Assembly: GCA_041946735.1 (NCBI GenBank)
Contig: JBHGAY010000011.1
Location: forward strand, 32,001-96,000
Direction of reading: 5' to 3'
DNA from: Candidatus Eiseniibacteriota bacterium
GTDB taxonomy: Bacteria; Eisenbacteria; RBG-16-71-46; CAIMUX01; VGJL01
Length of the DNA: 64,000 nt
The position numbers and the translations under genes are program-made. Shown in pieces: positions 1-64,000 of the stretch. A model generated the notes under the pieces. It saw nothing but the letters and a program-made list of their open reading frames with translations. It was not told the DNA's origin and made no database searches. Every line of letters starts with the position of its first letter. Positions within the stretch are counted from its first letter, which is position 1.

Positions 1-1134
1 GCGCACCCTCGCGGTCCCGTCCTCGCGACCGTCCCTGTGACGAACCCGACCTCGACAGCGATCTTCAAGATCCTGATCGCTCTCAAGACGCGCAACCCGC
101 TCATCATCTCCCCGCATGGCGGAGCGCGGCGCTCGATCCGCGAGACGGCGCGCATCCTCGAGGACGCGGCAATCGCCGCTGGCGCCCCGGCCGATTGCGT
201 GCAGGTCATCACCAAGCCGCAGAAGGAGCACCTCGAGGAGGTGATGCGGCATCCGAAGCTTGCGCTGATCCTCGCGACCGGCACGGGCGGGATCGTGCGG
301 ATGGCCGAGCTGTCCGGCACGCCGACGATCGGCGTCGGGCCGGGCAACGTCCCTGTCTACATCCATGAGGACGCGGACCTCGAGATGGCGTGCCGCTTCA
401 CCGTCCATTCGAAGACGTTCGACAATGGGACGGTCTGCGCGAGCGAGCAGGCGCTCGTGATCCCGCGCTCGATCGAGCCGAGGCTGCGGCACTGCCTGAT
501 GGAACGTGGCTCGCACTTCTGCTCGCCGGAGGAGACCACGCGCTTGGACCGGATCGCCTTCGACCCCGAGAGCCGGTCGATGCGCGCCGACGTCGTCGGT
601 CGCTCCGCTGTCTCGATTGCGCAGCGCTGCGGCTTCCAGGTTCCGGAGCGGACGCGGCTTCTGATCGCCGAGCCGCTGGGTGTCGGACGCGAGCACCCGC
701 TGTCGCACGAGATCCTCGCGCCGATCCTCGCCTACTACGTCGTCGACTCCTATGAGGAGGCGTTACAGACGTGCGCCGCGTTGAACCGCCAGGGCGGGAT
801 CGGCCATACGGTCGGCCTCTACACGGAGGACGAGAAGGTGATCCGCGACTTCGCCTTCACGGTCAGCGCCGGCCGGATCTGCGTGAACCAGCCGACGACG
901 CAGGGCGCCATCGGCGGCCTCTACAACGTGCTTCGCCCGTCCCTCACGCTCGGATGCGGAACGGGGGCCGGCAACATCACGACCGACAACGTCACGACGG
1001 ATCACCTGCTCGAGATCCATCGCGTGGCGCGGCGGCGCGAGAACGCCCGCTGGATGGCGATCCAGCGGGCGACGTTCCTCGATCCCGACGTCGGGTCGGA
1101 TCGGATCGAGAGGATCTATCAGGCTGGGGCCTGA
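1..1134 (+). CDS. Acylating acetaldehyde dehydrogenase (AdhE N-domain/EutE family), 5'-truncated by window edge
   Basis: Frame is open from base 1 (AHPRGPVLATVPVTNPTST). Motifs ATGTGG, GVGPGN, catalytic FDNGTVCASEQ, HEILAP, GHT and PSLTLGCG. Confidence 0.9.
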   Translation, partial: AHPRGPVLATVPVTNPTSTAIFKILIALKTRNPLIISPHGGARRSIRETARILEDAAIAAGAPADCVQVITKPQKEHLEEVMRHPKLALILATGTGGIVRMAELSGTPTIGVGPGNVPVYIHEDADLEMACRFTVHSKTFDNGTVCASEQALVIPRSIEPRLRHCLMERGSHFCSPEETTRLDRIAFDPESRSMRADVVGRSAVSIAQRCGFQVPERTRLLIAEPLGVGREHPLSHEILAPILAYYVVDSYEEALQTCAALNRQGGIGHTVGLYTEDEKVIRDFAFTVSAGRICVNQPTTQGAIGGLYNVLRPSLTLGCGTGAGNITTDNVTTDHLLEIHRVARRRENARWMAIQRATFLDPDVGSDRIERIYQAGA

Positions 1135-1181
1135 CGGGGGCGTGACGGGGAGCGTGACGGCGGCCGGCCTTCGCACACGCT

Positions 1182-2240
1182 CTACGCCCGCGCCTCCAGC
1201 ACCATGTTGAACGGCGTCTCGGCGGCGCGGCGCACCTGCTTGAATCCCGCGTCCATCAGCACCTGGCGCAGGCGCGCCTCTCCCGCCTGGGCGCCCAGCG
1301 CGGCGCCGACCTCCTGGGAGAGCGAGCACTGCGTGCAGACGAGCGTCGAGGCGGTGTAGTAGACCCGCCCGACCGGGTTCAGGTTGTCCTCGACGCGGTC
1401 GCCGGCCATCGGCTCGACGACCATCAAGGTCCCGCCTGGGGCGAGCGCCTCGCGCGCGTGAGCGGCGGCGCCGACCGGGTCGCCCATGTCGTGCAGGCAG
1501 TCGAAGAACGCGATCAGGTCGTAATCTTTGCCGGGAAAGGTCTTCGCCATGCTGACCTCGAAGTTGAGGTTGCCGTTCGTGCCGGCGACCTGGGCGCGCT
1601 GGCGGGCCGTCTCGATCGAAGGTCCGTGGTAGTCGAAGCCGATGAAGCGGGACCGCGGGAAGGCGTTGGCCATGAGGATCGTGGAGACGCCGTGGCCGCA
1701 TCCGACGTCCGCGACCTTTGCCCCCGAGCGCAGCTTCGCCTCGACGCCGTCGAGGGCCGGGATCCAGGACGAGATCAGGTTGCCCAGGTAGGTCGAGCGG
1801 AAGAACTTCTCCGTCCCCTCGAACAGCGTGTGATGGTGCTCGTGCCAGCCCACCCCCTTGCCGGTCCGGAACGCGTCGGTGACCTTCGGCTCGTCGAACA
1901 GCATCGAGGTGCAGAGCGAGAACGCCGGGGTGATGTAGGCCGGACTGTCCTGCTGGGTCAGCGCCATGGCGTGCTCCTCTGGCAGCTCGTACTTCTCGGT
2001 CTTCGGGTCGTAGCTGATGTAGCCGCCCGCCGCTTGGCCGTTCAGCCACTCGCGCACCGACCGCTCGTTGGTGCCCGTCCGCTGCGCCAGCTCCTGTGGA
2101 GTCAGCGGGCCCGCGCCGGCCATCGCCTTGTAGAGGCCGAGCTTGTCCCCCATCAGGACCAGCGCGGTGTTCAGCGCGGCGCCGAGATCCGACACCACGC
2201 GGCCGAGAAACTCATCCAGCTTCTTCTCGTCGATCGCCAT
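1182..2240 (-). CDS. Class I SAM-dependent methyltransferase with N-terminal wHTH (Rv2258c-like)
   Basis: DVGCGHG, FFDCLHDMGDP, LGAQAGE motifs. ATG 2240 has a GGAGAAGG RBS; alternative start at 2270. Confidence 0.88.
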   Translation of the reverse strand: MAIDEKKLDEFLGRVVSDLGAALNTALVLMGDKLGLYKAMAGAGPLTPQELAQRTGTNERSVREWLNGQAAGGYISYDPKTEKYELPEEHAMALTQQDSPAYITPAFSLCTSMLFDEPKVTDAFRTGKGVGWHEHHHTLFEGTEKFFRSTYLGNLISSWIPALDGVEAKLRSGAKVADVGCGHGVSTILMANAFPRSRFIGFDYHGPSIETARQRAQVAGTNGNLNFEVSMAKTFPGKDYDLIAFFDCLHDMGDPVGAAAHAREALAPGGTLMVVEPMAGDRVEDNLNPVGRVYYTASTLVCTQCSLSQEVGAALGAQAGEARLRQVLMDAGFKQVRRAAETPFNMVLEARA

Positions 2241-2771
2241 GACCTTCTCCCCGCGGCCGGCTGTTGCCATCCCTTGCTCGCGATCCCGGCGATCGAGTCG
2301 CGGGACCTCTCTCCCCGGGCTTTCCGGGACAGGGTGAGTCTCGGGGAGGTCCGGCGAGCCCGATAGCCGCACGAGGATGCGGGCCGAGCCGCTGTGAGAA
2401 GGGTCAAGGCCTTTCTTCCCGCATGAGCATGCGAGGCGGAAGGCAAAAGCCAACGGGCTCAGCGGCTCCGAGCGGCCCGAGCCGGCCGTCACGGTACCGT
2501 CTCGTCAGTTCCCCAACAAAGGAGAACGTGCTAACATCCGTTCGCCAATGAATCCACAGCCTCCGCGGCCGTCAGAAGCCGCCTTTTGCCAGCGCCTGCT
2601 TATGGATGCCCAGTCCAGAGCGCGACAGCTGAAAGCGCCTTTCTCCGTGCCTGTTGAGCGCATGTGGCGCCCAAAGGTCGATGGCGGGGAGTCACCTCCT
2701 GCGGATTCTCATGCCTTGGAACATCCCTGGACCTTCGGTGTGAGCCGGATCTTCTGCCCCGTACCTACACG

Positions 2772-2799
2772 AACCTTCACATGCTAACCTTCACATGCT
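2772..2799 (+). repeat. Perfect 14-bp tandem duplication AACCTTCACATGCT x2 spanning the MBOAT start codon
   Basis: Copies at 2772-2785 and 2786-2799, read directly. Confidence 0.9.
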
Positions 2800-4276
2800 C
2801 TTCGACACGCCGGTTTACATAGTCTTTCTGGTTTTGGTCGTTCTGGCCTACTGGCGACTGCCACCCCGTCGGCAAAACGCGTTCCTCTTGCTCGCCAGCG
2901 TCGTCTTCTACGCTTGGTGGGACTACCGCTTTCTGGCATTGCTCCTCGGATCAGCGCTTGTTGGCTTCGCCTGTGGTCTTTTGATTGACCGCTCAAAGCA
3001 TCCACGACGGCGCCACGCTTTTGTGGCAGCTGGTCTCCTCGTAAGCCTCGTAACACTCGGCGCCTTCAAGTACTTCAACTTCTTCGTCGATTCGCTGCAA
3101 TCGGCGATGGCCCCGTTAGGGTTCGCACGCTTCCCGAGAGTCGTCCTCCAAACCGTGCTTCCTCCGGGCATTTCGTTTTACACTTTCCAGCAAGTCGCCT
3201 ACCTGGTAGAAGTCCATCGCAAGACAATAAGGCCGTCGCGAAGCATTGTAGACTACTCGCTCTTCCTGAGTTTATTCCCACATCTCATCGCCGGACCGAT
3301 TCAGAGACCCGGTCATCTTCTGCCTCAGGTGGAAGGCCCGAGGACGTGCAACCACGATCAGATGGTTGACGGCGTGATGTTGATAGTAACGGGGCTGTTT
3401 CGCAAATGCGTAATCGCAAACGGCAGCGCGATGATCGCAAATGCTGCCTTCGGGGGACAGCTCGGACCACCATCGTTGCCCCTGCTGCTCCTTGGGGCCT
3501 ACAGCTTCGCGCTCCAGATCTATGGTGATTTCAGCGGCTACTCCGACATAGCGCGTGGAAGCGCAAAGCTCATGGGGTTCGAGTTCGTCCTGAACTTCCG
3601 GCAGCCGTACTTGGCGACAACGGTTCAGGACTTCTGGCGTCGTTGGCACATCAGCCTGAGCACCTGGCTTCGTGACTATCTGTTCCTGCCCTTGAGTTAT
3701 TGGCTGTCGAGATCCATGCAGAAGGAGCGATGGTTCGGTATCAAGAGGGATCTTTGGATCTACGGGGTAGCGAGCATCGGCACCATGCTCATAGGCGGGT
3801 TGTGGCATGGCGCGAGCTGGACGTTCCTGGTCTGGGGAGGGTTCTGGGGCGTTTGTCTGGCTTTAGAAAGGGGATTCTGGAGTCTGCTCGGGCCGGCGGG
3901 GCGTAGGAATCCGATGAGGTGGGTGCATCCGGGTTTGCGCTCCTGGAGGACCTGGGGGATGCGCCTCATGGTATTCCACCTAGCGTGCCTCGCGTGGGTG
4001 CTGTTCCGTGTCGATTCACTCGCACAGGCAGGCCGGCTTCTTTCGGGCGCGCTCGCAGTAGACTGGAGGGCTGACTACGGTCCCAGCGCCATCTACTTGT
4101 TGGTGCTCTCGTTGCCGATGGGTCTGCTCGACCTAACTATGGAGTCCCGCGGGTGGGAGTACCCGGTGGCCGACAGGGGCATCCTAGCCAAGATGGCATG
4201 CGCAGTGATTCTCATTGGCGCGATTGCGCTTTGCTCGGCCGGCAACGTCAGCGCATTCATATACTTTCAGTTCTGA
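2795..4276 (+). CDS. MBOAT family O-acyltransferase (AlgI/PatA/DltB-like)
   Basis: LPPGISFYTFQ, FPHLIAGPI, QIYGDFSGYSDIARG, FWRRWHISLSTWLRDY, GLWHGA and terminal FIYFQF. Confidence 0.95.
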   Translation: MLFDTPVYIVFLVLVVLAYWRLPPRRQNAFLLLASVVFYAWWDYRFLALLLGSALVGFACGLLIDRSKHPRRRHAFVAAGLLVSLVTLGAFKYFNFFVDSLQSAMAPLGFARFPRVVLQTVLPPGISFYTFQQVAYLVEVHRKTIRPSRSIVDYSLFLSLFPHLIAGPIQRPGHLLPQVEGPRTCNHDQMVDGVMLIVTGLFRKCVIANGSAMIANAAFGGQLGPPSLPLLLLGAYSFALQIYGDFSGYSDIARGSAKLMGFEFVLNFRQPYLATTVQDFWRRWHISLSTWLRDYLFLPLSYWLSRSMQKERWFGIKRDLWIYGVASIGTMLIGGLWHGASWTFLVWGGFWGVCLALERGFWSLLGPAGRRNPMRWVHPGLRSWRTWGMRLMVFHLACLAWVLFRVDSLAQAGRLLSGALAVDWRADYGPSAIYLLVLSLPMGLLDLTMESRGWEYPVADRGILAKMACAVILIGAIALCSAGNVSAFIYFQF

Positions 4277-4284
4277 GGGGCGAG

Positions 4285-5247
4285 ATGGCCAAAGGGCGGT
4301 TTGAGCTTGCGATGCTGTTGGCGGCTGTTGTCGCGATGCTGCTTGGGCTGGAGGGCGTTACGCGCCTCGGTTTCGACCGCGTAGATCGCGGGCAGAAGAA
4401 GTTGACAAGGCAATGGGAAGACGCGGTCCGCGCGGCTCCTGAAGGTTCGTGCATTCTCATTGTTGTTGGCAACTCTCTGCTTGATGCCGCGCTTGACCGA
4501 GAATGGGCGCGTCTTTCACTCGCAGCAGAGTTCGACGTTCGGGTGGTCACAGTACCTGATACGCGATTTTTCGACTGGTACTTCGGGATTCAGAAGCTGA
4601 TCGCGGATGGTGCTCGACCATCGGTAGTTGCGTTGATGATCGGAGAGGAAGCGCTGGTCCAGAAGGGAACCCGGAAGGAGTATTCAGCCCAATACTTGTT
4701 CCGGGGTAGTGACATCATTAGCGTCGCGAGGCAGACAGCGTTGGGTCGGAATGAGGCTGCCGACCTGCTTCTTGGGGAGGTGAGCAAGTTCTGGGGAGCA
4801 CGGGCGGAGATCAGGAAGTCGGTTTTGGGGAAACCTCTCCCAGAGGTCGGCCGGCTCTTGCAGCGCCTGGCCACCAGGCGGGCAGGGGTCAGGACGCCAG
4901 ACTCTTTATGTGCGGAGTCGACCGAGCGCTTGGAGTTGCTGAGAAAACTGGGGGAGACTTGCGGCTTCCAAGCTTGGTACGTCGTGGCTCCGCGCGTAGG
5001 AAGAGCGGAGGACATCGAAGCCATTCGAATGGCCGGTGAGCAAGCGAAGATCCCCGTGATTGTCCCCCTCGAGACGAGGGACGTTTCCGCCGAGGACTTT
5101 ACCGACGGATACCATCTGCGGCGAGAGCGGGGACTTCTGTTCACGCGCGCATTCGTAGAAACCGTACTTGCGCTAACGGCGCATGCGAAGAGGAGTGATG
5201 TCCGCCCAGCAGGCTTGTCGGAGCAGGCGCGTCGTCGCACGCCCTGA
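4285..5247 (+). CDS. Membrane-anchored SGNH-like/DltD-like partner of the MBOAT acyltransferase
   Basis: N-terminal TM helix, VVGNS block-I motif and C-terminal FTDGYHL (DxxH); starts 8 bp after the MBOAT stop. Confidence 0.65.
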   Translation: MAKGRFELAMLLAAVVAMLLGLEGVTRLGFDRVDRGQKKLTRQWEDAVRAAPEGSCILIVVGNSLLDAALDREWARLSLAAEFDVRVVTVPDTRFFDWYFGIQKLIADGARPSVVALMIGEEALVQKGTRKEYSAQYLFRGSDIISVARQTALGRNEAADLLLGEVSKFWGARAEIRKSVLGKPLPEVGRLLQRLATRRAGVRTPDSLCAESTERLELLRKLGETCGFQAWYVVAPRVGRAEDIEAIRMAGEQAKIPVIVPLETRDVSAEDFTDGYHLRRERGLLFTRAFVETVLALTAHAKRSDVRPAGLSEQARRRTP

Positions 5248-5322
5248 TGCCCGGCCGCATAGGCTGTCGCGTCCCCCTGGAAGTAGAGGTAACGGTTCTT
5301 GCCGCCTCCCGCTAGGAATGCG

Positions 5323-5604
5323 CTAGGAATCCATCCCGATCGAGAACATCCGCTCGAGGTCGTAGCGCGAGTAGGAGCGGAAGGCGATCAATGTCTCGGT
5401 GGAGTCGACCCCGTCGACGCGTGCGAGGGACTTCGTGACGAGGTCGGCCACGTCTTCGTTGCGCCGGACGCGGAGGATCGCGACTAAGTCCCACTCGCCG
5501 GCCACCGAATAGACCTCGGTGATGCCGTCGATGCGCGAGAGCGTCTCGGCTGCGCTGGCGACGACTCCAGGCTCGACGGAGATCAGAACGATTGCGGTCA
5601 CCAT
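5323..5604 (-). CDS. Lrp/AsnC ligand-binding (RAM) domain protein
   Basis: MVTAIVLI...EVYSVAGEWDLVAILR...TETLIAF; no HTH. Confidence 0.9.
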   Translation of the reverse strand: MVTAIVLISVEPGVVASAAETLSRIDGITEVYSVAGEWDLVAILRVRRNEDVADLVTKSLARVDGVDSTETLIAFRSYSRYDLERMFSIGMDS

Positions 5605-5661
5605 CTTCGTTTCCTCCTCGGGATCGGCCCCGGCATTGGCGGCCGGGTGGGCGAGCGAGCG

Positions 5662-6420
5662 TCAGATCAGCACTGCACCGCCGTTCACATTGAGCGTGGC
5701 GCCCGTGATGTGTCGCGCGAGCGGCGAGCACAGGAAGACGACCGGCGCCGCGACGTCCTCCGGCTCGCCGGGACGGCCGAGCGGGATCGGCTCTTTCAGC
5801 GATTCCGCGATCCGCTCGGGGCGCAGCGCCTCCTCGGTCATGTCGGTCCGGATCCACCCGGGAGCGACCGCGTTGACGCGGATCCCGCGCGGACCGAGCT
5901 CCACGGCGAGCGACTTCGTCAGCGACAGGACCGCTCCCTTCGAGGCGGCGTAATGCCCGTGGTGCGCCTCGCCGCGCTGTCCGGCCGTCGAAGCGACGTT
6001 GACGATCGCCGCCCCCTCCACCCGGCGGAGCAACGGCACTGCGGCCCGGCAGGTATGGAACGTCCCCGCGAGATTGACCTGGATCATCCGCCAGAAATCG
6101 GCGTCGGTCATCGTGTCGATCGAGCCTTCCGTCCAGATCCCGGCATTGTTGACCAGGAAGTCGAGGCGGCCCAGCTCCTGAGCCACGCGCTGGAGCATGA
6201 GGTCGACGCGCGCCGGATCGGCGACGTCGGCCCCGACGGTGAGGGCGCGCCTTCCGGCTCGCTCGACGTCGCCGGCGACCGCGAGGGCGAGGTCGGCGCG
6301 CCGGCGATAGTTGATCGCGACGTCGCAGCCGGCCTGGGCGAACAGCCTGCAGCAGGCCGCCCCGATGCCGCGCGATCCGCCCGTGACGAGCGCGACGCGG
6401 CCGGTGAGATCGATCTTCAT
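5662..6420 (-). CDS. SDR oxidoreductase (FabG-like)
   Basis: TGGSRGIG, NNAG, YAASK, VNAVAPGWIRT; ATGA overlap with the upstream gene's stop. Confidence 0.93.
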   Translation of the reverse strand: MKIDLTGRVALVTGGSRGIGAACCRLFAQAGCDVAINYRRRADLALAVAGDVERAGRRALTVGADVADPARVDLMLQRVAQELGRLDFLVNNAGIWTEGSIDTMTDADFWRMIQVNLAGTFHTCRAAVPLLRRVEGAAIVNVASTAGQRGEAHHGHYAASKGAVLSLTKSLAVELGPRGIRVNAVAPGWIRTDMTEEALRPERIAESLKEPIPLGRPGEPEDVAAPVVFLCSPLARHITGATLNVNGGAVLI

Positions 6421-7571
6421 GCCGGCACCCTCCCGAGCGGCTCGCCGGCTGAGGCGCCGGCTGGGGCCGGGGCCGCGCCGGGCGCCGCGCCCGGGGCTGC
6501 TCCTGCGCCGGCCGCGGCGGCGGCATCCCGCTCGCGCTGGAACAGCGCGCGCAGGCGCAGGTCGGAGCGGCAGGCGGCGCGGGCCTCCTCGGCGAGAGAC
6601 GTTACTTCGTCCCGCCCGATGCGGACGCGCTCGGTTAGCACCGCCGGCGAGGAGACGAGGCGGCCGAGGGTGCGCAAGGCGAGGAGCACCGGCCAGAGGC
6701 AGAAGAGGCGGACGCGGTCGGCGCGCGCCGGCAGCGCGAGGATGTAGGGGAAGCCTTCCTCGAGATGGCGGAGCGCTCGCGCCGCCATCTCCTGCACGAC
6801 AGCGCTCGCTTCCGCACGCCTGGCGGGATCGGCGAGATCGCGTGTCGTCGTCCCGTGGCGGCGGGCGATCTCCTCCGGAACGTACGACCAGCCGCGCGCG
6901 CGATCGACCGACACATCCTGCAGGATGTTCGTCCCCTGAAGTCCGAGGCCGAGGAGAACCGCCTGATGGCGATGCTGCGGCCCGGTCGCCGCGGCGATCT
7001 CGGCTCGAGCGGCGAGGAAGATCTCGTCGAGCATGGCGCCGACCGTCCCGGCGACGTAGTACTCGTAGGCGTCCAGCTCGGCGCAGGTTTCGAGCGAGGT
7101 CCACGCGCTCGTTCCCGCGTCGAGGCGGACGAACCGGGCCATCCCGAGGGCCGTCTCGATCGCGCGCCGGCGGATCCGCTCCTGCATGGCGGGCGGTTCG
7201 GCGTCGAGCAGGCGGAGCAGAGCCGGGAGCCCGTCGAGCAGGCGGGCCTCGGCCGTTTCGCCGCCGGCGACACTTGCGGGAAGCACAGAAGCCGCAGAAA
7301 CAGCGGACAGGGCGGATGCCGCGCGCCCGACCTCCTCTGCGGAGCCCGGGGGCATCGAGAGCAGCGACGCGAACTGCACGAGCTGCTCGGCCCGGACCGG
7401 CCCCGGCAGTCCGGGGACGTCCTCGATCGTGTCGGCCACGCGGAAGAGCAGATACGCGAGGCGCACCGGCCCCTGCAGGTCGGCCGGGAGTCTCTCGATC
7501 GCCGGGGCGAACGTCCGAGAGACGAGCGGCAGCATGGCTCGCGCGAACGCGAGGTCGGCGGCGCGCCTCAC
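6417..7571 (-). CDS. Squalene/phytoene synthase family protein
   Basis: VSRTF, YLLFRVADTIED, YYVAGTVG, GLGLQGTNILQD; GTG 7571 overlaps the Maf stop (GTGA). Confidence 0.88.
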   Translation of the reverse strand: MRRAADLAFARAMLPLVSRTFAPAIERLPADLQGPVRLAYLLFRVADTIEDVPGLPGPVRAEQLVQFASLLSMPPGSAEEVGRAASALSAVSAASVLPASVAGGETAEARLLDGLPALLRLLDAEPPAMQERIRRRAIETALGMARFVRLDAGTSAWTSLETCAELDAYEYYVAGTVGAMLDEIFLAARAEIAAATGPQHRHQAVLLGLGLQGTNILQDVSVDRARGWSYVPEEIARRHGTTTRDLADPARRAEASAVVQEMAARALRHLEEGFPYILALPARADRVRLFCLWPVLLALRTLGRLVSSPAVLTERVRIGRDEVTSLAEEARAACRSDLRLRALFQRERDAAAAAGAGAAPGAAPGAAPAPAGASAGEPLGRVPA

Positions 7572-8197
7572 CGTCCCCTCCGGTGGAGCAGGTCCAGCGG
7601 ATCGAGCCCGGCCGCTTCGAGAAGCCTGCGAGTCGCGATGAGAGGCAGTCCCACGATTGCGGTCGGATCGTCGCATCGGAGGGAATCGAACAGGAGGATT
7701 CCGAGCGCCTCGCTCTTGTACGACCCTGCGCAGTCGAGCGGCGCCTCCCGCCGCACGTAGGCCTCGATCTGCTCGAGCCGGAGAGGGCGCATTCGCAGGT
7801 GCGCGACGACGATCTCGATCTCCTCGAGGCCGTCGGGGGAGCGGAGGACGACGCCGGTGTGGAGTGTGTGCTCGCGCCCGCTCAGGAACTGGAGCTGCTC
7901 GATCGCGCGTACGGGGGTGCCGGGCTTCTCGAGGATCTGCCCGTCGCAATATCCCACCTGATCGCTCGCGAGAATCCAGGCGTCGGGACGGAGCGCCCCG
8001 CCCGCGCGCGCCTTTCCAACGGCGTTCTCGCGCACCGTCTCATCGGGGTCGCTGCGGCGCACCTCCTTCCAACCGGGGTCGATCGAATCGAACGGCAGGG
8101 CGAGGCGCTCGAGGAGCGCCCGGCGATAGGGGGAGGTCGAGGCGAGAACGAGCCGAGGCCATTCCCGTCCGGCCGGTTCCTCGTCGGGTGGCGTCAT
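7568..8197 (-). CDS. maf: Maf family nucleotide pyrophosphatase (YceF-like)
   Basis: LVLASTSPYRRALL, ASDQV, LEKPG, CAGSYKSEALG, IVGLP; ATGA-coupled start. Confidence 0.92.
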   Translation of the reverse strand: MTPPDEEPAGREWPRLVLASTSPYRRALLERLALPFDSIDPGWKEVRRSDPDETVRENAVGKARAGGALRPDAWILASDQVGYCDGQILEKPGTPVRAIEQLQFLSGREHTLHTGVVLRSPDGLEEIEIVVAHLRMRPLRLEQIEAYVRREAPLDCAGSYKSEALGILLFDSLRCDDPTAIVGLPLIATRRLLEAAGLDPLDLLHRRGR

Positions 8198-9888
8198 CGC
8201 GAAGGAGAATGCTCGATCCGCCGGTAGAGCTGGTACTCCCGGATGGCCTTCTCGAACCGGTACTCGCCGGCGATTCTCTCGCGCAGCCAAGCGAACTGCG
8301 GCTGCTCGAGATCATAGTTCGGGAGGACCGGCGCGTAGACGAAGTAGACAGGCGGATGGCGATCGAAGCTCGCCCGGAGTTCGTCCATCGCGCCCGGGAC
8401 GTCGGCGCGCGCCGGCGGGGCGTCCCGCACGGTCGGGGCAATGTTCGGGCCGACGATCGGTAACAGGCTGTAGAAGCGCCCGGGGGCGGAGCGCTGCGCG
8501 AAGTAGTAGACGGCCGGCTTCGGTCCCCACACGAGGATCGTTTCGCCCGGCGAGGTCTGCGACCGGATCTCCTCTCCGACCGGAACCTCCGCCCACGTGA
8601 AGGGGCGGTCACGGAATGTCCACTCTCCGAAATACTCCGAGAAGCCGCGGACCATCGCCGCTCCGGTGTCGAGGAACAGGAAGCCGGCGACGACGAGCAG
8701 GGCGGCCCGGCCGGGAGCCGTCCCGCGCGACGGCCAGAGCTCCTGGATCGAGAGGAATCCCAGGAGGCAGAGCGGCGGCACGAGGAGCTGCAGGTAATGG
8801 GGGAACGGCCTCCCGCCGGCGCTCACCATCGCGGCGGAAACGGCGAGCCAGATGAAGGTCCACAGGACCGACGCGCGAGGCGTGCGGGTCGGAGCGACCG
8901 CACCGGACGCGACCGGCTCGCGCTCGCGCAGGACCGGCAGGAGCAGAGCGAGCGACGCGAGAGCGCCGGCCGGCAGGAAGGGGTGATCGCGGAGGACCGT
9001 GTTCGAGAGGACGATTGAATCGCGGATGCGAAACAGGACGCCGGTGTCGCCGAGCCGCTGCGTCATCATGAACGTGATCGTCTCGTAGAGGAAGTCGCCG
9101 AGCGCCCGGTGGGCGGCGAAGTAGAGGCCGGCTGCGGCAAGGGGCACGAGCCATCCAGCGCCCAGGAACGGGATCCGCCAAGCGGCCTCCCTCACGCGTG
9201 CCGCCACACCCCGCTCCTTCGAGAGAGCGGCGGTGGCGAGGACGGGAACGGCGAGCAGGAACGCCCCATTCTGCTTCATGAGCGTGGCGAGCCCGAGGAG
9301 GAATCCGGCCAGGAGATCGTCGCGGCGCCGCCCGGACAGGGACACCGAAAGGCCGAGGAACGCCGGGAGAAGCAGAAACGGCTCCGCCGTGGCGTTGTTG
9401 GCCTCGAGTAAGGGCGACACGGCATAGAAGGCGTAGGCGATCATCGCGAGGCGAGCCGGCGCCGGCCGCAACATCCGCCTCGCAAGGACGTAGAACGCGG
9501 CGACGCCGAGGAACTGATAGATAAGGTGGACGATCCGGACGCCGAACATTCCCCCGTGGAGGGGGAGCGCGAGAGCGTAGATGTAGTACAGGCCGGGGAA
9601 ATGATTGTCCCAGAAGTCGCGATAGAGGACGAAGCTCGACGACGCATGCTGGCCGAAGACCGCGTAGAGCGCCTCGTCGCGGCCGACGAAGGGGACGCGC
9701 AGGTAGGGGATCAGGAAGTAGAGAAGGACGAAGGCGGCCGCGGCGAAGGCGAGCAGGTCGAGGGCCGGGGCATGGGAGCGCCGGCGGGGGCTCGCCCCCC
9801 GCTCCGGCGTTCCGTCGCGCGCTTGCGCGTCACCCATCCGGGTTCCTCTCGATGCCGCCGCGGGGCGGCGCTCCACCTCATGCATCAT
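8194..9888 (-). CDS. ArnT/PMT-like GT-C membrane glycosyltransferase
   Basis: Multi-TM; RDEALY, LYRDFWDNHFPG, LMKQNG, FPHYL motifs. Confidence 0.8.
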   Translation of the reverse strand: MMHEVERRPAAASRGTRMGDAQARDGTPERGASPRRRSHAPALDLLAFAAAAFVLLYFLIPYLRVPFVGRDEALYAVFGQHASSSFVLYRDFWDNHFPGLYYIYALALPLHGGMFGVRIVHLIYQFLGVAAFYVLARRMLRPAPARLAMIAYAFYAVSPLLEANNATAEPFLLLPAFLGLSVSLSGRRRDDLLAGFLLGLATLMKQNGAFLLAVPVLATAALSKERGVAARVREAAWRIPFLGAGWLVPLAAAGLYFAAHRALGDFLYETITFMMTQRLGDTGVLFRIRDSIVLSNTVLRDHPFLPAGALASLALLLPVLREREPVASGAVAPTRTPRASVLWTFIWLAVSAAMVSAGGRPFPHYLQLLVPPLCLLGFLSIQELWPSRGTAPGRAALLVVAGFLFLDTGAAMVRGFSEYFGEWTFRDRPFTWAEVPVGEEIRSQTSPGETILVWGPKPAVYYFAQRSAPGRFYSLLPIVGPNIAPTVRDAPPARADVPGAMDELRASFDRHPPVYFVYAPVLPNYDLEQPQFAWLRERIAGEYRFEKAIREYQLYRRIEHSPSR

Positions 9889-12800
9889 TCACCGGCGCCG
9901 GTGACGGAGAGCGCGCGAGCGAGCCGCTCGACGCTCTCCTCCTGCCGCCTCGCCGCGCCCTCGCCGCCGGACCGGCGGTCAGCCGGGTGGCCGGCCTCCG
10001 TGCGCACGACCAGATAGTGCGTCGACCGCCGGCCGTCCGGCCAGGGGCGCACCCACGTGAGGCCGGTGCGCAGCGTCCCCTCTTCATCGGCGTGCTGCAT
10101 CCAGGCGACCGGGGCGGTGCGGCCAGCGATCGCGACCCGCCCTTCTTCGTCGGCCCCGCCGAGCATCGCCTGAAGTTCCGCTCGCGCCGCATCCTCGTCC
10201 AAAAGGGCGGGACGATCCATCACGATCGCTTCCGTGTCGCGCCAAGCGAGCCGGCGCCAGGCTTGGACGACCATCTCGGGCGGGCCGCCGTCGCTTCCCG
10301 CCCGGACGGCCCGGCGGATCAGCGATTGCGCGAGCGTCGCTGGCGGCGGGGGCGGCGCGGATGGCTGGCCGGGCGGTTGAGCGGGCGGCTGGCTGGGCGC
10401 AGCGTCGCCGCACGGCTCGGCGATGACGAGCCCGAGAGCGGGCGCCTCGATGCGAGCCGGCTCCTCCCGGCACGCGGCGAGCCCGAGAGACGGGACGGCA
10501 ACCGCGCGCTCGCCGAGGAAGGCGACGATCGACTCGAGGTTCGCGATCGTCGCGTTCGCATAAAGGTTGCGGGGCGCGCGGAACTCGATGCGCGGGCGGT
10601 CGTCGCTGTTGCGCGGCGCATCGCCGCAGTAGCGCTCGAGGTCCTCCCCGCCGATCAGGAACGTCGACGTGAGATCCCCGAAGCTCTCGATCCCGACCCG
10701 GGCGAGATCCTCGCGCACGCGCGGCTGCTGGAGCGCCGCGCGCACCTTCCTGTAGTCCAGTCCCGCCGGGGACTCGGCCTCGCCGGCGCTACCGAGGAAG
10801 AGGAGATCGCCCGGCATCGGCATCCAGACGGAGACATGCGGGAAGACGTCGAGGAAGGTACGGAGCACGATCTTCACGTCCTCGGGCGACATGTTGTACG
10901 TTTCGAGCCACTGCGCCATGACGCCGCCGGGAGCGAGGCGTTCGCGCGCCAGCTCGAAGAAGTCGCGCGTGAAGAGGTTCGAGATCCCGCTGATCCAGGG
11001 ATTCGAGGGCTCCGACGTGATGAGGTCGTAACGCCGTTTCTCAGCGAGCAGGAAGTTGCGCGCGTCGGCGACGATCAACTTCACCCGCGGATCGGAAAGG
11101 ACGTGGCCGTGCACGCCGGCGAAGTAGTCGGACGCTTCGACCACCTCGGGGGAGATCTCGAGGACATCGATCGAACGGGCCTCGGGATGCGTCGCGACCG
11201 AACCGACCGTAATCCCGCTGCCCAGGCCGATGACGAGCACGCGCCGCGGATCGGGGTGGACGAGCATCGGGATCTGCCCCAGCAGCACCTGCGTCGGAAG
11301 GTCGGTGCGGCTGCTCGCGTCGTCCTTGCCGTTGATGACCAGCACCCGCTCCTCGGGCGTCTCCTCGACGGCGACGACCCCGTCGATGCCTTCCTCGTAG
11401 TAGACGAGCTTCCGCTCGTACGCCTTCTCGCGGAGGCTTTGCCCGGGTTCGCGGTGAGCGAGCTCGGCGGCGTTGACGAAGACCCCGCTCGTCATGAGCA
11501 CCCGGTCCCAGCGGGGCGTGAGGAGCGCGACGGCCACGAACAGGACCGCCGCGGCGGCGACAGGAACGAGCGTGCGAGCCGGCCGGGCTGGCCGAGCCGG
11601 CCGGGCTTGCCCAGCAGGCAGGACTGGCGGAGCCGGCCGCCGGGCGAGGTAGAACGCAAGCGCGACGACCGCCTGGGCGGCGGCGGCGACGAGGATCGCG
11701 CCGCGGACGCCGATGGAGGGCAGTAGCCAGAGGCCCCCGAGGAGGGAGCCGGCCACGGTGCCGGCCGTGTTCGCCGCGTAGGCGATCCCCACGCCTCGGC
11801 CGATGCCGAGACGGGGCCGGGTCGCGAGGGAGGTCAGGAGCGGGAAGAGGGCGCCGAGGATCAGCGTCGGAACGAACATGACGAGGAAGCAGAGGACGAT
11901 CAGAAACCCCTGGAAGAGCGCGAAGCTCTGGTGGAGCGATGCCCAGCCGCGCAGGAACAGGCTCGGGAGCTGCGCGAGCAACGGGAGCGTCGCGAGCGAG
12001 GCGATACCGACCGCGAACTCGAGGATCGCGGCCCGCGCGAGGGGCGGTGGCCCAGGCGCCGCGCCGCCGGCGCGGCGCGACTCCGAGGCCGGCGCGCGCG
12101 CCGACTCCGAAGCGTGCGCGGACGCCGAGAAGAACCTCGCATGCAGGAGGCTCCCGGCCGCCAGGCCCGCCAGGTAGGTCGTCAGGGTGATGCTGAAGGC
12201 GTAGACGCTCGAGCCGATCACGAGAGTCAGCGCTCGGATCCAGGCGATCTCGTAGAGAAGGGCGGAGAAGCCGGAGATCGCGAACCCGGCCAGCAGGACG
12301 CGCGCGAGGCCGGCGGGGATGGGAGTCGCGATTGCCTCCCCCCCTAGCCTCTCCGCGCCCGCGGGCGCGGCGCCGCTGCCGGCTGGAGCGCCGCGCGGGT
12401 CGCCGCTCACACCCCTCCGTCCGCGGAGCGCGAGGAGGGCCGTCGCCGCGACGCCAAGATTCACGAGGACCCCGACGAGGATCGCTCCGCGGACGCCGAT
12501 TGCGGGGAGGAGCAAGTAGCCGGCGGCGAAGGTCCCCAGGGTCGCGCCGAGCGTGTTGACCCCGTAGAGGCGGGCGGTCTGGCGGGCGAGGGCCGGCAGG
12601 CTGGGCGTCAGTCCCCGGATCAGGAGGGGGAGAGTCCCACCCATCAGGAAGGTCGGCACGAGGAGCAACGCGAGGGCGAGGAGGAATCGCAGGAGGTGCG
12701 AGGCCGGTCCCGTCACGCCGGCGACCGCCGCGGCCTGGGCGTACCCCTGCTGCATCGCCGGGAAGAGCCAGGGAGTCGTGACCGCGTAGAGGCCGATGCC

Positions 12801-13076
12801 CGCCTCCAGCAGGGCGTAGAGCCGGATCGGGCGGGCCAGCCGGTCGGCGATCCTGCCGATGACGAGGCTCCCGGCGGCGAGCCCCAGCATGTAGGCGGTC
12901 AGGACGGCGGTCGTCGCATGCCCGGTGATCCCGAGGAAGAGCGAGAGCTGGCGCGCCCACACGACCTCGTAGATCAGGCCCGCGGCGCCGGAGAAGAAGA
13001 AGCAGGCGGCGAGAATCGGCGTGATGGACTCGAAGGGCGCTCGTGTCGCCTCGCGTGCGATCGCTGCCGCTTTCAT
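9885..13076 (-). CDS. Fused membrane domain/spermidine synthase-like protein
   Basis: SGAAGLIYEVVW, LYGVNTLGA repeated twice, IGLGSGIT, DARNFL, YDLITSEPSNPW; start ATG 13076 is inferred. Confidence 0.88.
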   Translation of the reverse strand: MKAAAIAREATRAPFESITPILAACFFFSGAAGLIYEVVWARQLSLFLGITGHATTAVLTAYMLGLAAGSLVIGRIADRLARPIRLYALLEAGIGLYAVTTPWLFPAMQQGYAQAAAVAGVTGPASHLLRFLLALALLLVPTFLMGGTLPLLIRGLTPSLPALARQTARLYGVNTLGATLGTFAAGYLLLPAIGVRGAILVGVLVNLGVAATALLALRGRRGVSGDPRGAPAGSGAAPAGAERLGGEAIATPIPAGLARVLLAGFAISGFSALLYEIAWIRALTLVIGSSVYAFSITLTTYLAGLAAGSLLHARFFSASAHASESARAPASESRRAGGAAPGPPPLARAAILEFAVGIASLATLPLLAQLPSLFLRGWASLHQSFALFQGFLIVLCFLVMFVPTLILGALFPLLTSLATRPRLGIGRGVGIAYAANTAGTVAGSLLGGLWLLPSIGVRGAILVAAAAQAVVALAFYLARRPAPPVLPAGQARPARPARPARTLVPVAAAAVLFVAVALLTPRWDRVLMTSGVFVNAAELAHREPGQSLREKAYERKLVYYEEGIDGVVAVEETPEERVLVINGKDDASSRTDLPTQVLLGQIPMLVHPDPRRVLVIGLGSGITVGSVATHPEARSIDVLEISPEVVEASDYFAGVHGHVLSDPRVKLIVADARNFLLAEKRRYDLITSEPSNPWISGISNLFTRDFFELARERLAPGGVMAQWLETYNMSPEDVKIVLRTFLDVFPHVSVWMPMPGDLLFLGSAGEAESPAGLDYRKVRAALQQPRVREDLARVGIESFGDLTSTFLIGGEDLERYCGDAPRNSDDRPRIEFRAPRNLYANATIANLESIVAFLGERAVAVPSLGLAACREEPARIEAPALGLVIAEPCGDAAPSQPPAQPPGQPSAPPPPPATLAQSLIRRAVRAGSDGGPPEMVVQAWRRLAWRDTEAIVMDRPALLDEDAARAELQAMLGGADEEGRVAIAGRTAPVAWMQHADEEGTLRTGLTWVRPWPDGRRSTHYLVVRTEAGHPADRRSGGEGAARRQEESVERLARALSVTGAGE

Positions 13077-13336
13077 CGCCCGCGATCCTACACCAGAAGG
13101 GGGTGGCGGGGACCTTCCGCCGTCCTCGCCGGATTGCGAGAGGCGCAGCGCGCGGCGACGCACCGGCCGCGACGTTCTGCCGCCCCTCCCGGGCACGCCG
13201 TCCCGGACGCGGTTCCGCCGCCCCGTCCCGGCCACGCCCGATTGCCTACCGCAAGACCGCGCCCTACCATGGGGAGACCGTTCCCCCCGGCTTCCAGGAC
13301 CTCGCTCCGTTCGATCGACGGAAGGAGAAGCGCGAG

Positions 13337-14938
13337 ATGAACCTCTCGTTGAAGAAACCGCAAAACCAGCCCCTGATCCCCTACGGAACGAGCGACGCCG
13401 AGTGGGAGGCGTTCCGCAAGGCGGTCTCCCGCACCCCGCGGGGAATGGATGTCCCGATGATCATCGGAGGCGAGGAGGTCCGCTCGAGCGAGAAGATCCA
13501 GTCGCTCAATCCCAGCACGGGGGAGGTATTCTGCACCGCCCAGAAGGCGACAGCAGAGCACACCCGCCTGGCGATCGAGGCGGCGCTGAAGGCGAAGGAG
13601 TCCTGGGCGAGCCTTCCGCCGGAGAACCGGATTCTGAAGTTCCGCGATCTCGAGGCGATCCTCTACGAGCGGCGCCACGAAATCTGCGCCGTCACGGCCG
13701 AGGAGTGCGGTTACATCGCGCCAGAGTGCTCGGGCGGCTGGGCCGAGATGATGGACTTCATCCGTTTCAATCCGTGGTACTACAAGGAGCTTCTCTCGAC
13801 GCAGCTCGGCGATGGCATCGGCGAGACGAACAGCCTGTTGCTTCGGGCGCTCAAAGGGTTCACGACCGCGATCACGCCGTTCAACTTCCCGATCGCGATC
13901 GGCTACAACCTCCCGACCGTCATGGCGCTGTGCGGCAACACCGTCGTGTGGAAGCCGTCGAGCGATGCGCCGATGACTTCGTGGATGTTGATGCGCGCCA
14001 TCCAGGACGCAGGCTTCCCGCCGGGCGTGATCAACATGCTGACAGGACCGGGCTCGGCGATCATGTCGCCCGTCCTGAAGCATCCGGAGCTTCTCTGCGT
14101 GAACTTCACCGGAAGCTACGACACGGCGCGATTCATCGCCGGGGAGCTGTTCGATCCCAAGACTCCGCGACCGCACTTCCCGCGCCTGGTGGCCGAGACG
14201 GGGGGCAAGGACTTCCTGATCGCCGACAAGCACAACGATCCGTGGGACATTGCGGCGAACATCATCTCCGGCGCGTACGGGCGAAGCGGGCAGAAGTGCT
14301 CCGCGAACAGCCTCGTCCTCGCCGACAAGAAGTTCTGGCCGGATCTGAAGGCGGCGCTCCTCGAGCAGATGGCGAAGTTTAAGATGGGCAACCCGCTCGA
14401 GCGCGATACGAATATGGGGCCGGTCATCAACGCGAACGCCTTCGGCAACATCACCGGCTTCATGCAGCGCGCCGCGAAGGACCCGAAGGTGAAGAAGGTC
14501 TGCGGCGGCGAGTTCTCCGACTCGAAGGGCTTCTACATTCAGCCGACGATCTACGAGGTGGACGCCGACGAGCACGAGCTGCTGTCGGTGGAGATCTTCG
14601 GCCCGGTCGTGGCGGTGAAGACGTACGACCACGTCGAGGAGGCGATCGACCGGATCCGGCGCAACACGTATCGATTGACGGGCGCCGTGTGCAGTCAGGA
14701 CGAGAGCTTCCTCGCGAAGTACGTCCCGATCCTCGCGGAGTACGCCGGCAACTTCTACGTGAATCGCAAGACCACCGGAGCGGTCGTCGATCAGCAGCCG
14801 TTCGGCGGGGACGGCGCGAGCGGCACGAACTACAAGGCGGGGGGAATCTGGTACCTCCTGCAGTTCGTCTCGCAAGGGAGCGTGACGCGCCGGCACACGC
14901 GGACGGTGAAAAGCCCCGGCATCTGGAACTGGATGTAA
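13337..14938 (+). CDS. pruA: 1-pyrroline-5-carboxylate (L-glutamate gamma-semialdehyde) dehydrogenase
   Basis: PFNF, FTGS, ETGGKD, GQKCSA, EIFGP, YRLTGAV, TGAVVDQQPFGG; GAAGGAG RBS. Confidence 0.92.
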   Translation: MNLSLKKPQNQPLIPYGTSDAEWEAFRKAVSRTPRGMDVPMIIGGEEVRSSEKIQSLNPSTGEVFCTAQKATAEHTRLAIEAALKAKESWASLPPENRILKFRDLEAILYERRHEICAVTAEECGYIAPECSGGWAEMMDFIRFNPWYYKELLSTQLGDGIGETNSLLLRALKGFTTAITPFNFPIAIGYNLPTVMALCGNTVVWKPSSDAPMTSWMLMRAIQDAGFPPGVINMLTGPGSAIMSPVLKHPELLCVNFTGSYDTARFIAGELFDPKTPRPHFPRLVAETGGKDFLIADKHNDPWDIAANIISGAYGRSGQKCSANSLVLADKKFWPDLKAALLEQMAKFKMGNPLERDTNMGPVINANAFGNITGFMQRAAKDPKVKKVCGGEFSDSKGFYIQPTIYEVDADEHELLSVEIFGPVVAVKTYDHVEEAIDRIRRNTYRLTGAVCSQDESFLAKYVPILAEYAGNFYVNRKTTGAVVDQQPFGGDGASGTNYKAGGIWYLLQFVSQGSVTRRHTRTVKSPGIWNWM

Positions 14939-14983
14939 GGCGGATGTAGGGACAGCGAAGCCCGCCGCCGCTGCTCGGGATGC

Positions 14984-15024
14984 GACGAAGCCGCCGGATG
15001 TCTCCGGCGGCTTCGTCCTTTTCT
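14984..15024 (+). terminator. Rho-independent terminator after pruA
   Basis: 15-bp perfect stem GACGAAGCCGCCGGA / TCCGGCGGCTTCGTC, 4-nt loop, followed by CTTTTCT. Confidence 0.85.
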
Positions 15025-15219
15025 CTCGGGGCCGCCAGCCGGCCTAATGTCCTTGCGCCATCCCGGACTGGCCCTTAGCCTGAATGCGCTTTCACGATCC
15101 TTGGGGCCGGCGTGCGTGGGCCGCCGCGCGAGTGGTTCCGCCATGCGGACCGCGATTGCGCGGATTGCGCGAGGCCAGCGATCACGCCGGCGTGACGGAG
15201 GGCAAGAGGAGGCGCCGGT

Positions 15220-15597
15220 ATGAACTGGTATCTCGGAGTCCTGAGGAAGTACGCGGTCTTCAGCGGGCGGGCGCGGCGGAAGGAGTACTGGTACTTCGCT
15301 CTGTTCAACGCGATCGTCTGCCTGGTCCTCATGTTGATCGATCGGCTGACACACACGTACAGCTCCACGTTCAGCATGGGGCTTCTCAGCGGGATCTATT
15401 CACTAGCGGTTTTGATCCCGAGCCTCGCCGTCGCGGTTCGTCGCCTGCACGACACGGGGCGCACCGGCTGGTGGCTCTTGCTGGCGCTCGTGCCGTTCCT
15501 CGGCGGCCTCGTCATCCTCGTCTTCACCGTTCAGGACAGCCGGCCGGGATCGAACCAATATGGAGCCAACCCGAAGGAGTTGCAGCCCGCGGCTTGA
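15220..15597 (+). CDS. DUF805 (YhaH/YhaI) inner membrane protein
   Basis: FSGRARRKEYWYF, VRRLHDTGRTGWW, NQYGANP; GAGGAGG RBS. Confidence 0.95.
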   Translation: MNWYLGVLRKYAVFSGRARRKEYWYFALFNAIVCLVLMLIDRLTHTYSSTFSMGLLSGIYSLAVLIPSLAVAVRRLHDTGRTGWWLLLALVPFLGGLVILVFTVQDSRPGSNQYGANPKELQPAA

Positions 15598-15665
15598 CCG
15601 GGAGCGTTCGGCGGCGTGAAGCGGGAGCCGCCCGGCGCGGCGCCGCTCCGCGCTGCCGGATGTCT

Positions 15666-16787
15666 CTACTCTGCGGACCGCCGCACGGTGATGTCGCCGC
15701 CCAGCGTGTCGACCCGCAGCTCGGCCGTCCCATCGCCGAGCACGCTGACCGTCCTGCGGCGGGCGCGGCCCAGGATCTCGCGCTCGCTGCCCGGCGGGAA
15801 GATCATGTGCCCGCCGAGGGTCGAGGCCCGAATGGTGACCGAGGCTTCCGGGGAGCAATCGACGAAGACGTCGCCGCCGGTCGAGCTGATCGAGGCGTTG
15901 CCTTCGCGGAGCGCGAGTCCCGAGACGCGCACGCGGCCGCCGAGCGTCCGGAACCGGAACGGGGCGCGCGGGCCGTGAGCGCGGAGCTCGCCGCCCATCG
16001 TCTCGAGGACCATCGGACCAGGATAATCGACCGCCTCGAGGTCGCCCCCCATGCTCCGCACTTCGAGCGCGGCGAGCGATTGCGGCACCTCGACCTCGAG
16101 CGTCCCGCGTCCCCAGGTGAGGACGTACTCGAGTCCGCTCTTGTGGACCTCGACCGCCTCGCCCCGCAAGACCTTCACGCGCGGCTCGCTCGACGCGCGC
16201 AGGATGATGTTGCCGCCTTTCGACGTCCCGCCGAGGCTCACGCGGAGCGCCTGCTGGATCTTCAGGCGCGCGTCAGGCGGCAGCGTGAACGAGCCGTCGA
16301 GGATCTCGACGCCGACCGTCCCCGGACGATGCTCCTCGAAGACGCGCTGCGCGGCGCCGAGCCCTTCGTCGACCGCGCGCTTCACCGTGTCGCGGACCTC
16401 CTCGAGAACCTGGCCGAGGCCGTCCACCCAGGCTGCGCCGCGGCCGGCCGAGCCGTTCTCCGGTCCGCCCGGGGCCGGGCCTGCGCCCGCGCGGTCGCCC
16501 GCTCCGGCACCGGTGCCGGCCCCTGCACCGGCGCCCGCGCCGGCGCCGGTGCCTGCGCCTGCCTCCGTGCCCGCCCCCGCTCCGGCAGCGAATCCGGCGG
16601 CCGCTCCGGCAGCGGCCGCCCCGGCCGCTGTCCATCCCGTCGCCTCTGTGCCCGCCGCCGGTCCCGCCGGTCCCGGGCCGGCCTCCGCTCCGAGGTCCTC
16701 GAGGCTGCGGAGAAGCCGCTCCCCTTCCTCCGGGGTGATCTTGCCTGCTGCCACCAGCCTCAGGATGTCGAGCCGCGTCTGGGACAT
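15666..16787 (-). CDS. SHOCT-like N-terminus (YvlB/LiaX type) plus DUF4097 beta-repeat protein with a long Ala/Gly linker
   Basis: ILRLVAAGKITPEEGERLLRSL; repeated xTxGGxV strands; AGGAGGT RBS. Confidence 0.8.
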   Translation of the reverse strand: MSQTRLDILRLVAAGKITPEEGERLLRSLEDLGAEAGPGPAGPAAGTEATGWTAAGAAAAGAAAGFAAGAGAGTEAGAGTGAGAGAGAGAGTGAGAGDRAGAGPAPGGPENGSAGRGAAWVDGLGQVLEEVRDTVKRAVDEGLGAAQRVFEEHRPGTVGVEILDGSFTLPPDARLKIQQALRVSLGGTSKGGNIILRASSEPRVKVLRGEAVEVHKSGLEYVLTWGRGTLEVEVPQSLAALEVRSMGGDLEAVDYPGPMVLETMGGELRAHGPRAPFRFRTLGGRVRVSGLALREGNASISSTGGDVFVDCSPEASVTIRASTLGGHMIFPPGSEREILGRARRRTVSVLGDGTAELRVDTLGGDITVRRSAE

Positions 16788-16877
16788 CGCTCACCTCCTC
16801 GGGGGCCCACCGGCGCCGCGCCCCGATGGCCGATTCTAACCCGTTCCCCTATCATGGCGGAGCCTGATCGCTGCCGA

Positions 16878-16927
16878 GATGCGCAAGATGCGCAAGGATG
16901 CGCAAGGATGCGCAAGGATGCGCGAAG
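16878..16927. repeat. Tandem ~10-bp repeat (GATGCGCAAG) x5 in the divergent intergenic region
   Basis: gatgcgcaa-gatgcgcaag-gatgcgcaag-gatgcgcaag-gatgcgcgaag, read directly. Confidence 0.9.
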
Positions 16928-16965
16928 CGTGCGCCGACCGATGCGGTCGATCCGAGGAGGTCCGA

Positions 16966-19251
16966 TTGAGAAGGCTCGTCTCGTGGAGGCTCGCCCACCG
17001 GCTCCCGCTCCCGCTCCCAATCCCGATCCGGATTCTGATCACGCTCATCGCCTTCGCTTTCGCCGGCGCTGCAGCCGCCTCACCGCCCGCCGTTGATAAT
17101 CCTTCCGGCGGCGCAATCGCGCGCCATGATCTATCCGCCTCGGTCGATCCGGCGTCGGGGCGGCTCACCGTCACCGACACCTTGCTCGTCCTGCATGGCG
17201 CCGGCGTGCCGCGCGCGACGGCGTTCCCCGTCCTGCTCAATCGATCCCTCGCGGTCGAGCGGGTCACCGGTCTCGGCGCCGGCTCCTCTGCCCTCGTCCG
17301 CTTCCGGGAGGACCGCTTGCGCCCTCGCGATTACTGGTTCCGTCCGCCGTATGGCGAGATGGGCGGGTACGACCGGGCGCGAACCGTCTGGATCGAGCCG
17401 CAGGAGACGGCCGGCGACTGGCCCGAGTCGCTTCGTATCGTCCTCTCCTACGCCGGCGTGCTGTACGACTCGCTGCGCGCGCCGAAGGCGGCCTACTCGC
17501 GCGGATTCGAAACGACGTCCGGGCTCGTCGATCCCCGCGGCGTCTTCCTCTCCGGAGGGAGCTTCTGGGTGCCGTCTCGTCCCGACGAGCGCTTCCTCTT
17601 CCGCTGCGCGCTCGATACTCCCGCCGGATGGCAGGCGGTCTCGCAGGGCGCTCTCGCGTGGGGCGGCGAGAACGCCGGACGCTACACGAATGTCTGGACG
17701 TCCCAGCAGCCGATGGAAGAGATCTATTACATTGCCGGACCGTACCGCCTTCGCGCGCAGCCGCATGGCGACGTGCAGGTGATGACGTTCACCTATGCCG
17801 CCACCGACTCGGCGACATGCCAGCGCTACATCGACGGCACCGGACGCTATCTCGATCTCTACGGGGACAGAATCGGTCCGTACCCGTTCCCGAAGTTCGC
17901 GCTGGTCGAGAACTTCTGGCAGACCGGCTTCGGCATGCCGTCCTTCACGCTGCTCGGCGATCAGGTGATCCGCCTGCCGTTCATCCTCGACACCTCCTAC
18001 GGCCACGAGATCCTCCACAATTGGTGGGGGAACGGCGTGTTCGTGGACTATGCTTCCGGGAACTGGTGCGAGGGGCTCACCACGTACGGCGCCGATTACT
18101 TGTACAAGGAGCGCGCAAGCGCGGAGGAGGCGCGCGAGTACCGGCGAAGCACCCTGCAGGGGTACTCCGACTACGTCAGCGCCTCGGAGGACTTCCCGCT
18201 ACGCGCGTTCCGCGAGCGCGAAGACTTTGCCACGCAGGCGGTCGGCTACGGCAAGTCGATGATGGTATTCCACCAGCTCCGCCGTCTGCTAGGAGACGAG
18301 GCGTTCTGGGCCGCCCTGCAGGATTTCTATCGCTCGCATCTGTTCCGCCGCGCTTCATGGGACGACCTGTTCGATTCGTTTTCGAAGCGCGCCGGAGCCG
18401 ACCTCGGCGCGTGGAAGGCGCAGTGGCTCGACCGGCCGGGGGCGCCGCGGCTGAAGATCGCGAGCCACGAGCTGCGCGAGTCGAAGAAGGGAGGCTGGGA
18501 CGTCGCGATCACGATCGAGCAGGACGGCGGCAGGGCCGCGCCGGCCGACGGCAGTCCCTTCGCCTACGACCTTCTCGTTCCGGTCGCGGTGGGGCGAGGG
18601 GAATCCGAGGAGAGCGCGCGTCAGATCGTCCGCATGCAGGGGATGCAGGCGGCCTGCACGATCCACGTGACGGAGCGCCCCGACTGGATCGCCGTCGACC
18701 CGGACTTCGATCTGCTGCGGCACATCGATCCGGCGGAGATCCCGCCGGCGCTCAGTCGCACGCTCGGCGCCGATACGGCGATCGTCGTGATTGCCTCAGG
18801 CCTCGACCCGGCGGCCGCGTCCGCCTATCGGGCGCTTGCGGAGGACTGGGCGAAGGGGGAGCGGCTCGCGATCCTCGAGGAGGGCTCGCTTCCCCCGGGC
18901 GCCCGCCCCGCAGTGCCGACCTGGTTCTTCGGGCTCGGGAGCCGGGCGCGCGAGGCGCTCGTCGCCGATCTCGGCGATCAGGCGAAGCCGAGTGAAGGAG
19001 GAGCGGGCTGGACGATCGCTGGAGAGGCCCAGCCGGGCGGGCGCTCGGTCGTCCTGGCGGGCGGCCCGCCGGATCGTCCCGGCGAGGCTTGGACGATCCT
19101 GGACGTCGCCGACCCGGCGCAGATCGCGTCGATCGGCCGCAAGGTGCCGCACTACGGCAAGTACGGATGGCTCGTCTTCGACGGCAGCACGAACGTGGGC
19201 AAGGGATCGTGGAGGGTGCGGTCGACGCCGCTGCGGCTCCAGCTGTCCTGA
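16966..19251 (+). CDS. Secreted M1 family aminopeptidase
   Basis: GFGMPSF, HEILHNWWGN...NWCEGL (HExxH..E), YGKS; signal peptide; TTG 16966 with GAGGAGG RBS. Confidence 0.88.
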   Translation: MRRLVSWRLAHRLPLPLPIPIRILITLIAFAFAGAAAASPPAVDNPSGGAIARHDLSASVDPASGRLTVTDTLLVLHGAGVPRATAFPVLLNRSLAVERVTGLGAGSSALVRFREDRLRPRDYWFRPPYGEMGGYDRARTVWIEPQETAGDWPESLRIVLSYAGVLYDSLRAPKAAYSRGFETTSGLVDPRGVFLSGGSFWVPSRPDERFLFRCALDTPAGWQAVSQGALAWGGENAGRYTNVWTSQQPMEEIYYIAGPYRLRAQPHGDVQVMTFTYAATDSATCQRYIDGTGRYLDLYGDRIGPYPFPKFALVENFWQTGFGMPSFTLLGDQVIRLPFILDTSYGHEILHNWWGNGVFVDYASGNWCEGLTTYGADYLYKERASAEEAREYRRSTLQGYSDYVSASEDFPLRAFREREDFATQAVGYGKSMMVFHQLRRLLGDEAFWAALQDFYRSHLFRRASWDDLFDSFSKRAGADLGAWKAQWLDRPGAPRLKIASHELRESKKGGWDVAITIEQDGGRAAPADGSPFAYDLLVPVAVGRGESEESARQIVRMQGMQAACTIHVTERPDWIAVDPDFDLLRHIDPAEIPPALSRTLGADTAIVVIASGLDPAAASAYRALAEDWAKGERLAILEEGSLPPGARPAVPTWFFGLGSRAREALVADLGDQAKPSEGGAGWTIAGEAQPGGRSVVLAGGPPDRPGEAWTILDVADPAQIASIGRKVPHYGKYGWLVFDGSTNVGKGSWRVRSTPLRLQLS

Positions 19252-19319
19252 TGCGGGCTCTTCGGCGCCCGGCGGCCTTGTGCAAGCAACGATCGACCGG
19301 ATGGACTTGGAGGAACGGA

Positions 19320-20642
19320 ATGTTCAAGAACGCGAAGCTTCGTCTCGCAGCGCTTCGTCTCGCAGCGCTCCGGTTCGCTGTAATCGGGCCGGCCGCTCTG
19401 ATCGCTCTGGCCGCCCTCGCCCCGCCCTCCTCGGGGCAGATCGATCCCGAGCGGCTGCGCGACCTGGTCGAGCGTCTTGCCGATCCGTCCCTCGAAGGCC
19501 GCGGCATCGGGACCGTTGGGATCGACCGGGCCTCGGAGATCGTGGCGAGCTGCATGCAGCAGGCAGGGCTCGTTCCCGGCGGCCCGGACGGAGGCTGGTA
19601 CCAGACCTTCGCGCCGGGCCCCTCCGGAATCGAAGGGGCGGTGCGACTTCCGCCGGGGACGGCCTGGGGCGGGCTCCAGCTTCGCAACGTGCTCGGCATC
19701 TTGCGAGGATCCGGCGAGGACTGGGTCCTCCTCGGCGCCCACTACGACCATCTCGGCGAGGACGGCTCCGGCGACGTCTATCCGGGAGCGGACGACAACG
19801 CGTCGGGCGTCGCGGTCCTCTGCGAGGTGGCGCGGGAGCTGGCGCAGGAAGCGCCGCGACCGCGGAGCGTCCTGTTCGTTGCGTTCACCGGAGAGGAGGA
19901 GAACCTCCTCGGCTCGCGCTGGTATGTCAGGAACCCGGCCGAGCCCCTCGAGAAGACGATCGCCATGGTCAATCTCGACACGATCGGCCGCGTGCAGGAC
20001 AAGAAGCTATACGTTTTCGGAACCGCGAGCGCCGTCGAGCTTCCCTCGATCCTGCGCGACGTCGATCTCGGCTTCTCCTTCGACCTCGCCATGCCGGAGC
20101 GCGCGCCGATGGCATCGGATCACGTCGCCTTCCTCGAGGCGGGCGTGCCCGCGATCCACATTTTCTCGGGGCCGAACGCCGACTATCACCGGCTCTCCGA
20201 CGTGCCGGAGCGCCTCGACTACGACGCGCTCGCGGAGGTGGGGGAGTTCGTGGCCGAGACGGTCCGCTTCCTCGCGGAGCGCGCGGAGCCGCTGACCTAC
20301 GTGCCGCCTCCGCCGCCAGACACGACGAAGGCGGGTGGTCCTGGAGAGCGCCCGCGTCCCGAGCCGCAGGCGCCGCGCCGCGTCAGTCTCGGCACCATTC
20401 CGGACTTCGCGTGGCAGGGGCAGGGGGTGAAGATCAGCGGCGTCCTTCCCGGAAGTCCGGCGGAGAAGGCGGGAATGAAGGCGGGGGACACGATCGTCCG
20501 GATCGGCGAGGAAACGGTCGCGACCCTCGAGGACTTCACCGCGGTGCTGCGCGAACACGAGCCGGGCGATACGATCCGCGTCGTCTTCGACCGGGATGGC
20601 AAGGAGCAGTCGATCAGCGCCGTCCTCGTCGAGCGGAAATAG
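19320..20642 (+). CDS. Secreted M28 peptidase with C-terminal PDZ domain
   Basis: GAHYDHLG, GADDNASG, FTGEEE, NLDTIGR, SDH, YH; PDZ SLGTIPDF...GSPAEKAG. Confidence 0.92.
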   Translation: MFKNAKLRLAALRLAALRFAVIGPAALIALAALAPPSSGQIDPERLRDLVERLADPSLEGRGIGTVGIDRASEIVASCMQQAGLVPGGPDGGWYQTFAPGPSGIEGAVRLPPGTAWGGLQLRNVLGILRGSGEDWVLLGAHYDHLGEDGSGDVYPGADDNASGVAVLCEVARELAQEAPRPRSVLFVAFTGEEENLLGSRWYVRNPAEPLEKTIAMVNLDTIGRVQDKKLYVFGTASAVELPSILRDVDLGFSFDLAMPERAPMASDHVAFLEAGVPAIHIFSGPNADYHRLSDVPERLDYDALAEVGEFVAETVRFLAERAEPLTYVPPPPPDTTKAGGPGERPRPEPQAPRRVSLGTIPDFAWQGQGVKISGVLPGSPAEKAGMKAGDTIVRIGEETVATLEDFTAVLREHEPGDTIRVVFDRDGKEQSISAVLVERK

Positions 20643-20719
20643 CGGGCGGGAATGAGCAAGAAACGGCCGCCGCAGCCTTCGCCGCGGCGGCCGCACCGTA
20701 CCCGGTCTCGAACGATCTC

Positions 20720-22468
20720 TCAGCCCAGGCGCTTCTCGAGGGCGTCCGCCTGGCGTGCCATCTCGGCGGGGAGCTTCTCGCCGAAGCGGGCGAAGAACTC
20801 GCGCATGCCGGTCAGCTCCTGCTTCCACTCCGTCTTGTCGACGGCGAGCAGCTGCCGCATGGCTGCCGGCGCGATGTCGAGGCCGGAGAGGTCGAGCGCT
20901 CCCTCCCCCGGAACCAGACCGATCGGAGTCTCGACGGCGCTTCCCTTGTCGTTGACCCGCTCCAGGATCCAGCGGAGCACGCGCAGGTTCTCGCCGTAGC
21001 CCGGCCAGAGGAACTTCCCGTCGGCGTCGAGCCGGAACCAGTTCACGTGAAAGATCTTCGGCATCCGGTCGGAGCAGGTGCCCATCTCGAACCAGTGGGC
21101 CCAGTAGTCGCCCATGTTGTAGCCGCAGAACGGCAGCATCGCCATCGGGTCGCGGCGCACGACGCCGACCTGGCCGGTCGCGGCCGCGGTCGTTTCGCTC
21201 GCCGCCGAAGCGCCGACGAAAACTCCGTGGCTCCAGTCGAACGATTGGTAGACGAGCGGCGCGAGGTGCGCGCGGCGCCCGCCGAAGATGATCGCCGAGA
21301 TCGGAACGCCCTGCGGATCTTCCCAGTGGGGGGAGATCGACGGGCATTGGCCCGCCGGGGCGGTGAAGCGGGAGTTGGGATGGGCGGCCTTCTCCGTGCT
21401 GCCCGGCATCCAGCGGTTCCCCTTCCAGTCGATCAGGCCGGTCTCGGGCGGCGGATATCCGATCCCTTCCCACCACGGCAGCATGTCGTCGGTGAGGGCG
21501 ACGTTCGTGAAGAGCGAGTTTCTCTCCATGCTGCGCATCGCATTGGGATTCGTCTTCATGCTCGTGCCGGGAGCCACGCCGAAGAATCCGTGCTCCGGGT
21601 TGATCGCGTAGAGCCGGCCGTCGGGACCGAACTTCATCCAGGCGATATCGTCGCCGACCGTCCAGATCTTCCAGCCGGGCATCGAGTCGGGAGGGACGAG
21701 CATGGCGAGGTTCGTCTTGCCGCAAGCGCTCGGGAAGGCGGCCGCCATGTAGGTCACCTCGCCCTCCGGGCTCTCGAGCCCGAGGATCAGCATGTGCTCG
21801 GCGAGCCATCCCTGATCGCGCGCCATGACCGAGGCGATCCGCAGCGCGTAGCACTTCTTGCCGAGGAGCGCGTTGCCGCCGTAGCCCGATCCGATCGACC
21901 AGATTTCACGATCGTCGGGAAAGTGAAGGATGAAACGGCGGTCGGGCGAGAGATCCCCGAGGGAGTGGAAGCCCTTGCAGTAGTCGGTGGAGTCGCCGAG
22001 CTGTTCGAGAGCGGCGGTCCCCATGCGGGTCATGATCCGCATGTTCTCGACAACGTACAGGCTGTCGGTGATCTCGACGCCGACCTTGCTGATCGGCGAG
22101 CCGAGCGGGCCCATGACATAGGGGATCACGTACATCGTCCGTCCCTTCATGCAACCTTCGTAGAGGGGACGGACTCGATCCCGCGCCTCGCGCGGGCCCA
22201 TCCAATTGTTGGTCGGACCGGCGTCTTCCTTCTTCTCGCTGCAGATGAAGGTCACCTGCTCGGTGCGCGCCACGTCGGTCGGGCTGGAGCGATGGAAGAA
22301 GCAGTTGGGATACTTCTCCTCGTTCATCGGGACGAACACGCCCTGCTCGAGCGCTGGTCCCATGATCACCTTCTCGTTCTCTTCCTCCGATCCGGTGAGC
22401 CAGACGATCCGATCCGGTCTTGTCAGCTTCGCGCAGTCCTCGACCCACTTCTGCAGATCCTGATTCAT
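20720..22468 (-). CDS. pckG: Phosphoenolpyruvate carboxykinase (GTP)
   Basis: [51 protein letters not shown]. Confidence 0.97.
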
Positions 22469-22678
22469 GGCAACCAAGCTCCTCCTCGAGTTCAACGCCG
22501 CCCATCCGACAGACCATTCTAGCGATCCCGGCGAGGGATTCGCGACCCCAAAGGCGGAACGGACGATCGGCCCCTTCCCGCGCTCGGGTGTTAGAATCGC
22601 GCGAGCGGTCACCCGGAACGCGCGGCCGGCCGGACGAAATGAGCCGTGAATCACGGGCTGCCGGGGAGGAAAGAGCGA

Positions 22679-23854
22679 GTGGACCGAGTGGAGAAGAAGC
22701 GCAAGTACCGGGTCGCCCTGGCCTTTGGAGGCCGTTCCCCGGAGCACGAGGTCTCGATCACGACCGCCGCGTCGATCGCCAAGGAGGCGGATCCGGAGCG
22801 GATCGAGATCGTGCCGATCTACATCAGCCGCGAGGGGCGATGGCTCGAGCTGGAGAGCGCGGAGCGCCTGGCCCGGCTCGCCGGGCACCTCGTGCGCGAG
22901 GGAGAGCTGGAGGGGCTCGTGCGCCGGGAAGTGCTGCTCCGCGGATCGTCCGAGGAGAATGCGCTCGTGCCGGTCGGGGGCGGCGCACAGCGAAGCTCCG
23001 GCTTGCCCGCGCAGCCGATCGACGTCCTCTTCCCGGCGCTGCACGGCCAGGGCGGCGAGGATGGAACGATCCAGGGGTTGGCCCGTCTCGCCGGGGTGCC
23101 CTGCGTCGGCGCCGGTGTGCTCGGCAGCGCGCTCGGAATGGACAAGGTTTCGATGAAGAGGATCGTGCGGGAAGCGGGAGTCCGAGTCCCTCAATTCGTT
23201 GCCTTTACTCGCTCCGAGTGGGCGGCGGATCGGCGGGCCATTTGCGAGAGGATCGTAAAAGTCCTTCCGTTTCCGGTCTTCGTGAAGCCTTCGGGAGCCG
23301 GCTCCTCGGTCGGGATCACGAAGGTCGCGGCGGCCGACGTGGCGGCGCTGGAGCGGGCGGTGGAGGATGCGATCCCGTACGACTACAGGATCCTCGTCGA
23401 GCAGGGAATCGCGGACGCGCGGGAGCTGGAGGTCGCTCTTCTCGGCAACGACGAAGCGCGCGTCTCCGTCGTCGGCGAGATCGTTCCGGGCGCCGAGTTC
23501 TACGATTACGAGGCGAAGTACATCGACGAAGGGAGCCAGGTGGTCATTCCTGCGCAGGTCCCGGCGGAGACGGCCGAGGAGGCGCGGAGGACCGCGGCGC
23601 AGGTATGGGGCCTTCTCGATCTGTCCGGCATGGCGCGCGCCGACTTTCTCCTCGAGGGAACGACCGGCCTGCTCTATTTCAACGAAGTGAACACGATCCC
23701 GGGATTCACGCCGATCAGCATGTATCCGATGCTGTGGAAGGCTTCGGGGGTGGAGTACCGCGATCTCATTACGATCCTCGTGCAGCTGGCGGTCGAGCGG
23801 CAGGAGTCGACACGGACGTGGACGTCCAGGCCCGCGCCCGGTCGGTCGACGTAG
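22679..23854 (+). CDS. ddl: D-alanine--D-alanine ligase
   Basis: [47 protein letters not shown]; exact GTG start uncertain (22646/22679/22688). Confidence 0.96.
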
Positions 23855-23901
23855 CCTGGGCCGGCCCTACTCCGATCCCGGCTCTACCCCGATCCCGGGC
23901 T

Positions 23902-24930
23902 CTACTGCCGATCCTCTTTCGGCGGCTCGACCCACTCGTTCCAGAACGGCGGGTTTGACGCGGCCGCTTCCGCCGTCACCTTCCCGTGGCCGAAGCGGTA
24001 GGTGAGATCGACCGAAGACGGCACCCCGATTCCCATCTCTCCGCCCACGACCACCGGCGCGGCCAGCGCGGCGCGGAGCGCGGCCGCGTCGACGTCGGGA
24101 TTGCCGCTGCCGTGCAGCCGGTTCACCTTGAGCTTCCGTCCCTGCTCGTTCACTCGGAGTTGCAGGATCACCACCGCCGAGTCGGCCCCGAGCGACGGCG
24201 GGACGGCCGGCAGCGGCACCGTGCGAACCGACGGGAGTGTGCGGGGGAGCCGCGGGAACAGTCCCGCCTCGACGCCACGGATGAATCGCACGCGAGCGGA
24301 GTCGCGCGCCGTCGGACTTCGCGCGACGAGGTAGAGGCTCGAAAGCGTCTCTTCGTAGTTGGTCAATGTGATTGCGCGGGTCCGCGTCCAATCCCCGATG
24401 CTGTCCGCGCAGGTCGCGACGATCACCGGCGGGTTGTAGCAGTTGCCATCCTCGCGCGTCCGCGCGTAGGGCGTCTGCAGTTCCTTGCCCGAGGTGAGAC
24501 GCAGGATCCTCTGCCGCGGAATGTAATAGTCGACGGCGCTCCAAGGGACCCAGATCATCCGGTTGCTGGACGCGTAGGCGAGCAGCCCCTCGTTGCGGAA
24601 GATGCCGCACTCCGGCACCAGATTCCAGCTCACCTCGGTCGGCTTCGTGCGGATGCTGATGTAGGCCGTCCCCATCCGGAGGTCCGCCGCGCCCAGCGTG
24701 ATCTCGCAGCGCGGGCAGGTCATGTCGGGCGAGCCTGCGGGACGGGCGATCTCGGTCTCCTGGCAAATGGGACAGAGCCACGTCTCAGTACCGGCAGAGG
24801 CGTCCGCGCCGGAGTCGGCGCCCTGTGCCTGCGCTGGAAGGGACGGGACTGCGGTCGCGAGAAGGGCGAGCAGGAAGAGCGCGATCGACAGAGGGGACCG
24901 GCAAGCGCCGCTGCGCGAAGGATTCCTCAA
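23902..24930 (-). CDS. Exported protein with N-terminal zinc ribbon and C-terminal TonB_C domain
   Basis: Signal peptide ending AQA-Q; CPIC...CPRC; VILQLRVNEQG...SGNPDVDAAALRA TonB_C pattern; TTG 24930 with GGGAGG RBS. Confidence 0.6.
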   Translation of the reverse strand: MRNPSRSGACRSPLSIALFLLALLATAVPSLPAQAQGADSGADASAGTETWLCPICQETEIARPAGSPDMTCPRCEITLGAADLRMGTAYISIRTKPTEVSWNLVPECGIFRNEGLLAYASSNRMIWVPWSAVDYYIPRQRILRLTSGKELQTPYARTREDGNCYNPPVIVATCADSIGDWTRTRAITLTNYEETLSSLYLVARSPTARDSARVRFIRGVEAGLFPRLPRTLPSVRTVPLPAVPPSLGADSAVVILQLRVNEQGRKLKVNRLHGSGNPDVDAAALRAALAAPVVVGGEMGIGVPSSVDLTYRFGHGKVTAEAAASNPPFWNEWVEPPKEDRQ

Positions 24931-25171
24931 GAGACGACCTCCCGAGCCACGTCGCCGGCGCCGCGTAACGAGCGGCGGACGGCGGGGGCGACGCGACCGA
25001 GCATACCAGCCGGCCGATTCGGCCTCCAGCGGCGCGTCGAGGCGAAGGCAGAGGGAAGCGTGGAAACGGAGGGGGTGCTGTGGTGGCGGAAGGCAACGCA
25101 GGGTCCGAGGGATGGTTTGCGGCCAGGAAGGGGAATGTACGAGGGGCGGGCGCTGTGCGATGCTTCGTCCC

Positions 25172-25705
25172 ATGCGACGGAATCCGAGGCGATCGGCCGG
25201 TGCGCGGGCGGGAGAGCGGATTGTAGGCAAGGCCGTCCGTCCATCCACACGGCGCCCGACCATTTCGGAGACCTACCAGCGAATCTGGCGCGTGGCCGCG
25301 CGGATCCCGCGCGGACGCGTCGCGACCTACGGTCTCCTTGCCGAGCTGGCCGGGCTCCCGCGCCAGCCGCGGCTGGCCGGATACGCGATGCGGCATGTTC
25401 CCGACGGCTCCGGCGTTCCCTGGCATCGGGTCATCAACGCGCGCGGCGAGATCTCGCGCCGCGCGAGCGCGTTCCCGGGCGAGGGGGAATCGCTGCAGCG
25501 CATCCTGCTGGAGAGAGAAGGCATCCGCTTCGACGCGAGCGGCCGCTGCGACCTCGCCCGCTACCTCTGGCGCCCGCGCGTGCGCGAGGGAAGAGGTCGC
25601 TCCGCCGCGCCCGCGGCTGGCGCGGTGCCGCCGAGGCCTCGCGCGAAGCTGCCGGCGTCTCGCACCAAGCTGCCGGCGCCTCGCGCGGCGCGCCGGCGAC
25701 CCTGA
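25172..25705 (+). CDS. Alkyltransferase-like protein (ATL/YbaZ, MGMT family)
   Basis: IPRGRVATYG and PWHRVIN (Trp replaces the catalytic Cys), QRILLEREGI; start uncertain. Confidence 0.88.
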   Translation: MRRNPRRSAGARAGERIVGKAVRPSTRRPTISETYQRIWRVAARIPRGRVATYGLLAELAGLPRQPRLAGYAMRHVPDGSGVPWHRVINARGEISRRASAFPGEGESLQRILLEREGIRFDASGRCDLARYLWRPRVREGRGRSAAPAAGAVPPRPRAKLPASRTKLPAPRAARRRP

Positions 25706-25750
25706 AGAAGTCCCCCGGGCCAGAAAGTCCGCTGGAGAACTGCCCCTCGA

Positions 25751-26593
25751 TCAGCGGTTCCCTTCGTAGGCCCGCCGGGTCTCCTCGCGAGCCTTGTGCT
25801 CGGTCTCGACTCGTTGCTCGGGAATGTGCAAGGAGTCTCGGATCAGCTGCACGACCTCGTCCGGATCGTCACAGATATGAAAGAGATCGAGATCGGCCGG
25901 CGCGACCTTCCCCTCCGCCAGCATCGCGCTCCTCAGCCAATCGAGGAGGCCCGCCCAGTAGGCGGAGCCGAAGAGGATCACCGGGAAGTTCTTGACCTTT
26001 CCGGTCTGGATCAACGTGAGCGACTCGAAGAATTCGTCCATCGTTCCGAAACCGCCGGGGAAGATCACGAACGCGCAGGCGTACTTCACCAGCATGGTCT
26101 TGCGCACGAAGAAGTAGCGGAAGTCGACCGCGACGTCGACGTAGGGGTTGAGCTTCTGCTCGAACGGCAACTCGATGTTCAGTCCCACCGAGACCGCTCC
26201 CGCCTCGCGCGCGCCGCGGTTCGCCGCCTCCATGATCCCCGGGCCGCCGCCCGTGATGATCGGGAAGCCGGCGCGGCCGAGGGCTCGCGCGACTTCCGCC
26301 GCCGCCGCCATCATCGGATCGGGCTCGCGGGTGCGGGCCGAGCCGAAGATCGTGACTGCGGGAGGCATGCCGGCGAGCGCATCGAAGCCGGCGACGAACT
26401 CCCCCATGATCCGCAGCACGCGCCACGGATCGGTTTCGGTGAAGACAGCTTCTTCCGGGTGCGGAATGGAGAGGAGATGCTCGTCCTCCGTCTTCTTGCC
26501 GGTCCTGGCCGGGCGGTTCAGCGACGGAGCATCCTGCGGCTTCGGCTTCTCCGCATCGTTCCCGCGCTTGCCCGGGCCACGCGCTTTCGCCAT
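25751..26593 (-). CDS. LOG family protein (TIGR00730; nucleotide 5'-monophosphate nucleosidase)
   Basis: TGGGPGIMEAANRGA, YFFVRKTM, PGGFGTMDE. Confidence 0.95.
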   Translation of the reverse strand: MAKARGPGKRGNDAEKPKPQDAPSLNRPARTGKKTEDEHLLSIPHPEEAVFTETDPWRVLRIMGEFVAGFDALAGMPPAVTIFGSARTREPDPMMAAAAEVARALGRAGFPIITGGGPGIMEAANRGAREAGAVSVGLNIELPFEQKLNPYVDVAVDFRYFFVRKTMLVKYACAFVIFPGGFGTMDEFFESLTLIQTGKVKNFPVILFGSAYWAGLLDWLRSAMLAEGKVAPADLDLFHICDDPDEVVQLIRDSLHIPEQRVETEHKAREETRRAYEGNR

Positions 26594-26641
26594 CGACTTC
26601 TCCTCGGTTGCGCGCGCCGGCGTTGCGCGGCGCGCCGCCGG

Positions 26642-27103
26642 TTAGCGGATCGCACCTTCCTTGCCGAGCAGGCGGCGGAGCAACCCGAGCTGTCCGGCGT
26701 GGTAGGACTCGTGGAAATGCAGGAAGGCCAGGCGGTCGCCGAGCGTGCCGTCCTTGACCTGCGTCGCGAGCCGCTCCGCTGTCAGATCGGAGATCGCCGC
26801 GAGGAGGCGATCTTGAGAACGGTCGAGATCGGAGAGGATCCGCTCGAACCGGATCGGATCGGCCACGTCGCCGGCGGCGCCGCGCTGATAGGGAGCCGCT
26901 TCTGTGTCGCTCCAGACCGGCTCGGCCTCGAGCAGGCGCAGCGCTCCGTTACGGGTAGCGACGAGGTGCCCGAGGATCCAGTTCATGCTGTTCCCGCCTG
27001 GCTCGGGCTTCCGGAGGCTCTCCTCGTGCGTGATTCCGTCCGTGTTGACGTGGAGCACGCGATGGACGAGTCCGAAGAGCGACGCCAGAGATTCGGCCTG
27101 CAT
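26642..27103 (-). CDS. DinB/YfiT family protein
   Basis: NSMNWILGHL and FHESYHAGQ His triad. Confidence 0.88.
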   Translation of the reverse strand: MQAESLASLFGLVHRVLHVNTDGITHEESLRKPEPGGNSMNWILGHLVATRNGALRLLEAEPVWSDTEAAPYQRGAAGDVADPIRFERILSDLDRSQDRLLAAISDLTAERLATQVKDGTLGDRLAFLHFHESYHAGQLGLLRRLLGKEGAIR

Positions 27104-27320
27104 CTCTTTCCCCTTTCTCCCTTCGATCGGGATAGCGGACGGGACGGCGGGCGCGCACCCGCGACGTCTGCGCGGCCCTGGGCGCGGCCCCTGGCCGCTT
27201 CGACGGATAGGCTACCATGGTCCGGATAGCCGCCGGCCGGAAGCCGTCCGCCGACGGAAGCCGTCCGCCGGGCCGGATACCGTCCGGATCGTCTCACCAA
27301 CGCCACGGGAGGAGAGAAGG

Positions 27321-28022
27321 ATGATCGAGATCCGCCGATCGCAGGACAGGGGCCATTTCGACCACGGCTGGCTCGACACCTACCACACCTTCTCGTTCGA
27401 CCAGTACTACGATCCCCGGTTCCAGGGCTTCCGCGTGCTCCGCGTGATCAACGAGGACCGAGTGGCCGCGGCCACCGGCTTCCCGATGCATGCGCACCGT
27501 GACATGGAGATCCTCACGTGGATTCTCGAAGGGGCGCTCGAGCACCGCGACAGCATGGGGAACGGCTCGGTGATCCGGCCGGGTGAGATCCAGCGGATGA
27601 GCGCCGGCACCGGCGTGCGCCACAGCGAGGCCAACCCGTCGAAGACCGAGCCGGTGCATCTGCTGCAGATCTGGATCCTGCCGGACCGGCGGGGCATCGA
27701 GCCCGGGTACGAGCAGACTGCGTTCGCGCCGGAGCGCCGAACCGGTCGCCTCTGTCTGCTCGCGTCGCCGGACGGCGCGGAAGGATCGGTCCGCATCCAC
27801 CAGGACGCACGGCTCTACGACGCGCTGCTCGATGCGGGAACGGATGTGGCGCACGCGATCCCCGAGGGGCGCCACGCCTGGCTGCAGGTCGCGCGGGGAT
27901 CGTTGACGCTCGGGAACGGAGAGAGGCTGGTCGCCGGCGACGGCGCGGCCGTGAGTGGGGAGCACGCGCTGGCGCTGCGCGCCGACGAGCCGGCCGAGAT
28001 CCTCGTCTTCGATCTGCCTTGA
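27321..28022 (+). CDS. Pirin family protein (YhhW-like)
   Basis: HGWLDTYHTFSF, FPMHAHRDMEI, MSAGTGVRHSE, LQIWI. Confidence 0.95.
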   Translation: MIEIRRSQDRGHFDHGWLDTYHTFSFDQYYDPRFQGFRVLRVINEDRVAAATGFPMHAHRDMEILTWILEGALEHRDSMGNGSVIRPGEIQRMSAGTGVRHSEANPSKTEPVHLLQIWILPDRRGIEPGYEQTAFAPERRTGRLCLLASPDGAEGSVRIHQDARLYDALLDAGTDVAHAIPEGRHAWLQVARGSLTLGNGERLVAGDGAAVSGEHALALRADEPAEILVFDLP

Positions 28023-28047
28023 GCCGGCCGGCCTCGGTGCACCGCGC

Positions 28048-28935
28048 ATGACGGCGAGAGCCGACGAGTCGCGCTACTGGGGCGAGCGGCAGACGTCCGA
28101 TCCTCCCGACCACCGGTTGCGCCGCCGCGCCGCTTCGCCGCAACAGCTCTGGGAAGACCCCGAGGTCGAGGCGATCGCCCGCGGCCGCTTCGTCGACCGG
28201 CTGCTTGACCGCTGCGGCCCGGAGCCGGCTCGCGTGCTCGAGCTGGCCTGCGGAGTCGGATGGCTCGCGCTCGAACTCGCCCGGCGCGGCCACGACGTCC
28301 TCGGGATGGACATTTCCGAGCAAAGGATCGTACAAGCCCGTCTCTACGCAGAGCGGATCGCCCCTCGCGAGCCCCGCCCGCTCCGGCTGCGCTACGAGGT
28401 TGCGGACCTGAACACCGCGTTGCTCCCGGCCGAGACGTTCGACCGCATCGTCTGCTGGGACGGCCTGCATCACATCGCCGAAATCGAGCGCCTGCTGATG
28501 CAGGCGCATCGCTCTCTCCGCCCCGGCGGCAGGCTTCTCGCCTTCGACCATGTCGGCCCCCGCAGTCCCCTTCAGGGATGGATCGATCGAGGGGCGGCGG
28601 TTCTGGTAACCGCAGCCTGCCGGCCGGGCTCGCTCCCGCGGCTCTTCCGCGCCGAGGCGAGCGGCAGCGAGCACGCGGAATCGGAGGGCGCTGCGGGGCG
28701 CGAGATCGTCTCGCTCGTGCGCGAGATCTTCGGCGCCCCGAACGTAGGGACCGAGGAGGCGCTCGGCTTCGGCAAGCGCTGGCTCGCACGCCTGCGCGGG
28801 CCTCGGTCGGCTCGGCTCAGCTTCGTCCGTGGGGCGGTCGCGTTCGACCGGCTCCTCCTCCGTTGTCGCATCACGACGGGCGAGTACCTCTATCTCGAGG
28901 CGCGAAAACAGCAGAAGCGGCGGAAGCAGACCTGA
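28048..28935 (+). CDS. Class I SAM-dependent methyltransferase
   Basis: VLELACGVG, GMDIS, LHHI, LRPGG. Confidence 0.85.
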   Translation: MTARADESRYWGERQTSDPPDHRLRRRAASPQQLWEDPEVEAIARGRFVDRLLDRCGPEPARVLELACGVGWLALELARRGHDVLGMDISEQRIVQARLYAERIAPREPRPLRLRYEVADLNTALLPAETFDRIVCWDGLHHIAEIERLLMQAHRSLRPGGRLLAFDHVGPRSPLQGWIDRGAAVLVTAACRPGSLPRLFRAEASGSEHAESEGAAGREIVSLVREIFGAPNVGTEEALGFGKRWLARLRGPRSARLSFVRGAVAFDRLLLRCRITTGEYLYLEARKQQKRRKQT

Positions 28936-29045
28936 GAACCGCCGCCGGGGCGGCGCCGCCAAACGACGAGCCCGGCCGACCGAGGGAGTCGAACCGGGCC
29001 GCCGCGCCCCGCCGAGCGGGGCCTTACCGGATTCGCGGGTTCCGT

Positions 29046-31340
29046 CTACGAAGGCCGGACTTCTCCGCGCGGGGTCATCTCGATCACCGCGTCCGGCTGG
29101 CGCGTGGTCGACTTCCCGGTCTTCAGCCCGAGGACGAACCAGACCAGCGCGATCACGCCGAGGCCGAAGATCGAGTCTCCGACGATGCGCATCCATCGCA
29201 GCGTGTCCATCACCGGAGTTTGCAGGAACTCCGCCGATCGGGCGTACCAGTACCCGTGCTCGACGCTCGCCCAGGTCTGGATGAGCCCGACCGGCAGGAG
29301 TGACACGAGGACCATCCCGGCCAGCCCGATGTTGATCGCCCAGAACGCGAAGCCGACCACCTTGTCTTTCCAGACGAGGTGGGGCGTGAGGCCCTTAAGG
29401 CAGAAGAGCATCAGGCCGATCCCGAGCATCCCGTAGACGCCGAAGAGCGCCGAGTGCCCGTGTACCGGGGTCGTGTTGAGTCCCTGCATGTAGTAGAGGG
29501 CGATCGGCGGATTGATCAGGAATCCGAAGAGCCCGGCGCCGACCAAGTTCCAGAAGCCGACGGCGACGAAAAAGTAGATCGGCCACTTGTACGCCGCGAC
29601 CCACGGGCGCGCCCGCGACAACGTCAGGTTCTCGTACGCCTCGAACCCGATCAGCACGAGCGGGACGACCTCCAGCGCGCTGAACGTCGCGCCGAGCGCG
29701 AGGACCGAGATCGGCGTGCCGGTGAAGTAGAGATGGTGGAACGTTCCGATGATCCCGCCGGCCAGGAAAATGATCGTCGAGAAGAGAACGGCGGAGGTCG
29801 CCGTCGCGACGCGCAACAGCCCCATCCGCGTGAACAGGAAGGCGATCACGACCGTCGCGAAGACCTCGAAGAATCCTTCCACCCAGAGGTGCACGACCCA
29901 CCAGCGCCAGTATTCCGCGACGGCGAGGTTCGTGTTCCGTCCCCACATCAGCCCGGCGCCGTAGAACGCCGCGATGGCGGCCGAAGAGATCACGAACATT
30001 CCAAGGAGCGATCGGTTCTCGCTCGGCGTGCGGAGCATCGGCCACAGCGCGCGCACGAGCAGGAAGAGCCAGACGAACAGCCCGACGAAGAGGAAGATCT
30101 GCCAGAAGCGGCCGAGGTCGACGTACTCGTATCCCTGATGCCCGAACCAGAAGTTCGAGACGAAACCGAGCTTCTGCTGCGTCCCCAGCCATTGCCCGGC
30201 GAGCGATCCGACGACGATGACGAGCAGGGCGACGTAGAGGAAGTTGACGCCGAAGCGCTGGAAGCGAGGCTCACGCCCGGCGACCGCAGGGGCGACGAAG
30301 AGCCCCGTCGCGAGCCACGCGGTTGCGATCCAGAAGATGCCGAGCTGGATGTGCCACGTCCGAGTGACGGAGTAGGGCAGCCAGGAGGCGAGGCGAATCC
30401 CATAGAAGCCGTTCCCCTCGACGCCATAGTGGGCGGAGAGGATTCCGGGGAGGATCTGCGCGAGGAGCAGCCCCGCCGCTGTCCAGAAATACTTCCGCGT
30501 CGCCTTCATCGAGGCGGTTGCTTGCAGCGCGAGAAGCGGATCGCGCTTCGGGAGGTCCACCTCGTGCTGCGGTTTGCGCTTCTGCACCGCGAAGTACCAG
30601 GCGAGCGCCCCGATCCCCGCAAGCAGCAGGACGAAGCTCACGACCGACCAGACGACCGCCTGGCCGGTCGGCCGGTTGCCGATGAGCGGCTCGTGTGGCC
30701 AGTTCGAGGTGTAGGTGACGTCGCTTCCCGGCCGGTCGGTGGCGCACGCCCATGACGTCCAAAAGAAGAATGCGGCCATGTCGTGGCGGCGCGCCGGATC
30801 GGGCACGCTGTTCGAAGGGATCGCGTAGGCCTCGCGAAGCCGGTCGAGGGTCGACTCGTCGCCGAAGAGCGCCTCATAGTGCGCGCCGACCGCGGCGATG
30901 GCCGCCCCCCGGTCCGCGGAGATCACGATCTCGCCGGTCGCAGGATCGTAGGTGTTGCGGCGCAGCTCCTCGCTCAAGCGGACCCGAAGCGCTCCCTGTT
31001 CCTCAGCGGTCAGGCGGTCGTAGGGGAGGGAATGTTCGGCCTGGGCCCAGTGATCGAGCAGCCAGGTCGATTCACGATGCAGCCAGTCAGCCGACCAGTC
31101 CGGGGCTACGTACGCTCCATGTCCCCAGATCGATCCGACCTCCTGACCTCCCATCGATTGCCAGACGTTCTGGCCGTTCTGGATCTCGGCCGCGGTGAAG
31201 ATCGTCGTTCCTTCGGCCGTCCGCACGCGGGTAGGGATCGGCGGAGCCTTGTGGTAGATCTCACGGCCGAACCATCCGAGGACGGCAAACGAGCCAACGA
31301 CTACCACCGCGAACCAGATCCAAAGCTTCCGGTACTGCAT
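29046..31340 (-). CDS. norZ: Quinol-dependent nitric oxide reductase (qNor)
   Basis: SIWGHGAYVAPDWSADWLHRE, YTSNWP, TWHIQ, WWVVHLWVEGFFEVF, GTFHH, HGHSALFG. Confidence 0.96.
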   Translation of the reverse strand: MQYRKLWIWFAVVVVGSFAVLGWFGREIYHKAPPIPTRVRTAEGTTIFTAAEIQNGQNVWQSMGGQEVGSIWGHGAYVAPDWSADWLHRESTWLLDHWAQAEHSLPYDRLTAEEQGALRVRLSEELRRNTYDPATGEIVISADRGAAIAAVGAHYEALFGDESTLDRLREAYAIPSNSVPDPARRHDMAAFFFWTSWACATDRPGSDVTYTSNWPHEPLIGNRPTGQAVVWSVVSFVLLLAGIGALAWYFAVQKRKPQHEVDLPKRDPLLALQATASMKATRKYFWTAAGLLLAQILPGILSAHYGVEGNGFYGIRLASWLPYSVTRTWHIQLGIFWIATAWLATGLFVAPAVAGREPRFQRFGVNFLYVALLVIVVGSLAGQWLGTQQKLGFVSNFWFGHQGYEYVDLGRFWQIFLFVGLFVWLFLLVRALWPMLRTPSENRSLLGMFVISSAAIAAFYGAGLMWGRNTNLAVAEYWRWWVVHLWVEGFFEVFATVVIAFLFTRMGLLRVATATSAVLFSTIIFLAGGIIGTFHHLYFTGTPISVLALGATFSALEVVPLVLIGFEAYENLTLSRARPWVAAYKWPIYFFVAVGFWNLVGAGLFGFLINPPIALYYMQGLNTTPVHGHSALFGVYGMLGIGLMLFCLKGLTPHLVWKDKVVGFAFWAINIGLAGMVLVSLLPVGLIQTWASVEHGYWYARSAEFLQTPVMDTLRWMRIVGDSIFGLGVIALVWFVLGLKTGKSTTRQPDAVIEMTPRGEVRPS

Positions 31341-31548
31341 CTCGATCCTCCGAAGGCGGGTCGTACGAGCCGCCTTGTCGTTGTCTTGCCGGGACCGGCG
31401 TCCAGGGCGGGCAAGCCGGTCCGATGTCGTCCTCGGTCGCGCGGGCCGCGGGCTTGCTGGTCTCCCTGCGTGCCGCTGTTTCCGGGGGCCCCGGCGCGCG
31501 GGCGGGTCCCTTGCGTCGCGCGCCGCAGCCTGGCCCCGCGGAAGAACG

Positions 31549-32934
31549 TCAGCTCGCCGTTCTTCGCCTCGGCGGCGGCGCGATCGTGGGGGAAAGGTGA
31601 ATGTCCATCGGGTCCGAGCGGAGGGGGGCTCCGGCTCCCGACTGCGTGACCGCGATCTCGTTCCGGGCGAGCAGGATCCGGATCAGCTCGATCCCCCAGA
31701 TCGTCAATCCGGTCAGCTCGAGGAGCCCGCTGATCCCGGCGATCGGGTACGCGGCCGGAGTGAAGTCGGTCAGCACCTGCATCGTGACACGGAGCGCGCA
31801 GCCGGCGTTCACGAGGAGAAACGGGGCGAGCATCCGGCTCCCGGTCTCGGGGCGCCGTCCCGCGAGCGAGGGGATGACCTTCGAAGAGACTCCGAGAACG
31901 GTGAGAGAGAGGAATCCGACGGTGATCGCGTGGCGCATCGCTCCGTACCAGGCATGGGAGAACGCGACTCCGGAGAGCTTGAAGTAGAGCGGAGCCGTCG
32001 CAAGCATCGCCATCGAGACGAGCAGCCAGACGTGCGAGGCGCGGAGGAAGCGGCCCGATCGTCCGGCGCGCGGCAGCGGCTTCCAGAGGCGCATGGTCAG
32101 GACGAAGGCGACCGCGCCCGCCGTGAGAACCAGGATCGAGATCCCCATCACGGCTGCCCACAAGGGGGCGCGGGTCTGCATGAACCGGACGAAGCCGACA
32201 GCTTCCCCCAGGATCGCAAGGTCGAGCGGAATCCAGAGCCAGGAAAGGAGACGGCGCGAGGGCTCGGCCGATCCGAACGCGATCGGGAAGATCCGCTGCG
32301 AGACGCCGAAGATCATCATCATCGCCAGGCCGTGGATCTGGAGATCGCGGAGAGCGAACTGCCATCCGGCGACCTGATGGAGCAATGCCTCCTTCGTCGG
32401 CGCGGCGACGAGCCGCGTGACGTGAAAGAGGTCGACGAACGATCCGGCCAGGAACCAGACGGCCGCGGAGAGAATGTAGAAGTCGTGGTTCTCGAAGTGC
32501 CGGGTCTGCGCCGCTCCGCGATACTGATAGACACGAAAGAGGACGAACGCGAAGAGGGCGACCGCGCCGATCTGCAGAATCGAGCCCGCGATGGCCAAGG
32601 CGGCGAAGAGCGGCCGATCGTGGAGCGGCTCTCCCACCGACCGGAGGACGATGCCGAGCAGCATCGCAACGAGCGAGGCGCGCGCGAGGCGCGGCGCGGG
32701 CAGCGGAGTCCCGCGGAAACGGGGGAACGCCTCGTAGGCGAAGCCGAGGATGAACAGGCCGATCCACCCGTAGATCTGCGCCTGAGCGTGTGCGTTGACC
32801 TCGAAGATCGACAGCTTCGTGAACGACCGGTCGGAGGCGATCCGCAGGAGCAGGAACGCGCCCCATCCCACGCCGGCGGTGAGCGTCGTCACAATGGCGG
32901 CCAGGAAGAACGGGCGGTGCACGCGCGCGATCAT
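31549..32934 (-). CDS. nnrS: NnrS family membrane protein
   Basis: HAHAQIYGWIGLFILG, RHAITVGF, multi-TM; ATGA-coupled to DUF1858; adjacent to qNor. Confidence 0.8.
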   Translation of the reverse strand: MIARVHRPFFLAAIVTTLTAGVGWGAFLLLRIASDRSFTKLSIFEVNAHAQAQIYGWIGLFILGFAYEAFPRFRGTPLPAPRLARASLVAMLLGIVLRSVGEPLHDRPLFAALAIAGSILQIGAVALFAFVLFRVYQYRGAAQTRHFENHDFYILSAAVWFLAGSFVDLFHVTRLVAAPTKEALLHQVAGWQFALRDLQIHGLAMMMIFGVSQRIFPIAFGSAEPSRRLLSWLWIPLDLAILGEAVGFVRFMQTRAPLWAAVMGISILVLTAGAVAFVLTMRLWKPLPRAGRSGRFLRASHVWLLVSMAMLATAPLYFKLSGVAFSHAWYGAMRHAITVGFLSLTVLGVSSKVIPSLAGRRPETGSRMLAPFLLVNAGCALRVTMQVLTDFTPAAYPIAGISGLLELTGLTIWGIELIRILLARNEIAVTQSGAGAPLRSDPMDIHLSPTIAPPPRRRTAS

Positions 32935-33179
32935 GAGTTCTCCTCGCGGGCCGCCGCCCCTCCGAACCCTTCGCGGAGCCGGAGGAAACGGATGATATCG
33001 TCGACGAACCGGTCCGGATCGATCCCGTAGTTGGCGGCGCACTCGCGAAGCGTCTCGAAGGGAGCCATCACACATCCGACACAGGCCATGCCGTTATCGA
33101 GGAACACCTTCGTACACGCCGGCCAGCGCGCCAGGACGTCTCCTGACATCATCATGCCGTGGATCGCGACTTCGTTCAT
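32931..33179 (-). CDS. DUF1858 (hybrid-cluster-associated redox disulfide) protein
   Basis: VFLDNGMACVGC...ETLRECAANYGID; AAGGAGG RBS. Confidence 0.85.
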   Translation of the reverse strand: MNEVAIHGMMMSGDVLARWPACTKVFLDNGMACVGCVMAPFETLRECAANYGIDPDRFVDDIIRFLRLREGFGGAAAREENS

Positions 33180-33227
33180 CGGTCCTCCTTCGGCGGACAG
33201 GATGACGCTTCGCGCGCTCGCCCATCC

Positions 33228-33241
33228 TTGCGCCAGCGCAA
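33228..33241. promoter_or_regulatory. NnrR/Fnr-type operator TTGCG-N4-CGCAA
   Basis: TTGCGCCAGCGCAA with perfectly palindromic arms, ~50 bp upstream of the DUF1858-nnrS start and just downstream of the regulator gene. Confidence 0.8.
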
Positions 33242-33338
33242 AGTTCGCGAATCTTTTCTCTTGAGGGTCGGTCGGGTGGTGGGAATGTCCGAGTGCCTCG
33301 AAAAGCGGTGGCGACTCCGGATTCGGTGAACGAGTCTC

Positions 33339-34127
33339 CTATGTCTCTCCTTCATCCTCGGTGTCGTCGCGCGACCCGAGGTCTTCGGCGATGACGACAA
33401 GGGCGTGCGGCGAGAGGATTCGGACGTGCTCGCGCCCTGCGACGAGAATGCCGCGCTGCTCCCATTCCTTCAGCAGGCGGCTGACGGTGAAGAGTGTCGT
33501 GCCGGAGAGGCGGGCGAGGGTCTCGCGAGAGAGGGGCATGTCGATCCGCACTCCCTTTTCCTCTGCCGCTCTCCGGCCGGAATGACGAACGAGACGCAGA
33601 AGCGTGCGAGCCAGCCGCTGCGCGACCCGTTCGGTCGCTAGCTCCCGATAGCGATCCTCGACCTCGCGAATCCTGTGCAAGAGGATCTCGACCGCGTTGC
33701 GGGCGATCCGCGGGAAGCGTTGAAGGAGCTCCTCGATTGCGGCGCCATCCCACACGAGCGCCTCGCTCTCCTCGACCGCGCGAGCGGAGACCGGGTAGGA
33801 GACCTCGTCGAGGACGGCCGTCAGGGCGAAGATCTCCCCGGGGCCGATCAGGCGGAGGATCACCTCCTGACCGTCGGCGCCGGACTGGATCAGCGAGACC
33901 CGGCCGCGGAGGAGGAGGTGCAGGCGACACGGGCGGTCCCCTTGCTCGAAGAAGCTGCCGCGCCTTGCCGCCACATTGCGGGTCGCCGCTCGCGCGACGG
34001 CCGACTGCTCCGCCGCGGCGAGCCCGCGAAAGAGGGCCGTCCGTCCGAGGATCTCCGTCCAGCGTTCCGCATCCGACGCGCGGCCGGAGTTCCTGTCGCC
34101 CGGACGTCCCGTGCCTCTGCCTGCCAT
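33339..34127 (-). CDS. Crp/Fnr family regulator, NnrR/DNR-like
   Basis: cNMP-binding fold (FEQGD, GPGEIF, YPVSARA); HTH GTTLFTVSRLLKEWE; no Fnr Cys cluster; alternative GTG start at 34145. Confidence 0.88.
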   Translation of the reverse strand: MAGRGTGRPGDRNSGRASDAERWTEILGRTALFRGLAAAEQSAVARAATRNVAARRGSFFEQGDRPCRLHLLLRGRVSLIQSGADGQEVILRLIGPGEIFALTAVLDEVSYPVSARAVEESEALVWDGAAIEELLQRFPRIARNAVEILLHRIREVEDRYRELATERVAQRLARTLLRLVRHSGRRAAEEKGVRIDMPLSRETLARLSGTTLFTVSRLLKEWEQRGILVAGREHVRILSPHALVVIAEDLGSRDDTEDEGET

Positions 34128-34440
34128 GACTTCCGATGCTGCCACAATTCGGCCGGCCTCGCGCCGCCCTGGTCGATCCGCCTGCCCGGCCGGGTCGGGG
34201 GCGCGACCCTCGCCGCTGGCGCCGGCTCCGACCTTCGCCCGCCTCGGCGGTGTCCGCCTCCGGCTGGTTGACCCGCCTACGGCCGTCCCTTAAGATGGCC
34301 ACGCCGAAATCTTACCCTGAGCGTTCGATCGGGAGTCGAACCCCCGATTCGGGGAACGGTGAATGTAGCTTCGTTCGGGGATGTGGCTGGCAGGGACGAG
34401 TGGGGGGCCCCGCTCGGCCTCCAGCCGAATGAGGTGGACC

Positions 34441-35586
34441 GTGGCTGACACGGAGCGGGTCATCGTCGATCTGCTGCGCAGCTTGCTGTCGCATCCCGGC
34501 GAACGCGACCGCGAACGTTTGGCAGACTCCGCCGTCCTCTACATCCGCGCCTTCACGATGAGCCACCTCCGGCAGCGCCGCTTCGGTTTCGGGGAGAGCT
34601 TCGCCGACGTTGCGACCAGCGCGGCCGGCATCCAGGTGGCGAGGCTTCTGCAGTCCAGCCGCCGGCAGCCGGAGAACGGCGAGGAGCCGCGCGAGGATCT
34701 GGCGAGGCTGAGATCCGCGATGCACAGGCGGCTGATCCAGGAAGCGGCCGCTCCGCGCCTGCCGGCGCGCCGGCGGGCCAGAATCCGCCGCGCCGCGCAG
34801 GCGGTCGCTGCAGGCGCGACGATCCCGGCCGAGCTTCCCGACGACGTCGTCCTGGCCTGCTGGCGATCGATCCTGCGAGGCCTCGCGCATCGCGGGATCA
34901 TCGAGGTCTGGAATCAGGAACACCCGGAGCTCGCGCGACAGCTTCGCGCGCTCAAGCGGATCCTCGCCAAAGGAGAGGGGGTGAGGATTCGCAAAGAGAA
35001 CGCTCGCGGGCAGCTTCTGGTGAGCGACGGCAGCGCGCTTCACCGTCCGTGCATCGACAGAGACGCGCTGCAACGGATGCTGCACCCGATTCCACGCAGC
35101 GTCCCGGATCTCGCCGGTTTGCTCCCCTCGATCCTCGTGCCGTCCGAGATCCACGGGGGCTCGGCGTTCCTGATGGACTTCCTCATCGCATGGGAAGACG
35201 TCCTTCGCCGGGAGGTGCCGCCGGACACCGAGGAGAGCGCGTCGTCCCGCGATGGCGTCCCGATCGAGCGCCTCGCCGGAGAGCTTCCACCGATCCTGCG
35301 CCGCCGCGCGCGCGATCTGCTGCGCGCGGACCAGCGCAAAGGGACGTTCGCCGGCGATGCGGACGACCCCGCGTGCCGCCTGTCCAACGCCTACGTCGAG
35401 ATCTCGGTCGAGATGGTCTCGCGAGATTGCGGAGTGGGCAATCCCGAGTGGTCCCGTCTCTCGCAGAAGAAACTGATCGAGCGCCTTCTCCCGGACGTCG
35501 CGACCGACGGCGTTCTCGCGAGGCACCAGCAGAAGATCGACTACCTCGTTCTGCGCCTGCGCGGGACGATACGGGTCCAGCCATGA
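34441..35586 (+). CDS. Hypothetical protein; candidate highly divergent ECF-sigma-like factor
   Basis: GTG start with GAGGTG RBS; helical, no TM; sigma2-like WRSILRGLAHRGIIEVW and sigma4-like terminal KIDYLVLRLRGTIR; ATGA overlap with the next gene. The ORF is well supported but the function is inferred. Confidence 0.45.
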   Translation: MADTERVIVDLLRSLLSHPGERDRERLADSAVLYIRAFTMSHLRQRRFGFGESFADVATSAAGIQVARLLQSSRRQPENGEEPREDLARLRSAMHRRLIQEAAAPRLPARRRARIRRAAQAVAAGATIPAELPDDVVLACWRSILRGLAHRGIIEVWNQEHPELARQLRALKRILAKGEGVRIRKENARGQLLVSDGSALHRPCIDRDALQRMLHPIPRSVPDLAGLLPSILVPSEIHGGSAFLMDFLIAWEDVLRREVPPDTEESASSRDGVPIERLAGELPPILRRRARDLLRADQRKGTFAGDADDPACRLSNAYVEISVEMVSRDCGVGNPEWSRLSQKKLIERLLPDVATDGVLARHQQKIDYLVLRLRGTIRVQP

Positions 35587-37814
35587 GCCTGGCCGAGCGG
35601 CCGCGCGAGGAGGCCTACGCGATCCGGGAGCTGCACGAGATCGCGGCCGATCTCGACGAGCTTCTCGCCATCGCGCAGCCACCGCTCGTCACCCTCCACG
35701 CGACCCGGCGCTTCCTCGAAGTGCTGGTTCCGTACGGGTCGAACGGCTGGATCGCCTATGGGGAGCGTCCGACGGTCGCGTTGACGAGATCGCTCGAAAC
35801 GCTCCAGCCGCTCGAAGGGATCCCTCTCGAGGATCTGCAGGCGGTCCGCGCGCTGCTGCAGCAGCTCGCCGACCTCGCTCTCCCGCGCGGCGCCGTGTCG
35901 CCGATGTTCGATCTGCCCGCGGCCGCCCTCCGGTCGCTCGCCATCGTCGAGAATGGGATCGAGAGGCTCACCGCCCTGCTTTCCGGGAAGGAGCCCGATC
36001 CTCAGGCAACGGAGGACCGAGCCGCCGTTCTGCTCGTTCCGGTGGCCGTCGGGCTGCGGGCGGCACGCGTGGCCCATCCCCTCTTTGCCGGCATTCGCGC
36101 GGGCCAGATCGTGAGGCTGCGTGTCGAGGCGGAGATGGGGCGGCGGCGCGCCGGGCCCGACCAGCTCCTCCTCGACGGACGGGCGACCGCGGAGACGCGC
36201 GCGGCGTTCTGCGCCGCGCTGTCCCACTTGGGCCAGCTCTCCGTCCCGGGCGCCCCCCGCCTGGAGCGATGCTGGTTCCGCGCCGCCTGGACTCCGGGCG
36301 ACTGCGATCTGGCGGGACGGTCCGCGAGCCTGCCGTTCCTGCTCGCCGCCGCCGCCGCCCGCGCCGCGCTCGCCCCGGGCAGGTCGGCCCGCGAGACGGT
36401 GGCGGGGACCGCCGTCACTTCCGACCTCGACGGCACCCGCAGCGCGCCCGTCTCCGAGGGCTCGCTTGGTCTGAAGGTGGCCGCCTGTTTCCACGCGTCG
36501 GTCCGCCAGCTTCTCGTGCCGTTCGAGCAGCGACAGCAAGCGCAGGAAGCGCTGCGCGCGCTGGAGGCGAAGCACCCGGAACGCCAGCTCCTCGTGCGCG
36601 GCGTGCGGGACGCGCGAGACGCATGGGGAGATCCGGGCGTGATCCGGACGCGCACGCGCACGGCGGCAGAGGCCTGCTCGACCCTCCTGCATCGATTCGC
36701 CGCGAGCCGGACGTTTGCGGTCGTGGTCATTCTCGCGTTCCTCGTGCTCCTGCTGCTGATATTCCTCGCTCTCCGCTGGACGCACTACAACCCGGTCGCG
36801 CTGGACTGGTCGAAGGGCCGGGATGAGCTGCTGGTCAAGAACCAATACGGCTTCACGGTGCTCGCGCTGCCGATCAGGCACCAGCATCCGAACGAGGTTA
36901 GCCTCTTCGGATATTCGCGAGCCCTGGCGGACCTCGACGGAGACGGAGTCAAAGAAGTGATCGCCATCCACGACGGCCGGGAGGAGGCGTTCTCGGCCCT
37001 GAGCATGTTCGACAGGAAGAAGCAGCCGGTCTGGACCAGGTTCTGCAACGACCTTTCACCCGGCATCGAGCGCAAGGTGGATGGCTTGGCGTGGTTCGCT
37101 TTCCTGCCTCTCGAGCTTGGACCGGGGGAACCGGCGAGGCTCGCCTGCCTGCGCCGCTCACGACAGGGCAGTCTCTCGGTTCTGGAGATCGACGACGCGG
37201 CGACCGGGCAGCTCCTGGGGCGCATGAGCAACATCGGGCACATCGAGGCGATCTACGAGACCGATCTCGACCGAGACGGGCGGAAGGATTTGTGGGCGTG
37301 CGGTACGGACAACGTCACGGGCATGGCGCTTCTCGCCGTGCTCGATCCGGCGGCGTTTCGGATCGAGGAAGGCGCCACCCGTGTCTCGGATCTCCTGGGC
37401 TTGACCGATCCTCGGTCGCTCGGCGCCGGAGTCCTCTCGCTGGTGGAGCTGCCCAAGCTCTCCTACTCGCGATCGGAGAGGGCGCAATGCACGACAGTGC
37501 AGATCGGCGATGACGGTGGAGTGATCGCGGGGAGCGCGGACCCGGATGGTAATTGCCTGTTCCATCTGCGGTTCCCCGACCTTCGAGCCCCGGTCCTCGA
37601 TCATGTGCAAATCACCGATGCTGGACGGAGCATCATTCGGTTCCGGGCCGGGAGAGACGTTCCCCTCGCCGAGTTCGCGGCCGAGGAAGCGGCGATGGCG
37701 CAAGCGGCCCGCATTCTCACGCCGGACGGTTGGCGGCCCTGCCCGGGAGGGGAGGCATCGCAGCCGGCCCCGCGGGAATCGGAGATTTCTGAAATACCTG
37801 CCGGTGGCAGGTAG
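35583..37814 (+). CDS. Membrane-anchored Lon_C (S16)-like protease domain, TM helix and extracytoplasmic FG-GAP-like beta-propeller
   Basis: LAGRSAS (Ser247), AVTSDL, LGLKVAA (Lys298), LLVP; TM FAVVVILAFLVLLLLIFLAL (~36714-36773); ADLDGDGVKEV and TDLDRDGRKDL motifs. Confidence 0.68.
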   Translation: MSLAERPREEAYAIRELHEIAADLDELLAIAQPPLVTLHATRRFLEVLVPYGSNGWIAYGERPTVALTRSLETLQPLEGIPLEDLQAVRALLQQLADLALPRGAVSPMFDLPAAALRSLAIVENGIERLTALLSGKEPDPQATEDRAAVLLVPVAVGLRAARVAHPLFAGIRAGQIVRLRVEAEMGRRRAGPDQLLLDGRATAETRAAFCAALSHLGQLSVPGAPRLERCWFRAAWTPGDCDLAGRSASLPFLLAAAAARAALAPGRSARETVAGTAVTSDLDGTRSAPVSEGSLGLKVAACFHASVRQLLVPFEQRQQAQEALRALEAKHPERQLLVRGVRDARDAWGDPGVIRTRTRTAAEACSTLLHRFAASRTFAVVVILAFLVLLLLIFLALRWTHYNPVALDWSKGRDELLVKNQYGFTVLALPIRHQHPNEVSLFGYSRALADLDGDGVKEVIAIHDGREEAFSALSMFDRKKQPVWTRFCNDLSPGIERKVDGLAWFAFLPLELGPGEPARLACLRRSRQGSLSVLEIDDAATGQLLGRMSNIGHIEAIYETDLDRDGRKDLWACGTDNVTGMALLAVLDPAAFRIEEGATRVSDLLGLTDPRSLGAGVLSLVELPKLSYSRSERAQCTTVQIGDDGGVIAGSADPDGNCLFHLRFPDLRAPVLDHVQITDAGRSIIRFRAGRDVPLAEFAAEEAAMAQAARILTPDGWRPCPGGEASQPAPRESEISEIPAGGR

Positions 37815-37892
37815 GACGTCGAAGTGAGGGCGGCTCGGCCAGAAGGCGAGGGGTGGCCGAGCCGGCCGCGAGACGAGTAGGGAGCAGATGAC

Positions 37893-38537
37893 GTGAACCG
37901 TTGCTACAGAGAGAGTTCGATCGAGAGGGTAGCCGGCCGGCTCGCCCCTGGCGGCGATGCGGGCCTCGATCTCCTCGCCCGCTGGGCTGCCGGCGGCCCG
38001 GCTCGCCTGCGGCACGAGCGCGCCGAGTTCGCCGCCCACGTAGCCGCTTGCGCCAGGTGCGGCGGGATCTTCTCGGTCTTCCTCTCGACCGAGCGCTCCC
38101 TTTTGGCCGCCGCCGGGGCTACGAGCCCCGCCCCGCTGAGGCCGCTACCGGTCGTCCTCAGCCTCGCCGCGCCCGCGCAGAGAAGGCGCGGGACCATTCG
38201 TCGAGGGGATGGACTGACGGGGTCGGCGGACGATGCGGCCGTGGAAGCTGCGCGCGACTCGGATCGGCCGTGCTATCAGGTGGCGGCCGATGCGGGGGAC
38301 GCGCAGGACCCGGCAGTCCTGCCCACCATGGCGGAGATCACGCTCACCTCGGAGGACGGGCGCTGGGGCGTCCGGATCAAGCCCGATCCGCAGGGCGAGG
38401 GCGCGATCGCGATCCTCGTGCCGAGGCGGCAGGGAGCCGTCCTCCGATTGGGGGGCGTCGAGCATCTCTTCGATGAAGACGGGATCGCCCACTTGCCGTC
38501 CTCCCCGATCGGCGCCGCGTTTCTCATTCTCTCCTGA
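37893..38537 (+). CDS. Soluble zf-HC2/ZAS anti-sigma-like protein
   Basis: N-terminal Cys4 plus HVAACARC (H49/C53/C56); flexible linker with YQVAAD; small beta-rich C-domain; no TM. Confidence 0.62.
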   Translation: MNRCYRESSIERVAGRLAPGGDAGLDLLARWAAGGPARLRHERAEFAAHVAACARCGGIFSVFLSTERSLLAAAGATSPAPLRPLPVVLSLAAPAQRRRGTIRRGDGLTGSADDAAVEAARDSDRPCYQVAADAGDAQDPAVLPTMAEITLTSEDGRWGVRIKPDPQGEGAIAILVPRRQGAVLRLGGVEHLFDEDGIAHLPSSPIGAAFLILS

Positions 38538-38584
38538 TCCTCGGCGATCCTGCCCGATCCTGGCGCCTCGAGTGGGTCCCGGCT

Positions 38585-38618
38585 AAAGGGACGCCTTTCC
38601 CGAAAGGGACGCCTTTCC
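38585..38618. repeat. 16-bp direct repeat AAAGGGACGCCTTTCC x2, each copy with an internal palindrome
   Basis: Copies at 38585-38600 and 38603-38618; AAAGG-GACG-CCTTT in each. Confidence 0.85.
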
Positions 38619-38891
38619 TTCTGAACGCCCCCTCGGTGGCCGGTAGAGAACAAGAGGAAAGATCCGAGATCACCCGGGGAGTCGACGACGCCGACCGTGG
38701 ACACCGCGACCGTTCCGCCCACAGGCTCCCGGGTCTTTCGGAAGCGCCGCGAGCCTCCCTCGGTTGGCTGACCCCGGGGGAGGCCGTCTCTTGCCTTCGT
38801 CCGCCTGCTCGGGCGAAGCTTCGCTCCATCCCTTCCCGCCCCTCTTTGCCAAGGGATAGAATCCGCCGGACCCCGGAGGGAGGAGGCTTCG

Positions 38892-39395
38892 ATGGCAGTG
38901 TCCGAAGTGCGCGACTATCCGTCCGCGCCCGCCTTGGCGGCCGCTTACCGGCAGCATCGCGACTACGCGTGGAAGCGGCTCCTCGAGTTCCTGGGGTCGC
39001 TGCCGGTGGCCGTGGTGCAGCAGCCGAGCCCGGGCGCGGCGGGCAAGAGCATCGCGGACATCCTGCGGCACTCCCTCGGGACGATCGAGTTCTGGATGAG
39101 CGTGCTCGAGGGACGCTCGCACGAGGCGTTCCCGGCCGAGGAGCACTCCGACATCCCGTCGCTCGCGAGGCTTGCGCGGCTCGTAGACGGCCGCCTGCAG
39201 AAGCTGCTTGGCGAAGCGGATCCGGAATGGTTCGGCCGGAGCCACTCCTTCCGCTTCCCGGACGGGCATGAAGAGGATCTCGTCCCTGCCTGGGTCGTCT
39301 TGCACGTTCTCACGCACGAGTACCATCACAAGGGACAGGTCGTCTCGATCGCCCGGTCGCTCGGCTACACGCCTCCCGAAACCGACTTCTTCTGA
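38892..39395 (+). CDS. DinB family protein
   Basis: SIADILRH and HVLTHEYHHKGQ; GGAGGAGG RBS. Confidence 0.88.
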   Translation: MAVSEVRDYPSAPALAAAYRQHRDYAWKRLLEFLGSLPVAVVQQPSPGAAGKSIADILRHSLGTIEFWMSVLEGRSHEAFPAEEHSDIPSLARLARLVDGRLQKLLGEADPEWFGRSHSFRFPDGHEEDLVPAWVVLHVLTHEYHHKGQVVSIARSLGYTPPETDFF

Positions 39396-39415
39396 TTCCG
39401 GCGGCGCTGGCGACG

Positions 39416-40279
39416 ATGAGCGTCTTCTTCTTCGCTTCGGATCTTCACGGCCGGCGAGACCGCTACGAGAAGCTGTTCGCCGCAGTGCGAGAGGAAATGC
39501 CGGCGGCGGTGCTGCTCGGCGGCGATCTCCTGCCCGGAGGATCCTCCGTCCTCCGGGCGATCGATCCGGGCCGCGGCGATTTCGTGCAGGACTTCCTGGC
39601 CGCAGAGCTGACCCGCCTCCGGATCGCCCTGCGCGACCGCTACCCGGACGTGCTCCTCATCTTCGGCAACGACGACGCACGCGTGGAAGAGGCGGCGATG
39701 CTCGAGCTCGCGGAGAGCGGCCTTTGGCGCTACGCGCACGGGCGGCGGATCGCTTGCGCCGGATGGAATGTCTACGGCTACTCCTGCGTGCCGCCGACGC
39801 CGTTTCTGCTGAAGGACTGGGAGCGCTACGACGTTTCGCGCTTCGTCGATCCGGGATCGACCTCTCCCGAGGAAGGGATCCACTCCGTTCCCTGCCCCCT
39901 CGTCGAGGTCCGGTACGGCACGATCGCGAAGGACCTCGAGGCGCTCGTGGGAACCGACGATCTCGAGCGCGCGATCCTCCTCTTTCATGCGCCGCCGTAT
40001 CAGACGGCGCTCGACCGGGCTCCGCTCGACGGCCGAGCGATCGACCACGTGCCGCTCGATCCGCACGTCGGCTCGATCGCGATCCGACGCTTCCTCGAGG
40101 AGCGGCAGCCGCGGGTCTCCCTCCACGGACACGTGCACGAGTCGGCACGCCTCACGGGGGAGTGGAAGACGAAGATCGGGGAGACCTGGTGCCTGGGCGG
40201 CGCGCATGACGGGCCCGAGCTGGCTCTCGTGCGGTTCGATCCGGAGCGTCCCGGGGAAGCGGAGCGGGAACTGCTCTAG
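39416..40279 (+). CDS. Calcineurin-like metallophosphoesterase (Icc-related)
   Basis: SDLHG, GGDL, GNDD, FHAPP, LHGHVHE. Confidence 0.9.
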   Translation: MSVFFFASDLHGRRDRYEKLFAAVREEMPAAVLLGGDLLPGGSSVLRAIDPGRGDFVQDFLAAELTRLRIALRDRYPDVLLIFGNDDARVEEAAMLELAESGLWRYAHGRRIACAGWNVYGYSCVPPTPFLLKDWERYDVSRFVDPGSTSPEEGIHSVPCPLVEVRYGTIAKDLEALVGTDDLERAILLFHAPPYQTALDRAPLDGRAIDHVPLDPHVGSIAIRRFLEERQPRVSLHGHVHESARLTGEWKTKIGETWCLGGAHDGPELALVRFDPERPGEAERELL

Positions 40280-40349
40280 ACCAGGCGACGCGCGCCGCTA
40301 CGCGGCGGCGATGTGCGCGCGTGCTTCCGGCAGCTTCGCCGGCCGGCGG

Positions 40350-43300
40350 CTACGACGACGCGACGCTTTCCGCCGCCTCTTCCCCCTTCATCCGCAGCCG
40401 CCGCGCCGGATCGGTGATGGCTCCGATCTTCACCGCGAAGCTGCTGCGCGCAGCGATGTCCTCGTCGGTCACGAAGTGGACGTCGAGCAGTCCCTCGGTC
40501 CGGTAGCCGGTGCGGAGATAGTTCAGCTCCGACAGGCAGCGGCTCCATCCGTCCAGCCAGGTCGAAAGCTCGATCCGCTGCCGCTCCGAACCCGCGAAGT
40601 GCAGGACGAGGTCGATGTCGCTCGCAGGCCCGGCGCTCGCGTTCTTCGTGCTCCCGATCAGGTAGAACCCCTTCAGGCCGAACCTCAGCGGATCGGTCTC
40701 GGCCGCGATCTGCTCGGCGAAGCGCAGGCGCCAACGCCAATGCTGCTCGGTGGTGGCGTGGTCCGCGGTGCCGGGGCTCTCCGGCACGCCGACGGCCTCC
40801 TGCGCGGGCATCAACACCCCGACCGCCTCGTCCAGATCGGCGTTCATCAAGACCTTCAGGATCATTCCGCCCGCCGACTGCGGCACGTCGATGACGTGGA
40901 TGACGTCGGAGAGATGCGCGAACTCCGGCAGGAAGTTCGTGAGCAGATTCTCCGACCTGCGGAAGAACGTCTCGTCGAAACGGATTCCGGGATCATCCGG
41001 ATAGAGCGGCAGGTAGCGGATCGACGCCTCGACCAGATCCTGGAAGAAGTGGGTTCCGAAGGAGAGGTCCGGACGGTAGTTCCCCTTCTTGCGCGCAATC
41101 TCGATCAGGACCGCGCAATTGTTGATGTCTGCATAGGTGACATTGACGCCGAGACGGATGTCTCCGCGGCTTCCCCATCGTCCCGGTCCCATCAGGATGA
41201 ACTGCCGCTTCGGGAGCATCTTGTTCAGCCGGCCGACTGCGCGGCCGACCGCGCGCAGCTCGTCCGGATCGGCGATCTCGTTGTACCCTTCCGGATCGAC
41301 ATACACGATGTGCGTGACGTCCGGCACCCGCCCGTTCGACACGTAACGCTTCGCCGAGAAGAGGACGCGATTCTCCGGAATGTCCCGCGGAATCGGCGCC
41401 GGCTGAGTCGCCGCCCCGCTGCTTTGCGGCCGGCACTGGAGCAGAAACAGCTGCTTGCCGTTGGAAGCGAACTCGATGTCGACCGGCGAGCCGATCGCGC
41501 GATGCAGGACCTCGAGGATCGCCTTGACCTGGCGGATGAACGGCGTCTCGCGGATCAGCCCCTCGAACGTCACGACGAGCTTCTCGTTTTGTAGATTCAC
41601 CTGCCGCCCGATCGGCGGATGCACGTGATCGCGCTCGTAGATCGAGACGAGATGGTGGATTCCCGGGACCTCGTCGCCATGGTTGCGAAAGACGTCGACC
41701 GCCTCGATCGTCTCGAACGTCCCTTCTCGGAGATTGAGAACGTCCATCTTCTTCGGGGAGTACTTCGCGATCTCGTCCGGCGTGACGTTGACGCGCAGGC
41801 CGGGCTGGCCGGGCGCGAGCAGGACCGGATAGTCGTCCTTCAGGCGGTCGACGGCGCGGCTGCCGAGCCCCGTCACGAGGCGTACCAGACCATCCTCGCG
41901 TTGGATGCGGCTGGACCAACGGAACTCGTTCCGGCTGAAGGCGACCCCCGAGAAGGCGGGGAAGTAGTAGTCGCCGACGCGGCAGCCGACCACCTCCTGA
42001 ATCAAGATCCCCATCTCCTCGTAGACGTCCAACAGCCCGCGCTCGGCGCGGTACTCGATCGGGTCGGGACCGAAGATCGACGCATACACCTCGGCGATCG
42101 CGTCCATCAACGCGGTCAGGCGCTCGCGCTTCGTCCCCTGGTTCGGAAGGAAGATGCTCTTGTACTTTCCGGAGAAGGCGGCGCCGAAGCGATCCTCGAG
42201 CAAGCTCGAGCTTCGGACGATGAGCGGAGTCTGCTCGAAGTCGTCGAGCACCTGCGACAGGGCGCGCACCATCTGCGGGGAGAAGCGGGAGTTCTTGAAC
42301 ACCTGGACGATGTGCGGGTACTCGTGCCGCACCTCGTCGATCTCGGCGTACTTGTGGTTGTAGATGTCCTCGAGCTCGTTGTAGCGGATGAAGTCGAGAA
42401 TCGAGTCGGACGTCATGTACCACGTCTTCGGCACCCGGATCTCGCCGAGATCCGGCACCGTCGCGGCCGCCTTGCGCAGGATCTGGCTGGCGACGAACAG
42501 GCCGGCCGCCTTCCCCCCGAGCTTCCCGTGACTGGTCGGCGGAAACACCAGGTGCTCCACGATCTCGAAGAAGTCATCGATGTCGAGGAATCGCTTCGCC
42601 ATTTCGACGAACTGCGGCTGTTCGGAGAAGAAGTGGCCGATCAGCGAGACTCGGAGCCCTTTCCGGGCCGCCGGGGAGATCTCGACCGCTTCGGGACCGA
42701 TGTGGTGGTAGCGGCGGATCGCCTCCGCGATCTCGTCGAGTCCGGAATCCGGGTTCCCGATGGTCGTCACGAGAAAACGGGCCTTGTCCTCCTTGATCCA
42801 CGATTGGATGCACGCGAGGATCTCGTCGTTGCTCAGGTACTGTCCCGCGATCCGGAAAGTCTCCTCGGTGATGTCCCGTTCCCATTCGGACCCCAGGCGG
42901 CGATGCGGTCGGTTGTCCTCGACCGCCGCGTCCTCGTCCTCGTCCTGGCCGGACAGATCGTGCAGGATGCTCACCGCTTCCTGCACGCCGATCCAGCCCA
43001 GGTGGTTGATCATCTTCCTCGAGATGCGGATCAGCAGCTCGTTGTCGGTGCGCCGGAGGAAGTCGAGGACGATGCGCCATGGCTCCGCGCGGCTCTCGAG
43101 CGAGCCCCGCGCCTCCTCCAGGTTGCGGAACGCGCTGCGCAGCTTGCGGTGCTCGATGTGGTGGCCGATCCGGTCGGCGATGTTGTCGAGCATCTTCCGC
43201 TCTTCCTGCAGGAACGGCCCTCCGTCGGATCGGACCGTCATCTCCGTGTAGACGACGTCGATGCGCCCGACCTTCTCGCCGTCGACGAGGATCGGCGCGG

Positions 43301-43550
43301 ACTGCACCCAGGGGCTCTCCTGGAAGTTCGGGCAGACGACGACGGTGTCGCGGTAGACGATGCGCGCGCGGCAGAGGCTCGGATACTGGAGGCCTGACGG
43401 GATCGACCGGAGGACGCCGGTCAGCACCTCCTCGAGCGGCACTTCGGTCTGGCTCAGCACTTCGTCCACCCTGTACAGGCAGTCGAGCTCCTTCGCGCGT
43501 TCCTGAAGGACGCGGAGGATCGGATCCATCGGAGTTTCGGGCGCTGTCAC
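40350..43550 (-). CDS. PEP-synthase/PPDK N-terminal (ATP-grasp) domain protein with N-terminal GAF-like region and C-terminal nucleotidyltransferase-like domain
   Basis: LGGKAAGL, IVRSSSLLED, FSGKY, IQEVVG, DIEFA, LLQCRP, SFGTHFF; C-terminal YLIGST...SDIDL. Confidence 0.85.
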   Translation of the reverse strand: MTAPETPMDPILRVLQERAKELDCLYRVDEVLSQTEVPLEEVLTGVLRSIPSGLQYPSLCRARIVYRDTVVVCPNFQESPWVQSAPILVDGEKVGRIDVVYTEMTVRSDGGPFLQEERKMLDNIADRIGHHIEHRKLRSAFRNLEEARGSLESRAEPWRIVLDFLRRTDNELLIRISRKMINHLGWIGVQEAVSILHDLSGQDEDEDAAVEDNRPHRRLGSEWERDITEETFRIAGQYLSNDEILACIQSWIKEDKARFLVTTIGNPDSGLDEIAEAIRRYHHIGPEAVEISPAARKGLRVSLIGHFFSEQPQFVEMAKRFLDIDDFFEIVEHLVFPPTSHGKLGGKAAGLFVASQILRKAAATVPDLGEIRVPKTWYMTSDSILDFIRYNELEDIYNHKYAEIDEVRHEYPHIVQVFKNSRFSPQMVRALSQVLDDFEQTPLIVRSSSLLEDRFGAAFSGKYKSIFLPNQGTKRERLTALMDAIAEVYASIFGPDPIEYRAERGLLDVYEEMGILIQEVVGCRVGDYYFPAFSGVAFSRNEFRWSSRIQREDGLVRLVTGLGSRAVDRLKDDYPVLLAPGQPGLRVNVTPDEIAKYSPKKMDVLNLREGTFETIEAVDVFRNHGDEVPGIHHLVSIYERDHVHPPIGRQVNLQNEKLVVTFEGLIRETPFIRQVKAILEVLHRAIGSPVDIEFASNGKQLFLLQCRPQSSGAATQPAPIPRDIPENRVLFSAKRYVSNGRVPDVTHIVYVDPEGYNEIADPDELRAVGRAVGRLNKMLPKRQFILMGPGRWGSRGDIRLGVNVTYADINNCAVLIEIARKKGNYRPDLSFGTHFFQDLVEASIRYLPLYPDDPGIRFDETFFRRSENLLTNFLPEFAHLSDVIHVIDVPQSAGGMILKVLMNADLDEAVGVLMPAQEAVGVPESPGTADHATTEQHWRWRLRFAEQIAAETDPLRFGLKGFYLIGSTKNASAGPASDIDLVLHFAGSERQRIELSTWLDGWSRCLSELNYLRTGYRTEGLLDVHFVTDEDIAARSSFAVKIGAITDPARRLRMKGEEAAESVASS

Positions 43551-43610
43551 TTCCGGTTCCCCCTGCCTGGCGATCCACCGCCGCCGGCGGTCGCCGCGAT
43601 TCGCCGTCCT

Positions 43611-45359
43611 CTACGACTCCAATTCCGGATGGACGATGACGCCGCGCCGCGTCCGGCCGTCCACCCGGATGTGGAGCGGCTCCCGGGAACGGACGTGACG
43701 GACGAACTCGGTCTCGGCGACGATCTCTTGCCTTGCGAGCCAGGCCCAGTCGATCGGCCTGGGGTCGGTGTGGCGGACCGAGAAGTAGTACACCTGGAAG
43801 CTCGTGATGTTGTGAAAGAAGTGCGAGCCCTGGCTCGCGTCGGAGTTGATGTGCGGCAGGCTCGACTCGACGATCGCCTTCGCTCCCGCGATCTGCGACC
43901 AGGTGACCGGGATACCGAGCCAGGGGTCGGAGGTGCCCCATCGGCCGAAGCCGATCAGCAGGTACGGGGTTCGCGCGGCCGCGAGGCGATGGTCGATCTC
44001 TTCGATCTGGCCCGCGATGGTGGTCGTGTCCTTCGTGTCGAACCTGTCCGGTTTCACGTAGACGACGTCACGGATCACGTCGAGCGTTCCGTTTCCGAGC
44101 GCCGACTCGGATGCGGCGAGCACCCGGGGACCGTTCATCGCCTCCTCGTCGACCGTCACCTCCTCCGCCGCCACGACCAGCGGGCGCACCTGGAGGAATC
44201 CGAGGCGGCCCGCGTACGGCCGGCGGCGGATCGTCATGGCGAACTCGATCTCGACCGGCGCGCCGATCTCTTCCTGTGACATCTCGAGCAGGGAACGGAT
44301 CGTCGAGGTGAGCGGCAGGACCTCCGTGATCAGCAAGGGCGCGAAGCTCAGGACGCGGGGACCGTACCCGGCCATCCCCGTCGAGAGCCGGTCGGACTGG
44401 ACGTCGTACGTCGAGACGAGGGGGGCGAGAACGCCGTCCTCCTCCGCCGTGTCGATCCCGGACTCTACGAGATACTCGATCTCGTTGATCGGGTCGTAGG
44501 TGGGGATTCTCCCCATCTGGACGGCCCAGAACTTCGTCTGGCTCTGCTTGAGCAGATCGCGAATCGAGTTGTACGGGGGGTTCGTCCGCGGATAGGCGGG
44601 CGAAAAGGTCCACGCCACCCCGCCGTCGACGATCGTCTTGCCGAGGCCCAGCGCGAGGCTTGCCACGCCGTCCTCGGGCGCCGCGTGCCCCACCGGGTAG
44701 TAGTTATACGAGCGCGCGACTCCCGAGAGGTCCGGATAGAAGCGATCGCCGTGCCTCTCCCCGACGACCTCCTGGAGCACGACCGCCATCTTCTCCTCGG
44801 CGCTCGACTGCTGGGCCGCCTTGGCGTACGCCTTCGCCTCACGGAAGAAGGTGGAGGCGTAGACATACTTGATCGCTTCGGTGAGACGCCGGAACCGCGT
44901 CTCCGAGTCGATCGCGTTGTTCGGGATCATCTTCGTCGCGTAGACGCCGGCGAAGGGGCGGTACTGAGCGTCCTCGAGGAGGCTCGAGGACCGGATCGCC
45001 AGGGGTTGGCGGAGCGAATCCATCAGCGCCTTCAGATCGCCGACGATCGAGGCGGATAGGCTTCCGTGTTGAAACGCGAGAGCGATCCGGTCGTCCGGCT
45101 CGTCGGAGAGGGCGATCTCGCGGAGGCGATTTTCCTCGAGGAACGCATCGAAGACGTCGGTGGCGATGACGATCGTCTTCGGGATCGCGACCTCGATCTC
45201 GGGGAACAGACGGCTCGCCTTCCCCTCGGTCAACATCCGCTTGACGACCGCGAGGCCGGTCGCCTTCCCGCCGAGATCCCCCGTTCCGATGATGGTGAAG
45301 TCCTCGCGCGAGTCGAGGAAGTGGCGATCGAATGGGGGATAGAGGTTCGCCTTGCTCAT
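43611..45359 (-). CDS. PEP-synthase/PPDK N-terminal domain protein
   Basis: LGGKATGL, AIRSSSLLED, FAGVY, LQEVVG, EIEFA, FLQVRP, SQGSHFF. Confidence 0.87.
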   Translation of the reverse strand: MSKANLYPPFDRHFLDSREDFTIIGTGDLGGKATGLAVVKRMLTEGKASRLFPEIEVAIPKTIVIATDVFDAFLEENRLREIALSDEPDDRIALAFQHGSLSASIVGDLKALMDSLRQPLAIRSSSLLEDAQYRPFAGVYATKMIPNNAIDSETRFRRLTEAIKYVYASTFFREAKAYAKAAQQSSAEEKMAVVLQEVVGERHGDRFYPDLSGVARSYNYYPVGHAAPEDGVASLALGLGKTIVDGGVAWTFSPAYPRTNPPYNSIRDLLKQSQTKFWAVQMGRIPTYDPINEIEYLVESGIDTAEEDGVLAPLVSTYDVQSDRLSTGMAGYGPRVLSFAPLLITEVLPLTSTIRSLLEMSQEEIGAPVEIEFAMTIRRRPYAGRLGFLQVRPLVVAAEEVTVDEEAMNGPRVLAASESALGNGTLDVIRDVVYVKPDRFDTKDTTTIAGQIEEIDHRLAAARTPYLLIGFGRWGTSDPWLGIPVTWSQIAGAKAIVESSLPHINSDASQGSHFFHNITSFQVYYFSVRHTDPRPIDWAWLARQEIVAETEFVRHVRSREPLHIRVDGRTRRGVIVHPELES

Positions 45360-45453
45360 TCTGCATCCCCGGTCCTGCGCCACGGCCGGCGCGGTTATGG
45401 GAGCAGCGGCGCCCGCCGCGGCGGTGCGGCGGGCGCCACCAGGCGATCGGAAC

Positions 45454-46734
45454 CTAGATCCAGCCGCGGTCGCGGCAAGCTTGCGCGACGCGACCGATCG
45501 CGATGACGTACGCAGCGTCCCGCATGTAGATCTTCTGCTTGCGGGCCAGCGCGCTCACCGCGTGGAAGGCCGAGGTCATCTTGACGTCGAGCTTGCCGAG
45601 CACCTCGTCCTTCTCCCAGTAGTAGTTCATGTTCGACTGCACCTGCTCGAAGTAGCTGCAGGTGACGCCGCCCGCGTTCGCGAGGAAGTCCGGGATCAGG
45701 AAGATCTCGCGCGCCTGGATCACCTTGTCGGCGTCGGGTGTCGTTGGCCCGTTGGCTCCCTCGGCGATCATCCGCACCTTCTTGCTGATCTTGTCGACGT
45801 TATCGGCGCGGACCTGATTCTCGAGCGCGGCCGGGATGAGAATGTCCACGTCCTGCGAGATCCACTCGTCTCCCGGAAGCACCTCGTAGCCGAGCGCCGG
45901 CGCCTTCTCCTTCGAAATGCCGCCGAAATGGTCGGTGATCGAGAGGAGCTCGTCGAGGTTGATGCCCGAGGAGCGGTGATACGCGTACGACATCTGATCC
46001 TGCTGATCCCAGCAGGAGACGCAGACGACCTTGCCGCCGAGCTGCTGGTAGAGCTGGATCGCATACTGAGCGACGTTGCCGAAGCCCTGGACGCTCGCCG
46101 TCGTGTTCTCCGGCCGGAGCCCCAGCTCCTTCAAACCCTCACGGATCGTGAAGACGACGCCGTATCCGGTCGCCTCGGTGCGCCCCAGCGAGCCGCCCAT
46201 CCCGACCGGCTTGCCGGTGATGAGACCGGGGTAGTGGCCTCGATGGATCCACTCGAACTCATCGAGCATCCAGAGCATGTGCTGGGCGCTCGTCATGACG
46301 TCGGGAGCGGGAACGTCGGTCAGAGGGCCGATGTCCCGCGAGATCTGGCGCACCCAGCCGCGGCAGATCTGCTCCTGCTCCCTGAGGCTGAGATTGTGCG
46401 GATCGCAGACCACCCCTCCCTTGCTGCCGCCGAGAGGGATGTCGACCACGGCGCACTTCCAGGTCATCCACATGGAGAGGGCACGGACCGTGTCGACCGT
46501 CTCCTGCGGATGGAACCGGATGCCGCCCTTGCCCGGTCCGCGCGCGTCGTTGTGCTGCACCCGGAAACCGCGGAAGACCTTCACGGAGCCGTCGTCCATG
46601 CGGACCGGGATGTTGAAGTGATATTCCCGCATCGGGTTCCGGAGGAGCTCGCGGGTAGCGGCATCGAGGCCCAGGTAGTCGGCCACGTGGTCGAACTGGG
46701 CCTGCGCCATCTCGAATGCGTTGTGGGCCTTCAA
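45454..46734 (-). CDS. gdhA: Glutamate dehydrogenase
   Basis: RGPGKGGIRFHP, MTWKC, GGSKGG, VPAPDV, QGFGNV, EGANGP, NAGGVTCSYFE; TTG 46734 with GGGAGG RBS. Confidence 0.95.
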   Translation of the reverse strand: MKAHNAFEMAQAQFDHVADYLGLDAATRELLRNPMREYHFNIPVRMDDGSVKVFRGFRVQHNDARGPGKGGIRFHPQETVDTVRALSMWMTWKCAVVDIPLGGSKGGVVCDPHNLSLREQEQICRGWVRQISRDIGPLTDVPAPDVMTSAQHMLWMLDEFEWIHRGHYPGLITGKPVGMGGSLGRTEATGYGVVFTIREGLKELGLRPENTTASVQGFGNVAQYAIQLYQQLGGKVVCVSCWDQQDQMSYAYHRSSGINLDELLSITDHFGGISKEKAPALGYEVLPGDEWISQDVDILIPAALENQVRADNVDKISKKVRMIAEGANGPTTPDADKVIQAREIFLIPDFLANAGGVTCSYFEQVQSNMNYYWEKDEVLGKLDVKMTSAFHAVSALARKQKIYMRDAAYVIAIGRVAQACRDRGWI

Positions 46735-47019
46735 GTCGAACCTCCCTTCTTCCACCCCCACCCCGTTCGCAAGCGAGTGTACACATCGGATTGCGCATCC
46801 GGAAGGCCGGTCGATCCGGCGCTTCTCTCGCGTGCGTCGCGGCGAATTCCGTTCGTCATAGCGGCCGGAACGAGAGGCGAACGCCCGTCGCTCCAATGGC
46901 CCGTAAGCAGTTATATCAGAATGGCTTAAAGATGTGCAGAGGGCATTTAGCGACAGGAGCCGCGACCGCGCATCTCGCGCGGCTCGCGGCGCGTCGAAAC
47001 GGTCCTTCACCGGCTCGCG

Positions 47020-47586
47020 TCAGTTCACGCGCTCGAGGTACTTGCCCGTCGACGTGTCGACCCGGATCTTCTCCCCTTCGGAAATGAAGGGCGGCACCTG
47101 AAGCTCATAGCCCGTCTCTACCTTGACCGGCTTGGTGACCGACCCCGCGCTGTCGCCGCGCGCCGCGTCGTGCGCCTCGGTGACGAGAAGAGTGACGGTG
47201 GCGGGGAAGACGACGTCGACCGTGCTGCCGTCGTCCTCGCGCGCCATCAGCTGCATCTCCATGCTCTCGGTCAGGTAAGGAAGGTAGGGCTTCATCAATG
47301 CGGCGGGCAGCTCGATCTGCTCGTAGGTCTCGGTGTCCATGAAGACGTACTCGGCGCCGCTCGCGTAGAGGTACTGGATCGGCCGGTAGCGGACCGCCAC
47401 GGGGTAGATCGTGCTGCCGGCGTTCCAGGTGTCGTCGAGCACGCGGCCGGTCTTCAGATTCTTCAGCTTCGCCCGCACGAACGCGCCGCCCTTGCCGGGC
47501 TTCACGTGCTGGAAGTCCACGACCTTGTACAGGTCGTTCTTGTAATCGAGGACGAGACCGTTTCGAATATCGGCGGTTGTTGCCAC
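47020..47586 (-). CDS. efp: Elongation factor P
   Basis: HVKPGKGGAFVR, FMDTETYEQ, RGDS, VPPFI, YLERV; AGGAG RBS. Confidence 0.97.
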   Translation of the reverse strand: MATTADIRNGLVLDYKNDLYKVVDFQHVKPGKGGAFVRAKLKNLKTGRVLDDTWNAGSTIYPVAVRYRPIQYLYASGAEYVFMDTETYEQIELPAALMKPYLPYLTESMEMQLMAREDDGSTVDVVFPATVTLLVTEAHDAARGDSAGSVTKPVKVETGYELQVPPFISEGEKIRVDTSTGKYLERVN

Positions 47587-47862
47587 CCACTCCTCCTGTC
47601 CGGGTTGGGGATCATCGGTCGATCGGGGAACGAGGCAGGCGCCGGACCGGAACGGAACGGGCAGGCCCCTCGGACGGCCGTCGCGCGGCCTTCCCTGCCG
47701 GCCGGGTCGCGCGTCGGATCATCGGGCATTCTAGCCTGGAGCCCCTACCCTCCGTCCAGAGCAACGGGAGGGCAAGGCATCGGGGCGCCCGGCCGGCCGG
47801 CGGCCGGCCCTCGCCCGCCGGCCTGCTGCCCCCCGGTGGGCCGGTCCCGTCGTGCGGGCACC

Positions 47863-49671
47863 TCAGTCCCCGCAGTGCACGTAGACGTCCGGGCCCCCGT
47901 TCGTGTCGCTCGATTCCAAAGCTACCGGGCTCTCGAAGGCGATGGCCTGGCCGTCCCCGGAAATCGAAGGGGCGGTCGAGGGGCCCGGGTTCGCGATCGA
48001 GCCGCCTCCCGTGAAAACGGAGACCCGCCGTGTTTCGCTGGCCTGCCGGTCGTGGATGTAGACGTCGTCGGCGCCGTTGGTGTCGTCGGGATCGAGGGCG
48101 ACGGCGGTGGTGAACGCGACAGAGCGGCCATCCGCCGAGATCGAAGGAGCGGTCGAAGGGCCTGGGTTCGCGATCGAACCGCCGCCGGTGAAGATGGAGA
48201 CTCGCCGAGTCTCGCCGGCCTCGCGGTCGTGGACGTAGACGTCATCGGCGCCGTTGGTGTCGTTGGATTCGAAAGCGACGGGGGTGGTGAAGGCGACGAA
48301 ACGGCCGTCTGCCGAGACGGACGGCTGGCGCGATCCACCCTCGTTCGCGATCGAGCCGCCTCCGGTGAAGATCGAGACGCGCGTCGTCTGGTTCGTGCCG
48401 GCGTCATGGACGTAGACGTCCTCCGCGCCGTTGGTGTCGTCGTTGACGAGCGCCGCGCTCGTGACGAAGGCGACGACCTGGCCGTCCCGCGAGATGGAAG
48501 GGGAATGCGCGCCCGGCTCGTCCGCGCCGCTGCCGCTCCCCGTCCGGATGGAGACGCGGAACGTGCGGTTCTCGTCGCGGTCGTGGACGTAGACGTCGTC
48601 GCCGCCGTTGTTGTCGTTCGACTCGAAGGCCACCGGGGTCGTGAAGGCCACCACCCTGCCGTCCGCCGAGACCGCCGCCTCCCGAGACCCTGACTGATCG
48701 GCGATCGATCCGTTGCCGGTGAAGACCGACACACGGATCGTTTCGTTCTCGTCGCGGTCGTGGACGTAGACGTCGTCGCCGCCGTTGGTGTCGTCCGGAT
48801 CGAACGCCACCGGAGTCGTGAAGGCGATCACCTTGCCGTCCCCGGAGATCGAAGGCTCGTGCGAGCCCGCCTGGTCGGCGATCGAGCCGCCGCCCGTGAA
48901 GATCGAGACGCGGCGCGTCTCGTCCTCGACGAGATCGTGGATATAGACGTCGTCGCCGCCGTTGGTGTCGTTCGACTCGAACGCCACGGGCGTCGTGAAG
49001 GCGACGACGCGGCACGCGGGGGAGATCGAAGGCTCGTGCGAGCCCGCCTGGTCGGCGATCGAGCCGTTGCCCGTGAAGATGGAGACGCGCCGCGTCTCGT
49101 TCTCGCAGACGGAAGGATCGCAGGGATCGTCGTCGACGCCGCCCGGAGGCGGAGGGGGGGGCGGAGGAGCCGCGCCCGTCACCTCGAAGCTCCGCCGCTG
49201 GCTCCAGAAGTAGTATTCCCCGGGTTTGTCCGAGGTGTGCGTGACCCGGATCTGCCAGTCGACGATCTCTCCTGGCTGCAGGGCGTTGCCTCCCCACTGG
49301 TTCGGCGGCGGAAACCGGTACTCGACTCGGAACGGCTCCGTACGGGGCAGGCCGCCGGGAGTGAAGGTGAATCCGGCCGGCGGGACCTCCGTGTAGAGAA
49401 TGTGCTGCGTGTTCTGCAGGCTCGGGCGGCGACCCCATTCGACCTGGAGCGCCGTGACGGTCGTCTGCTTCGGGTCGATCTCCGCGACGACGCGCGGGCC
49501 GCCGCTGGTGGATCGCTCGAGTTCGTCGAGCAGCGTGAAGGCCGGCCGATCGGAGGGGCATCCGGCGAGCACGACGAGAAGCGCGACGGCGGCGGCGAGG
49601 GTGAGCGGGCGTGGCGGCTTGCCTGGGAGCGCGTGCGATGGCTTCCGGGCCTTCCCTGGTCGGATCGACAT
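47863..49671 (-). CDS. Lipoprotein with seven near-identical 59-aa TolB/PD40-like beta-propeller repeats
   Basis: Lipobox VLAGC; poly-Pro linker; repeats RRVSIFTGxGS...PSISxDG..VAF...DTNGxDDVYVHD. Confidence 0.85.
   Translation of the reverse strand: MSIRPGKARKPSHALPGKPPRPLTLAAAVALLVVLAGCPSDRPAFTLLDELERSTSGGPRVVAEIDPKQTTVTALQVEWGRRPSLQNTQHILYTEVPPAGFTFTPGGLPRTEPFRVEYRFPPPNQWGGNALQPGEIVDWQIRVTHTSDKPGEYYFWSQRRSFEVTGAAPPPPPPPPGGVDDDPCDPSVCENETRRVSIFTGNGSIADQAGSHEPSISPACRVVAFTTPVAFESNDTNGGDDVYIHDLVEDETRRVSIFTGGGSIADQAGSHEPSISGDGKVIAFTTPVAFDPDDTNGGDDVYVHDRDENETIRVSVFTGNGSIADQSGSREAAVSADGRVVAFTTPVAFESNDNNGGDDVYVHDRDENRTFRVSIRTGSGSGADEPGAHSPSISRDGQVVAFVTSAALVNDDTNGAEDVYVHDAGTNQTTRVSIFTGGGSIANEGGSRQPSVSADGRFVAFTTPVAFESNDTNGADDVYVHDREAGETRRVSIFTGGGSIANPGPSTAPSISADGRSVAFTTAVALDPDDTNGADDVYIHDRQASETRRVSVFTGGGSIANPGPSTAPSISGDGQAIAFESPVALESSDTNGGPDVYVHCGD
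47866..49093 (-). repeat. Intragenic tandem repeat, 7 x 177 bp
   Basis: Equivalent words recur 177 bp apart (e.g. 48721, 48898, 49075); 59-aa unit. Confidence 0.88.
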
Positions 49672-50016
49672 GGATCCCTCCTGTCTGACGAGCGTGTCGA
49701 GCGGCGCGAATGCGCGTGGGCATGCGCGTGCGAATGCGAATGCGCATGCGTCTGGCGGTGTGTGTGTGTGATGCGAACGCCGCCCCGACGCGAATGAGCG
49801 AACCCGTCTTCCGGGACACCGGATTCGAGGAACGAAGGAGTATCCAGACGGCGGGCGGCGGGGGCAATGTGAATCGATCGTGCCGAACGGATTTCGGGGA
49901 GAGGGTCGGATCCGGTATACTCATTCCGGTTCGTTCCCCGGGCGGCGCCGCGACGGCCGGGTTCTCCCCCACGCCCCGCTCGCTCGGACTCGCCTTTTCG
50001 ACTCTTTGGAGGGACC

Positions 50017-51150
50017 ATGCGAATCCAACCCGGTGCGTTACGGCTCCCGCCCCTTCTGGCGCTGGGGCCGCTTCTCCTGGCGCTTGCCGCCTCCCCGGCG
50101 ATCTCGTCGACCCTGACTCTTCAGCCGCTGCTCGAATCCGACACGGATCTGCTGCGCGTCGCTCCTCAAGAGGACGGAACGGCGGTCGTGCTCCGCGAGC
50201 GCGAGGTGGGGCTGGCGAGCCAGGGACCGTTCGTCGTTCGAGCCTCGGCGGGCGCGCAGCAGACCCTCACCATCGCCGACGAGGGCGGATGGATCGGTAT
50301 CGCGGACCATCGGCCAGGAGCGGCCGACTTCGCGCCGGTCGCGTCGTTCACGCTCCTCGCGCCGGATGGCAGGACGGCGTGGAGCCTCGGTGAGACCGAG
50401 GACGTCGCCTTCCTGATCAGCGGGCAAGGCCGGGTCGCCGGCCTGCAGTTGAACATCAACGTCCCCGATCGCAACCGCCTGCGCTTCTATGGAGACGGCG
50501 GCGAAGTGGTCGCCGATCTGCCTCTGCCGTATCTCGAGGGAGCCTCGTTCGATCCGTCCGGGCGGAGGCTGTTCGCTCTCAGCTCGCTCGACGGCCTGCA
50601 TGCCTTCACGGTCGACGGCGAGGAGCTGTGGAGCCTTCCCGGTGCGCGGATGTTCGCTCCCTCCGCGGGAGGGGACCTCGTCGCCGCGATCGCCGGCGAT
50701 GCTCTCGTCGTCGTTCGGGACGGCCGCCCCGACGCCCCGATCCCGCTCGACGGGCTGCTGGTGCGCCGGGTCGCCGTCGCGCCGGACGGCGGCCGGCTTG
50801 CGATCGCCGACAAGCATGAGATCCGCGTCTTCTCCGTGGGCGCCCGGATTCCCGAGTGGAACGTCGACCTCACGAGCGAGCGGCTCGCCGTGACCTCGCT
50901 CGATCTCGCGGATGGCCGCGGATGGTTGCTCGCCGGTCTCGCGCGCGACCTCGGTGAACAGGTGCCGATCCTCGAGCGCCATCCGAGCGGCGAGGTGCGC
51001 GCCTACGACGCGGACGGACGACTCGAGCACTCCGCGACGATGCCGTTCCCGATCTGGAACATCTGGACCCCGACGGCGAGGATCGATCGCTCCGGGCATG
51101 CGGCCACCATCACGACCCGGCGTTCCGTATACCGGGTCGCATTGCCGTAG
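50017..51150 (+). CDS. Secreted WD40-like beta-propeller protein
   Basis: Signal peptide; FDPSGRRL and VAPDGGRLA blade motifs; GGAGG RBS. Confidence 0.65.
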   Translation: MRIQPGALRLPPLLALGPLLLALAASPAISSTLTLQPLLESDTDLLRVAPQEDGTAVVLREREVGLASQGPFVVRASAGAQQTLTIADEGGWIGIADHRPGAADFAPVASFTLLAPDGRTAWSLGETEDVAFLISGQGRVAGLQLNINVPDRNRLRFYGDGGEVVADLPLPYLEGASFDPSGRRLFALSSLDGLHAFTVDGEELWSLPGARMFAPSAGGDLVAAIAGDALVVVRDGRPDAPIPLDGLLVRRVAVAPDGGRLAIADKHEIRVFSVGARIPEWNVDLTSERLAVTSLDLADGRGWLLAGLARDLGEQVPILERHPSGEVRAYDADGRLEHSATMPFPIWNIWTPTARIDRSGHAATITTRRSVYRVALP

Positions 51151-51161
51151 GGGAGGTAACG

Positions 51162-52790
51162 ATGAGCAGCAAGATCGTCATGCGCGGGCTCCTGCTTGGC
51201 GCCCTGTTCGCGGCGCTGGCCGTTTCTGTCCCCGCGGCCGAGCCTTGGCCGTACCAGCCGTTCGACGAGACGCACGGCCTGGGGAACCACTTCGGAGAGT
51301 TCCAGAACTACGGCGGGGCCCCCTACTACCATGATGGGATCGATCTCGTGACGCCGACCGGTCCAGTGCAGACCTTCTCGGTCTCCGACGGGACGCTCAC
51401 GCACATCACGTACAACCAGCCGATGTACAGCGGCCTGATGATCGGCCCGCCGGTATCGGGGGGCGAAGGCTGGCTCTACTGGCACATCAACGCGACCACG
51501 ATGCAGTTCGATATCGGCGACCTCGTGCAGACGAACGATTACATCGGCACCACGGCGAACTGGCCGGTCGCGCAGTTCCATCACTGCCACTTCAACAGGG
51601 TGCGCGGAACGGGCGGCTATCCGTGGGGCTGGTACGAGGCGATCGACAATCCCCTCTTGTTCATGGAGCCGAACACGGATCCTGACGCGCCGGTCTTCGA
51701 GATCGCGTACAACGGGAAGGTCTTCGCATTCGTGAACAACGGGACGACCACGATCCAGGATCCGACCGCGCTCACCGGCAGCGTCGACATCGTGGCGCGG
51801 ATCAAGGACATCGTCGGAATGCCGCAGTGGGCGCTGAACGCGTGGAAGATCGATTACTGGATCGATGGCGCCACGCAGGACGTCCCGGTGACGAACAGCG
51901 TCACCTTCTCCGGGCATATCCCTCCGGACGGGACGGTCGGCGTGATCTACTCGCTGAATGCTCCGCTGAGGACGTTCGGCGATTACGATGCGCGGATCTT
52001 CTACATGATCGTCACCAACACCGATGGAGACGGGTTCGTGGAGTCCTCAGACGCGAACGCGAGCTGGCAGACGGCGAACTTCGCGGCTGGAGACTACTGG
52101 GTCTACGTCCGGGCTGCCGACATCGGCGGGAATGTCGTCACCGACAGCATGATGGTGACGGTCGCGGGGCCGGTCCTTCCCGAGATCAACCTGCCGGAGG
52201 CCTCTCACGACTACGGGCAGGTCCCGACCGATCAAGAGGTGGTCTGGCCGCTGCGGATCCAGAACCTCGGGACGAGCTGGCTGTCGATTCGCGAGGTGGT
52301 CCCGACGAACGAGTTCTTCCGCGTCGACCGCTCGCACTTCTGGGTCGCTCCTCAGGGCGAGGAGATCGTGAACGTCACCTTCGCTCCCGATCGCGAGCAG
52401 CTCTACTTCGGCGGCGTCCGCGTGCGATCCAACGATGCGGACGAGGGGGAGATCGTCGTGAGCTTGCGCGGCGAGGGAGTGGCGCCGGCCGCCGCGCCCG
52501 ATGCCGGGGCGCAGGCGGGCTTCGGGATCCGCGGGATCCGGATGGCCGGGCGGACCGGTCTCGAAGTCCTCTTCGCGCTGGACCAGGCGGGCGACGCCTC
52601 GCTGGAGATCTACGACGTCGCCGGCCGGCGGGTGCGCGCGCTTCCGCTGCGCGGGCTTGCGGCAGGAGCCGGGAGCGCCCTGTGGGACGGTCTCGATGCG
52701 GCGGGCCGGACGATGCCGAGCGCGGTGTACTTCGTGAGGCTCCAGGCAGGCGGAAAGGAGGCGAAGGCGAGCGCCGTCCTGCTCCGGTGA
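51162..52790 (+). CDS. Secreted M23-like metallopeptidase with Ig/ASH domain and FlgD-Ig-like C-terminal domain
   Basis: YHDGIDL (HxxxD), HHCHF (HxH); IQNLG...VTFAP...SNDADE; IYDVAGRRVR...WDGLD...SAVYFVRL. Confidence 0.78.
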   Translation: MSSKIVMRGLLLGALFAALAVSVPAAEPWPYQPFDETHGLGNHFGEFQNYGGAPYYHDGIDLVTPTGPVQTFSVSDGTLTHITYNQPMYSGLMIGPPVSGGEGWLYWHINATTMQFDIGDLVQTNDYIGTTANWPVAQFHHCHFNRVRGTGGYPWGWYEAIDNPLLFMEPNTDPDAPVFEIAYNGKVFAFVNNGTTTIQDPTALTGSVDIVARIKDIVGMPQWALNAWKIDYWIDGATQDVPVTNSVTFSGHIPPDGTVGVIYSLNAPLRTFGDYDARIFYMIVTNTDGDGFVESSDANASWQTANFAAGDYWVYVRAADIGGNVVTDSMMVTVAGPVLPEINLPEASHDYGQVPTDQEVVWPLRIQNLGTSWLSIREVVPTNEFFRVDRSHFWVAPQGEEIVNVTFAPDREQLYFGGVRVRSNDADEGEIVVSLRGEGVAPAAAPDAGAQAGFGIRGIRMAGRTGLEVLFALDQAGDASLEIYDVAGRRVRALPLRGLAAGAGSALWDGLDAAGRTMPSAVYFVRLQAGGKEAKASAVLLR

Positions 52791-52969
52791 TGCGTCGATG
52801 CGCCGGGCCGCCGTCGCGACGCCGCTGCCTCCGGCGCCGCGCGCCGCCTCTGGCGCTGCGCTCCGCTCCTCCTGAAGGGGAGCGGAGCGCTTTTGTCTTC
52901 GCGGATGGCGCGGCACGTTGCCGCCGCCGGGGCGCCCGGCTATCCTCGCGGATCAAGGAGGAAGCCGGA

Positions 52970-53656
52970 GTGATCGCGAGCCGGAAGGAGCCGAAGCGCT
53001 GCGCCTGGTCCGGGACCGATCCGCTCTACGTCGCATACCACGACGAGGAGTGGGGCGTCCCCGTGCACGACGACCGCACCCATTTCGAGTTCCTCGTCCT
53101 CGACGGAGCGCAGGCGGGCCTCTCGTGGCTGACGATCCTCCGCAAGAGAGAGGCGTATCGCAAGGCGTTCGCGGACTTCGACCCGGCGCGGGTCGCGCGC
53201 TTCACGGACGCCCGGATCGAGAGGCTGCTCCAGAATCCCGGGATCGTGCGCAACAGGAGCAAGGTCACGGCGGCGATCGCCAACGCCCGCTCCTTCCTCG
53301 AGGTCCAGCGGGAGTTCGGCAGCTTCGATCGCTACATCTGGGACTTCGTCGGGGGGAAGACGCGGAACGACCGGCGGCGGGAGATGGGGGAGATTCCTGC
53401 CAAAACCGAGGAGTCGATCGCGATGAGCAGGGATCTGGAGAAGCGCGGGTTCCGATTCGTCGGCCCTACGATCTGCTACGCCTACATGCAGGCGGCGGGT
53501 CTCGTGAACGATCACGTCGTCGATTGCTTCCGCCACCGGGAAGTCGCCGCGCTCTCGCGTGTCGCGGGGAGCGGGAAGCGGTCTGGGGACGGGGGCGAAG
53601 CGCCGGAAGGGGGCCGCGGCGCAACGAAGTCCTCCGGCGGAAGGAAGGGGCCGTAG
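52970..53656 (+). CDS. tag: DNA-3-methyladenine glycosylase I
   Basis: RCAW, YHDEEWGVP, QAGLSWLTIL, FVGPTICYAYMQAAGLVNDH...C. Confidence 0.96.
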   Translation: MIASRKEPKRCAWSGTDPLYVAYHDEEWGVPVHDDRTHFEFLVLDGAQAGLSWLTILRKREAYRKAFADFDPARVARFTDARIERLLQNPGIVRNRSKVTAAIANARSFLEVQREFGSFDRYIWDFVGGKTRNDRRREMGEIPAKTEESIAMSRDLEKRGFRFVGPTICYAYMQAAGLVNDHVVDCFRHREVAALSRVAGSGKRSGDGGEAPEGGRGATKSSGGRKGP

Positions 53657-53953
53657 ATGCCGATCTGCTGGTCGTGCCGCGCCGAGCTCCCTTACCCGCG
53701 GTATGCCGCAGTCCCGCGCGAGGGGGAATGTCCGGGCTGCCGCAAGGACCTTCACGCCTGCCGCAACTGCCGGCATTACGATCCCGGGGTGAACAATCGA
53801 TGTCGCGAGCCCAACGCCGAGTGGGTGACCGATCGCGAGAGAGCGAACTTCTGCGAGCTGTTCCAGCTCGCCGAGACGCCGCTCGGTCTCGCCGGTCCGG
53901 ACCGCTCCGCCGAGGCGCGCCGCAAGCTCGACGATCTGTTCCGCAAGGACTGA
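53657..53953 (+). CDS. Small Cys-rich putative zinc-binding protein
   Basis: CWSC, CPGC, HACRNCRHY, CRE, ANFCELF; starts immediately after the tag stop. Confidence 0.75.
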   Translation: MPICWSCRAELPYPRYAAVPREGECPGCRKDLHACRNCRHYDPGVNNRCREPNAEWVTDRERANFCELFQLAETPLGLAGPDRSAEARRKLDDLFRKD

Positions 53954-53972
53954 CCGCGCTCCGGGGCGATCT

Positions 53973-54836
53973 GTGGGGCTCAAAGCCGACTACTACCGAT
54001 TCCTGACCAGGCAAGGGCCGGCCGACTTCTCGCGCGGCATCCCGTATGCGCGGTGCGTCGAGTATCCCGAGGTCGTCCGCCGCCTCGCTCTCGTGCCGGA
54101 GGACCGGCTGCTCGACGTCGGCAGCCGCTACGCGCCGCTGCCGCAAGTGCTGGCGTTGCGCTACCGGTGCAGCGTCGTCGCCGTCGATCCGGAACCGGAC
54201 TTCGCGGAGCGCCAGACGGCGATGGCGCGGCGCGTGCCGGAGGCGAGGCGGCTGATGGAGGAGGGAAGGCTCCGGTTTCTCGTGCGCGATGCGGCCGGCC
54301 TTCCGTTCGAGGACGGGCATTTCACGAAGATCTCGGCGATCAGCGTCGTCGAGCACATCGCCGACGAGCGGCCGGTGATCCGCGAGCTGGCGCGCGTGCT
54401 CGCTCCGGGCGGGCGTCTCGTTCTGTCCGTCCCTTACGATCCCTACCGGGACGAGCCGAAGTACTACCGGAGCAGCGTCTATGTGAAAGGGAGGCGGCCG
54501 GCCGAGGAGTTCTACCAGCGCTTCTACAACGATCGCAACCTGGAGGAGCGGCTCGTGGAGCCGAGCGGGCTCCGTCCCCTCTCGATCGATCGGTTCGGGG
54601 AGGCCGCCTTCAACGCGCACAATCGGATTTACGGCAACGCAAAGATCCCCTGGCCGGTGCGGCGCCTCTTCTTCCAACCGTTCGCCCCGATCCTCGCCCC
54701 GCTTCTGATCCGGCCGCTCGCGCCCGAGCGCTTCCGGCGCAAGACGAAGATGTACACGGCCGACATGGCGATCCTCGTTCTCGAGAAGCCCGGCCCGGGG
54801 AACGAGGCGCGCCCGCCGCGGTCAGCCGCCAGCTAG
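53973..54836 (+). CDS. Class I SAM-dependent methyltransferase
   Basis: LLDVGS, LPFEDGHF, ISVVEHI, LAPGGRLVLSVP. Confidence 0.85.
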   Translation: MGLKADYYRFLTRQGPADFSRGIPYARCVEYPEVVRRLALVPEDRLLDVGSRYAPLPQVLALRYRCSVVAVDPEPDFAERQTAMARRVPEARRLMEEGRLRFLVRDAAGLPFEDGHFTKISAISVVEHIADERPVIRELARVLAPGGRLVLSVPYDPYRDEPKYYRSSVYVKGRRPAEEFYQRFYNDRNLEERLVEPSGLRPLSIDRFGEAAFNAHNRIYGNAKIPWPVRRLFFQPFAPILAPLLIRPLAPERFRRKTKMYTADMAILVLEKPGPGNEARPPRSAAS

Positions 54837-56635
54837 TGTAGGACGACGATCTTGACGGAACCGGCCGGTCCGCCGGCAGGTCCGCGTCCACCCCACGAGC
54901 TGCCGGCGACTCCGCCCCGCGGGCTGCCGCTGGCTCCGTCCCCGGCTCCGTCCCCTGCGCCGCCGCCCGCTTCCTCCATCGCATCGGCGCGGACGAAGTA
55001 GACGCCAGCCGGGAGCCTGCGCCCCTCAGGGTCGGTTCCGTCCCACTCATAGAGCGCGCGCTCCCCGGACGCGGAGGCGAGAGGAAAGACGCTCGCCACC
55101 ACACGGCCGGCGGCGTTGTGGATCGAAAGCGCCGGGGCGGTCCTCGCTCCGGCCCCGGCTCCCGTCTCGCCTTCCGGCTCGGGCGCCTGCCAGACGATCC
55201 GAGCGGGAAGCGTGCCCGGCCCCGTGAGAAGGCGCAACTCTCCGCGGCGTGCCGACTCCTCGGGAGGGGCCGGCGCGCGCGCGTCCATCGGCTCGCGGTG
55301 GAACCGTCCGACCAGAAGGCCGAAGTCGATCTCCGAAGCGATGAAGATGTCGGAGCGGAAGAAGGGATCGATGTAGGGGATGCCGTGGCAGTGGGCGTCG
55401 GCGCCGAGCGTCGGATCGCAGCAGGCGTCGCCCGGGCGCGAGGACCAGCGGGCCGGATGCTCGTAATACCCGACGCGCTGCGGATGCGCCGGGTCGCTCA
55501 CGTCGAACACCTGGATCCCCTTGTTGTACCAGGCGCCATAGGCGATCGAGTCGCGGACATAGACATTGTGGACCGAATGGCAGGTTTGATCCGGCCAGAT
55601 CTCCGCCACCTGCTGCGGCGAGGCGAGATCGGCGATGTTCCAGACCCGTACGTGACCGTTCGTCTTCTCGTCGCACGTGAGCAGATACGAAGGGTCCTCC
55701 AGGCGCCAGGCGGAGTGGGCGTGCAGATCGGGGCCGTCATGGCGGAATGACGCGACCAACGCCGGCGTCTGTCCGTCCCCGCACTCTCCCGGAGAGGACG
55801 GACAAAGCGGATCGCCGTCGAGAATGTCCCAGCGCGGCGGCTGCGCCCTGGAGCGGGAGACGTAGAGGACGCCGTCGCGCGCGTGCACGTCGTGCGCATA
55901 GTAGCTATCGCCGGCGGGGCCGGTGTGCTCGTGGCAGAGCCAGCGAGGGTGGGCGGGGTCCGGCTCCAGATCGAACATCTGGATGCCTTCGCCGCAGCGA
56001 ATACCGGTGACATAGAGGATCCCGCGCTCGTCGATGAAGATCGTCTCGATCTCCGCCTGCGAGGGATCGTCGCACGGATGCCCGCACGAGCACGCGCAGA
56101 ACTCGTTTTGCGGAATGGTCCCGACGACGAGCGGGTCCTGCGGGTTCGCCATGTCGACGATCACGATCGGGCCGTGTCGCGAGGCGGCGTAGACGTAGTG
56201 ATCGTAGACGTCCACGTGGACGTAATAGTGCGTCGCGGGATCGGTCGCCGGTGGGATCGAACGGACGCGCCGCGGATGCGTGGGATCGGCGAGATCGACG
56301 ACGTGCAAGGAATCAGCGCCGAGGATCGCGTATTCGTGGCCGCCGGGCGCGACGTAGGCGCAGCAGCTCCAGATGCCGGTCGCCGACACGACCGGGTAGC
56401 TGCCGAGGATCGAGACGTAGAGGCTGTCCGCGCCGGTCGGGTCCCAGGGCGCGGGCGGCGTGGCCGGACGGGATGCGGCGGTCTCCGTCGCCACAGTCCC
56501 GACCGCCACGGCGGGGGTCGCGGACAGCAGCAGCGCGGCGAACCAGCTTGCGAGGCGGGCGGCCGGCGGCCGGCGTGAAGGGGCCTGGGTCCCAGCGAGG
56601 CGGAAGCGGAAGCGAAGGCGCGAGCGCGAGCGCAT
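54833..56635 (-). CDS. Secreted LVIVD-repeat (choice-of-anchor B-like) protein with FlgD-Ig-like C-terminus
   Basis: LHVVDLADP, IVIVDMANP, YAHD, HAHSAW, TCDE, SVHN, WYNKGIQVFDVSDP; WDGTD...PAGVYFVR. Confidence 0.82.
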   Translation of the reverse strand: MRSRSRLRFRFRLAGTQAPSRRPPAARLASWFAALLLSATPAVAVGTVATETAASRPATPPAPWDPTGADSLYVSILGSYPVVSATGIWSCCAYVAPGGHEYAILGADSLHVVDLADPTHPRRVRSIPPATDPATHYYVHVDVYDHYVYAASRHGPIVIVDMANPQDPLVVGTIPQNEFCACSCGHPCDDPSQAEIETIFIDERGILYVTGIRCGEGIQMFDLEPDPAHPRWLCHEHTGPAGDSYYAHDVHARDGVLYVSRSRAQPPRWDILDGDPLCPSSPGECGDGQTPALVASFRHDGPDLHAHSAWRLEDPSYLLTCDEKTNGHVRVWNIADLASPQQVAEIWPDQTCHSVHNVYVRDSIAYGAWYNKGIQVFDVSDPAHPQRVGYYEHPARWSSRPGDACCDPTLGADAHCHGIPYIDPFFRSDIFIASEIDFGLLVGRFHREPMDARAPAPPEESARRGELRLLTGPGTLPARIVWQAPEPEGETGAGAGARTAPALSIHNAAGRVVASVFPLASASGERALYEWDGTDPEGRRLPAGVYFVRADAMEEAGGGAGDGAGDGASGSPRGGVAGSSWGGRGPAGGPAGSVKIVVLH

Positions 56636-56705
56636 GATCGTCCTCCTCTGCCGGCCCGCGCCGCCCCTGGACGCCGCGACGGCGTCCCTCGCGTGACCGG
56701 CTCTC

Positions 56706-57452
56706 TTACTTTCCGGCGGCGCTCTTCCTGTGGTCCATCAACCCGCCCCACCAGTCCTTGTAGAGGAAGCAGTCATCCGGAGCGCCGAGCATCTGGCGAA
56801 AGCGGGCCGGAGACACCGTGAAGGTGAGGATCTCCGGCGGGAGGTACTTGCGCATCGCGATGTCGGTCGCCCCGATGACCGGGTGGTCCTCCCCATCGTA
56901 GAAGACCTCGCGCCACAGGTGCCCGCATCCCGAGCTGAACGGGGCCGATACGAGACGCGTGTCCGGCGACCAATAGCCGGCGAGCGTCATCAGCGCGCCG
57001 AGGCGATCCGGATCGACGAGGAACGTGACCGTCCGCACCGCATCCCATTTCTCGGGACGGAGCGGTCCGAGCAGCACAGTCTCTCCGCGGACCGCAGGTG
57101 GCACGGCGCGGTCGAGGAATGCCTGCGCGATCTCCGCCGAGGCGCGAAGCCCCTCGCCCGGCGGGGCCCCCACTCCGTCGGTCAGGAAGTGCGCCATCGT
57201 GTCCGGATAGCTCTTCTGCAACCCGAGCGCCCGTTGGGCGCCCGGGCAGCCGAACGATCCCTTGCGAATCACCGCCGTCTCGCCGGCGATCCAGCGATCG
57301 TAATAGGCGAAGCAGCAAGCGTGCCCCTTCACTTCGATGCACGGCGCGAACCCGTCGTCCGGCTCCGTGTCGTAGACCGCCAGGATCGGCGTCGTCAGGC
57401 GCAGGCTCTTCCTAAGGCGCTCGATGCTCGGGCCGTCGATTCCGCTTTGCAT
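56706..57452 (-). CDS. DUF169 family protein
   Basis: ACCF, FGCPG, APFSSGC, VIGATDIAMRK; GAGGAGG RBS. Confidence 0.75.
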   Translation of the reverse strand: MQSGIDGPSIERLRKSLRLTTPILAVYDTEPDDGFAPCIEVKGHACCFAYYDRWIAGETAVIRKGSFGCPGAQRALGLQKSYPDTMAHFLTDGVGAPPGEGLRASAEIAQAFLDRAVPPAVRGETVLLGPLRPEKWDAVRTVTFLVDPDRLGALMTLAGYWSPDTRLVSAPFSSGCGHLWREVFYDGEDHPVIGATDIAMRKYLPPEILTFTVSPARFRQMLGAPDDCFLYKDWWGGLMDHRKSAAGK

Positions 57453-57802
57453 GACCGGTCCCTCCTCCTCCTCGTCGATCCCTCTCCTCGTCCATCCCTG
57501 CGACCGGGCCGTCGCCCCGGCCGTTCGTCTCGCCGTCCACCGGAAGGCGGATCTCTGTCGGTCTCGCGTCTGTCCACTGTTGCGTGCGTGCCCCGTCGTT
57601 ACATCGAGCCGACCAGGCGACGGTAGCGCAGGGGCCGGGCGACGGTCCATCGGACGGCGCCGGCGCCGGCGCTGGCGCCTTTGCGCCGCCATCGCCCGGA
57701 CGCCTGCCACCGCATCTGGGTGGACCCGCGCGCGCGGATTCCTTTCTCGCGACTCGGAGATCGCGCGATAATCCGGCGTCCGCGACGCAGAGGAGGGGAC
57801 GA

Positions 57803-58195
57803 ATGGAGAGGATCTTCTTCGGGCTCGGCTGCCTGTCGGCCGGCATCGGTGTGGCGATGGGAGCATTCGGCGCGCACGCGTGGAAGGAGAGGCTCGGTCC
57901 CGTCCTCGGAGCGACGTTCGAGACGGCCGCCCGCTACCAGCTGATCCATGCTTTGGCGCTTCTCGCGGTCGGGCTAGCTCTCGCCTCCGGGCGGTTCGGT
58001 CCGCAAGCGCGACTGGTCGCGTCCGGATGGCTCTTCGTGGCGGGAACGGTCCTCTTCTGCGGGAGCCTCTACCTGCTCTCGATGACCGGCTCGCGCTGGC
58101 TCGGCGCCATCACCCCGCTGGGCGGCCTCTGCTTCCTGGCCGGGTGGGCGATCCTCGCCTGGAGCGCCCTCTCGGGCGGCGCGCCGTCCCGCTGA
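57803..58195 (+). CDS. DUF423 (YgdD) membrane protein
   Basis: GAFGAH, YQLIHAL, FCGSLY, GAITPLGG. Confidence 0.93.
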   Translation: MERIFFGLGCLSAGIGVAMGAFGAHAWKERLGPVLGATFETAARYQLIHALALLAVGLALASGRFGPQARLVASGWLFVAGTVLFCGSLYLLSMTGSRWLGAITPLGGLCFLAGWAILAWSALSGGAPSR

Positions 58196-58237
58196 GGACG
58201 TGACGACCCCGCCGCCCGAGCCGCGGGCGAATCGGGG

Positions 58238-58732
58238 TCAGCGCAAGAGCGATTCGATCACCGCCCGGTGTTGCGGGAACTTGCGGATCAGCTCCTCCCG
58301 CTCCGCGAGCTCGAAGTCCATAGGATCGAACCCGGGCGAGGTCGTGCAGCCGACGAGCGCCCAATCGCCGCCCTCGGCAATGCGCGCGGCGAACCAGAGC
58401 CCGGCCTCGACGACGACGATCAACGACTCGCCGGCGTCGATGTTCGGGCCGAGACGCCTCTTCTCCAGCGTTCCGTTCGGGTGCAGCACATGGAGGACGA
58501 TCGGGTCGCCGCGGTAGAAGTGCCAGATCTCGTCGGACGCCAGCCGGTGGAACGTCGAGAAGGTGGTGCGGTCGAGAAGGTAGTAGATCGCAGTCGCGAT
58601 CGATCGCGTCCCTTCGAGCTTCCCGGGATGCTTGTCGATGGTCAGCCGGGAGCGATACACCTCGCGGAACCATCCCCCCTCGGGATGCGGAAGGAGCTGG
58701 AGCGAGTCCATCCACTTCTTGGCGCTTTCCAT
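58238..58732 (-). CDS. Cupin_5 (DUF985) protein
   Basis: LLPHPEGGWFRE, TAIYYLL, HRLASDEIWHFY, SPGFDPMDFELA. Confidence 0.93.
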   Translation of the reverse strand: MESAKKWMDSLQLLPHPEGGWFREVYRSRLTIDKHPGKLEGTRSIATAIYYLLDRTTFSTFHRLASDEIWHFYRGDPIVLHVLHPNGTLEKRRLGPNIDAGESLIVVVEAGLWFAARIAEGGDWALVGCTTSPGFDPMDFELAEREELIRKFPQHRAVIESLLR

Positions 58733-58789
58733 GAGCCTCCTCCTGTCTGCCGCAACTTCTCCCCGTAGGGATGGCGAAAGGTCCCGACC

Positions 58790-61126
58790 CTATCGACGCC
58801 GCGCCGGCCGCCGCCACGCCGCCCCTCGCCGGCCACTCCGCCCCGCCGCTCCCCGCTTGCCCGCCTTGCTTCCGATCCAGCGATCCAGCCAGGCGGCGAT
58901 GCGGCGCAGTCGCTCGATCCGGCGGTCGGGACGTCCGTCCCGGCTCATCCCGTGCGACTCCTCAGGATACCGGTGGAACTCGACCGGCACCCCCCGCGAG
59001 CGCAGCGCGGCGTAGAGCTGTTCCGCCTGCTCGATCGGGCACCGGTCGTCGCGCTCCTGATGCTCGATCAGGGTCGGCGTCTTCATCGCGTCCGCATAGG
59101 CGATCGGCGACATCGCGAGCCAGTGGGCCGGGTCGCTCCAGGCAGGCCGCCCTCCGAAGATCCGGTGCCAGTGATAGCCGAAGTCGCTCGTTCCCGCAAA
59201 GCTCATCAGGTTCGTGACGCTCCTTTGTGTCACGGCGGCGGCGAAGCGGTCGGTATGGCCGAGGATCCAGTTCGTCATATAGCCGCCGTAGCTGCCGCCA
59301 CAGACCGCGAGGCGGCGCCGGTCGATCTGCGGATAGCGGGCGAGAACCTCGTCGGTGAAGTCCATGAGGTCGGAGTAGTCCAGGCGGCCCCAGTCATCGT
59401 GAATCGCCGCCAGATGCTTCTCGGAGTAGCCGGTGCCTCCGCGCGGGTTGCAGTAAAAGACCGCATAGCCGAGCCCGGCCAGGAACTGGAATTCGTGAAA
59501 GAAGATGTTCCCGTACTGGGTGGCAGGCCCGCCGTGAATGTACAGGACGCCGGGAATCTTGCCTGGCGTGCGCGCGGTCGCGCCCGCCTTCCGGCCTCCG
59601 GCTGCGCGGCGAGCGAGGCCCGCGCCGCTCCGGCCGCCCGCGGCGCGGTCGGGCAGGAGCACCCATCCCTGGAGCTTCGCTCCTCCACGGCCGCGGAACC
59701 ACAGCTCCTCCGGAAGAGCGATCGTTCGCGCGCGCATCCAAGCGCTCCAGCGCGTCAGCGGCTCGAAGACGGAACCTTCTTGCGGCGCGGCGCCGGTCTC
59801 TTCCGCGCCCGCGCCGGAAGCTGCCGCAGCGCGCCGCCGGCGCGCCGGGCTCCGGCCGGGCGGGGGCGGCACGATCCGGTACAGCTCGCCAACGGTGGAT
59901 GGACCGGCGAACGTCGCGTAGACCGCAGGGTGTCGCCAGTCGATATCGAAGTGAAGGATCGCCCCCTTGTGGTCGATGACGCGTGCCGGCTTGCGATCGC
60001 GCACGTTCACTCGCCACAGCTCGTCGTTCCCCTCATTCGACACGAGGAAGTAGATCCACCGGCCGTCGGGAGACCAGACCGGGGGCAGGATGCCCAGCGC
60101 TCCGAAGCAGTCGCCGATCACGCTGCGATCGCAAAGACGGTCGAGCGAGTCGGTGAGCGGGACCGGGCGGCCGCCCGTCGCGGGAGCGACCCATAGCTTC
60201 ACGAAGCGCAGATCCCAGGCGAGGCTCGGATCTTCCCGCCCCATGAAGGCGATCCTTTCGCCGTCCGGGCTCAGAGAGAACTCCCCGCAATAGCCGTCGA
60301 GCAGGCGCACGCGCTCGATCGGGCCTCCGCGCGCGGGCATCCGCCAGATCTGCGAGCGCTCGAAGTCCATGTCGGGGTCGGCCGTCCGGTTGCTGTTGAA
60401 GTAGATCCACCGGCCGTCCGGAGAGAAGACCGGAATGTTTTCGGCATAACGATCGTCGCGCGTCAGCTGATGGGTCTTGCCCGACGCGACCTCGACTGTC
60501 CAGACGTGAGGGCGGCCGGGCGGCAGGAAACCGCCTCCATCGACCTTGTACAAGAGGCGATCGATCACGCGGACCCGCGGGGCATCCTGTCCCGGCTCGC
60601 CGCGCTTCTTGCGCTCCTCGCGCTCCTTCGCTTCCGGATCGGGCGAGGAGAAGACGAAGACGAGGCTCCGGCCGTCCGGGTGGAACTGGAGCCAGGAGAT
60701 GCCGCCGCCGAGCTTCGTGAGCTGCCGCGCCTCTCCCCCGTCGGTCGGGACGATCCAGATCTCCGTCTTGCCCGAGCGGTCGGATAGGAAGGCGAGGCTC
60801 TTGCCGTCGGGCGAGAAGCGGGGGGAGGTGTCCATGCCGCTGCCGCTCGTGAACGGCCGGGGAGCGCCAGCGCGGCGCGCCGCGCGTGCGGGCGACAGTC
60901 CGGCGCTTTCTCTCGCTCTGGCCGCGGCTCGGGCTCCGGCGCCGACTCCGGCTCCGGCACCGGCCGCCGCTCCCGTCGGGACCATCCAAATCTGGCTCCG
61001 CCGCTTCAGCTTTTCCGAATCGTTCTGCATCACGACGACGGCGGCCCAGCTCCCATCCGGAGAGAGGACGCACTCCCCCGGCAGCGACATCTTGTAGATG
61101 TCTTCGGCACGGATCCTTCCTGGCAT
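58790..61126 (-). CDS. S9 family peptidase (acylaminoacyl peptidase/DPP with PD40 propeller)
   Basis: IHGGP, NPRGGTGY, GGSYGG, DDRCP, ESHG catalytic triad; SPDG repeats. Confidence 0.93.
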   Translation of the reverse strand: MPGRIRAEDIYKMSLPGECVLSPDGSWAAVVVMQNDSEKLKRRSQIWMVPTGAAAGAGAGVGAGARAAARARESAGLSPARAARRAGAPRPFTSGSGMDTSPRFSPDGKSLAFLSDRSGKTEIWIVPTDGGEARQLTKLGGGISWLQFHPDGRSLVFVFSSPDPEAKEREERKKRGEPGQDAPRVRVIDRLLYKVDGGGFLPPGRPHVWTVEVASGKTHQLTRDDRYAENIPVFSPDGRWIYFNSNRTADPDMDFERSQIWRMPARGGPIERVRLLDGYCGEFSLSPDGERIAFMGREDPSLAWDLRFVKLWVAPATGGRPVPLTDSLDRLCDRSVIGDCFGALGILPPVWSPDGRWIYFLVSNEGNDELWRVNVRDRKPARVIDHKGAILHFDIDWRHPAVYATFAGPSTVGELYRIVPPPPGRSPARRRRAAAASGAGAEETGAAPQEGSVFEPLTRWSAWMRARTIALPEELWFRGRGGAKLQGWVLLPDRAAGGRSGAGLARRAAGGRKAGATARTPGKIPGVLYIHGGPATQYGNIFFHEFQFLAGLGYAVFYCNPRGGTGYSEKHLAAIHDDWGRLDYSDLMDFTDEVLARYPQIDRRRLAVCGGSYGGYMTNWILGHTDRFAAAVTQRSVTNLMSFAGTSDFGYHWHRIFGGRPAWSDPAHWLAMSPIAYADAMKTPTLIEHQERDDRCPIEQAEQLYAALRSRGVPVEFHRYPEESHGMSRDGRPDRRIERLRRIAAWLDRWIGSKAGKRGAAGRSGRRGAAWRRPARRR

Positions 61127-61356
61127 TCGCAACCCCCTTCCCGAGCGATGGCGATGCGGACGTACGGCGGCCGCCGACGAGCGACGCGGCGAACAGTCCC
61201 ACGCGGCGCGCGGCAGCATCGTGCCGGCCCCGGGCGAGTGTAGGCTCGCCGCCCGGCGAGCGCCACGCAAACCGGCCTTTTCCGCCGCGGCTCGCCCTGC
61301 CAGCCGCTGCTTGCTCCTTCGCGTCTCCCTTTCGGCTCGTCGGCGCCGGTCGCATA

Positions 61357-62676
61357 ATGGTCCGCGTGCCGGAAGAAAGCGCAGCAAGGTCGGGCGGGGC
61401 CGATCTTTCCGAAGAGGCGTTGTCGCGCGCCCTTGATGGGTTGCGCGCCCTCGTCCTCGGCGGCACCGGACTGATCGGCTCGCACGTCGTTCGATCGCTC
61501 ATCCGGCGCGGGGTGCGCGTGCGGGTGCTGTCCCGAACGGGAGCGCCGGGCCCCTCCCTCGAAGGCGTGGACGTGGAGATGGTCCGCGGAAGCCTCGAGC
61601 ATCCCGCCTCGGTCGAGACGGCTCTCGACGGATGCGACCTCCTCTTTCACGCAGCCGCGCCCTATCCGACGCGCCACTTCGGGATGCAGGGGCACGTCGA
61701 TCGGGCCGTTGCCGGCATGGAAGCGCTGCTCGATGTCGCGCGCTCGCGTGTGCCGCCGGAGCTTCTCGCCTACCCGCTCCGCCGGGCGGAGCAGGTCGCG
61801 CTCGAGCAGGCCGAGATGGGAGCGAAGATCGCGCGCGTGCAGCCCGAGCGACTCGAGGAGATCCGGAGGGCGGTGCGCGACCCCGAGCTGCTTTCGCTGG
61901 CCGAAGCGGGACGGTTGAACGCCTCGCTCCACCCGCCCCTCGAAGCCTGCCGCCCCCTCGCCGGCTTGAAGCGGATCGTCTACACGAGCAGCCTGACGAC
62001 GATCGGCCGCGCGAGGGGCACCGAGCCCGGCAGCCCGCGACGGCGTGATTCGCGCGAGGAGGACTTCTACGACCTCGCCCCCGATCCTTCCCCCTACTTC
62101 GCATGCAAGCGGCTGCTGGAGACGATCGCCTTGCGCGCGGCGAACGAGGGGCTGCCGCTGGTCGTGGTGAACCCGACCCTCGTGGTCGGCGAGGGAGACT
62201 CGCATGGGACCACCGCGCGCTTGATCCTGCCGGTCGCGCGCGGGCGAGTACCCTTCTACCTCGCCGGGGCGATCCAAGCTGTCGCGGCGGGTGACGTCGG
62301 AGAGGGAGAGGTGCGCGCAGCGGCCTTCGGCAGGACGGGACAGCGCTACATCCTCGGCGGGGATGCGATCGGCGGCCGGCGATTCCTGTCGATGATCGCC
62401 CAGGCGGCCGGCCGGCGCGGGCCGTGGATCCCGCTTCCCTGGTGGATCGTCGAGCCGTTCGCGTATGCAACCGAGGTCATCGCCCGCCTGCGCGGCGACG
62501 TCTGGCCGGCGCTGCCGGTCCATGGGATCAAGATGCTGCGAGAAGCCCCGCTGGTGGATCCTTCGCGGAGCCGGACGGAACTCGGCGCGCCACATACCCC
62601 CGTGCAGGAGGCGATACGGCGCGCCGTCGAGTGGTTCCGAGAGCGGGGGACGTTGCCGCGGCCGCGCGGCCGTTGA
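61357..62676 (+). CDS. NAD-dependent epimerase/dehydratase (HpnA/dihydroflavonol reductase-like) with an internal insertion
   Basis: GGTGLIG, FHAAA, VYTSS, YFACK, VVVNPT, GQRYILGG; start uncertain. Confidence 0.82.
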   Translation: MVRVPEESAARSGGADLSEEALSRALDGLRALVLGGTGLIGSHVVRSLIRRGVRVRVLSRTGAPGPSLEGVDVEMVRGSLEHPASVETALDGCDLLFHAAAPYPTRHFGMQGHVDRAVAGMEALLDVARSRVPPELLAYPLRRAEQVALEQAEMGAKIARVQPERLEEIRRAVRDPELLSLAEAGRLNASLHPPLEACRPLAGLKRIVYTSSLTTIGRARGTEPGSPRRRDSREEDFYDLAPDPSPYFACKRLLETIALRAANEGLPLVVVNPTLVVGEGDSHGTTARLILPVARGRVPFYLAGAIQAVAAGDVGEGEVRAAAFGRTGQRYILGGDAIGGRRFLSMIAQAAGRRGPWIPLPWWIVEPFAYATEVIARLRGDVWPALPVHGIKMLREAPLVDPSRSRTELGAPHTPVQEAIRRAVEWFRERGTLPRPRGR

Positions 62677-62737
62677 CATGGCGGCGCGCCGCTGTCGCTC
62701 GCGCCGTTGTCGCCGGCCGCCGCCCCCGTTCGCGAGG

Positions 62738-63235
62738 TTATCGCCGGCCGCCGTCCCCTGGACGCACCCGGCCGGTCGGATCATAGTCAGACGTCGGATT
62801 CGTGACCCCGGGCGAGATCCCGTGCGTGCGAGACTCGCTCCGGCGGCTCGGACTCGAGCCGATCGCGATCTCGTCGTCCGGCTCCCAGTACGGCTGCATG
62901 CGATAGTAGTCGTGGATGTCTCGGGACCATTGCGGGTCCGCCATGTCGGGCCAGTCGTCCTTGTCGAACCCGGGCGCTCTCTCGAGAATCTCCTTGTCGA
63001 CGTTCAGCAGGAACGCATGCTCCTCGGGGAGCAGCTGGAGAGCTTTCCAGGGGATCGCGAACAGCTTGTCTCCCATACCGAGGAAGCCGCCAAACGACAG
63101 GACGGCGTATGCGATGCGCCCTCTCTGCGTGTCGAACATGATCTCCTCGATCTTGCCGAGTGTGTCTCCCGCCGGGTTTCGCACTTTGTCGCCGATCATG
63201 GTGCTCGCTGAAAGAACTCGTGCGTCGCTCTTCAT
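62738..63235 (-). CDS. PRC-barrel domain protein
   Basis: LSASTMIGDKVRN...GRIAYAVLSFGGFLGMGDKLFAIPW...APGFDKDDWP. Confidence 0.93.
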   Translation of the reverse strand: MKSDARVLSASTMIGDKVRNPAGDTLGKIEEIMFDTQRGRIAYAVLSFGGFLGMGDKLFAIPWKALQLLPEEHAFLLNVDKEILERAPGFDKDDWPDMADPQWSRDIHDYYRMQPYWEPDDEIAIGSSPSRRSESRTHGISPGVTNPTSDYDPTGRVRPGDGGRR

Positions 63236-63730
63236 CGCCTCCTCCTTTCGCTGTCTTTCGCTGTCTTTCGCTTTCCGTCGCTTCGATTTGACTCCTCAAG
63301 ACCGAACGTATCGTTCCGCCTCGCCGAGGAGAAGTTCCACGCGATGAAGAAAGTTTCAGGCGCGGAACCGGCCACGTGAAACGCGCCGCAGTCGACGGTG
63401 TCGCACGACGGTTCTCGACGAAGGTTTTCGGCGAGGGAGGGCCGCCTCCCTGCGATTGGCGGTCCGCCTCCGGCTCGCGGGCTGTACGATTCGAGCAGGG
63501 GTCCTAGGGACTCGGACGTTTCGACTCGGCGGCCGTGCCGCATTTGCGACACTCCGAACATTCGATGGACGTTCGAGCAGCGGCCGCAACTCCGCGGTCC
63601 GCGCGTTCGAGTACAGACCGCAGGCGGGCTGCATCCTGGAAGACAGGCGCGGGCCGCATCGCCTGGAAGACAGCGAGCGGCACGCCGGCCGAGCCGCATC
63701 GCGATCACAGGCGGCAACCGGGAGGCGACG

Positions 63731-63889
63731 ATGGACGTTCTGCGTGTGATCTTCGCGATCCTGCTCCCGCCGCTTGGCGTCTTTCTCCAGGTCGGCCTGG
63801 GAAAGCAATTCTGGTTGAACGTTCTTCTGACGTTGCTCGGATACATCCCGGGGATCGTCCATGCCATCTGGATCATCGCCACGCGGTAA
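63731..63889 (+). CDS. YqaE/Pmp3 family membrane proteolipid
   Basis: AILLPPLGVFL...LLTLLGYIPGIVHAIW; GGAGG RBS. Confidence 0.95.
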   Translation: MDVLRVIFAILLPPLGVFLQVGLGKQFWLNVLLTLLGYIPGIVHAIWIIATR

Positions 63890-63970
63890 CCCGCCCGGCG
63901 CTCGAGTCCCGGGAATGGGGGTGCGTCGCGGCCGGCGGCCGCGGCAAGGCGAGCTCGAGAGGACGAGCCG

Positions 63971-64000
63971 ATGAAGCATGTGCTGGGCGAGGTCTGGGAT
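63971..64000 (+). CDS. Possible start of a CDS truncated by the window edge (MKHVLGEVWD...)
   Basis: GAGG RBS followed by ATG and an open frame to the window end; too short to identify. Confidence 0.35.
   Translation, partial: MKHVLGEVWD

Follow-up and report, generated by a model that had tools for sequence, protein, structure and literature searches.

The cassette described here comprises three plus-strand genes, ORF1, ORF2 and ORF3 (Table 1), within a window (the whole stretch of DNA that was analysed) of 64,000 nucleotides. Examination of the reading frames and of third-position GC confirmed that three co-oriented ORFs lie where the preliminary description had placed them, and that the ATG of ORF2 overlaps the TGA of ORF1 as ATGA at 35583-35586. 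Third-position GC was 0.83-0.84 in the frames of all three genes, similar to that of known neighbour genes, and the ORFs are therefore not chance products of a 68% GC genome. The open frame of ORF1 also contains the alternative starts ATG 34381 and ATG 34429; GTG 34441 has a Shine-Dalgarno-like GAGGTGG just 5′ of it and is the start used in the ESM Atlas record. The GTG of ORF3 lies 78 nt past the ORF2 stop, with a GGGAG 8 nt 5′ of it. One promoter-like site was found upstream of ORF1, against a mean of 0.1 in shuffled sequences, and comparable sites were present 5′ of ORF1 at 4 of 10 orthologous loci. The neighbours of the cassette are nitric-oxide respiration and housekeeping genes, and the genome also encodes ClpP and ClpX.

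Table 1. Features of the ORF1-ORF2-ORF3 cassette, in positions of the window.
Feature	Position	Strand	Description and basis
Sigma-70-type promoter-like site	34268..34296	+	TTGACC-17-TAAGAT; upstream of ORF1; consensus match only
ORF1	34441..35586	+	381 aa from GTG 34441; soluble; belongs to a large family (~340-400 aa) without annotation
ORF1 N-terminal domain	34438..34926	+	Residues ~20-182 (401-aa numbering); predicted sigma region-2-like fold with a large insertion; model
ORF1 middle alpha/beta and C-terminal four-helix domains	34927..35577	+	Residues 183-399; no clear known fold
ORF2	35583..37814	+	743 aa; N-domain on the cytoplasmic side, then a Lon_C-like protease domain, a single membrane helix and an outer domain of FG-GAP type
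Lon (S16)-like protease domain of ORF2	36120..36632	+	Residues ~180-350; profile match to LonB
Single transmembrane helix of ORF2	36717..36779	+	Residues ~379-399; Kyte-Doolittle
Extracytoplasmic sensor-type domain of ORF2	36780..37811	+	FG-GAP-like repeats; Pfam scores of relatives
Inverted repeat between ORF2 and ORF3	37831..37864	+	10 bp, GC-rich, without T-run; read from sequence
ORF3	37893..38537	+	214 aa from GTG; soluble anti-sigma-like protein
ZAS-like N-terminal head of ORF3	37893..38117	+	Cys4, His49 (38037-38039), Cys53 (38049-38051), Cys56 (38058-38060); predicted ORF1 binding
Ala131-Ala132 in ORF3 linker	38283..38288	+	...YQVAA↓D...; invariant in 11/11; candidate cleavage site
Conserved C-terminal domain of ORF3	38325..38534	+	Residues ~145-214; alignment conservation

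ORF2 had been read as a Lon-type Ser/Lys domain and an FG-GAP-type outer domain on either side of a single membrane helix, an architecture borne out by a profile match to LonB, by conservation of the dyad and by the Pfam scores of paralogues. Against the PDB, a profile of the ORF2 family matched the protease domain of A. fulgidus LonB (1z0b) with an E-value of 3.7e-5, the catalytic Ser and Lys falling in register; of the 28 PDB sequences at E≤1, 24 were Lon. The same profile also matched canonical Lon genes at eight loci of other genomes. ORF2 itself had no Pfam Lon_C match at E≤1 (gathering cut-off 21.1 bits) but paralogues with its architecture reached the cut-off at four loci (22.0-26.0 bits), so that membership in Lon_C is by transitive homology only. 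Ser247 (codon 36321-36323) and Lys298 (36474-36476) are invariant among ORF2 orthologues, in a G-x-S-A-G ... K-x-x-A context. The dyad is complete in 24 of the 26 proteins of the own-phylum set, the two misses being one fragment and one kinase fusion, and among 25 Bacteroidota homologues the Ser is found in 24 and the Lys in all. No AAA family match was obtained for ORF2, whereas canonical Lon from the same search carried AAA and Lon_lid. Judged by homology, ORF2 belongs with the Lon (S16)-like proteases but lacks their ATPase module.

The single transmembrane helix proposed for ORF2 corresponds to its one strong hydrophobic segment (residues ~379-397; Kyte-Doolittle 19-residue mean 3.54). As there is no signal peptide-like N-terminus, we infer that the N-terminal 378 residues are cytoplasmic; the protease would thus lie inside and the FG-GAP-type domain outside the cell. 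FG-GAP-like repeats had been assigned earlier; their signal in ORF2 itself is below the Pfam cut-off (18.5 vs 26.9 bits), and relatives score above it. In other proteins an outer domain of the ORF2 type is joined to a ZAS anti-sigma head or a Ser/Thr kinase, and the kinase fusion adjoins an ECF sigma gene. A structural neighbour in the Atlas carries a Trans_reg_C domain, which we note as a lead only.

A neighbourhood search showed that the triad co-occurs in other genomes, as had been anticipated, both in the window's own order and in Bacteroidota. Of 40 relatives, 10 carry a full-length ORF2 orthologue (27-35% identity), every one in the window's own taxonomic order, and the triad is conserved as a cassette across 11 genomes of a single order. 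ORF1 lies directly upstream of ORF2 at 10 of the 11 loci examined, and ORF3 directly downstream at all ten testable loci, one further locus ending at a contig edge. In one 99%-complete genome (G008) ORF1 is found nowhere, and the HxxxCxxC segment is exactly what its ORF3 has lost, the ORF3 C-terminal domain being retained. Sister cassettes place the same protease type beside canonical ECF sigma factors: of 11 loci with same-phylum paralogous proteases, four have an adjoining canonical ECF sigma gene and seven an ORF3-like gene. Some loci carry tandem copies of the protease gene.

Members of the ORF1 family, which corresponds to no Pfam or NCBIfam family, were present in 104 of the 301 Bacteroidia genomes sampled. 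The gene right after the ORF1-family gene begins with H-x25-HxxxCxxC at 29 of 32 Bacteroidia loci; 24 of these 29 proteins have a membrane segment, and at 17 of the 32 loci the downstream protein matches the membrane-plus-outer region of ORF2. The triad itself is rearranged in Bacteroidota, where an ORF1-family gene lies upstream at 17 of the 20 loci with an ORF2-like gene, and an anti-sigma-like ORF of 246-315 aa separates the two genes in 16 of 18 cassettes.

ORF1 and ORF3 had both been described as soluble, and indeed no segment of either exceeded 1.6 on the Kyte-Doolittle scale. The ZAS-like HxxxCxxC motif of ORF3 proved to be conserved, with H49, C53 and C56 nearly invariant among orthologues and an upstream fourth ligand, Cys or His at position 3-4, in 9 of 11 members. 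The Pfam zf-HC2 cut-off (22.2 bits) was unreached by the ORF3 set, in which one of 11 members matched (E 0.091), and relatives likewise stayed below it, with 16.9-19.6 bits in 4 of 29 Bacteroidia proteins and 21.9 bits in one protein from a paralogue locus. In the orthologue alignment the C-terminal domain is the most conserved part of ORF3, and it may dock on the protease. The Ala-Ala pair of the linker has a counterpart in Bacteroidota, where 18 of 20 small partners carry a [VLIM]-x-A-A motif at the equivalent place. By analogy with proteins discussed below, a cut at Ala131-Ala132 would bare a VAA/LAA-type C-terminal degron.

The AlphaFold2 model of ORF1 (pLDDT 84.6) agrees with the mostly helical protein that had been expected. 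Its residues ~20-182 matched sigma region-2 domains in 18 of the 50 fold matches listed, with near-complete domain coverage and middling Z-scores (7.0-7.6). Solved ZAS anti-sigma/ECF sigma examples are among the ORF1 fold matches listed. No sigma-4 domain appeared among the structure matches listed for the whole ORF1 model or for residues 183-401 (VIA-align), and neither ORF1 nor 92 distant relatives matched Sigma70_r4, r4_2 or other sigma Pfam families. Alignment of the ORF1 profile to two ECF sigma alignments by hhalign gave a probability of <1%. The term 'sigma-like' is therefore supported in part, by the predicted sigma-2-like fold, with no sigma homology in the sequence profiles and no sigma-4 domain among the matches listed.

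A complex of ORF1 and ORF3, part of the original proposal, was predicted with an ipSAE of 0.85 in three runs, compared with 0.00 for the best of three controls. Of 157 solved complexes 116 attain this mark, compared with 2 of 215 mismatched pairs, counts that hold only roughly here because our own alignments were used in the ORF1-ORF3 prediction. Contact agreement between runs was at least 67% and partner pLDDT at least 71. The predicted interface sets ORF3 residues 3-12 and 52-74 against the sigma-2-like domain of ORF1, and most predicted ORF3 contacts fall in the ORF1 N-terminal domain. The prediction supports binding of the ORF3 head to ORF1; part of the score may stem from solved sigma/anti-sigma complexes that the model had learnt.

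Computation directly yields the three genes, how they are conserved and linked, a Lon-type domain holding a conserved dyad, a ZAS-like motif and the predicted ORF1-ORF3 interface. We think it probable that the genes belong to a conserved three-gene transmembrane signalling module, in which a sensor-protease cleaves the soluble anti-sigma-like ORF3 and thereby frees ORF1. The zinc-motif head of ORF3 would hold ORF1, and its C-terminal domain would be the handle for the ORF2 protease. When the outer FG-GAP-type domain of the single-pass ORF2 senses a signal, the Ser247-Lys298 dyad would cut the ORF3 linker, probably after the invariant Ala-Ala; conservation and the analogy with CalpT suggest both the substrate and the site. 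We further infer that the head fragment, now ending in ...VAA, would become a target of ClpXP-type degradation, releasing ORF1 as the output, most likely an RNA-polymerase-directed factor acting through its sigma-2-like N-terminal domain. The interpretation in the preliminary description is thus supported in part: linkage, protease type, ZAS-like motif and predicted binding speak for it, and ORF1 resembles a sigma factor by predicted fold only.

The same protease/anti-sigma logic could serve an ORF1 that is not a sigma factor but a DNA-binding regulator, an RNA-polymerase accessory or an antiterminator-like protein sharing a helical sub-fold with sigma-2. We regard this as unlikely, though a serious contender, given that the family sits where canonical ECF sigmas sit beside ZAS-type partners, that the 18 sigma-2 matches among the 50 listed cover nearly the complete domain, and that the predicted anti-sigma-like contact falls on this very domain. 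Another reading takes ORF3 to regulate the protease or to serve as its adaptor, with ORF2 cleaving ORF1, itself or others, for example in membrane-linked quality control. The tandem protease genes would fit it, as would G008, in which the protease and an ORF3 lacking its head persist in the absence of ORF1, so that the protease-ORF3 pair may have an ORF1-independent role. We nevertheless find this reading improbable, in view of the tight linkage to sigma/anti-sigma-type genes in all variants examined and of the Ala-Ala linker motif, kept in two phyla at the position where CalpT is reported to be cut.

CalpL, CalpT and CalpS have a three-part logic in common with the cassette, which could accordingly serve in anti-phage defence, as a relative of that system independent of CRISPR. 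This seems very improbable: no PADLOC family matched ORF1, ORF2 or ORF3, the cassette lacks a SAVED or any other nucleotide-sensor domain and would have its sensor outside the cytoplasm, and the neighbours are respiratory and housekeeping genes. The distinction from CRISPR-type CalpL drawn at the outset is supported by Pfam and PADLOC searches of the three proteins, which gave no SAVED domain and no defence-family signal.

Beyond the sensor-protease module itself, it is conceivable, if somewhat doubtful, that the ORF1 family is an unrecognised class of RNA-polymerase-directed factors with a sigma-2-like head and novel middle and C-terminal domains, of which the C-terminal one would be nearest to the lambda Q antiterminator. 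Anti-sigma-domain proteins would hold these factors and, in one branch, a sensor-protease consisting of one transmembrane protein would set them free by generating an Ala-Ala degron. Fibrobacterota, Chlorobiota and Bacteroidota are taken together as one group of phyla, and such a class would be a new sigma/anti-sigma branch across it. No description of the ORF1-ORF2-ORF3 module was found in the literature searched. If the proposed module is real, at least two phyla control gene expression with one membrane protein that is receptor and protease at once, a route less elaborate than the cascades of several proteases known for ECF sigma factors and a membrane counterpart of CRISPR-linked CalpL; the large unnamed ORF1 family, which travels with anti-sigma-type partners, would also gain a function.

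Several known systems resemble the cassette in part. RseA is a membrane anti-sigma processed by DegS, then RseP, then ClpXP, by which an outside signal leads to sigma factor release. The mechanism proposed here shares the outside signal, anti-sigma proteolysis, an Ala-Ala C-degron directed to ClpXP and sigma release. However, RseA spans the membrane and is cut by two proteases in sequence, whereas here the protease spans the membrane and would sense the signal, ORF3 is soluble, and the cassette has no site-2 protease gene.

The CRISPR-linked system is likewise tripartite: in both, the soluble anti-sigma-type protein that holds a sigma-type partner would be the substrate of a Lon-type protease that has no ATPase and bears a sensor of its own. 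CalpT is described as MazF-like with a DUF2080 and is cut at an Ala-rich LAA↓A site, baring a C-degron, and RseA has a VAA degron (10.1101/2024.05.08.593097). The CalpT site is akin to the invariant ...VAA↓D-type motif of ORF3, whereas the MazF-like and DUF2080 parts, as described there, differ from its ZAS-like head. CalpL is type III CRISPR-associated and binds cA4 through a cytoplasmic SAVED domain, whereas the sensor of ORF2 would be its FG-GAP-type domain, placed outside the cytoplasm beyond the membrane helix; CalpS is an ECF-like sigma, whereas ORF1 is not recognisable as an ECF sigma. CalpL had no entry among the PDB matches of the ORF2 profile at E≤1.

With ZAS anti-sigmas such as RsrA, ChrR, RsiW and RslA, ORF3 shares the HxxxCxxC motif, the upstream Cys/His ligand and predicted binding to a sigma-2-like domain, and the classic two-gene layout recurs in Bacteroidia, where ORF1-family genes stand beside genes for ZAS-membrane-sensor proteins carrying the ORF2-type outer domain. 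Unlike these systems, ORF3 and its relatives fall below Pfam zf-HC2, and the partner ORF1 is ~340-400 aa long without a detectable sigma-70 r2/r4 signature. Membrane-anchored archaeal LonB and other S16 proteases provide the best ORF2 profile match, with the Ser-Lys dyad aligned. In contrast to archaeal LonB, ORF2 is without AAA+ and has its membrane helix after the protease domain, followed by a large outer domain, and its proteolysis would be specific rather than general.

The cassette is a real and conserved module that crosses phyla, and it probably constitutes a new form of protease-gated sigma/anti-sigma signalling, as predicted from its genes: ORF1, a soluble protein, ORF2, a membrane protein with a Lon-like protease domain and an FG-GAP-type outer domain, and ORF3, a soluble anti-sigma-like protein. 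Reading frames, start sites and third-position GC confirmed the three plus-strand genes at the positions of the preliminary description. Third-position GC is 0.83-0.84 in all three frames, and neighbouring known genes are alike. For ORF1, the ESM Atlas record of the protein begins at the same GTG that the preliminary description assigned. Chance ORFs of a GC-rich genome were ruled out by codon-position GC and conservation. In Pfam, NCBIfam and PADLOC no family was reached by any of the three proteins, the sole signal being a sub-threshold FG-GAP match in ORF2. The promoter-like site upstream of ORF1 is of the housekeeping type. A search of the regions 5′ of the ORF1 orthologues yielded no common non-canonical promoter motif, and no hexamer recurred among them beyond the level of shuffles; they therefore give no hint of an autoregulated ECF-type promoter. 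By way of RNA stability or attenuation, the inverted repeat between ORF2 and ORF3 might set the ORF3:ORF2 ratio. Upstream of the cassette lies a nitric-oxide respiration cluster, and the window also holds a large protein with a PPDK_N domain.

Positions of the cassette genes and of other features in the window and in related loci
Feature	Sequence	Position	Strand	Description
ORF1	window	GTG 34441; frame open from 34381	+	381 aa (401 aa from 34381); GAGGTGG just 5′ of GTG; stop overlaps ORF2 start (ATGA)
ORF2	window	ATG 35583	+	743 aa
ORF3	window	GTG 37893	+	214 aa; 78 nt past ORF2 stop; GGGAG 8 nt upstream
Inverted repeat	window	37831-37864		10 bp, GC-rich; 14-nt loop; no T-run
Nitric-oxide respiration cluster	window	29046-34145	-	Quinol-type NO reductase (NorB cytochrome c-like + COX1), NnrS, DUF1858 protein, Crp/Fnr-type regulator
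PPDK_N protein	window	40350-43550	-	1066 aa; PPDK_N (pyruvate phosphate dikinase ATP-binding) mid-protein; long unannotated N- and C-terminal regions
Kinase fusion	L063 (G006:C17)	5998-8946		Ser/Thr protein kinase with ORF2-type membrane helix and outer domain
Tandem protease cassette	L057	5584-10480		Lon-like membrane protease genes in tandem
Split ORF1-family gene	L128 (G742:C5)	7822-8900		Three reading frames, beside intact protease gene
ORF1-family paralogue and genes behind it	L064 (Chitinophagales MAG)	6001-10434		960-aa protein (Peptidase_MA_2, PD40 beta-propeller, Omp85-like), then BamB-like and PEGA proteins

A word-based protein search with ORF2 gave no match. Ten of the 40 related genomes, every one in the window's own order, have full-length ORF2 relatives (27-35% identity), and a profile search of 206 genomes of the phylum returned full-length matches in 11, the window's own genome included. 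The proposed triad indeed co-occurs in these genomes: ORF1 lies directly 5′ in 10 of the 11 loci (nine by tblastn and one by profile) and ORF3 directly 3′ in all ten loci where this could be judged. Elsewhere in the class, a short contig of a different family also has an ORF1-ORF2 junction. A database entry annotated as a hypothetical protein of Candidatus Eisenbacteria is a partial ORF1 at 98% identity.

The Lon-type domain proposed for ORF2 was borne out. Its dyad, Ser247 and Lys298, is invariant across the orthologues, in the context G-R-S-A-G-L ... A-T-G ... P-V ... K-x-x-A-C ... V-P-x-x-Q. When the ORF2 family profile was compared with the PDB, it found the protease domain of Archaeoglobus LonB (E 3.7e-5) with both catalytic residues, Ser and Lys, in register, and 24 of the 28 sequences at E<=1 were Lon proteases. 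In whole-genome searches the profile also matched canonical Lon genes at eight loci, all with Pfam Lon_C (E<=3e-78) and Lon_lid and seven with an AAA domain; ORF2 lacks an AAA+ module. Distant ORF2 paralogues of the same phylum and architecture reached the Pfam cut-off for Lon_C in four loci and for FG-GAP_3 in two. Judged by sequence, ORF2 and ORF3 are assignable to families only through such relatives or through motifs. A single strong hydrophobic segment (residues about 379-397) is present in ORF2 and none in ORF1 or ORF3. As the N-terminal 378 residues carry no signal peptide, residues 1-378 are probably cytoplasmic and the FG-GAP-type domain, a putative propeller, would lie outside. The ESM Atlas model, taken as a lead only, aligns at residues about 12-365 with Lon clusters and in its C-terminal part with FG-GAP-bearing clusters. 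Among its neighbours is a cluster with Trans_reg_C (OmpR/ToxR-type DNA-binding) in 97% of members (TM 0.38 by query, 0.52 by row), a lead to ToxR-like one-component membrane regulators that may carry the sensor domain of ORF2.

The zinc anti-sigma motif claimed for ORF3 also held: H49, C53 and C56 of HxxxCxxC are nearly invariant, and Cys or His occupies position 3-4 in 9 of 11 sequences. By sequence this ligand pattern is that of ZAS proteins, though the family stays below the cut-off of Pfam zf-HC2 (one match in 11, E 0.091). Beyond the variable linker, Ala131-Ala132 (...Y-x-V/L-A-A-D...) is invariant. Conservation within ORF3 is highest in the C-terminal domain that follows. The ORF3 profile found no sequence in the PDB.

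Whether ORF1 is sigma-like, as the preliminary description had it, received a divided answer: a partial resemblance stood at the level of fold, but sequence profiles, Pfam and the sigma-4 listing gave no sigma signal. The AlphaFold2 model is confident (pLDDT 84.6, pTM 0.62), and Foldseek against the PDB at E<=0.001 returned nothing for the whole model or for residues 183-401 (numbered here and below from 34381). The VIA-align lists hold no sigma-4 row, an absence that is no proof of a differing fold, and they barely cover the middle domain (183-290). The ORF1 profile found no sequence in the PDB; compared by hhalign with six cassette ECF sigmas and with 25 ECF sigmas of the window's genome, the ORF1 families scored probabilities under 1%, and 0 of 92 distant relatives carry a sigma Pfam family. 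The sigma character suggested by the model is partial and of the fold only. The output protein of the module is a member of a large unannotated family: at E<=0.001 there are 163 representative proteins, of which 45 pass E<=1e-30. An alignment of 25 distant members, each of about 340 aa, matched that of ORF1 over 319 columns (hhalign probability 99.5%, E 2.7e-22). Distant relatives are labelled hypothetical proteins in the source records, and none of four that were scanned has an NCBIfam family.

The predicted complex of ORF1 (20-401) with the ORF3 head (1-100) argues for the proposed pairing, as it scored 0.85 in three of three runs vs 0.00 for the best of three controls. Of 157 solved complexes 116 reach this mark, as do 2 of 215 mismatched pairs; the counts are only rough because our own alignments were used. 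Contact agreement among the runs was at least 67% and partner pLDDT at least 71. The predicted interface involves residues 3-12 and 52-74 of ORF3, on its ligand-bearing helices, and residues 20-24, 53-65, 121-125 and 155-163 of the sigma-2-like domain of ORF1, with a few from the middle domain. The prediction supports binding of ORF1 by ORF3, with a possible influence of the model's memory of solved sigma/anti-sigma complexes. Independent evidence comes from a 99%-complete genome (G008), in which ORF1 is absent everywhere and ORF3 lacks exactly the HxxxCxxC segment, while its first helix, Ala-Ala site and C-terminal domain are kept. The same genome shows that the protease and the C-terminal domain of ORF3 can persist without ORF1, which counts against the proposed reading, as do the fold-only sigma resemblance of ORF1, the placing of ORF2 and ORF3 in their families only via relatives or motifs, and the housekeeping-type promoter-like site with no hint of autoregulation.

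Relatives of the module extend to another phylum. The ORF1 family is present in 104 of 301 sampled Bacteroidia genomes, and the gene right 3′ of it encodes an N-terminus with His3 ... His29-x3-Cys-x2-Cys in 29 of 32 loci. Twenty-four of these 29 proteins are about 470 aa long with a membrane segment close to residue 103-129, and four of the 29 come just below the cut-off of Pfam zf-HC2. Of the 32 downstream proteins, 17 matched the ORF2 profile over the membrane-plus-outer region (best E 4.9e-19) and eight matched the ORF3 profile over the head. These pairs are arranged as in textbook two-gene sigma/anti-sigma loci, the ORF1 family taking the place of the sigma gene. Across Bacteroidota, the ORF2 profile found relatives in 47 of 401 sampled genomes, and in 17 of 20 loci examined a same-strand gene of the ORF1 family precedes the relative. 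Between the two genes, 16 of 18 cassettes hold an ORF of 246-315 aa with an anti-sigma-like N-terminal helix pattern, so that the small partner comes second and the protease (one to three tandem copies) last, compared with ORF1, protease, small partner in the window. The zinc motif is retained in just 4 of 18, and [V/L/I/M]-x-A-A is found at the position of Ala131-Ala132 in 18 of 20 small partners. Among the proteases, the Ser of the dyad is conserved in 24 of 25 and the Lys in all 25. NCBIfam gave nothing for the ORF1-like or small partner proteins. In one locus (L128) the split ORF1-family gene may be in decay or may reflect an error of assembly, and in another (L064) no ZAS-type gene stands behind the ORF1-family paralogue.

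Within the phylum of the window, 4 of 11 paralogue loci have the paralogous Lon-like/FG-GAP membrane protein next to a gene that matches Pfam Sigma70_r4_2 or r2, and in a fifth a near-threshold zf-HC2 protein adjoins the protease. Genes like ORF3 are adjacent in seven of the 11, three identified by profile and four by motif and C-terminal similarity. The window's own contig holds none of the 32 Sigma70_r4_2 matches of its genome. Beside an ECF sigma gene (L063), the kinase fusion carries the ORF2-type membrane helix and outer domain (E 5e-36), so the outer domain appears to be a portable sensor with three different cytoplasmic transducers. Among all related loci, two or three tandem Lon-like membrane protease genes were seen per cassette in L057, L130, L138 and L141; the copies could point to hetero-oligomers or to a single output fed by several inputs.

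We propose that a trigger at the outer domain, which might act through oligomerisation as the preliminary description suggested, would lead ORF2 to cut its putative substrate ORF3 after Ala132. The head fragment, ending in a candidate degron, would be removed by ClpXP, which the window's genome encodes, and loss of the head would free ORF1, which may then act on RNA polymerase. The model draws on CalpL-CalpT-CalpS, the type III CRISPR-associated Lon protease/anti-sigma/sigma system. The report on it (10.1101/2024.05.08.593097) states that CalpL cuts CalpT at LAA|A, that the exposed Ala-Ala end is a degron, likened there to the VAA end of RseA, and that the sigma-type partner is then released. 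Searches of the literature outside subscription journals found no description of such a module; one returned CalpL papers and a Bacillus protease review only. CalpL-CalpT-CalpS is the closest known system and shares the logic of the module, but the two differ in sensor, anti-sigma fold, sigma-type partner and genomic setting. The module also recalls the RseA cascade, from which it differs in that sensor and protease are joined in one membrane-spanning protein and the anti-sigma-like protein is soluble.

Follow-up and report, generated by a model that had tools for sequence, protein, structure and literature searches.

In the RseA cascade, DegS, RseP and then ClpXP act in turn, and RseA is a membrane-spanning protein cut by two dedicated proteases. 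Soluble ZAS proteins, by comparison, are exemplified by RsrA, ChrR and RslA; RsrA switches by zinc or thiol chemistry, ChrR carries a beta-rich C-domain after its N-domain, and in canonical ZAS the upstream ligand lies about 23-26 residues before the His. Cutting an anti-sigma factor so that a tag for ClpXP is exposed is known for RseA and, with a Lon-type protease making the cut, for CalpT, both as described in the CalpL preprint. For the RseA-sigmaE pair of E. coli, that text describes how the anti-sigma factor is cleaved to expose a C-terminal VAA, which ClpXP reads before the sigma factor is freed (bioRxiv 10.1101/2024.05.08.593097). CalpL, CalpT and CalpS are described there as a type III CRISPR-associated SAVED-Lon protease, an anti-sigma factor and a sigma factor of ECF-like type, respectively (bioRxiv 10.1101/2024.05.08.593097, PMC11417357). 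CCaCalpL cuts CalpT within 202-LAAA, an unstructured sequence, the cut falling after A204 and before A205. The fragment that ends in LAA acts as a C-degron, an effect abolished by A204D (bioRxiv 10.1101/2024.05.08.593097).

The window analysed here, a stretch of 64,000 nucleotides of contig JBHGAY010000011.1 from a Candidatus Eiseniibacteriota bacterium, holds a three-gene cassette that resembles CalpLTS, as the preprint describes it, in several respects (Table 1). In both, adjacent genes encode a sigma-like factor, a soluble anti-sigma protein and a protease with a Lon-type Ser-Lys domain, and the protease runs in the order N-domain, Lon domain, sensor domain (a putative sensor here). The anti-sigma protein has an N-part that binds the sigma factor (by prediction here), then an Ala-rich site in an unstructured region (LAA/A there, [LVI]AA/[DQ] here, the slash marking the known or proposed cut), then a C-domain that is small and made of beta strands. 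Cutting leaves CalpT with a C-terminus of LAA-type residues, which have been shown to form a C-degron; here it would leave a similar end, which may do the same. The sensors differ: that of CalpLTS is a cA4-binding SAVED domain, whereas in the protease of the cassette a transmembrane (TM) helix leads to an outer domain that is FG-GAP-like. CalpLTS also stands in a type III CRISPR context, whereas no cas gene was found among the window's neighbour ORFs scanned with Pfam, which encode a metallophosphatase, a PPDK_N protein, Crp and DinB. At the level of sequence, no homology with Calp proteins emerged.

The order p401, protease, zinc-motif gene is fixed in all 10 loci that have enough sequence, the zinc-motif gene always being third, whereas the genes flanking the cassette vary between loci. 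A locus search with a tighter 13-sequence alignment returned 2 loci in genome contigs and 1 in metagenome contigs, and word-index homologue searches returned only the query proteins themselves or near-identical partial ones: a 145-aa contig-end fragment in one search, a 98%-identical partial protein in another and 3 proteins in a third. Neither Pfam nor NCBIfam has a match for any of the three cassette proteins. The promoter-like site upstream of the cassette is the sole TTGACC-17-TAAGAT type site within 34100-38800, where shuffles average 0.2, and of 12 cassettes, 5 have a comparable site upstream. We give roughly even chances to the reading that the three genes form a single signalling unit, a switch that releases a sigma factor much as CalpLTS does but has its sensor outside the cytoplasm.

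Table 1. Features of the three-gene cassette, in window coordinates, with the evidence on which each is placed.
Feature	Coordinates	Strand	Basis
Sigma-70-type promoter-like site TTGACC-17-TAAGAT, upstream of cassette	34268..34296	+	motif scan
Gene 1, p401, sigma-factor-like, 385 aa	34429..35586	+	GC3 coding frame
Gene 2, membrane protein, 743 aa	35583..37814	+	ATG overlaps gene 1 stop (ATGA)
Gene 2: Lon-type proteolytic domain, about residues 190-330	36150..36570	+	profile match to LonB
Gene 2: putative catalytic Ser247	36321-36323	+	alignment to LonB
Gene 2: putative catalytic Lys298	36474-36476	+	alignment to LonB
Gene 2: one TM helix, roughly residues 377-399, FAVVVILAFLVLLLLIFLALRW	36711..36779	+	Kyte-Doolittle
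Gene 2: C-terminal domain of ~340 aa, probably extracytoplasmic, FG-GAP / beta-propeller-like	36780..37811	+	weak FG-GAP_3, Atlas rows
Gene 3, soluble zinc-motif anti-sigma-like protein, 214 aa	37893..38537	+	GTG start
Gene 3: putative zinc ligands Cys4 (37902-37904), H49 (38037-38039), C53 (38049-38051), C56 (38058-38060)	37902..38060	+	alignment
Gene 3: strand 87-92 (other strands all in C-domain)	38151-38168	+	AlphaFold2
Gene 3: variable linker/loop, predicted disordered, residues 93-148	38169..38336	+	pLDDT, column entropy
Gene 3: Y128-Q-V-A-A-D-A134, the conserved motif (in the family, [YF]x[LVI]AA[DQ][STA])	38274..38294	+	34-sequence alignment
Gene 3: V130 A131 A132 D133 = GTG GCG GCC GAT	38280-38291	+	sequence
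Gene 3: beta-rich C-domain, residues 149-214	38337..38534	+	AlphaFold2 pLDDT 92-97

The frame of gene 3 looks coding, with GC3 at 0.77-0.97 over most of the ORF as against 0.40-0.70 at codon position 2. GGGAG lies 8 nt upstream of the GTG start, and the N-terminus, MNRCYRESSIERVA, agrees with the family consensus MxCxxExxxERAA. An earlier, sequence-only reading of this ORF had described Cys4, H49xxxC53xxC56, a linker, VAA/D and a beta-rich C-domain, all of which are present, and had taken the protein to be soluble, which the Kyte-Doolittle profile bears out: the highest 19-residue mean is 1.57, and no TM segment is found. A membrane-spanning, RseA-like anti-sigma factor is ruled out for gene 3 by this lack of a hydrophobic segment. 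The AlphaFold2 model, built on a 34-row alignment (mean pLDDT 81.6), consists of four helices at residues 7-76, a strand at 87-92, a low-confidence segment at 93-148 and a seven-strand beta domain at 149-213. When the gene 3 and p401 models were compared with the PDB by Foldseek, neither had a hit that reached E 0.001, and a profile search of PDB sequences with the zinc-motif family gave no matches.

The sequence-only reading had proposed looking among homologues for a conserved [LV]AA motif in an otherwise variable linker, and the 34-sequence family alignment contains one. A132 is kept in 34/34 sequences and A131 in 33/34, and linker columns outside the motif have entropies of 2.8-3.5 bits. 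Position 130 is Leu in 21 sequences, Val in 9, Ile in 2 and Ala in 2 (L/V/I 32/34); position 128 is Tyr in 22 and Phe in 9 (Y/F 31/34); position 133 is Asp in 24 and Gln in 5 (D/Q 29/34), and it is followed by position 134 (S/T/A), conserved like 133 although both lie downstream of the proposed cut. Family members differ in how far the motif lies from H49, from 54 to 95 residues, and [YF]x[LVI]AA[DQ] is the sole conserved feature of a loop that varies in both length and sequence. This linker, with VAA/D inside it, is predicted to be disordered: over residues 101-140, the segment that holds the motif, the AlphaFold2 pLDDT has 10-residue block means of 47-57.

Could VAA have no role at all and simply reflect the composition of a protein that is rich in Ala and encoded at high GC? 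The window is 68% G+C and the protein carries four [LVI]AA tripeptides, at residues 50, 71, 91 and 130, so that VAA by itself is unremarkable. Only the tripeptide at 130-132, though, aligns across the family, and its two Ala residues persist among members that are 26-34% identical to the window protein and in a loop that is otherwise near-random. The family alignment thus contradicts chance composition as the source of VAA, and we regard such an accident as extremely improbable.

The host degradation system on which a degron at this site would depend is in place. The tmRNA of the host encodes the tag ANTELALAA, ending in LALAA, and a clpX gene (625.9 bits, above cut-off) adjoins clpP in the genome. 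The tag is the same in four of five cassette-carrying relatives and is ADYQPALAAA in the fifth. Within the family, the motif reads YALAA in 5/34 members and FALAA in 2/34, the former being the ending of ENYALAA, the ssrA fragment that served as positive control in the CalpT study, as given in the preprint (bioRxiv 10.1101/2024.05.08.593097). One member, P0008, has VDA at the motif; by the rule given in that text, a ClpX degron ending in VDA should be crippled. Co-variation between the tag ending and the motif was considered and dropped: the genome with the LAAA-ending tag carries two cassettes, one with AAA/Q and one with VAA/D.

In the window protein, the proposed cut in [YF]x[LVI]AA/[DQ] would fall after A132, between 38288 and 38289. 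The sequence-only reading placed the motif immediately before the C-domain; the motif does precede that domain, but the wording is loose, the first C-domain strand lying 16 residues after A132. It further supposed that cleavage removes a protective C-domain, which is probably too simple. Strand 87-92 models as a beta strand, the only other strands are those of the C-domain, and it is probably part of the same sheet; since it sits N-terminal of the motif, a cut at A132 would, on the model, open a loop and not detach a domain. R161, A173, F193 and P205 are invariant in the C-domain. Its best structural matches are generic beta-sandwiches, and comparison with CalpT10 (8b0u_C) gave a Z of 4.9, within the noise range, with 63 residues aligned at an rmsd of 2.7. 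The C-domain of CalpT is described as DUF2080 and its N-part as MazF-like; here the N-part is a helical HxxxCxxC domain, the C-domain is recognised as DUF2080 in 0/34 members, and neither DUF2080 nor MazF-like families match any of the 34 at E up to 1.

The neighbouring gene encodes a protease of the expected type. The sequence-only reading had attributed the cut to an adjacent Lon-type protease, and the gene 2 family profile matches the protease domain of A. fulgidus LonB (1z0b_A, E 0.0019); the two catalytic residues line up, in the contexts GrSAs against GDSAS and lKveA against qKIEA. Gene 2 thus shares with Lon/LonB (MEROPS S16; 1z0b) a Ser and a Lys in GxSAxL and K(V/I)xA contexts. All 7 aligned sequences have S247 and K298, which were also found by eye in 5 more homologues, so that Ser and Lys are kept in 12/12. 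Pfam Lon_C does not match the protein even at E 5, and the Atlas model aligns residues 12-365 with the Lon_C part of Lon proteases at TM 0.27-0.30, below the tool's bar. Unlike Lon/LonB, gene 2 has no AAA+ module by Pfam (no AAA family match at E up to 5 in 7 homologues), and its Lon-type domain shares the chain with a TM helix and an outer domain; a SAVED domain likewise has no Pfam match in the protein. The 19-residue Kyte-Doolittle maximum is 3.54, at residue 379, and no other stretch exceeds 1.6. An Arg-rich flank on the N-side of the helix suggests, by the positive-inside rule, an N-in topology. The C-terminal domain matches FG-GAP_3 at E 0.0031, below the cut-off, and Atlas rows 1-5 align with FG-GAP-bearing clusters. 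The predicted layout has the N-domain and the Lon-type domain in the cytoplasm, a single TM helix after them, and an outer domain of FG-GAP-like type.

With such a protease next door, the motif might be nothing but a Lon-type recognition or cleavage site, release following from the cut itself or from further cuts, without ClpXP, and the likeness to ssrA being a by-product of an Ala-rich preference. CalpL likewise cuts the Ala-rich LAA/A, as the preprint has it, so Lon specificity could be what fixes the AA pair; the VDA of P0008 fits this, as does the conservation of positions 133 and 134 past the cut, which a pure C-degron would not need. Yet in CalpLTS cleavage alone did not free the sigma factor and the degron was needed, according to the same text (bioRxiv 10.1101/2024.05.08.593097). 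In the gene 3 model, moreover, the helical and beta domains would stay joined once the loop is opened, so that an unfoldase would help, and the aromatic-x-aliphatic-A-A pattern fits ssrA endings better than it fits a generic Ala-rich site. We consider release by the protease alone unlikely.

For the putative sigma-binding part, the alignment defines a candidate zinc motif that is close to that of ZAS proteins. H49, C53 and C56 are each present in 34/34 members, and HxxxCxxC is thus invariant; position 4 is Cys in 28 and His in 4 (C or H 32/34). The first Cys/His sits 24-52 residues ahead of the His, and 45 ahead in the window protein, a range that starts at the canonical ZAS spacing and runs beyond it. 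None of the 34 members passes the cut-off for zf-HC2 (PF13490), the best (1/34) reaching E 0.13, and a PF13490 scan of the genome found 5 zf-HC2 sites, none of them at this ORF. The name ZAS, used in the sequence-only reading, hence suits the invariant motif and not the zf-HC2 profile. Gene 3 shares with ZAS proteins an upstream Cys/His in addition to HxxxCxxC, a soluble helical N-domain, a beta-rich C-domain as in ChrR and, by prediction, binding to a sigma region-2-like partner; unlike ZAS, it fails PF13490 and has its first ligand at the distances given above. Against solved anti-sigma factors the N-domain scored Z 4.0 (RslA, 3hug_B) and Z 4.3 (PupR, 5cam_A), and unrelated helical rows scored higher, at Z 5.6.

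In the candidate partner, p401, likeness to a sigma factor shows in the predicted structure alone. Its start is uncertain (ATG 34381, ATG 34429 or GTG 34441), and its AlphaFold2 model has a pLDDT of 86. Sigma-factor entries make up 15 of the first 16 VIA-align rows and cover residues ~4-166, with Z values of 6.3-7.8, all below 8 and hence in a range that the tool says may be due to chance; for 6dxo_A and 7lq4_A, the listing is silent on whether the chain is the sigma factor or its partner. Among them, ShbA reaches Z 7.8 (93 aligned), SigW reaches Z 7.3, and region 2 of SigC aligns over 88/89 residues at Z 7.2. Rows that run on to the C-terminus include full-length sigma32 (8hkc_E, 160 aligned over residues 5-379) and sigma28 (6pmj_F, 155 over 19-385), and the C-terminal helices taken alone fit lambda Q and cyclin-like folds equally well. 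Atlas rows point to Sigma70_r2, all below the tool's bar. At the sequence level, Pfam has no match in 8 p401 homologues, hhalign of p401 against 13 ECF sigma factors of the same genome was not significant (probability 0.25%), and the p401 profile gave a single match among PDB sequences, at E 0.94. A PF04542 scan of the genome found 23 sites, none in the cassette, so no canonical ECF sigma gene adjoins gene 3; at 385 aa and with no PF04542 match, p401 is unlike CalpS, which the preprint describes as ECF-like.

Complex prediction nonetheless pairs the two proteins. For p401 with residues 1-80 of the zinc-motif protein, the best of three controls scored 0.00 and the median ipSAE of three runs was 0.84, a mark that 116 of 157 solved complexes attain, as do 2 of 215 mismatched pairs. 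At least 80% of contacts are shared between runs, the partner pLDDT is at least 80, and the predicted interface on the gene 3 protein comprises residues 2-12 and 52-74. The alignments behind the prediction were shallow (13 and 34 rows), and since sigma/anti-sigma complexes have already been solved, the pass may mirror likeness to those. By this prediction, the gene 3 N-domain binds p401, the sigma-like protein.

A short motif conserved within a disordered loop often serves for docking, and on this ground [YF]x[LVI]AA[DQ] could be a binding motif that is never cleaved, its partner being the p401 C-terminal domain, the protease N-domain or RNA polymerase; the switch would then lie in zinc or thiol chemistry at C4, H49, C53 and C56, much as in RsrA. 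The conservation of all four potential ligands and the solubility of the protein agree with such a scheme. It would leave unexplained, however, why an intact Ser-Lys Lon-type protease always adjoins and why the motif mimics the host tag, and the predicted sigma-binding interface requires residues 1-80 only. We think a switch without cleavage improbable.

The mechanism that we favour instead would run as follows. The gene 3 protein would act as anti-sigma factor, its zinc-motif four-helix N-domain holding the gene 1 product, as the complex prediction suggests. The FG-GAP-like outer domain of gene 2 would sense conditions outside and the cytoplasmic Lon-type Ser-Lys domain would respond; the domains themselves are seen in the profile and Atlas comparisons. 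Once activated, the protease would cut the exposed loop at [YF]x[LVI]AA/[DQ], after A132 in the window protein, leaving a sigma-binding fragment that ends in ...YQVAA and mimics the ...LALAA of the host ssrA tag. If CalpT and RseA are a guide, ClpXP, whose genes lie elsewhere in the genome, would engage the new end, pull strand 87-92 from the beta domain and unfold the helices, and this unfolding of the anti-sigma factor would set the sigma-like protein free. As a whole, a CalpLTS-like sigma release with a transmembrane sensor seems to us about equally likely to be right or wrong, and the interpretation given by the sequence-only reading is partly supported, those of its parts that lend themselves to computation having turned out in its favour. 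The scheme shares with RseA-sigmaE the relay of a cue from outside the cytoplasm inward by proteolysis. In RseA-sigmaE the anti-sigma factor spans the membrane, whereas here the anti-sigma factor is soluble and it is the protease that would span the membrane and receive the signal.

More broadly, we tentatively propose, at a little below even confidence, a hitherto unrecognised class of sensor-Lon systems in which the propeller-like outer domain of a transmembrane protease would control its cytoplasmic Lon-type domain, this domain would make a single site-specific cut in a soluble zinc anti-sigma factor at a site copying the end of the cell's ssrA tag, and ClpXP would then free a very divergent sigma-70 factor. 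In a literature search whose coverage omits most subscription journals, no paper pairing a membrane Lon-like protease with an anti-sigma factor was found, DUF2080 appeared in the CalpL preprint only, and among the matches listed for ZAS and a cryptic degron nothing was relevant. Atlas structural look-alikes of the gene 2 protease are most frequent in Ignavibacteriota, so the class may extend beyond Candidatus Eisenbacteria.

If the mechanism holds, the cassette would provide a route from envelope to transcription that needs neither a membrane-spanning anti-sigma factor nor a site-1/site-2 protease pair; a membrane-spanning protease with its own sensor and a soluble anti-sigma factor would be simpler wiring than a two-protease cascade. 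It would also be a non-CRISPR, housekeeping counterpart of CalpLTS, and the cassette suggests that Lon-type cutting of anti-sigma factors is not limited to antiviral signalling. The sigma-like factor, the zinc anti-sigma factor and the sensor-Lon protease are three families missed by current profile libraries, and because the sigma likeness of p401 appears only in its predicted structure, the sigma factors of uncultured phyla may be undercounted.

The open reading frame of the 214-aa zinc-motif protein was confirmed by reading the sequence: it encodes Cys4, H49-VAA-C53-AR-C56 and the VAA|D motif that the sequence-only reading had proposed as a cryptic ClpXP degron, cut by the neighbouring Lon-type protease. 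Codon-position GC of the frame follows the pattern of real genes in a window of 68% G+C, GGGAG lies 8 nt 5' of the GTG, and the N-terminus agrees with the family consensus. Because the protein contains four [LVI]AA tripeptides (residues 50, 71, 91 and 130), the VAA considered by itself does not go beyond chance. Word-index searches with the gene-3 protein found no homologue besides the protein itself. HMMER, run exhaustively against 1.84 billion cluster representatives, retrieved 36 proteins at E 0.001 or better (81-301 aa, mostly 170-250 aa), and in a scan of 41 genomes (the host and 40 relatives) seven other genomes yielded eight matching sites at E <1e-4. All named family records are hypothetical proteins of Candidatus Eisenbacteria.

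We aligned the window protein with 33 of the 36 HMMER matches (n=34), omitting P0001, the window's own fragment, and the short proteins P0015 and P0030. Aligned members share 26-34% identity with the window protein, and the invariant columns are H49, C53, C56, A132, R161, A173, F193 and P205. Position 128 is Tyr (22 of 34) or Phe (9), position 130 is Leu (21), Val (9), Ile (2) or Ala (2), position 131 is Ala in all but one member, which has Asp, and position 132 is Ala throughout; Asp (24) or Gln (5) predominates at position 133, and Ser (14), Thr (9) or Ala (7) at position 134. The loop columns beside the motif have entropies of 2.8-3.5 bits, and the motif lies 54-95 residues from the zinc-motif His across members. 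Thus, the conserved [LV]AA in a variable linker that the sequence-only reading called for is present, so that its proposal is not refuted on this point, and on sequence grounds this family conservation settles that the motif is more than chance. At position 4, 28 of the 34 members have Cys and 4 have His, as would be expected if it were a fourth metal ligand.

An AlphaFold2 model of the gene-3 protein from the 34-sequence alignment (mean pLDDT 81.6) comprises four helices (residues 7-76), a strand (residues 87-92), a low-confidence segment enclosing the motif (residues 93-148) and a confident seven-strand beta domain (residues 149-213). The protein had been described as a soluble ZAS protein; solubility is borne out by the absence of any hydrophobic segment, but none of the 34 members reaches the Pfam zf-HC2 cut-off, and the fold match of the family to anti-sigma domains is within noise. 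Strand 87-92, which includes L91 (conserved in 33 of 34), is N-terminal of the motif, whereas all other strands of the model reside in the C-domain, with which it probably pairs. If this modelled pairing is right, residues 93-148 form a loop projecting from the beta domain, and cleavage at A132 would open the loop and detach nothing. The proposal that cleavage removes a protective C-domain then fits less well; loop opening would instead fit a mechanism in which an unfoldase has to pull on the newly exposed LAA-type end.

In Pfam, gene 2 gives a sub-threshold FG-GAP match and nothing else. A profile built from seven homologues matched the Archaeoglobus fulgidus LonB proteolytic domain among PDB sequences (E 0.0019), with GrSAs / GDSAS and lKveA / qKIEA paired at the catalytic Ser and Lys; the next matches were E. 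coli Lon, M. jannaschii Lon and birnavirus VP4 (E 1-2.6). S247 and K298 do not vary among the seven homologues and, by eye, are also present in five more. An Atlas model aligns over residues 12-365 with the Lon_C portion of Lon proteases, with TM scores (0.27-0.30) below the tool's bar. The neighbour therefore holds up as a Lon-type protease, an unusual one in which the search found no AAA+ module. Its only strongly hydrophobic helix, at residues ~377-399 (Kyte-Doolittle maximum 3.54), comes after an Arg-rich stretch, and an N-terminal signal-like segment is absent; we infer from this arrangement that the N-domain and Lon domain are cytoplasmic, with the last ~340 residues, which are FG-GAP / beta-propeller-like, outside. 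Atlas clusters with the gene-2 architecture (~700-800 aa; scores 0.97-0.98; 66-150 members) are commonest in Ignavibacteriota, and this sensor-Lon family may extend beyond Candidatus Eisenbacteria.

The gene-1 product, p401, has no Pfam, NCBIfam or PDB sequence match. Profile-profile comparison with 13 ECF sigmas encoded by the host genome gave no significant similarity, none of 23 PF04542 sites in the genome falls in the cassette, and Foldseek with the p401 model returned no match. When the AlphaFold2 model (pLDDT 86, 13 sequences) was compared with 48,161 PDB chains, 15 of the first 16 rows were sigma-factor entries, aligned to p401 residues ~4-166: ShbA (Z 7.8, rmsd 2.7, 93 aligned), SigB (Z 7.4), SigW (Z 7.3), SigC region 2 (Z 7.2, 88/89 aligned) and sigmaE region 2 (Z 7.2), with pro-sigmaK, RpoS, AlgU, SigI6, sigma32, SigA domain 2, R. 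sphaeroides SigE and SigK also represented. Two rows are sigma/partner complexes for which the listing is silent on which chain is sigma. Every Z is <8, a range that the tool flags as possible chance; the weight lies in the uniformity of the list, and by its model gene 1 looks like a sigma factor. For region 4, matches to full-length sigma32 and sigma28 extend to the p401 C-terminus, yet the C-terminal helices taken alone fit lambda Q and cyclin-like folds equally well. In one complex prediction, with p401 and gene-3 residues 1-80 each supplied as an alignment, ipSAE was 0.84 (median of 0.87, 0.84 and 0.76), compared with 0.00 for the best of three controls; among 157 solved complexes 116 attain this mark, as do 2 of 215 mismatched pairs. 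At least 80% of contacts agree between runs, with partner pLDDT of at least 80. The predicted interface involves residues 2-12 and 52-74 of the zinc-motif protein, including C53 and C56, and the sigma-2-like helices 37-49 and 139-147 plus residues 190-208 of p401. By model confidence, the zinc-motif domain is predicted to bind p401, a result that may partly mirror likeness to known complexes because sigma/anti-sigma complexes have already been solved.

Coordinates of the cassette, neighbouring features and host tmRNA
Feature	Position	Strand	Remarks
Promoter-like site, sigma-70-type, TTGACC-17-TAAGAT	34268-34296	+	only one in 34100-38800; just upstream of gene 1
Gene 1	34429-35586	+	alternative starts 34381, 34441
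Gene 2	35583-37814	+	overlaps gene-1 end via ATGA
Gene 3	37893-38537	+	GTG start, 214 aa
V130 A131 A132 D133	38280-38291	+	codons GTG GCG GCC GAT
Two perfect AAAGGGACGCCTTTCC copies	38585-38618	+	18 nt start to start; just past gene-3 stop
1066-aa ORF	40350-43550	-	pyruvate phosphate dikinase N-terminal (ATP-grasp-type) domain, E 6e-55
tmRNA, tag ANTELALAA	contig C12 of host genome, 41839-42180	-	ARAGORN; single tmRNA in genome

By tblastn and ORF reading, the three-gene order is fixed in every one of the 10 sufficiently complete loci (the window, eight loci of seven relatives and one metagenome contig), while flanking genes vary; two further loci, cut by the sequence end, show the first two genes. 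In the window, genes 2 and 3 are 78 nt apart. A comparable promoter-like site precedes 5 of 12 cassettes (the window, L010, L011, L015 and L016; shuffles 0-6% per region), and such housekeeping-type sites suggest that expression of the unit may be constitutive, with no autoregulation through the sigma it encodes. Each AAAGGGACGCCTTTCC copy can fold into a small hairpin, and the pair, which is partly palindromic as well, may act as a terminator or bind a protein. The C-terminal region of the 1066-aa ORF has weak nucleotidyltransferase matches (E 0.011-0.017), an unusual fusion. Across the phylum, the gene-1 profile matches 11 of 206 genomes, or 9 of 121 of good quality. One relative carries two complete cassettes (L011 and L016) and another two extra partial gene-1 look-alikes (E 1.4e-33 and 1.0e-19; one on the cassette contig), so the system can be duplicated within a genome.

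No description of such a cassette was found in the literature searched; the closest system in function is CalpL/CalpT/CalpS. There, CalpL (N-domain, Lon domain, then SAVED) cuts the anti-sigma CalpT at an unstructured 202-LAAA (A204/A205), CalpS is not freed by cleavage alone, the new ...LQLAA terminus acts as a C-degron whose effect is blocked by A204D, and the C-fragment (DUF2080, CalpT10) docks onto the CalpL N-domain (bioRxiv 10.1101/2024.05.08.593097); PMC11417357 outlines the system likewise in its introduction. The cassette matches CalpL/CalpT/CalpS in its set of components and in the type of site, but its protease sensor is transmembrane and FG-GAP-like instead of SAVED, and the N-part of its anti-sigma-like protein is a helical zinc domain instead of MazF-like. 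Moreover, CRISPR genes are absent among the scanned neighbours of the window cassette, and its proteins have no detectable sequence homology to Calp proteins. The match of the gene-3 C-domain to CalpT10 (8b0u_C; Z 4.9, rmsd 2.7, 63 aligned) is suggestive yet within noise.

The host encodes clpX (625.9 bits, above the curated cut-off) with clpP adjacent. Its tmRNA tag recurs in four of five cassette-bearing relatives, the fifth having ADYQPALAAA. Cleavage after A132 would create a terminus reading ...[YF]x[LVI]AA, an aliphatic-Ala-Ala end like that of the tag, and 5 of the 34 family members would end in YALAA if cut at the motif. Tag ending and motif show no clean co-variation: the genome with the LAAA-ending tag has one cassette with AAA|Q and another with VAA|D.

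By analogy with CalpT, which provides direct experimental precedent, cleavage to a ClpXP degron is the best-supported interpretation; for the cassette itself, we infer cleavage, cut site and ClpXP dependence. The mechanism class is already known; what is new are the families of its components and its transmembrane wiring.
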